The translations under genes and the position numbers were made by a program. This document shows, in pieces, positions 1-21,751 of a stretch of DNA of 21,751 bases. Source of the DNA: Nostoc sp. DedSLP01. GTDB lineage: Bacteria; Cyanobacteriota; Cyanobacteriia; Cyanobacteriales; Nostocaceae. Within the stretch, counting starts at the first letter, position 1; every line of letters begins with the position of its first letter. Location of the stretch: contig JAVRCJ020000070.1 in NCBI GenBank assembly GCA_034530875.2, positions 1-21,751 of the forward strand, given 5' to 3'. Below the pieces are notes generated by a model. It was not told where the DNA came from. It was given only the letters and a program-made list of their open reading frames with translations, and searched no databases.

Positions 1-77
1 ACCTGTTCGTAGGTCATTTATGCTACCCAACTCTCACTTACTTGTCCCATGCATCTAGGACTTTTGCAAGAGGTCTA
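1..77 (-). mobile_element. Left end (terminal repeat and first codons of the transposase) of an IS5-family, ISL2/IS702-like insertion sequence; runs off the window
   Basis: The minus strand reads TAGACCTCTTGCAAAAGTC (77-59), a terminal sequence I recognise from cyanobacterial IS5/ISL2-type elements. An ATG at 17-15 gives MTYEQV..., the typical N-terminus of those transposases. Family assignment is from memory, not from a search. Confidence 0.75.
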
Positions 78-156
78 CTCTTTTGGGTTCCTAATTTGTC
101 CGAACTCCAATTTCCCTGACTTCTGTAAGCAGTCAAGCTAATTTAGCAACAAGTTC

Positions 157-265
157 TAGTACCAAAGACGTTACAAGGCAAACCATTCAAAATTTAAAAA
201 GCTTACTCGATAAACTTTTTAAATTTTGAATCTTGCACAGCTGCACTAAACTTGCCTTTGGTATG
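157..265. repeat. Palindromic dispersed repeat / MITE-like element
   Basis: Perfect 17-bp inverted repeat ATTCAAAATTTAAAAAG (185-201) / CTTTTTAAATTTTGAAT (215-231), nested in outer complementary arms TACCAAAG (160-167) / CTTTGGTA (256-263). Resembles the TAGTAC...GGTACTA intergenic repeats of Nostoc genomes. Confidence 0.6.
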
Positions 266-423
266 GGAGTTGAAACATGGTTGAGTATATAAACCGATGG
301 TAAAACTCCGATATCAACAGACTTTCTTTGCCTGTTACCTGCTATAGATCGAAATCCTGCCAGTCTAAGTATGACGGCGATCGCTAATTACTTATGTATT
401 ACGTAAGCTTAAATACATATTTG

Positions 424-1743
424 CTACAAAAAAGTTAAAGCTTGACCGCGCACTTGCGTATTTACCCGCCCTTTATCGTAAACAATCTGACCGCCGACAA
501 TAGTCGTTACAGGCCAACCGGTCAGGTTCCAGCCTTCAAAAGGACTCCAACCGCATTTGGTTAACAGTTCTTCGCGTCGGACTGGACGGTATGTGTCTAA
601 ATCTACAAGCACTAAATCGGCATCGTAACCAGGTGCGATCGCTCCTTTATTCGGAATACCATAAGCTACGGCTACAGCTTTGGACATCCAATTCACAACT
701 TGGGCAAGGGTACACTTTCCCTGCATGGCCGCAGTTAACATCAAAGGTAGGGAAGTTTCCACCCCAGGCATTCCCGATGGCGTATTGGGATATTCTTGTG
801 CTTTTTCCTCTAAGGTGTGGGGTGCGTGATCTGTGGCGATAAAATCGATGACGCCATCGCGCAAAGCTTGCCACAAAACTTCATTATCGTGGGGCGATCG
901 CAAAGGTGGATTCATCTGTGCTAAAGTACCAATCTGTTGGTAGGCGCTGGTATTCAACAATAAATGCTGTGGCGTTACCTCTGCTGTAACCCAACTCGGT
1001 TTTTCCTGACGCAGTAACTCTGCTTCGTCGGCTGTTGATAGATGCAGAATATGTAGCCGACGTTGATATTTTTTAGAAAGTTTTAATGCCAGTTGTGTTG
1101 CCAACAAAGCAGCTTCATTGTCTTGAATTTGGGAATGAACGGCTACATCGTGAATATTGGCAAATTCTTGGCGTCTTTGGTTGATTCTGGCTTGATCTTC
1201 GGCATGAACGGCAATCAATCTGTCGCCTTTAGCAAATATAGCCTCCAGCGCTGTTTCGCCGTCAACCAGCAATTGACCATGCATCGACCCCATGAAAATT
1301 TTAATCCCTGGTGTAGGCTTGGCTAGAAGCAAATCGGGGAGATTCTCTGGTGTTGCCCCAATAAAAAAGCCATAATTAACCACACATTTTTGCGAGGCAC
1401 GTTTTAGCTTGTCGTCTAAAGCTTCCTGTGTTGTAGTCAAGGGGCGGGTATTGGGCATTTCCAAAAAAGAAGTCACTCCTCCTTTGGCGCAGGCACAACT
1501 GGCAGTGAATAAATCTTCTTTGTGTTCTAGTCCCGGTTCGCGGAAATGTACCTGCGGATCGATGACTCCTGGCAACAAAGTTAACCCTTGTGCGTCAATT
1601 TCTGTGGCTGCGGCTGTTTGGGAGATTTCTGGCGCAATTTCGACTATTTGGCCATCGCGCGTCAACACATCAGCGATCGTTAGCTCGCTATTGGGTAGGA
1701 TAATCTGAGCCTGGCGAATCAGTAAAATTTCTGGAGATGACAT
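424..1743 (-). CDS. pyrC: Dihydroorotase (amidohydrolase superfamily, long type)
   Basis: 439 aa with PGVIDPQVHFREPG, GGVT..EMPNT.P, HAED, H.LHLST, EVTPQHL, MNPPLR, ATDHAPH, GMPGVET and KCGWSPFEG motifs. Confidence 0.88.
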   Translation of the reverse strand: MSSPEILLIRQAQIILPNSELTIADVLTRDGQIVEIAPEISQTAAATEIDAQGLTLLPGVIDPQVHFREPGLEHKEDLFTASCACAKGGVTSFLEMPNTRPLTTTQEALDDKLKRASQKCVVNYGFFIGATPENLPDLLLAKPTPGIKIFMGSMHGQLLVDGETALEAIFAKGDRLIAVHAEDQARINQRRQEFANIHDVAVHSQIQDNEAALLATQLALKLSKKYQRRLHILHLSTADEAELLRQEKPSWVTAEVTPQHLLLNTSAYQQIGTLAQMNPPLRSPHDNEVLWQALRDGVIDFIATDHAPHTLEEKAQEYPNTPSGMPGVETSLPLMLTAAMQGKCTLAQVVNWMSKAVAVAYGIPNKGAIAPGYDADLVLVDLDTYRPVRREELLTKCGWSPFEGWNLTGWPVTTIVGGQIVYDKGRVNTQVRGQALTFL

Positions 1744-2059
1744 GAGGTTTAGCTATTCCAATTTAAAATTAAAAATCAGCAAATGTAATCTAGACAAGTA
1801 CTCTGGCTACTTCTGGAACCTTTTATTGGGCGACACCAGCTTATGTATTACAGACAACTATGTTTTTAGGTTAAACTTAGTCGCGCTCTAAGCGACGAAT
1901 TTTTGCGGAGCGCTAAAAAAAAGTTTATTTTTAATTTATGAAGAGCCTCGTGAAAATCCTAACCTAACTAGGCAATTAAAATTTTTCCGTTAAGATTAAC
2001 AGAGAAATTATTCTTAGTTTAGTTAATTACCTACCACTTTCTTTTAGTTAAGCAATTTC

Positions 2060-2713
2060 ATGCAAAATCAAGTGTCTGATAACAACTCTAGTCAACAACC
2101 TGATAATTCCTGGATCGCAGAGCTAGGTAGAACAATTGTATTAAGCATTGTTTTAGCTCTGGGAATTCGTACCTTTGTTGCTGAAGCACGCTGGATTCCT
2201 TCTGGCTCGATGGAACCAACTCTGCATGGTACGCCAAACCAATGGGAGGCAGATAAAATCATTGTCGATAAATTGAAGTATAAATTTGCCAACCCCCAAC
2301 GCGGAGATATTATCGTATTTTCCCCTACTTTAGAGTTACAAAAAGAACAATACCAAGACGCTTTTATTAAACGTGTAATTGGCTTACCTGGAGAAAAAGT
2401 ACAACTCAAGGATGGCAAAGTTTATATCAATAACAAACCCCTGCCAGAAAGCAATTATCTCAGTTCTGGGCAGACTACAGCTATTGATGTTTGCAAAGAT
2501 GCTCCCCAGCCGCGCTTTTTAGAAAAACCCCAAACCATACCAGTCGACTCCTATTTAGTATTAGGTGACAATCGTAACAGTAGCTACGACAGCCGTTGTT
2601 GGGGTGTTGTCCCCCGCCAGAATATTATTGGTCGTGCTGTATTTCGGTTCTGGCCGCTCAATCACATTGGTGGAATTGATAAAACACCGCTGTATCCACA
2701 ACCAACTCCATAA
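2060..2713 (+). CDS. lepB: Signal peptidase I
   Basis: One N-terminal TM helix, IPSGSMEPTL (catalytic Ser50), RGDIIVF, FIKRVIGLPGE (catalytic Lys), LGDNRNSSYDSRCWG. Confidence 0.96.
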   Translation: MQNQVSDNNSSQQPDNSWIAELGRTIVLSIVLALGIRTFVAEARWIPSGSMEPTLHGTPNQWEADKIIVDKLKYKFANPQRGDIIVFSPTLELQKEQYQDAFIKRVIGLPGEKVQLKDGKVYINNKPLPESNYLSSGQTTAIDVCKDAPQPRFLEKPQTIPVDSYLVLGDNRNSSYDSRCWGVVPRQNIIGRAVFRFWPLNHIGGIDKTPLYPQPTP

Positions 2714-2714
2714 A

Positions 2715-2766
2715 GGTCGTTAGTTATTAGTCATTGGTCATTTGTTACTGCTAACAAAAGACAAAG
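2715..2766. repeat. Short heptamer tandem repeats (STRR2-like, TTGGTCA/TTAGTCA) with an inverted arm
   Basis: GGTCGT-TAGTTAT-TAGTCAT-TGGTCAT-TTGTTAC followed by the complementary TAACAAA/GACAAA, directly after the lepB stop codon. Confidence 0.65.
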
Positions 2767-2856
2767 TGCAAGGTCTGTAACAACATCCCGCAAGCTGCGG
2801 AGGTTTGGGAGCATCAGACGCCACTAAGCTCTCAGCTACCAGACCCATCCAACGCA

Positions 2857-3507
2857 GTGAACCAACTTTATAAGACAGGACAAACCCAAAGAGAATATGA
2901 TATGCCCAGTATCAAACTGAAGAAGATTATAGAGGCTAGTGTAATACTAGTCTTCTGGACTCTTGGTGTGTATATCATTTTCTTTACTGAAAGACGCTGG
3001 ATTCCTTCTGGTGCGATGGAACCAACTCTGCATGGTACGCCAAACCAGTGGGAGGCAGACAAAATTGTTATTGATAAATTGAAGTATAAATTTTCTCCAC
3101 CAGACCGCGGAGATATTGTGGTTTTTTGGCCTACAGAAGAGCTACAAAAAGAACAATATCAAGATGCTTTTATTAAACGTGTAATCGGCTTACCTGGAGA
3201 AAAAGTAGAACTCAAAAATGGCAAAGTTAGCATCAACAATAAACCTCTCCCAGAAGAAAATTATCTAAGTTCTCAGCAGAGTACAGCTATTGATGTTTGC
3301 TTATCAACTTCGCGGCCGCCTTTCTTGGCGAAACCTCAAACCATACCAGCAAATTCGTATTTAGTACTAGGTGATAACCGTAACAGTAGCTACGATAGCC
3401 GCTGCTGGGGTGTTGTTCCCCGCCAGAATATTGTCGGTCGCGCTGTATTTCGTTTCTGGCCTCTCAACCACATTGGTGGAATTGATAAATCACCCCTGTA
3501 TCCATAA
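2857..3507 (+). CDS. lepB: Signal peptidase I paralogue with the catalytic Ser replaced by Ala (start may be the ATG at 2902 rather than the GTG at 2857)
   Basis: The core is nearly identical to the upstream gene (EPTLHGTPNQWEADKI, FIKRVIGLPGE, LGDNRNSSYDSRCWG) but reads IPSGAMEPTL. The N-terminus and TM segment are different. Confidence 0.9.
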   Translation: MNQLYKTGQTQREYDMPSIKLKKIIEASVILVFWTLGVYIIFFTERRWIPSGAMEPTLHGTPNQWEADKIVIDKLKYKFSPPDRGDIVVFWPTEELQKEQYQDAFIKRVIGLPGEKVELKNGKVSINNKPLPEENYLSSQQSTAIDVCLSTSRPPFLAKPQTIPANSYLVLGDNRNSSYDSRCWGVVPRQNIVGRAVFRFWPLNHIGGIDKSPLYP

Positions 3508-4029
3508 AAGCCTAAGAAAAGCCCTTAAGTTTTCCCTTTTAATCGAAAAGTATTGCCCTACGCCGTTATTTTGGCCTTATTTCTCAATATCTTTGCCAAT
3601 TATCGTCAAGCAACTTTACCAGAATAGTTTGTTGCATGGTCTTTTAAGAAATTTACAAAAATTAATAAAGCTAGAGCTTTTTATATGCAAAAATGAATAT
3701 TTCGCTAAAATCTAAAATATAAACTAAATTTTTTTTGATTTTTAAATTTGCAGTGTATATTTACATGAAAAATTAAAAATTGTTATAGCCACGATTTAAT
3801 TTTTTTTACAACTCCAAAGCTTTTAATAGAAGAAAATTAAGGCATTATAAAGTCAAAATTAAATATAGGATTGGGTGCTAATGGCAACCTGAATTTGAGA
3901 ATGGCATACTGTAACCGATTAGTTAAATTTGTGTTTATACATTGCCAGATAAAACAGAGCAAATTAAGGTGTAATTATCAAACCTGAAAATTTATATATT
4001 GGAGGAACTCAGCCACGTATGCAAGTATA

Positions 4030-4120
4030 TAAGTAGGTAGACAGAATTAAATGTAAAATGCTTATCTTTAGAAACTAGATACAATAAGTCTTTTTCATTC
4101 AGCCATCTGTCTTCTACTTA
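4030..4120. mobile_element. 91-bp MITE-like element with imperfect terminal inverted repeats and TA ends
   Basis: TAAGTAGGTAGACAGA (4030-4045) pairs with TCTGTCTTCTACTTA (4106-4120). The TAAGTAG...CTACTTA ends resemble a common Nostocales intergenic element. Confidence 0.55.
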
Positions 4121-4264
4121 AAATTAAAATTTACTGTTTTTTATATTACACGTATAAAATATGTCATAAGGTGAAACTACTATTCCACCGTAGTTATCCC
4201 GGAATAAAATGTAGTTAATATGGCATGAATACCCCTAATAAATCCTGGGGAAGATTAAAAAACA

Positions 4265-7200
4265 ATGTTATCCAAACTCCAGCCGATCGCATCTTTAAAT
4301 CGCTTAGTTGGCAAAGTGTATGCCCAGATGCCTCTAAGATATATTCTAATTGTGCCCTTCATATTACAAATTTGTGGGGCAGTAGGGCTTGTGGGCTATC
4401 TTTCATATCAAAACGGCCAAAAAGCAGTAAAAGAGCTTGCTGCTCAATTAGAAAATGAAATTTGCGATCGCATAGAACAACATCTCGATAATTATTTAAC
4501 AACTCCCAAGCAAATTAATAAAATTAATTTAGATGCAATCGACTTAAATTTGCTTCCTCTTTCTGATTTTGAAGTCACGGGAAATTACTTTTGGAAACAA
4601 ATGCGAGTTTTCGATATTGGCTACAGCAACTTTGCCAATACCAAAGGTGAATTTATCGGTGTTGAACGTCTCGATGATGGCAAACTTTTAATTAATGAAG
4701 TTACCAAAAAGCAAGGTATAGGAAAGCTTCACGTTTACACTACAAACAACCAAGGAAATCGCGAGTTTTTACAGGCAATCAAAGAATACGATCCTCGCGA
4801 AGAAGCATGGTATACAGATGCCGTCAAGGCGGGTAAACCAGTTTGGAGTCAAATTTATCAATGGGAAGATAAACCAGAAATTTTATCTATATCTTCGAGC
4901 TATCCGGTTTACGATCGCAATCGCCAACTTGTTGGAGTGATTGGTGTCGATTTAATTTTGTCACAACTGGGGAATTTTTTATCGCAGTTAAAGTTTAGAG
5001 ATTCGGGTAAAACATTTATATTAGAGCGTTCAGGATTAATAGTAGCTTCTTCTAGTGGCTTGCCATATAGTATCGCTAACGGTCAAGCCAAACGTTTATC
5101 GGGATTAGATAGCCAAGATCCTGTAATTCGATTCACAACGCAAGATTTAATCAAACGCTTTGGTAGTCTACAATCAATTGTGGGTAAAAAAGAGCTAAAT
5201 TTTACTGCCAATGGCGTAGATTATTTTGTGCAAGTAAAAAGTTGGCAGGATGATTTGGGATTGGATTGGCTAATTGTAGCAGTCATCCCAGAAGCTGAAT
5301 TTATGCAGCAAATTAACGAAAACTCTCGTACCACCATTATCCTGTGCATAGTTGCTTTTTTAGTTGCTACAGAAATTGGGATTTTGACTTCTCGGTGGGT
5401 AATTAAGCCGATTCTAGAATTAAACATCTCAGCCAAGAAAATTGCTGAAGGTAAATGGGAACATACAGCAGAAATTAATCGCTCTGATGAGTTGGGAGAA
5501 CTTGCCAAATCATTTGAAACAATGGCTCAGCAACTCGAAGCATCTTTTAGTGTTTTGGCAACAAAGAATGCCGAGATGCAAGTTTTAAATGAAGCGCTAT
5601 CTGAAAGTAAGAGTCGGCTGACTCAATTTTTAGAAGCGATGCCGGTAGGTGTATTTATTATAGATGCCGAAGGCAATCCTTACTACATAAATGAAATTGC
5701 TCAGGAAATTCTCGGTCAAGGAATAGTACCAGTGCCGTGCGAACAACTCTCAAAGGTATATCAAGCTTATCTTGCAGGTACAAATCAAATTTATCCTAGC
5801 GATCGCTTGCCGATTTTAAGAGCATTGCAAGGCGAAAGCCTTAGAATTGACGATATGGAAATTCGCCATCATCAAAAGAATATTCCCATTGAAGTTTTGG
5901 GAAAACCAATTTATGATGAATCGGGGAATTTGGCTTTTGCGATGGCTACATTTTTTGAGATTGAGCAACGCAAACAAGCAGAAAAGTTACTGGCAGAATA
6001 TAACCTCGTCTTAGAAGCTCAAGTCAAAAAACGTACAGACGAATTCCAGCAGCTGATTGAGCAATTACAAATCACCCAAGAACAACTGATTGAATCGCAA
6101 AAAATTGCCGCACATGAGAAACAAGTAGCCATCCGCGAAGCAGCACGCAGCGCCGCAGCCAATCTTGCCAAAAGCGAATTTCTCGCTAATATGAGCCACG
6201 AACTGCGTACCCCACTCAACGCGATTCTCGGTTTTACCCAAGTCATGAGTCGGGATTATTCGCTATCAGACGAACATCAAAAAAGTTTAGGAATAATTAA
6301 TCGTGCTGGCGAACATCTACTGAATTTAATTAATGACATTCTCGAAATGTCCAAAATTGAAGCTGGTAGAATCAGATTAAATCTCAGTAGCTTTGATTTA
6401 ATTCATTTGCTAAATAACTTAGAAGAAATGTTGCACTTACGTGCAGCATCGAAAAACTTAGAATTAGTATTTGAGTATCCACCAGACCTGCCTCAATACA
6501 TAGAAACTGACGAAAATAAACTGTCTCAAGTATTACTCAACCTATTGGGAAACGCCATTAAATTTACTGCTACTGGTACGGTAACATTACGGGTGAGGCT
6601 GGAGGCTGGAGAAAAAGATACGGAGACACAAAGACACGGAGACGCACTGATGCGAGGACACGGAGACACAATCGTATGGGGATGCTCAAAGATGGAGAGT
6701 TCTTTCACTGCCTCTCCCCATAACTACGTCAGTGCGTCTTCTTCATCTCCCAAACTTTTAATCTTCGAGGTAGAAGATACTGGTTGTGGTATTGCTCCAG
6801 AAGAAATTGATTTGCTGTTTGAGGCTTTTGAGCAAACCGAGGTCGGTAGAAAATCGCAACAAGGTACGGGACTAGGTTTGGCCATTAGTCGCAAATACGT
6901 ACAACTAATGGGAGGAGATATTACTGTCAGCAGTACTCCTGGTATAGGTAGTATATTTAGTTTTAATGTCCAGATTGCTCTGGCTTCTGCTAGAGAAATC
7001 CCGGCTAACCAAAATAAATACCAAACTCTGGCTTTAGCTGCCTGTGAAAAACCATGCCGCATTCTAGTGGTTGACGACTCCAAAGAAAGCCGTCTATTGC
7101 TAGTTAAGATTCTCACATCTATAGGTTTTGAAGTTCAAGAAGCTGCAAATGGTGTGGAAGCAATTGCCAATTGGCAATCCTGGCAACCACACTTAATTTT

Positions 7201-7891
7201 GATGGATATGCGAATGCCTGTTATGGACGGCTACGAAGCCACAAAAATCATTAAATCTGAAGATTTGGTGTATATGAAATCGGTCATGGAGCATAGAGAA
7301 AAAATTTTGTTAAGTGACGTTAACTCCCACAGTCCACCACTACTTACTAGTAACTTGAGTCCGAAGCCTTATACAACGGCAAGTTCCTCTCATTGCGACC
7401 CAAACTTCCTAACTGCCTTAGCTCCAGCTTGTGACTCGCCTACGATCGCCGAAGAACGCCCCCATCAGAGCACTATTATTATTGCCCTGACTGCTAGCGC
7501 TTTTGAGGAAGAACGCCAGCGAACTTTGTCAATTGGATGTGATGATTTTATTCGCAAGCCATTCACCCAGGAAGTATTATTAGAAAAACTGAGCGAACAT
7601 TTGGGTGTAAAGTATAACAGCCCAATACAAACCACAAATACAGCAGCTGTTGAGCAAACTACACAGATGTTTGCCAGCGTTGCTGAACTCCTGAGCCATT
7701 TATCACAAATGCCGCCTGAGTGGCTCCAACAGATACACTATGCTGCGGCCAGTTGTAGCGACGATCTGATTTTAGAGTTACTCAAGCAAATTCCAGCGGA
7801 TAAAAGTCAAATTTTCCACATTCTCAGGGATTTAGCGAATAACTATCAGTTTGAGAAAATCATGGAATTGACTAGAACAAAGATAGAATGA
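4265..7891 (+). CDS. Membrane-bound hybrid sensor histidine kinase (TM-dCache-TM-HAMP-PAS-HisKA-HATPase_c-REC)
   Basis: Two TM segments flank a Cache-like domain (YDPREEAWY). HAMP (DELGELAKSF), PAS, H-box SHELRTPLNAILGF, N-box NLLGNAIKFT, G1 DTGCGI, G2 GTGLGLAIS, and a receiver domain (VVDD...LMDMRMP...LTA...KPF). Confidence 0.95.
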   Translation: MLSKLQPIASLNRLVGKVYAQMPLRYILIVPFILQICGAVGLVGYLSYQNGQKAVKELAAQLENEICDRIEQHLDNYLTTPKQINKINLDAIDLNLLPLSDFEVTGNYFWKQMRVFDIGYSNFANTKGEFIGVERLDDGKLLINEVTKKQGIGKLHVYTTNNQGNREFLQAIKEYDPREEAWYTDAVKAGKPVWSQIYQWEDKPEILSISSSYPVYDRNRQLVGVIGVDLILSQLGNFLSQLKFRDSGKTFILERSGLIVASSSGLPYSIANGQAKRLSGLDSQDPVIRFTTQDLIKRFGSLQSIVGKKELNFTANGVDYFVQVKSWQDDLGLDWLIVAVIPEAEFMQQINENSRTTIILCIVAFLVATEIGILTSRWVIKPILELNISAKKIAEGKWEHTAEINRSDELGELAKSFETMAQQLEASFSVLATKNAEMQVLNEALSESKSRLTQFLEAMPVGVFIIDAEGNPYYINEIAQEILGQGIVPVPCEQLSKVYQAYLAGTNQIYPSDRLPILRALQGESLRIDDMEIRHHQKNIPIEVLGKPIYDESGNLAFAMATFFEIEQRKQAEKLLAEYNLVLEAQVKKRTDEFQQLIEQLQITQEQLIESQKIAAHEKQVAIREAARSAAANLAKSEFLANMSHELRTPLNAILGFTQVMSRDYSLSDEHQKSLGIINRAGEHLLNLINDILEMSKIEAGRIRLNLSSFDLIHLLNNLEEMLHLRAASKNLELVFEYPPDLPQYIETDENKLSQVLLNLLGNAIKFTATGTVTLRVRLEAGEKDTETQRHGDALMRGHGDTIVWGCSKMESSFTASPHNYVSASSSSPKLLIFEVEDTGCGIAPEEIDLLFEAFEQTEVGRKSQQGTGLGLAISRKYVQLMGGDITVSSTPGIGSIFSFNVQIALASAREIPANQNKYQTLALAACEKPCRILVVDDSKESRLLLVKILTSIGFEVQEAANGVEAIANWQSWQPHLILMDMRMPVMDGYEATKIIKSEDLVYMKSVMEHREKILLSDVNSHSPPLLTSNLSPKPYTTASSSHCDPNFLTALAPACDSPTIAEERPHQSTIIIALTASAFEEERQRTLSIGCDDFIRKPFTQEVLLEKLSEHLGVKYNSPIQTTNTAAVEQTTQMFASVAELLSHLSQMPPEWLQQIHYAAASCSDDLILELLKQIPADKSQIFHILRDLANNYQFEKIMELTRTKIE
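6610..6751. repeat. In-frame octamer-type (GACACGGA) repeat insertion with nested inverted arms in the kinase ATPase domain
   Basis: Repeated GACACGGA/GACACAAA/GACGCACT units. AGACGCACTGA (6640-6650) pairs with TCAGTGCGTCT (6729-6739), and TATGGGGA (6675-6682) pairs with TCCCCATA (6715-6722). Confidence 0.7.
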
Positions 7892-9723
7892 ATTACGATC
7901 ATTTAGACCCTTATAAAAAAGATATTTTGATCGTTGACGATATGGCAGATAACCTGCGGGTTTTATCTTCGATATTGACAAGGGAAGGGTACAACGTTCG
8001 TAAAGCCTTAAACTGGCAAATGGCACTGACAGCAACTCAAACAGTGTTGCCCGATCTGATATTGCTCGATATCATGATGCCAGAAGTAGATGGCTATGAA
8101 ATTTGCCAAACTTTTAAAGCTTGGGACTTAACAGCTGATATTCCAGTAATTTTTATTAGCGCTCTGGATGATGTTTTTGATAAAGTTAAAGCTTTTAGGG
8201 TAGGCGGTGTAGACTACATCACTAAACCTTTTGAATTTCAAGAAGTTTTAGTGCGGGTACAAAATCAACTGGCTTTGAGATCGGCACGATTAGAAATCTT
8301 AAAATTAAATGTCGAACTCGAACATCGAGTCAAACAACGTACTTGGGAGCTAGAAAATGCTCTGCAAAAACTCCATGAAGAAATCATTTCTCGCCAGAAA
8401 TTACAAAGTCAAATCCTAGATATAGCACTACATGATTCTCTAACTGGGTTGCCAAACCGAGTTTTGTTTATCAGGCAACTCAAAAACGCTTTAAATCGGG
8501 CTAAACAAGATCCTAATTATCAGTTTGCCGTACTTTTTTTAGATTGCGATCGCTTCAAAGTCATCAATGATTCCCTCGGTCATTTGGTAGGAGATGAATT
8601 ACTCATTGCCATCGCCCGTCGCTTGCAAACATGCCTGATACCGATTGATACTCTAGCCCGATTAGGCGGCGACGAATTTGGTATTCTTCTGGAAAATCTC
8701 ACAGATATCAATATTGCCATCCAAGTTGCCGAACGCATTCTGCAACAGCTATCACTCGCTTTTAAACTCTCAAGATACGAAGTATTTATGAATGCCAGTA
8801 TTGGTATTAGCTGGGGTAATAAAGATTACGATCGCCCAGAGTATTTACTGCGGGATGCTGATACGGCAATGTATCGTGCCAAGGCTCAAGGAAGAGCAAA
8901 ATATCACGTTTTCGACCCAGCAATGCATCAGGAAGCCATTCAACTTTTAGAATTAGAAAATGATTTGCGCAGGGCTGTTGAAAGGCAAGAATTCCTCGTT
9001 TATTATCAGCCAATTATTTCTTTAACTACAGGCAAAATTTCTGGATTTGAAGCATTAGTACGCTGGCAACATCCGACCCGCGGCTTGGTTTCTCCTATAG
9101 ATTTTATTCCTGTAGCAGAAGAAACAGGTTTGATTAATGCCATTAACATCTGGGTATTACAGTCGGCTTGCCACCAACTAAGCATCTGGCAACATTATCC
9201 AGTCACGTCAGAGCCTTTAAGTATTAGTGTAAATTTGAGTGCCAGATTATTTTCACAGCCCAATTTCGTAGATCAAATAGACCGCATAATTCACGAACAT
9301 CAAATAAATCCCGAATATTTACAATTAGAAATTACAGAAAGCGTAATTATGGAAAATACTAATGCCATCAAAATAATTCTCGAAGAGTTAAAACAACGCA
9401 AAATTAAATTGATCATGGATGATTTTGGGACGGGATATTCGTCTTTAAGTTATCTTCACAGCTTTCCTTTAGATGCGCTCAAAATAGACAAATCATTTGT
9501 CAAACGGATGCAAGACAATCAAGAGAATATGGGGTTAGTTCCAGCAATGATCGGTATTGCTAATTCAATGGGAATGAGCGCGATCGCCGAAGGTGTTGAA
9601 ACAGAGGAACAGTTAGCCCAACTGAGAAATTTAAACTGTGATTTCGCTCAAGGATATCTCTTCTCTAAACCCATAGAAGGCGAATTAGTTATGAAGCTAC
9701 TTGCTGCAACACCCCAATGGTAA
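7888..9723 (+). CDS. Response regulator with diguanylate cyclase and phosphodiesterase domains (REC-GGDEF-EAL)
   Basis: REC (IVDD, LLDIMMP, KPF), HDSLTGLPNR, RLGGDEF, GFEALVRW, DDFGTGYSSLSYL, AEGVE. ATGA overlap with the upstream kinase stop codon. Confidence 0.96.
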   Translation: MNYDHLDPYKKDILIVDDMADNLRVLSSILTREGYNVRKALNWQMALTATQTVLPDLILLDIMMPEVDGYEICQTFKAWDLTADIPVIFISALDDVFDKVKAFRVGGVDYITKPFEFQEVLVRVQNQLALRSARLEILKLNVELEHRVKQRTWELENALQKLHEEIISRQKLQSQILDIALHDSLTGLPNRVLFIRQLKNALNRAKQDPNYQFAVLFLDCDRFKVINDSLGHLVGDELLIAIARRLQTCLIPIDTLARLGGDEFGILLENLTDINIAIQVAERILQQLSLAFKLSRYEVFMNASIGISWGNKDYDRPEYLLRDADTAMYRAKAQGRAKYHVFDPAMHQEAIQLLELENDLRRAVERQEFLVYYQPIISLTTGKISGFEALVRWQHPTRGLVSPIDFIPVAEETGLINAINIWVLQSACHQLSIWQHYPVTSEPLSISVNLSARLFSQPNFVDQIDRIIHEHQINPEYLQLEITESVIMENTNAIKIILEELKQRKIKLIMDDFGTGYSSLSYLHSFPLDALKIDKSFVKRMQDNQENMGLVPAMIGIANSMGMSAIAEGVETEEQLAQLRNLNCDFAQGYLFSKPIEGELVMKLLAATPQW

Positions 9724-9991
9724 GCACGAAATAACACCTGAAAAAAACTTGACAATTGGGGCTTGGTTAGATTATTTGTGTATTCTTTATATTATACTGC
9801 TGTCATCCAGCTTTTATTTTTGTAAAAACCTTAACTGATTAATAACTTTTTTCGGATAAAAATTTTCAAAGCGCTCTGTTAGTTAAACTATAAATACAAA
9901 GATTTTGGCAAAATTTAGCAGAATTGCCAGGGTGATTTCAAACCAGTATTTAGTATCCGCGATCGTTAATATACATATTTTTTCATAGATA

Positions 9992-11377
9992 ATGCATTTA
10001 AATCAAACTAACCATCATAAAAGAAATATTTTGGTGGTAGATGATACCCCAGATAATTTGCGGCTTTTATCAGCAATGTTAACTGCGCAAGGTTTTGAAG
10101 TTCGCAAAGCGTTAAATGGCAAAATGGCACTGACTGCATGTCAAATGGTTTTGCCAGATGTGATTCTGCTGGATATTAATATGCCGGGTATGGATGGCTA
10201 TGAAGTCTGCCAACAACTCAAAGCAGACGATAAAACTTGCGAAATTCCAGTAATTTTTATTAGCGCCCTCGATGATGTTGTAGATAAGGCAAAAGCTTTT
10301 GATGTTGGCGGCGTAGATTATATTGCCAAACCTTTTCATGGGGCAGAGGTTGTGTTACGAATTGAAAATCAGATTAATTTACGTTTGCTACAAGTAAACC
10401 TTCAAGAAAAAAATATTTTACTCCAACAGGCACTTGACGACTTAAAAGCCGTCCAAGTTCAACAAATTCAAAACGAAAAAATGGTGGCTTTGGGGCAGTT
10501 AGTAGCTGGAATTGCCCATGAAATTAATAACCCGATCAGTTTTATTTATGGGAATCTCCAATATGCTGGGCGATACGTGCAAGACCTAGCAAATATGATT
10601 GAGACTTATCAACAAGAATATCCCCAACCGACACCAAAAATTCAGCAAACAGCTAAAGATATAGACTTGAATTTTGTGATTCAAGATTTGCAAAATCTTA
10701 TAGATGCAATGTATAGAGGTTCTAATCGCATTCGGGAGATAGTACTAGCATTACAAAACTTTTCTCGACACGATGAATCTGAGATCAAGCGCGTAAATAT
10801 CCATGAAGGCATCGATAACACTTTAGTCATGTTACAGCATCGACTCAAGGAAACAGCAGACCGTCCAGCAATTTTTGTAGTTAAAAATTATGGCAATTTG
10901 CCTCGAGTTTCTTGTTATGTCAGCGAACTCAATCAAGTATTTATGCATTTATTGAATAATGCAATTGATGCTTTAGAAAAGGGAGTGGGGAGTGGGGAAT
11001 GGGGAGATGGGGAGATGGGGAGGTGGGGGAGTGTGGGAAGTGTGGGGGGAAAGATTTCTTCCCCATCCTTCCATACCCCAATACCCAATGCCCCATGCCC
11101 CATACCCAAAATAGAGATTTACACGCAACTGACAAACTCTAATACAGTCAAAATTGCGATCGCCGATAATGGCATTGGGATACAAGAGTCATTAAAACCG
11201 CGTTTGTTTGACCCATTTTTTACCACAAAAACTGTGGGCAAAGGTAGTGGATTAGGATTGTCAATTAGCTATCAAATTATCGTGCAAAAACACCGAGGTA
11301 AAATTACCTGCAACTCATCTGTTGGCAAAGGAGCAGAATTTGCGATCGAAATTCCCATAGAACCATCTGAGCGTTAA
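9992..11377 (+). CDS. Hybrid response regulator / histidine kinase (REC-HisKA-HATPase_c)
   Basis: REC (VVDD, LLDINMP, KPF), LVAGIAHEINNP H-box, NNAIDA, DNGIGI, FDPFFTTK, GSGLGLSIS. Confidence 0.95.
   Translation: MHLNQTNHHKRNILVVDDTPDNLRLLSAMLTAQGFEVRKALNGKMALTACQMVLPDVILLDINMPGMDGYEVCQQLKADDKTCEIPVIFISALDDVVDKAKAFDVGGVDYIAKPFHGAEVVLRIENQINLRLLQVNLQEKNILLQQALDDLKAVQVQQIQNEKMVALGQLVAGIAHEINNPISFIYGNLQYAGRYVQDLANMIETYQQEYPQPTPKIQQTAKDIDLNFVIQDLQNLIDAMYRGSNRIREIVLALQNFSRHDESEIKRVNIHEGIDNTLVMLQHRLKETADRPAIFVVKNYGNLPRVSCYVSELNQVFMHLLNNAIDALEKGVGSGEWGDGEMGRWGSVGSVGGKISSPSFHTPIPNAPCPIPKIEIYTQLTNSNTVKIAIADNGIGIQESLKPRLFDPFFTTKTVGKGSGLGLSISYQIIVQKHRGKITCNSSVGKGAEFAIEIPIEPSER
10981..11109. repeat. In-frame STRR1-like tandem repeats (G-rich arm followed by a C-rich arm)
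   Basis: GGGGAGT/GGGGAAT/GGGGAGAT units, then CCCCAAT/CCCCATG units; encodes GVGSGEWGDGEMGRWGSVGSVGG...PIPNAPCPIP. Confidence 0.85.
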
Positions 11378-11404
11378 TTAAGAAGAATTTAGAATCTAGA
11401 ACTA

Positions 11405-11740
11405 TCAGCCAACAGCGAACTCGGTAAATTTTCGTTTGAAGGGAGAGTGAAAAGCTAAGACAATATCATTTTTAGGTACACCATGATTGGTAAGCTCATC
11501 GGCAATACCTCCTTCAGTACCATCATGCTGAATCCAAACTTTTTCGTTTTTAATATCTAGATGCAAAACACAGCCATATACACGACGTTTATTTGACCAA
11601 CCTACATGAACAAGTTGATATCTATCGTGTTCTCGATCGAAAATTACTTCGGCTTCGACTTCTTCGTTACTAGATTTAATTTGGCTATAAGCTTCTAACA
11701 ACTCTTGAATGATTTTACGATATTGTTCTACTTTTGCCAT
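11405..11740 (-). CDS. xisI: XisI family protein
   Basis: 111 aa with FDREHDRYQL..VGW, GC.LHLDIK..KVWIQHDGTE.GIA.EL...GVPK.DIVLAFH.P..R..T.FAV signature. Confidence 0.93.
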   Translation of the reverse strand: MAKVEQYRKIIQELLEAYSQIKSSNEEVEAEVIFDREHDRYQLVHVGWSNKRRVYGCVLHLDIKNEKVWIQHDGTEGGIADELTNHGVPKNDIVLAFHSPFKRKFTEFAVG

Positions 11741-12144
11741 TTGACAATCGTCTCCTGTTCTGGATCGAAAATAATCAGTCGAACTTGATAACGTTGGATT
11801 AACAAGCGCGGCAGTTCTAAAGTAAAAAAGGAACGATAAGTATCAAAAGGAACTGCTAAATATAGAAGTCTCTCTGGTTGCTCTTCTTCAAGTGCTAGCT
11901 GGTATTTGAGAAACTGTCCCAAAGCAGTACTAAATTCTGTTGTAGCAGATGGGCTAACAAAACTTTTAATTTCAACAGCAATTTTTTCTTCGTTTCGTTC
12001 CGCTGCTATAATTTTCTCGGCACCAAGGTCTATATACATATCCAATCCGCCAAAACGTAGGAATAGAGGATCGTTGGTAATCAACCAACCATCTTTCTCT
12101 AAAGCGCGTTTTACTGCATAGTGGAAAATGTCCTTCGCCGACAT
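11728..12144 (-). CDS. xisH: XisH family protein (PD-(D/E)xK nuclease-like fold)
   Basis: 138 aa with MSAKDIFH.AVK.ALEKDGW.IT.DP, IDLGAEK, IAVEIKSF, ALGQF..Y, R.LYLAVP. Overlaps xisI by 13 nt. Confidence 0.94.
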   Translation of the reverse strand: MSAKDIFHYAVKRALEKDGWLITNDPLFLRFGGLDMYIDLGAEKIIAAERNEEKIAVEIKSFVSPSATTEFSTALGQFLKYQLALEEEQPERLLYLAVPFDTYRSFFTLELPRLLIQRYQVRLIIFDPEQETIVKWQK

Positions 12145-12216
12145 AAATTACTATTGAGCTTTTTAATTTCGAGCGTGTCTTCAGTTTAACTGTTGACTAA
12201 ACCTTATACTTGCTAA

Positions 12217-13875
12217 TCATTGCAACAGCTTCAGAGGGAGTTTGACAGTGAAATTCGTCCAGCCTTGAGAACTATTAACTTCAACTGTCCCTTGGAGATA
12301 TTCTACTAACTTTTTCACTAATGATAAACCTAATCCTGTGTTGCCATATTGTCGGCGAACGCTTTGAATAATTGGATCTACCCCATCGAATATTTGAGAT
12401 TTTTCTTGTGTCTTACTGCAATCGATGCGGTAAAATGGCTCAAATATTCGAGATGTTTCTTGTATGGGGATTTCCACTCCGGAATTACTAATCGTAATTT
12501 GACAGTAGGGAAATTGAAAATTATTTATTCCACCAGATTTTGCATCTTCATTGACAAGCTCGGCATTTACTGTAATTTGTTCGTTGATAGGAGTATATTT
12601 GCAAGCATTGTTGAGTAACTCTGAGATAATTTCCGTTAGGCTACCTAAGTCTGAAACTAAAACTGGTAAATTAGGGGAAATCTTAACTTGCAATATCTGT
12701 TGCCGTTCTCGAATAAGCGCTTCAAAACCGTCAACTATATGAGGCAGCCAGTTTTGCAGTTCAATTGCAGTTAATTCCAATGGATATGTATCTGCATCAA
12801 TCATTCGCATGTACAGCAAATCGTCCACTAAATCTAACTCTTGTTCGCACTGGTCGCGGATGATATTTAAGTAACGAGTTACAGTATCGTATGTAAAACG
12901 TGCTTCGGAATTGAAAATCTCCTCCCGGTCTAAAATATTTTCAAGCACGTTAATTGCCATTTTAATGTTTGATAATGGCGTTCGCATTTCATGAGAAGTA
13001 GTTATTAAAAAATCTTCTTTCAATTTGTTCAATTTTTCAAGTTCTGCCACTTGAATTTCTAGTTGTTTAGTACGTTCGTTAGCAAGATTGCGTTCTTCAA
13101 TTAAGCGTCGTCGCGTGTCGTTACGAAAAACCAGTACAGCTCCTGTAATCGTGCCGCTATTATCTCTCAGAGGAGTAGCACTATCAGCTATAGGAATAGT
13201 CGTTCCATCTTTGCTAACGAGTAAGACGCCACTGCGAAGATAGATAATAGTTTGTTGTTCCAGGGCTGCGATAATTGGATTTTTTATCGGCAGTAAAGTT
13301 CGTTCGTCAACAAGTTGGAGAACTTCAGTTAATATTTTTTCCTTAGCTTCATCCCATTGCCAACCTGTCAGGCTTTCAGCTACCTGATTCATGTATTTAA
13401 TTTGTAATTCAGTATCTACTACAATTACCCCATCACCCATTCCTCGCAGCACAGAACTCAAAAATTGCTCGCGATTGTAGCGACTCAGAGCTGTTTCAAT
13501 GGCAACGTAAAGTTCTTGCTCTTTGATAGGTTTGAGGATATATCCAAAGGGGGATGTCAGGGCTGCTCGCTCCACAGTACTCTTATCAGAGTGACCAGTG
13601 ACGTAGATTACAGGAATTTGTAAATCCAGCCAAATTTGCTCTGCTGCCTGGATGCCGTCGATCTCCCCCCGTAATCTGATATCCATCAAAATCAAGTTTG
13701 GGCGCAACTGTGTTGCCTTTTCAATTGCTAATTCTGCGGAATCGGCAATATCTAAAACAGTGTATCCCAAAGACTCTAAGCTTTCTTGTAAGTTGATGGC
13801 AAGAATATATTCATCTTCAACAACAAGAACTCTAACTGTCTCCTTTGCATTACTGCTTGGTGCGATGCCGACCAT
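12217..13875 (-). CDS. Hybrid REC-PAS-HisKA-HATPase_c histidine kinase
   Basis: REC (VVEDE, LMDIRL, ILKP), PAS (GMGDGVIVVD...MNQVAESLTGW), SHEMRTPL, ELLNNACKYT, TGLGLSLV. Starts 3 nt after the upstream gene. Confidence 0.93.
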   Translation of the reverse strand: MVGIAPSSNAKETVRVLVVEDEYILAINLQESLESLGYTVLDIADSAELAIEKATQLRPNLILMDIRLRGEIDGIQAAEQIWLDLQIPVIYVTGHSDKSTVERAALTSPFGYILKPIKEQELYVAIETALSRYNREQFLSSVLRGMGDGVIVVDTELQIKYMNQVAESLTGWQWDEAKEKILTEVLQLVDERTLLPIKNPIIAALEQQTIIYLRSGVLLVSKDGTTIPIADSATPLRDNSGTITGAVLVFRNDTRRRLIEERNLANERTKQLEIQVAELEKLNKLKEDFLITTSHEMRTPLSNIKMAINVLENILDREEIFNSEARFTYDTVTRYLNIIRDQCEQELDLVDDLLYMRMIDADTYPLELTAIELQNWLPHIVDGFEALIRERQQILQVKISPNLPVLVSDLGSLTEIISELLNNACKYTPINEQITVNAELVNEDAKSGGINNFQFPYCQITISNSGVEIPIQETSRIFEPFYRIDCSKTQEKSQIFDGVDPIIQSVRRQYGNTGLGLSLVKKLVEYLQGTVEVNSSQGWTNFTVKLPLKLLQ

Positions 13876-13878
13876 AAT

Positions 13879-16800
13879 TTATGCCCCGTTTTTTGTCAAA
13901 GAAATTTTAAATTGCGTTCCCTGGTGAGAGTCAATTTCGAGCTTTCCTTTTAGCTGCTTGACTAAGCCCTGAACGAGGGTTATGCCTAGGGTTTTAACTT
14001 TTTTGGTATCAAAATTTTCAGGTAAACCTATACCATTATCTCGAATGAGGAGTATTAAAGTACGCTCTGATTCTTGATAAAACTTAACTTCGATTTCTCC
14101 TTCCTGATTACCAACAAAAGCGTATTTCAAAGCATTGGAAACCAGTTCGTTGATAATCAAGCCGCAAGGAATGGCGGTTTCGATATCGAGGCTAGCATTA
14201 TCAACTTGAATCTTGAGTTTAATTTGATTGGAACTGACCTTATAGGAATCAAATAAATGAGTTGTTAAATCTGGGATATATTGAGCGAAATCAATATCAG
14301 CTAGGTCTTCAGAACGATATAATTTTTCATGCACTAAAGCAATAGAAGCGATGCGGTTTTGGCTATCGCACAGAATTGCAGCTACCTGCGGATCTTGGGT
14401 GCGTCTGCACTGCATTTGCAGCAAACTGCTGACAATTCCTAAATTGTTCTTGACGCGATGATGAATTTCTTTAAGTAAGACTTCCTTTTCTTTGAGAGAT
14501 GCTTTGATTTTTTCCTCTGCTTGTTTATGCTCGGTAATATCTTGTTGGACGGCTACAAGGACGCTTCCATATTCAGGATGCTCAAAGACAGAACTAGTGG
14601 CACTACACCAGAAAGGAGTACCATCTTTCTTAAGATTATGAACTTCATAAGTAGCTTCACCGTGTTGGAAAATAGCAGCCCTAATCGCCTGATTAATATC
14701 TTCAGGTGTATTGTTTTGATCGCCGTAATTGACAATTGATACATGCTGACCGATTAATTCCCCAGAGTCATAGCCAAACATTTGCTCGAATTTGGGATTG
14801 GCATAAACAATAATGCCATCGCTAGTTCTAATTAAGCAAATTCCCTCAGCGATGTTGCGGGTAATTACTGCTTGCAGTTCTAACATCTGTTGGGCACGTT
14901 TGCGATCGCTGATTTCTACAATTACAAAGCCAATGCCGATGGGTTGTTGGGTTTGAGAAGCAATCGGAAAGCAGGAAACTAACCACGTCCGCTTCACCCC
15001 GGGGTCTTTTGGAGTTTCGCCGCCGATTTCTAAATCCAAAACCGGTTCGCCTATTGTTAAAACATGTTGAAAAATCGGTTCGAGCTTTCGTGCCAAATCG
15101 GGGATAATTTCCCACACAGTCTTGCCAATATGCGCTGCTGCGGGAATACCATTCATTTGTGCTAATGCTTGATTCACCAATGTAAAATGCAAATGGCGAT
15201 CGAGAACGGTTAAACCAACAGGTGCGCTGCTGATGAAAGCATCTAATAACTGTTGCTGATGAGCCAATTCTCGCTCCAGAATTTTACGTTCTGTGATGTC
15301 AATTGCCACCCTACCTACTAACTTTTGTCCAGATAATCCCAGAATCGGAAACTTGTAAACCAAGAACTCACCAACGGTGCCGTCTGGGCGGGGAGCAACT
15401 TCTATGAACTCAATGACTTGATTGCTTTGTGCAACTGTGCGAATATGCTCAAAGTGCTGCTGAGCAATTTCAGTTGGGTAGAGGTCAAATATCGATTGCT
15501 CGATGGCGCGATCGGGTTGTAATTTAAATGTACGCAGGTATACTTGGTTTAAATAAAGCACACGCCCATCCGTATCGGTAATCCAAGCTAGCACCGGACT
15601 ATTGTTCATAAATGCCTGGAACCGAGCTTCACTTTCTCGCAAGGCTGCTTCTGCTTGCTTAGTAGCGCTGACATCAATAATCACACCCAGCATTCGTACA
15701 GCTTCGCCTGTTTCGTTGTAAACGCCGCGCCCTTTGCCAGTGAGCCAGCGAATGCTGCCATCGGGGTAAATTACTCGATATTCAGCTTCAAAATTAGTAC
15801 GTTCTGCTAAAGCTTTAAAGACAGCCTGTTCAACTCGGTCAACATCTTCTGGATGCACGCGATCGCGCCATAGTTGATAGTTGGCTGTTGATGTTTCTGG
15901 TTCCAACCCTAGCAAGCGAAAATGATTGTCGTTCCAAATTACGTCGCCTGTTAGAATATTCCAGTCCCAAATACCAATATGGTTAAATTCCAAAGTCAGC
16001 CTGAGTTGTTCTTCACTCTTGGCTAAAGCTGCTTCGGCAAGTTTGCGTAAGCGCAGCTCGTCGTAGACATCGCTAATATCCCCTAAAGAACCAATCAGTC
16101 GCACTGGATTTCCTTGCTCGTCCCAGATACCTTTTGCCCGCGATCGCACCCAGCGATAGCTGCCATCCTTGCATCGCAGACGATACTCGACGTTATAATC
16201 TGCAACTTGCCTACTCAAATAAGCTTCTTGCGCAGCCATGACTCTGGCATAGTCGTCACGGTGAATGCGAACATTCCACTCATCATCGCTACTACTAATT
16301 TCGTTGGGTTCGTATCCCAAAATTGTGCACCAACGATCCGACCGGAAGGTTTGATTGGTAGAGATGTCCCAATCCCAAATTGCTTCATTAGTACCGACGA
16401 TCGCTAATTGCCAACGTTCTTCACTTTGGCGCAAGGTTTCTTCCGCTGTTTGGCGATCGCGCAGTGCAATTTCCCGTTCGGTGACATCTTGGGCAGTGCC
16501 ATAAAGCCGGATTACTTTTCCATCTGCGTTAAATTCTGCATATCCAATGCCCTCGAAGTAGCGATTAGAACCATCTGGCTGGGGTACACGCAAAATTTCT
16601 TTGTAGGATTCACCTGTGGCGATCGCTCGCTCAACGGCTTGGTGCAACTTTTGACGGTCTTCAGGGTGATACAATTGCAGATTTTCTTCATAGTTCGGTT
16701 CAAGAAGCGCCGGGTCTCGATTGAAGAGGTCGAAAAGGCCTTTAGACCAAGTAATTTTGCCACTGACAAGTTCAAACTCCCAATTACCAAGGCGAGCAAC

Positions 16801-18228
16801 TCGCTGGGATTCTTCTAGCAGAGCTTGACTTTTGCGCAGGGTTTCTTCAGTGCGCTTGAGGTCGGTGACATCTACCACCAATCCATCCCAAGCCACGCGT
16901 CCATCCTGTAACTTGCGTGGTGTGGAACGAAAATGGAACCATTTGAGTTGACCGCTGGGAGTTTGGATTCGCAGCTGAATATCAAACACAGATAAATTAC
17001 GCATCGACTCTTCAACAGCGGCCTGTAAACGGGGAATGTCCTCTGGGAGAAACTGGCGATAAAGCAGAGATGAATCTCTGAGTGCATCTTCTACTTTGAC
17101 TTCCATCAGTTTTTCAATTCCGCCACTCAGGTAGGAAAAGCGATCGCTGCCATCTAGTTGTCGGATTACCTGATAAACTGCGCCATTGGGCAAATTATCT
17201 CCAATCAAGTACAACATGACTTCACGCTCGTGTAAGGCGAGTTCTGTTTGTTTGCGTTCGGTGATGTCTCGCCCTTCTGGAATTAACAAAACGACTTCAC
17301 CCGTTTCATTTCGCAGCGGACGCAGCGAAAAATCGATTGTTGCGACTCGGTTATTTGCCCCAATCACATTAACTTCATAGCGGACAAACTCTCCTTTAAC
17401 TGCCAGGGCGATGGCTTGTTTTAATTGTTGTTGAGTTTGTGGTGAAATCGTCCACCAGTGTGCTTCCCAAAAAGGACGATTGATAACATCTTCTAGCTTC
17501 AGTCCGCCAAAACTGAGCGCAGTTTGGTTGGCTTCTAGCAAAATGCCATCTGGCGTTAATAAACCTGTGAATTGGAATGTGTTATTGAAAATAGCACGGA
17601 ATCGTCGCTCGCTTTCTTGTAGTGCAGCAGTGCGTTCCTGTACTTTAGCTTCTAAGTGAGTGTTGAGGGTTTGCAGATTGTGGTAAAGTTCGGCCTGTTG
17701 GATGGCGATCGCTAGTTGCACTGTCAGTCGATCGAGTAACTCTACCTCAAATTTCTGCCATTGCCGCCAAGCAGAACATTGATGCACGATAAACAGTCCC
17801 CACAGATTCAGTGCTTGCGTTTCTTGGTTATTGAGCAAAATCGGCACAACTAAACTGGCCTTCACCTGAAACCGTTCCAATAATTGAATATGGCAGTGAC
17901 TTAAACCCGCTTCGTAGATGTTCGCCGCTGTCCAAATTTTTCCTTGACTGTATTCTTCTGTTTGAGCTTGCTGCAAACAAGTATCTTCAATATCCAATTC
18001 TGAGATTGCTATCCATTCAGGTAAAACCGACTCTGCTACAACACCACCCTTCATCTGATTTGTTAACTGATATACTAATGCCCTATCCGCCTTGAGTAGC
18101 TGGCGGACTTCTTGAGTGCTAGTTGTAAGGATGTCTTGCAGTTTTAAAGATTGGCGGATATGGAGAGCGATCGCTCCTACTAGCCGTTGTTGTTCTTGCT
18201 GCTGCTCGAGCTGTTGTATTAGTTGCAT
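13879..18228 (-). CDS. Soluble cyanobacteriochrome-type GAF + 8 PAS/PAC + HisKA_2/HATPase sensor kinase
   Basis: The GAF domain has DTCL (aa 82-85) and CH (aa 112-113) motifs in the context IYEAGLSHCHIQLLERFQVKA.LVVPI. Eight PAS modules each end in a D(I/V)(T/S)-type motif. LLKEIHHRVKNNL H-box, NELVSNALKYAF, DNGIGLP, LGITLV. Confidence 0.92.
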   Translation of the reverse strand: MQLIQQLEQQQEQQRLVGAIALHIRQSLKLQDILTTSTQEVRQLLKADRALVYQLTNQMKGGVVAESVLPEWIAISELDIEDTCLQQAQTEEYSQGKIWTAANIYEAGLSHCHIQLLERFQVKASLVVPILLNNQETQALNLWGLFIVHQCSAWRQWQKFEVELLDRLTVQLAIAIQQAELYHNLQTLNTHLEAKVQERTAALQESERRFRAIFNNTFQFTGLLTPDGILLEANQTALSFGGLKLEDVINRPFWEAHWWTISPQTQQQLKQAIALAVKGEFVRYEVNVIGANNRVATIDFSLRPLRNETGEVVLLIPEGRDITERKQTELALHEREVMLYLIGDNLPNGAVYQVIRQLDGSDRFSYLSGGIEKLMEVKVEDALRDSSLLYRQFLPEDIPRLQAAVEESMRNLSVFDIQLRIQTPSGQLKWFHFRSTPRKLQDGRVAWDGLVVDVTDLKRTEETLRKSQALLEESQRVARLGNWEFELVSGKITWSKGLFDLFNRDPALLEPNYEENLQLYHPEDRQKLHQAVERAIATGESYKEILRVPQPDGSNRYFEGIGYAEFNADGKVIRLYGTAQDVTEREIALRDRQTAEETLRQSEERWQLAIVGTNEAIWDWDISTNQTFRSDRWCTILGYEPNEISSSDDEWNVRIHRDDYARVMAAQEAYLSRQVADYNVEYRLRCKDGSYRWVRSRAKGIWDEQGNPVRLIGSLGDISDVYDELRLRKLAEAALAKSEEQLRLTLEFNHIGIWDWNILTGDVIWNDNHFRLLGLEPETSTANYQLWRDRVHPEDVDRVEQAVFKALAERTNFEAEYRVIYPDGSIRWLTGKGRGVYNETGEAVRMLGVIIDVSATKQAEAALRESEARFQAFMNNSPVLAWITDTDGRVLYLNQVYLRTFKLQPDRAIEQSIFDLYPTEIAQQHFEHIRTVAQSNQVIEFIEVAPRPDGTVGEFLVYKFPILGLSGQKLVGRVAIDITERKILERELAHQQQLLDAFISSAPVGLTVLDRHLHFTLVNQALAQMNGIPAAAHIGKTVWEIIPDLARKLEPIFQHVLTIGEPVLDLEIGGETPKDPGVKRTWLVSCFPIASQTQQPIGIGFVIVEISDRKRAQQMLELQAVITRNIAEGICLIRTSDGIIVYANPKFEQMFGYDSGELIGQHVSIVNYGDQNNTPEDINQAIRAAIFQHGEATYEVHNLKKDGTPFWCSATSSVFEHPEYGSVLVAVQQDITEHKQAEEKIKASLKEKEVLLKEIHHRVKNNLGIVSSLLQMQCRRTQDPQVAAILCDSQNRIASIALVHEKLYRSEDLADIDFAQYIPDLTTHLFDSYKVSSNQIKLKIQVDNASLDIETAIPCGLIINELVSNALKYAFVGNQEGEIEVKFYQESERTLILLIRDNGIGLPENFDTKKVKTLGITLVQGLVKQLKGKLEIDSHQGTQFKISLTKNGA
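16045..16073 (-). mobile_element. 21-nt small dispersed repeat (SDR5-like) inserted in frame into a HIP1 site
   Basis: The minus strand reads GCGAT-GTCTACGACGAGCTGCGCTTA-CGC. Removing 16048-16068 restores GCGATCGC and the normal PAS ending DISDRK. Confidence 0.85.
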
Positions 18229-18290
18229 TTGCGTAATTACCCCATGAATTGCTCAAACAAAATCTCAGGAGTTAGTCTTCCCTTTACAAC
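18229..18290 (-). pseudogene. Frameshifted relic of a receiver-domain C-terminus directly upstream of the GAF kinase
   Basis: The minus strand reads VVKGRLTPEILF, then after a one-base shift near 18254 continues AIHGVITQ in frame with MQLIQQL. This resembles the (YL)VKGxLTxExLxRAI end of REC domains. Confidence 0.6.
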
Positions 18291-18320
18291 ATGATGCACT
18301 TGCTTCTGGAGAATAAACAC

Positions 18321-18358
18321 GGGGAAAGGCAAAGGGGTTTTCCCTTCCCCTTTTGCCC
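18321..18358. repeat. G/C-rich imperfect palindrome in the divergent intergenic region
   Basis: GGGGAAAGGCAAAGGGG-TTTT-CCCTTCCCCTTTTGCCC can form a hairpin (GGCAAAGGGG with CCCCTTTTGCC). Confidence 0.5.
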
Positions 18359-18429
18359 AAATCACGAAATCCGGACTTTTTATTGATTACACACTACTAT
18401 TTTTAGTCGCATAAACGCATAATAGAAAT

Positions 18430-19590
18430 GTGACCGATCTGTTCGCCCCTTTACAATCCCTTAAACAAGGTCACTGGTTCAAGCTGATCTGCGGAGCCAG
18501 TTACCAGCATCTGCCGGCAGTCAGAAGTTTAACGTTAGCCTACACTTTGGCGGGCGCTGACTGCATAGATGTCGCTGCCGATCCTGCCGTGATTGCAGCA
18601 GCCCAAGCCGGGCTAGAAGCAGCCAAGGATTTGGCTAGGGATGCCCAGAAACGAGGCTTTGGCTACAAAGGCAATTCACCTTTTTTAATGGTCAGCCTGA
18701 ACGATGGAGAAGATCCGCATTTTCGTAAAGCAGAATTTAATTATACTCAGTGCCCTACAGACTGCCCTAGACCCTGTGAAAGGATTTGTCCGGCACAAGC
18801 AATTGCGTTTAACAGTATAAAAGAAGACTTTTCGGGAGTAATAGCCCAAAAATGTTATGGCTGTGGTCGTTGTATACCAGTTTGTCCTTATGGTATAATT
18901 TATACAAGTTCGTATATGTCAACGCCGGGAGCGATCGCGCCATTGGTAATGTCAACGGGAGTAGATGCCGTAGAAATCCATACACAAGTAGGGCGGTTGG
19001 CAGAATTTGAGCGATTGTGGCAAGCAATTTCACCGTGGGTAGATAGACTAAAGGTAGTAGCCATCAGTTGTCCCGATGGCGAGGGAATGATTGACTACCT
19101 AAAAGCCCTCTATAAACTGATTACCCCACTCAAAAGTGCTTTAATCTGGCAAACCGACGGTCGCCCCATGAGTGGTGATATCGGCGATGGCACCACTCTA
19201 GCAGCGGTGAAATTAGGACAAAAAGTTTTGGCAGCAAAGTTACCGGGATATGTGCAGTTAGCAGGCGGCACAAATAGCTACACCGTTGCTAAGTTAAAGG
19301 CAATGGGACTACTCCAAGGATGGGGAGATGAGGAGATGGGGAAATGGGGAGATAACACCACCCCATCTCCCCACCACCCCACCACCCCATCACATATTGC
19401 TGGGGTTGCCTACGGTAGCTACGCCCGCGTACTGCTGTCACCGATTCTCGAACAGTTGGAGAATAAGGAGGTGAATAATACCAATTTTAAAACGACCGTT
19501 CATTTAGAAGAAGATGAGAAATTACTTTGGCAAGCTGTAGAGCTAGCCCATTCTCTCGTTTCCCAGATCAAGTCACAGCAGGAGTATTAA
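18430..19590 (+). CDS. ldpA: Light-dependent period protein LdpA (2x[4Fe-4S] circadian input component)
   Basis: WFKLICGAS.QHLP.VR.L.LAYTLAGADCIDVAADPAV N-terminus, CPTDCPRPCERICP and CYGCGRCIPVCP cluster motifs, WQTDGRPMSGDIG, QLAGGTN. GTG start. Confidence 0.93.
   Translation: MTDLFAPLQSLKQGHWFKLICGASYQHLPAVRSLTLAYTLAGADCIDVAADPAVIAAAQAGLEAAKDLARDAQKRGFGYKGNSPFLMVSLNDGEDPHFRKAEFNYTQCPTDCPRPCERICPAQAIAFNSIKEDFSGVIAQKCYGCGRCIPVCPYGIIYTSSYMSTPGAIAPLVMSTGVDAVEIHTQVGRLAEFERLWQAISPWVDRLKVVAISCPDGEGMIDYLKALYKLITPLKSALIWQTDGRPMSGDIGDGTTLAAVKLGQKVLAAKLPGYVQLAGGTNSYTVAKLKAMGLLQGWGDEEMGKWGDNTTPSPHHPTTPSHIAGVAYGSYARVLLSPILEQLENKEVNNTNFKTTVHLEEDEKLLWQAVELAHSLVSQIKSQQEY
19319..19393. repeat. In-frame octamer tandem/inverted repeat inside ldpA
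   Basis: ATGGGGAG-type units followed by CCCCACCA-type units; TGGGGAGAT (19345-19353) pairs with ATCTCCCCA (19365-19373). Confidence 0.8.
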
Positions 19591-19666
19591 TTACTCGTCC
19601 CGGACAAGTTCCTTTCATCGGGTTCTCCTGCACGCAAATGTCCTCGCTATCTCTCCAATAGAAAGC

Positions 19667-21397
19667 ATGACGATTACAGACGATCTCCAAAAGTTATTAG
19701 ACATTTTGCCCCAAGACCTGCGACAAGTACTAGAGAGTCATCCCAAACGAGATAGTTTAGTTGAAGTGGTCTTGGATTTGGGTCGCCGCCCAGAAGCTCG
19801 CTTTCCTAATCAAGCCGAGTATCTGAGCGAAAAACCCGTTACTCAAGAACAGATAGATGATTGCATTCAACGAGTTGGAACCTTTGGCGGAGATAATCGG
19901 GCAGGAATTGAGCAAACTTTGCATCGGATCAGCGCCATCCGCAACCGCACGGGCAAGATTATTGGCTTAACCTGTCGCGTCGGTCGGGCGGTGTTCGGAA
20001 CCATCGGTATGATCCGCGATTTGGTAGAAACTGGTAAATCGATTCTCATGCTGGGGCGTCCAGGCGTGGGCAAAACTACTGCTTTACGAGAAATTGCCCG
20101 TGTTTTAGCGGATGACTTGCAAAAGCGAGTTGTGATTATTGACACATCCAATGAAATTGCTGGGGATGGTGATGTTGCTCACCCCGCCATTGGTCGCGCT
20201 CGACGGATGCAAGTGGCTCATCCAGACCAACAGCATCAGGTAATGATTGAAGCAGTGGAAAACCACATGCCAGAAGTCATCGTCATTGATGAAATTGGCA
20301 CTGAACTGGAAGCTTTAGCGGCTCGTACCATTGCCGAACGTGGCGTACAGTTGGTAGGTACAGCCCACGGGAATCAGATTGAAAACCTGATCAAAAACCC
20401 CACCCTGTCTGATTTAGTCGGGGGTATCCAAGCTGTGACTCTGGGAGACGACGAAGCTAGACGCCGAGGTTCTCAAAAGACTGTTTTGGAACGCAAAGCT
20501 CCTCCAACCTTCGAGATTGCTGTGGAAATGTTGGAACGGCAACGCTGGGTAATACACGAAAGCGTTGCTGACACGGTAGATAATCTCTTGCGCGGTCGTC
20601 AGCCTAACCCACAAACGAGAACCGTTGATGACCAGGGTAAAGTCTCGATTACACGGCAATTAGCTGTGGTCAACGGTCGCGGCGGACACCTGGCAACAGC
20701 AGAGGAATCATTTCCTGCGGCACGACAGCCGAACGGCTGGCGTTCATCCGGACAAATGGTAGCACTGCCACCCTTACCCGTAGAACGGGTAACTGGACGC
20801 AGTGAGTTCGATCGCTTGCTGGATGAATCCTTCAATTATTCAGAAAGCATTGATTTGAGTGCTACCAGGCAGCCGGGACCAAATGGTGAAGATTTGCCAC
20901 TGCACGTTTATCCTTATGGCGTTAGCCGCCACCAACTCGAACAGGTAATCAGCGTGCTAACTTTGCCTGTGGTATTGACAAAAGACATAGATAGTGCAGA
21001 TGCAATTTTAGCATTGCGATCGCATGTCAAAAACCACGCCAAATTACGCCAAATGGCCAAAGCCCGTCATGTGCCCATCCACATGATTAAATCCAGCACC
21101 ATTCCCCAAATTACCCGTGGTTTGCGGCGGCTGCTGAATATCGACGACCCCGAACTCGCAGACGACCGAGAACTAGAACTGTTTTTGCACAGTGGTAGCG
21201 ATGACGAAATGGACGCCTTGGAAGAAGCCAGACTTGCTGTAGAGCAAATTGTGATTCCTAAAGGACAGCCAGTGGAGTTATTGCCGCGTTCTGCCCAAGT
21301 TCGCAAAATGCAACATGAGTTGGTAGAACATTATCGACTCAAGTCCCACAGCTTTGGCGAAGAACCAAATCGCCGCTTAAGGATTTATCCGGCGTAA
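19667..21397 (+). CDS. ycf45: Ycf45-like AAA+ ATPase (SpoIIIAA-related) with C-terminal R3H domain
   Basis: VLDLGRRPEAR, RAGIE.TLHRISAIRNR, Walker A GRPGVGKT, Walker B VIVIDEIG, GTAHG, R3H motif RKMQH...GEEPNRRLRI. Confidence 0.88.
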   Translation: MTITDDLQKLLDILPQDLRQVLESHPKRDSLVEVVLDLGRRPEARFPNQAEYLSEKPVTQEQIDDCIQRVGTFGGDNRAGIEQTLHRISAIRNRTGKIIGLTCRVGRAVFGTIGMIRDLVETGKSILMLGRPGVGKTTALREIARVLADDLQKRVVIIDTSNEIAGDGDVAHPAIGRARRMQVAHPDQQHQVMIEAVENHMPEVIVIDEIGTELEALAARTIAERGVQLVGTAHGNQIENLIKNPTLSDLVGGIQAVTLGDDEARRRGSQKTVLERKAPPTFEIAVEMLERQRWVIHESVADTVDNLLRGRQPNPQTRTVDDQGKVSITRQLAVVNGRGGHLATAEESFPAARQPNGWRSSGQMVALPPLPVERVTGRSEFDRLLDESFNYSESIDLSATRQPGPNGEDLPLHVYPYGVSRHQLEQVISVLTLPVVLTKDIDSADAILALRSHVKNHAKLRQMAKARHVPIHMIKSSTIPQITRGLRRLLNIDDPELADDRELELFLHSGSDDEMDALEEARLAVEQIVIPKGQPVELLPRSAQVRKMQHELVEHYRLKSHSFGEEPNRRLRIYPA

Positions 21398-21409
21398 CCT
21401 TACCCTAAA

Positions 21410-21437
21410 CCCCTCTCCAAATCGGAGAGGGGATTTT
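21410..21437 (+). terminator. Hairpin after the ycf45-like gene (possible intrinsic terminator or CCCCTCTCC-type dispersed repeat)
   Basis: CCCCTCTCC (21410-21418), loop AAATC, GGAGAGGGG (21424-21432), then ATTTT; begins 12 nt after the stop codon. Confidence 0.55.
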
Positions 21438-21453
21438 AATGGGAGACACGTTA

Positions 21454-21678
21454 ATGTCTTATAGAGAGTTTTCTCTGAGAAAAGTAAAACAAGACTTTAA
21501 CCTTACCCTTGTGGAAGGCGGACGGTTTTTACCGCCCATAGAACCAATTTCACCTAGTGCTTTGCTGGCTGAATTTTTAGCAGAAAGCATTCAGTTAGCA
21601 ATTGCAATGGGTTCTGAAAAAGCGCGATCGGAATTGATTATTAGCCCAATATTGTTTGAAGTCCGAAAAATTCTGTAA
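21454..21678 (+). pseudogene. 5' fragment of a conserved cyanobacterial hypothetical gene, truncated by an IS insertion
   Basis: MSYREFSLRKVKQDF...SEKARSELIISPIL.EVRKIL matches the N-terminus of a family I recall as ~200 aa. The stop codon (21676-21678) lies within the putative IS end. GGGAGA RBS at 21441-21446 favours the ATG at 21454. Confidence 0.7.
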
Positions 21679-21751
21679 GGATTCAGGTGAGAGAGTATTG
21701 ACAAAGGGGACAGTTGAGGTGGAGTATCACAAATATGAACCAAAACGTGCC
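21675..21751 (+). mobile_element. Left end and transposase start of a probable IS66-family element; runs off the window
   Basis: Begins GTAAGGATTCAGG (GTAA termini are typical of IS66). GGAG at 21721-21724 precedes an ATG at 21735 (MNQNV...). It interrupts the upstream ORF. Confidence 0.6.

Follow-up and report, generated by a model that had tools for sequence, protein, structure and literature searches.

The lepB locus and its second signal peptidase gene

The window, i.e. the whole stretch of 21,751 nucleotides that was analysed, carries two signal peptidase I genes in tandem after pyrC, gene A and then gene B. The relevant features are the following:

424..1743, minus strand: pyrC (dihydroorotase; NCBIfam PRK07575, 832 bits, above the cut-off), divergent from and upstream of gene A
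2060..2713, plus strand: gene A, intact signal peptidase I of 217 aa (TIGR02227, 156 bits; Ser50, Lys104)
2207..2209, plus strand: nucleophile codon TCG of gene A (Ser50), read from the sequence
2714..2901, plus strand: A-B spacer of 188 bases
2902..3507, plus strand: gene B, predicted pseudo-signal peptidase I of 201 aa (TIGR02227, 139 bits, cut-off 47; Pfam S26, PF10502)
2911..2985, plus strand: basic N-terminus specific to B, with a single membrane helix (helix 4-28 in the model)
2995..3012, plus strand: RWIPSG, start of the homology between A and B (2189-2206 in gene A)
3013..3015, plus strand: GCG codon of gene B (Ala38), replacing the nucleophile Ser
3175..3177, plus strand: AAA codon of the general base Lys92, retained in gene B
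3370..3402, plus strand: GDN...DSR box, retained in gene B (G157-D158-N159, D165)

Going by its motifs, we take gene A to be of the LepB2 (housekeeping) type. Its neighbour pyrC flanks all of the 23 tandem pairs that were recovered (see below) and thus provides a locus marker in relatives. The genome contains a third signal peptidase I gene, which is intact and lies on contig C9, and tandem gene B is the sole Ser-less S26 type present. A short repeat directly 3' of gene A (2716-2755) matches many sites in this and related genomes. The promoter scan returned 5 promoter-like sites where 8.1 were expected, none of them above chance, and a weak sigma-70-like match in the spacer (2872-2901) is likewise within chance.

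From the RWIPSG motif onwards, over 170 codons, A and B share 84.1% of their DNA and 84.7% of their protein sequence (33 codon differences are silent and 26 change the residue), and the N-terminus of B, which is common to B copies only, is unalignable with gene A DNA. The first-pass annotation had reported the TCG codon at 2207-2209 in gene A and the GCG codon at 3013-3015 in gene B, within an open frame that keeps the Lys, GDN and DSR boxes, and all of this is found in the sequence. It had placed gene B at 2857..3507: the frame is indeed open from GTG 2857 to 3507, but the start is most likely ATG 2902 (MPSIK..., 201 aa), because an ATG is found at that offset in 19 of 20 aligned B copies and the upstream frame is often interrupted by stops in relatives, which disfavours GTG 2857.

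Both profile and fold place gene B in the signal peptidase I (S26) family. The structural model (pLDDT 89.7) has the signal peptidases I of E. coli and S. aureus as best structural matches (Foldseek against E. coli LepB, E 9e-11) and begins with a predicted membrane anchor (helix 4-28; best 19-residue hydropathy 2.2). In the family profile, Ala38 falls in the same column as the Ser of E. coli IPSGSMM (9nlo) and the Ala that was engineered into S. aureus SpsB S36A (4wvg, GEAMDPTL), and thus occupies the nucleophile position. Of what marks an active signal peptidase I, the nucleophile Ser is missing, and Lys, GDN and D(S/G)R are present. A derivation of the B N-terminus from the last helix of a multi-membrane family was considered and dropped (best match E 0.62, not significant). 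A prediction of an A/B complex gave a score of 0.00, which speaks neither for nor against a complex.

The Ala codon is not a sequencing error or a private allele. A contig of sequencing run X3 covers 2212-3043, and with it G3013, at a depth of ~200 with 0 differing letters, a support that is not independent in so far as this run may be the window's own source, and 21 other genomes carry Ala at the same position in the same tandem gene. In RNA run X18, from a relative that is 10-20% different, a contig extends from the end of A into B at a depth of 145, in a library that has contigs of up to 65 kb and may contain DNA, for which reason this contig does not count as evidence of expression; run X15 did not cover B.

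In most relatives, with or without B, a gene of ~270 residues, presumably encoding a MOSC-type protein, follows 3' of lepB. It is missing here, where an AT-rich gap (3508-4264) is followed by a hybrid kinase. No linked client gene was found for B, the downstream neighbours being variable and of the same kinds in genomes with and without it. The remainder of the window contains a dense signalling cluster (4265-18228), encoding a dCache-HAMP hybrid kinase, an RR-GGDEF-EAL protein, an RR-kinase, an RR-PAS kinase and a GAF-multi-PAS kinase, with an xisH-xisI pair inside it (11405-12144; no recombinase seen alongside), and then ldpA (circadian input) followed by an AAA/R3H protein (18430-21397).

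Distribution, gene conversion and selection

The search with B covered 389 genomes of the family, 127 of them in the genus. Three or more matches were obtained in 26 of the 127. Of the 25 that were examined (G018 was left out), 22 have the tandem arrangement next to pyrC, with B following A; in 2 others an Ala-type domain is fused to TPRs, and the last one encodes a lipoprotein-like protein of the Ala type. B is thus patchy, being missing from 105 of the 127 genus genomes. One genome of another genus (G160) also has the A-B pair, which brings the total to 23 pairs; the count outside the genus is a lower bound, as other genera were covered via pattern matches or fetched loci, so that B copies with a different codon could have escaped. 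The loose pattern search (W and S codes) supplied 70 loci, 58 of which contained no signal peptidase. The relatives carry the source names Nostoc and Desmonostoc, and in one case (L149) the pyrC-lepB-B locus is part of a 1.78-Mb record whose title says plasmid, possibly a mislabelled piece of chromosome.

Throughout the 23 pairs the nucleophile position is Ser in A, and in B it is Ala (22) or Asn (1) and never Ser. The Lys is kept in 22 of the 23 B copies and is Gln in one that is otherwise intact (G261), and 3 of the 23 are broken, by a frameshift (G020) or stops (G294 and G238). Among the best 120 database relatives of similar length, those of the A type all have the Ser (and the Lys; 107/107) and those of the B type all have Ala (13/13). 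A scan for the exact pattern, with one genome per species, recovered 26 loci, whose record titles all name heterocyst-forming cyanobacteria (tandem B in 17, the multi-membrane type in 8 and the TPR type in 1; overlapping with the set of 23 pairs). Directly behind lepB in G196 (L059) lies a second signal peptidase I gene that is Ser-intact and has a different N-terminus, which implies that tandem duplication at the lepB locus happened more than once.

The first-pass annotation had anticipated that the PSGAM proteins would form a clade. This holds for the N-terminus, which is homologous in the B copies of both genera, but not for the catalytic domains: these branch at five separate positions of the tree, in each case close to A genes from their own lineage. 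For the 8 pairs that lie outside the main clade, the distance of B is 9.3% to its own A and 15.2% to foreign A; within the main clade the effect is slight (15.3% versus 15.7%). Tree and distances indicate that the domain of B is repeatedly overwritten from the neighbouring lepB, with the Ala codon spared every time: out of 163 codons, that of the nucleophile alone distinguishes A from B in every one of the 23 pairs. Either selection removes the tracts that restore Ser, or tracts rarely reach a codon so near the edge of the homology. The Ala codon lies only 18-24 bases inside it (18 in this genome), so that conversion may miss it for mechanical reasons. Immediately 5' of it, the Gly codon differs between A and B in 22 of the 23 pairs, and the codons further upstream are too invariant to show where tracts end. 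In this genome and in G014 the Ala codon equals the A codon at the second and third base, as if a tract had ended at the defining base, which a silent mutation explains equally well. The C-terminus is lengthened in 22 of the 23 tandem A genes and B-like in 28 of the 31 single-copy genes that were fetched, which fits either a collapse of the pair or the original duplication.

Selection was evaluated in a clade of 15 genomes, this one among them, whose B copies form a monophyletic group (support 99). The omega values are 0.22 (B) and 0.07 (A), and a value of 1 is rejected for both (2ΔlnL 151 and 387, respectively; kappa fitted). Conversion from A to B could lower omega, and two extra tests were therefore performed: i) allele exclusion, in which only alleles never seen in A are counted; and ii) a within-genome comparison of A and B, for which a neutral B is expected to yield a dN/dS of ~0.5. 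The first is conservative, as it removes most silent sites, and gave 0.77 (p 0.39, with only 4 silent alleles), or 0.66 on a narrower set (p 0.054). The second is unbiased by conversion from A to B, because a tract resets silent and replacement sites together. Over the 93 codons that are invariant in 55 A genes, it gave a dN/dS of 0.054 for this genome (p 1.5e-6) and p<0.05 in 23 of the 23 pairs, which are kin and not independent; over all codons it gave 0.26 here (p 0.015), with values below the null in 23 of the 23 pairs and p<0.05 in 20, neutrality not being rejected in the other 3. The within-genome comparison rejects the possibility that the low omega of B is a by-product of conversion.

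No stop or frameshift is found in B in the 15 genomes, which span a dS of ~0.3, where ~5-16 stop alleles are expected under neutrality. The N-terminus specific to B has an omega of 0.89, not different from 1, and its lack of stops is not significant (p 0.12); the core of its helix has 1 charged or Pro residue over 20 sequences versus 13 in a neutral simulation (p 0.005). Purifying selection has thus acted, in a relaxed form, on a B that carries Ala. The dN/dS below 1 beside lepB for which the first-pass annotation had proposed to test is thereby found, and its suggestion of a maintained pseudo-peptidase is substantiated by an Ala that is conserved across species and by purifying selection beyond the effect of conversion.

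Possible role of the Ser-less copy

Pseudo-signal peptidases have been described in a few Gram-positive pathogens. In S. aureus, SpsA is an inactive type I signal peptidase paralogue that is encoded adjacent to spsB and affects phagosomal escape; as described there it misses both catalytic residues and is 31% identical to SpsB (PMC12414704). It is reported to be membrane anchored, dispensable and a suspected binder of peptides or partners (PMC12414704, PMC12445088). B resembles SpsA in being an inactive-type paralogue with a predicted anchor beside the active enzyme, and differs from it in having lost only the Ser, in being ~85% identical to A within the domain and refreshed by conversion, and in its patchy presence within its genus. 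SipA of S. pyogenes is described as keeping the peptide cleft while missing the dyad, as lacking peptidase activity and as needed for pilus polymerisation (PMC4049620). SipA/LepA structures (PDB 4n31 and 4k8w) match B by profile and fold; at the dyad positions SipA carries Asp/Gly, and its gene belongs to a pilus cluster that includes a dedicated client, whereas B keeps the Lys and has no linked client. B shares with both proteins a broken dyad (one of the two residues here, two of two in SpsA and SipA), and it is maintained by selection. The sequence from which the cleft is built is conserved in B.

The context of B is pyrC-lepB and not a staphylococcal or pilus cluster, and B does not qualify as an orthologue of either protein. 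It nests inside the Nostocaceae lepB clade (96, in a quick tree of a 111-row subset with the trait columns blanked, SpsA and SipA not being part of that tree), and its origin is therefore independent of that of SpsA. The closest likeness at the level of the residue is a laboratory mutant, SpsB S36A (PDB 4wvg), which has the identical change from Ser to Ala with Lys retained and is reported to fold normally (PMC4704075). The peptide complexes presented in that paper are of the Ser-restored enzyme, so that they do not demonstrate peptide binding by the Ala form (PMC4704075). Cyanobacteria are reported to have one LepB1 and one LepB2 each (PMC3210150), and B differs from this scheme as a third, Ser-less copy besides A and the gene on contig C9. 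A full-text literature search, of a scope that excluded subscription journals, MEROPS and supplements, retrieved no description of cyanobacterial Ser-less signal peptidases, and the databases label B-like Ser-less proteins plainly as signal peptidase I. The first-pass annotation had presented the pair as the best candidate for an undescribed system, which is overstated, since an inactive paralogue beside the active enzyme is the published arrangement of SpsA and SpsB (PMC12414704). The pseudo-signal peptidase as a kind is already known; the single-residue loss, the conversion pattern and the spread through cyanobacterial fusions set this variant apart.

The reading that we lean towards, and consider fairly probable, is that B is a functional but dispensable membrane-anchored pseudo-enzyme, i.e. 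a non-cutting peptide binder that modulates processing by LepB. B would have originated next to lepB, in tandem with it, before at least two Nostocaceae genera diverged. Its insertion into the membrane would rely on the basic N-terminus and helix that it carries itself, the domain facing the extracytoplasmic side. With the peptide groove, the oxyanion Ser and the Lys intact and the nucleophile gone, it would bind and not cut, the loss of activity being expected from the known mechanism; its ligands would be signal peptides, at their cleavage region, or extended peptides of a similar kind, and it may hold, delay or shield a subset of the preproteins that LepB otherwise processes. Recurrent conversion from lepB would keep the domain matched to the host enzyme while the Ala codon is never overwritten, possibly because Ala itself is selected. 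This binding role is suggested by the consistent pairing of a Ser-bearing A with a Ser-less B, the purifying selection, the conversion pattern, the helix that stays free of charges, the precedent of SpsA and SipA, and the loss of Ser in a related membrane family (see below). Weighing against it are the presence of B in only 22 of the 127 genomes, the 3 broken copies, the single loss of Lys, the allele exclusion in which neutrality stands, the 3 pairs in which it stands over all codons, the omega of the N-terminus, the position of the Ala near the homology edge and the lack of a linked client.

Several of these points would also suit a B that is a long-lived inactive passenger, co-expressed with lepB, kept foldable on account of the cost of membrane protein misfolding, repaired by conversion and disappearing from one lineage after another, its Ala persisting through the position at the homology edge. 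The patchiness and the broken copies agree with this, as do the near-neutral N-terminus, the outcome of the conservative allele exclusion, the C-terminal ends (which fit a collapse of the pair by recombination) and the differing Gly codon, according to which tracts end 3' of both Gly and Ala. We nevertheless consider it unlikely in view of the omega of ~0.1 at core codons in the within-genome test, the stop alleles that are expected and do not occur, the sharing of B by two genera although direct repeats are easily deleted, and the recurrence of the same Ala state in other architectures.

That B would protect LepB as a decoy, by sequestering signal peptidase inhibitors (arylomycin-like lipopeptides), strikes us as improbable. 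Gene A has Ala instead of Pro at the position of E. coli P84 in 23 of the 23 pairs, and loss of Pro at the equivalent position is reported to lower resistance in S. aureus (PMC12414704). The Lys is present in B, conversion keeps B similar to A, and a niche-dependent benefit would suit the patchy presence of B. However, an active second copy would bind the inhibitor too, which leaves the loss of Ser unexplained, and the same groove position is Arg in 12 of the 23 B copies, this genome included.

In E. coli LepB, the S90A variant is inactive and S88 forms the oxyanion hole. A weak or altered peptidase activity of B, for instance by means of the Ser two residues upstream (kept in 23 of the 23 B copies) and the retained Lys, to which the rarity with which the membrane family loses both serines (5 of 82 Lys-keeping members) could be joined, is for that reason given little credence, the same change being the standard catalytic mutant of SpsB (PMC4704075) and the Lys having become Gln in the otherwise intact copy of G261.

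As a natural twin of an essential enzyme (~85% identical) that is predicted to be dead through one residue and is present or absent among close culturable relatives, B makes the role of pseudo-signal peptidases directly testable. The A/B pair also illustrates clearly how concerted evolution can leave a single catalytic codon untouched.

Ser-less S26 domains in other cyanobacterial proteins

The survey was widened to longer relatives and to 50% representatives. The most prominent group is a membrane family of ~360 residues, in which an N-terminal membrane domain (KEPWLAVNLS; weak matches to TM2, DUF5683 and DUF6677) precedes the S26 domain, and whose source name is again signal peptidase I (rows P0121-P0240; L061, L067, L084, L163 and L168). 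Among its 97 members in 263 rows, the nucleophile position is Ala in 48, Ser in 34, Gly in 12, Asn in 2 and Thr in 1, so that 63 are Ser-less, and these states are scattered over the tree of the N-terminal domain (95 rows). Loss of the Lys occurs in 11 of the 34 members with Ser versus 4 of the 63 without (Fisher p 0.002, uncorrected for kinship), as though a single disabling change were enough; only 11 of the 97 retain the Lys together with both serines. Three members that combine Ser with a His could have another dyad and are putatively active.

In the blanked-column tree, the insert-bearing domains of the membrane and TPR types join the lepB clade (90), apart from the insert-less family members, a grouping that suggests that the domain was recruited or refreshed from the local lepB more than once. 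Among 301 genomes of the order, 13 of the 26 foreign pattern matches are Ala-type S26 genes; these are distributed over 10 other families and include two single-helix forms. The other 13 are no signal peptidases.

More tentatively, and with doubts prevailing, these findings might be taken to mean that the signal peptidase I domain has become, in cyanobacteria, a general non-cutting module for extracytoplasmic peptide binding that is kept dead by selection. It would be used alone on one helix (as in B), behind a TM2/DUF5683-like membrane domain or before TPR and CHAT domains, a position in which it could sense signal peptides or peptides of another kind. Refreshing from the host lepB would keep its specificity the same, conversion leaving out the Ser codon and a return of Ser often being accompanied by loss of the Lys or of the upstream Ser. 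Many cyanobacterial proteins that are named signal peptidase I and have no nucleophile are probably misannotated binders or sensors.

Further architectures include secreted Ala-type S26 domains with TPRs, some with a C-terminal CHAT (caspase-like) domain, which are candidate peptide sensors (P0184, P0375, L034, L035, L076 and L077), and Ser-less S26 domains that occur with a protein kinase, a pilin-like G/H domain or a lipoprotein-like leader (P0329, P0211, P0249 and L038).
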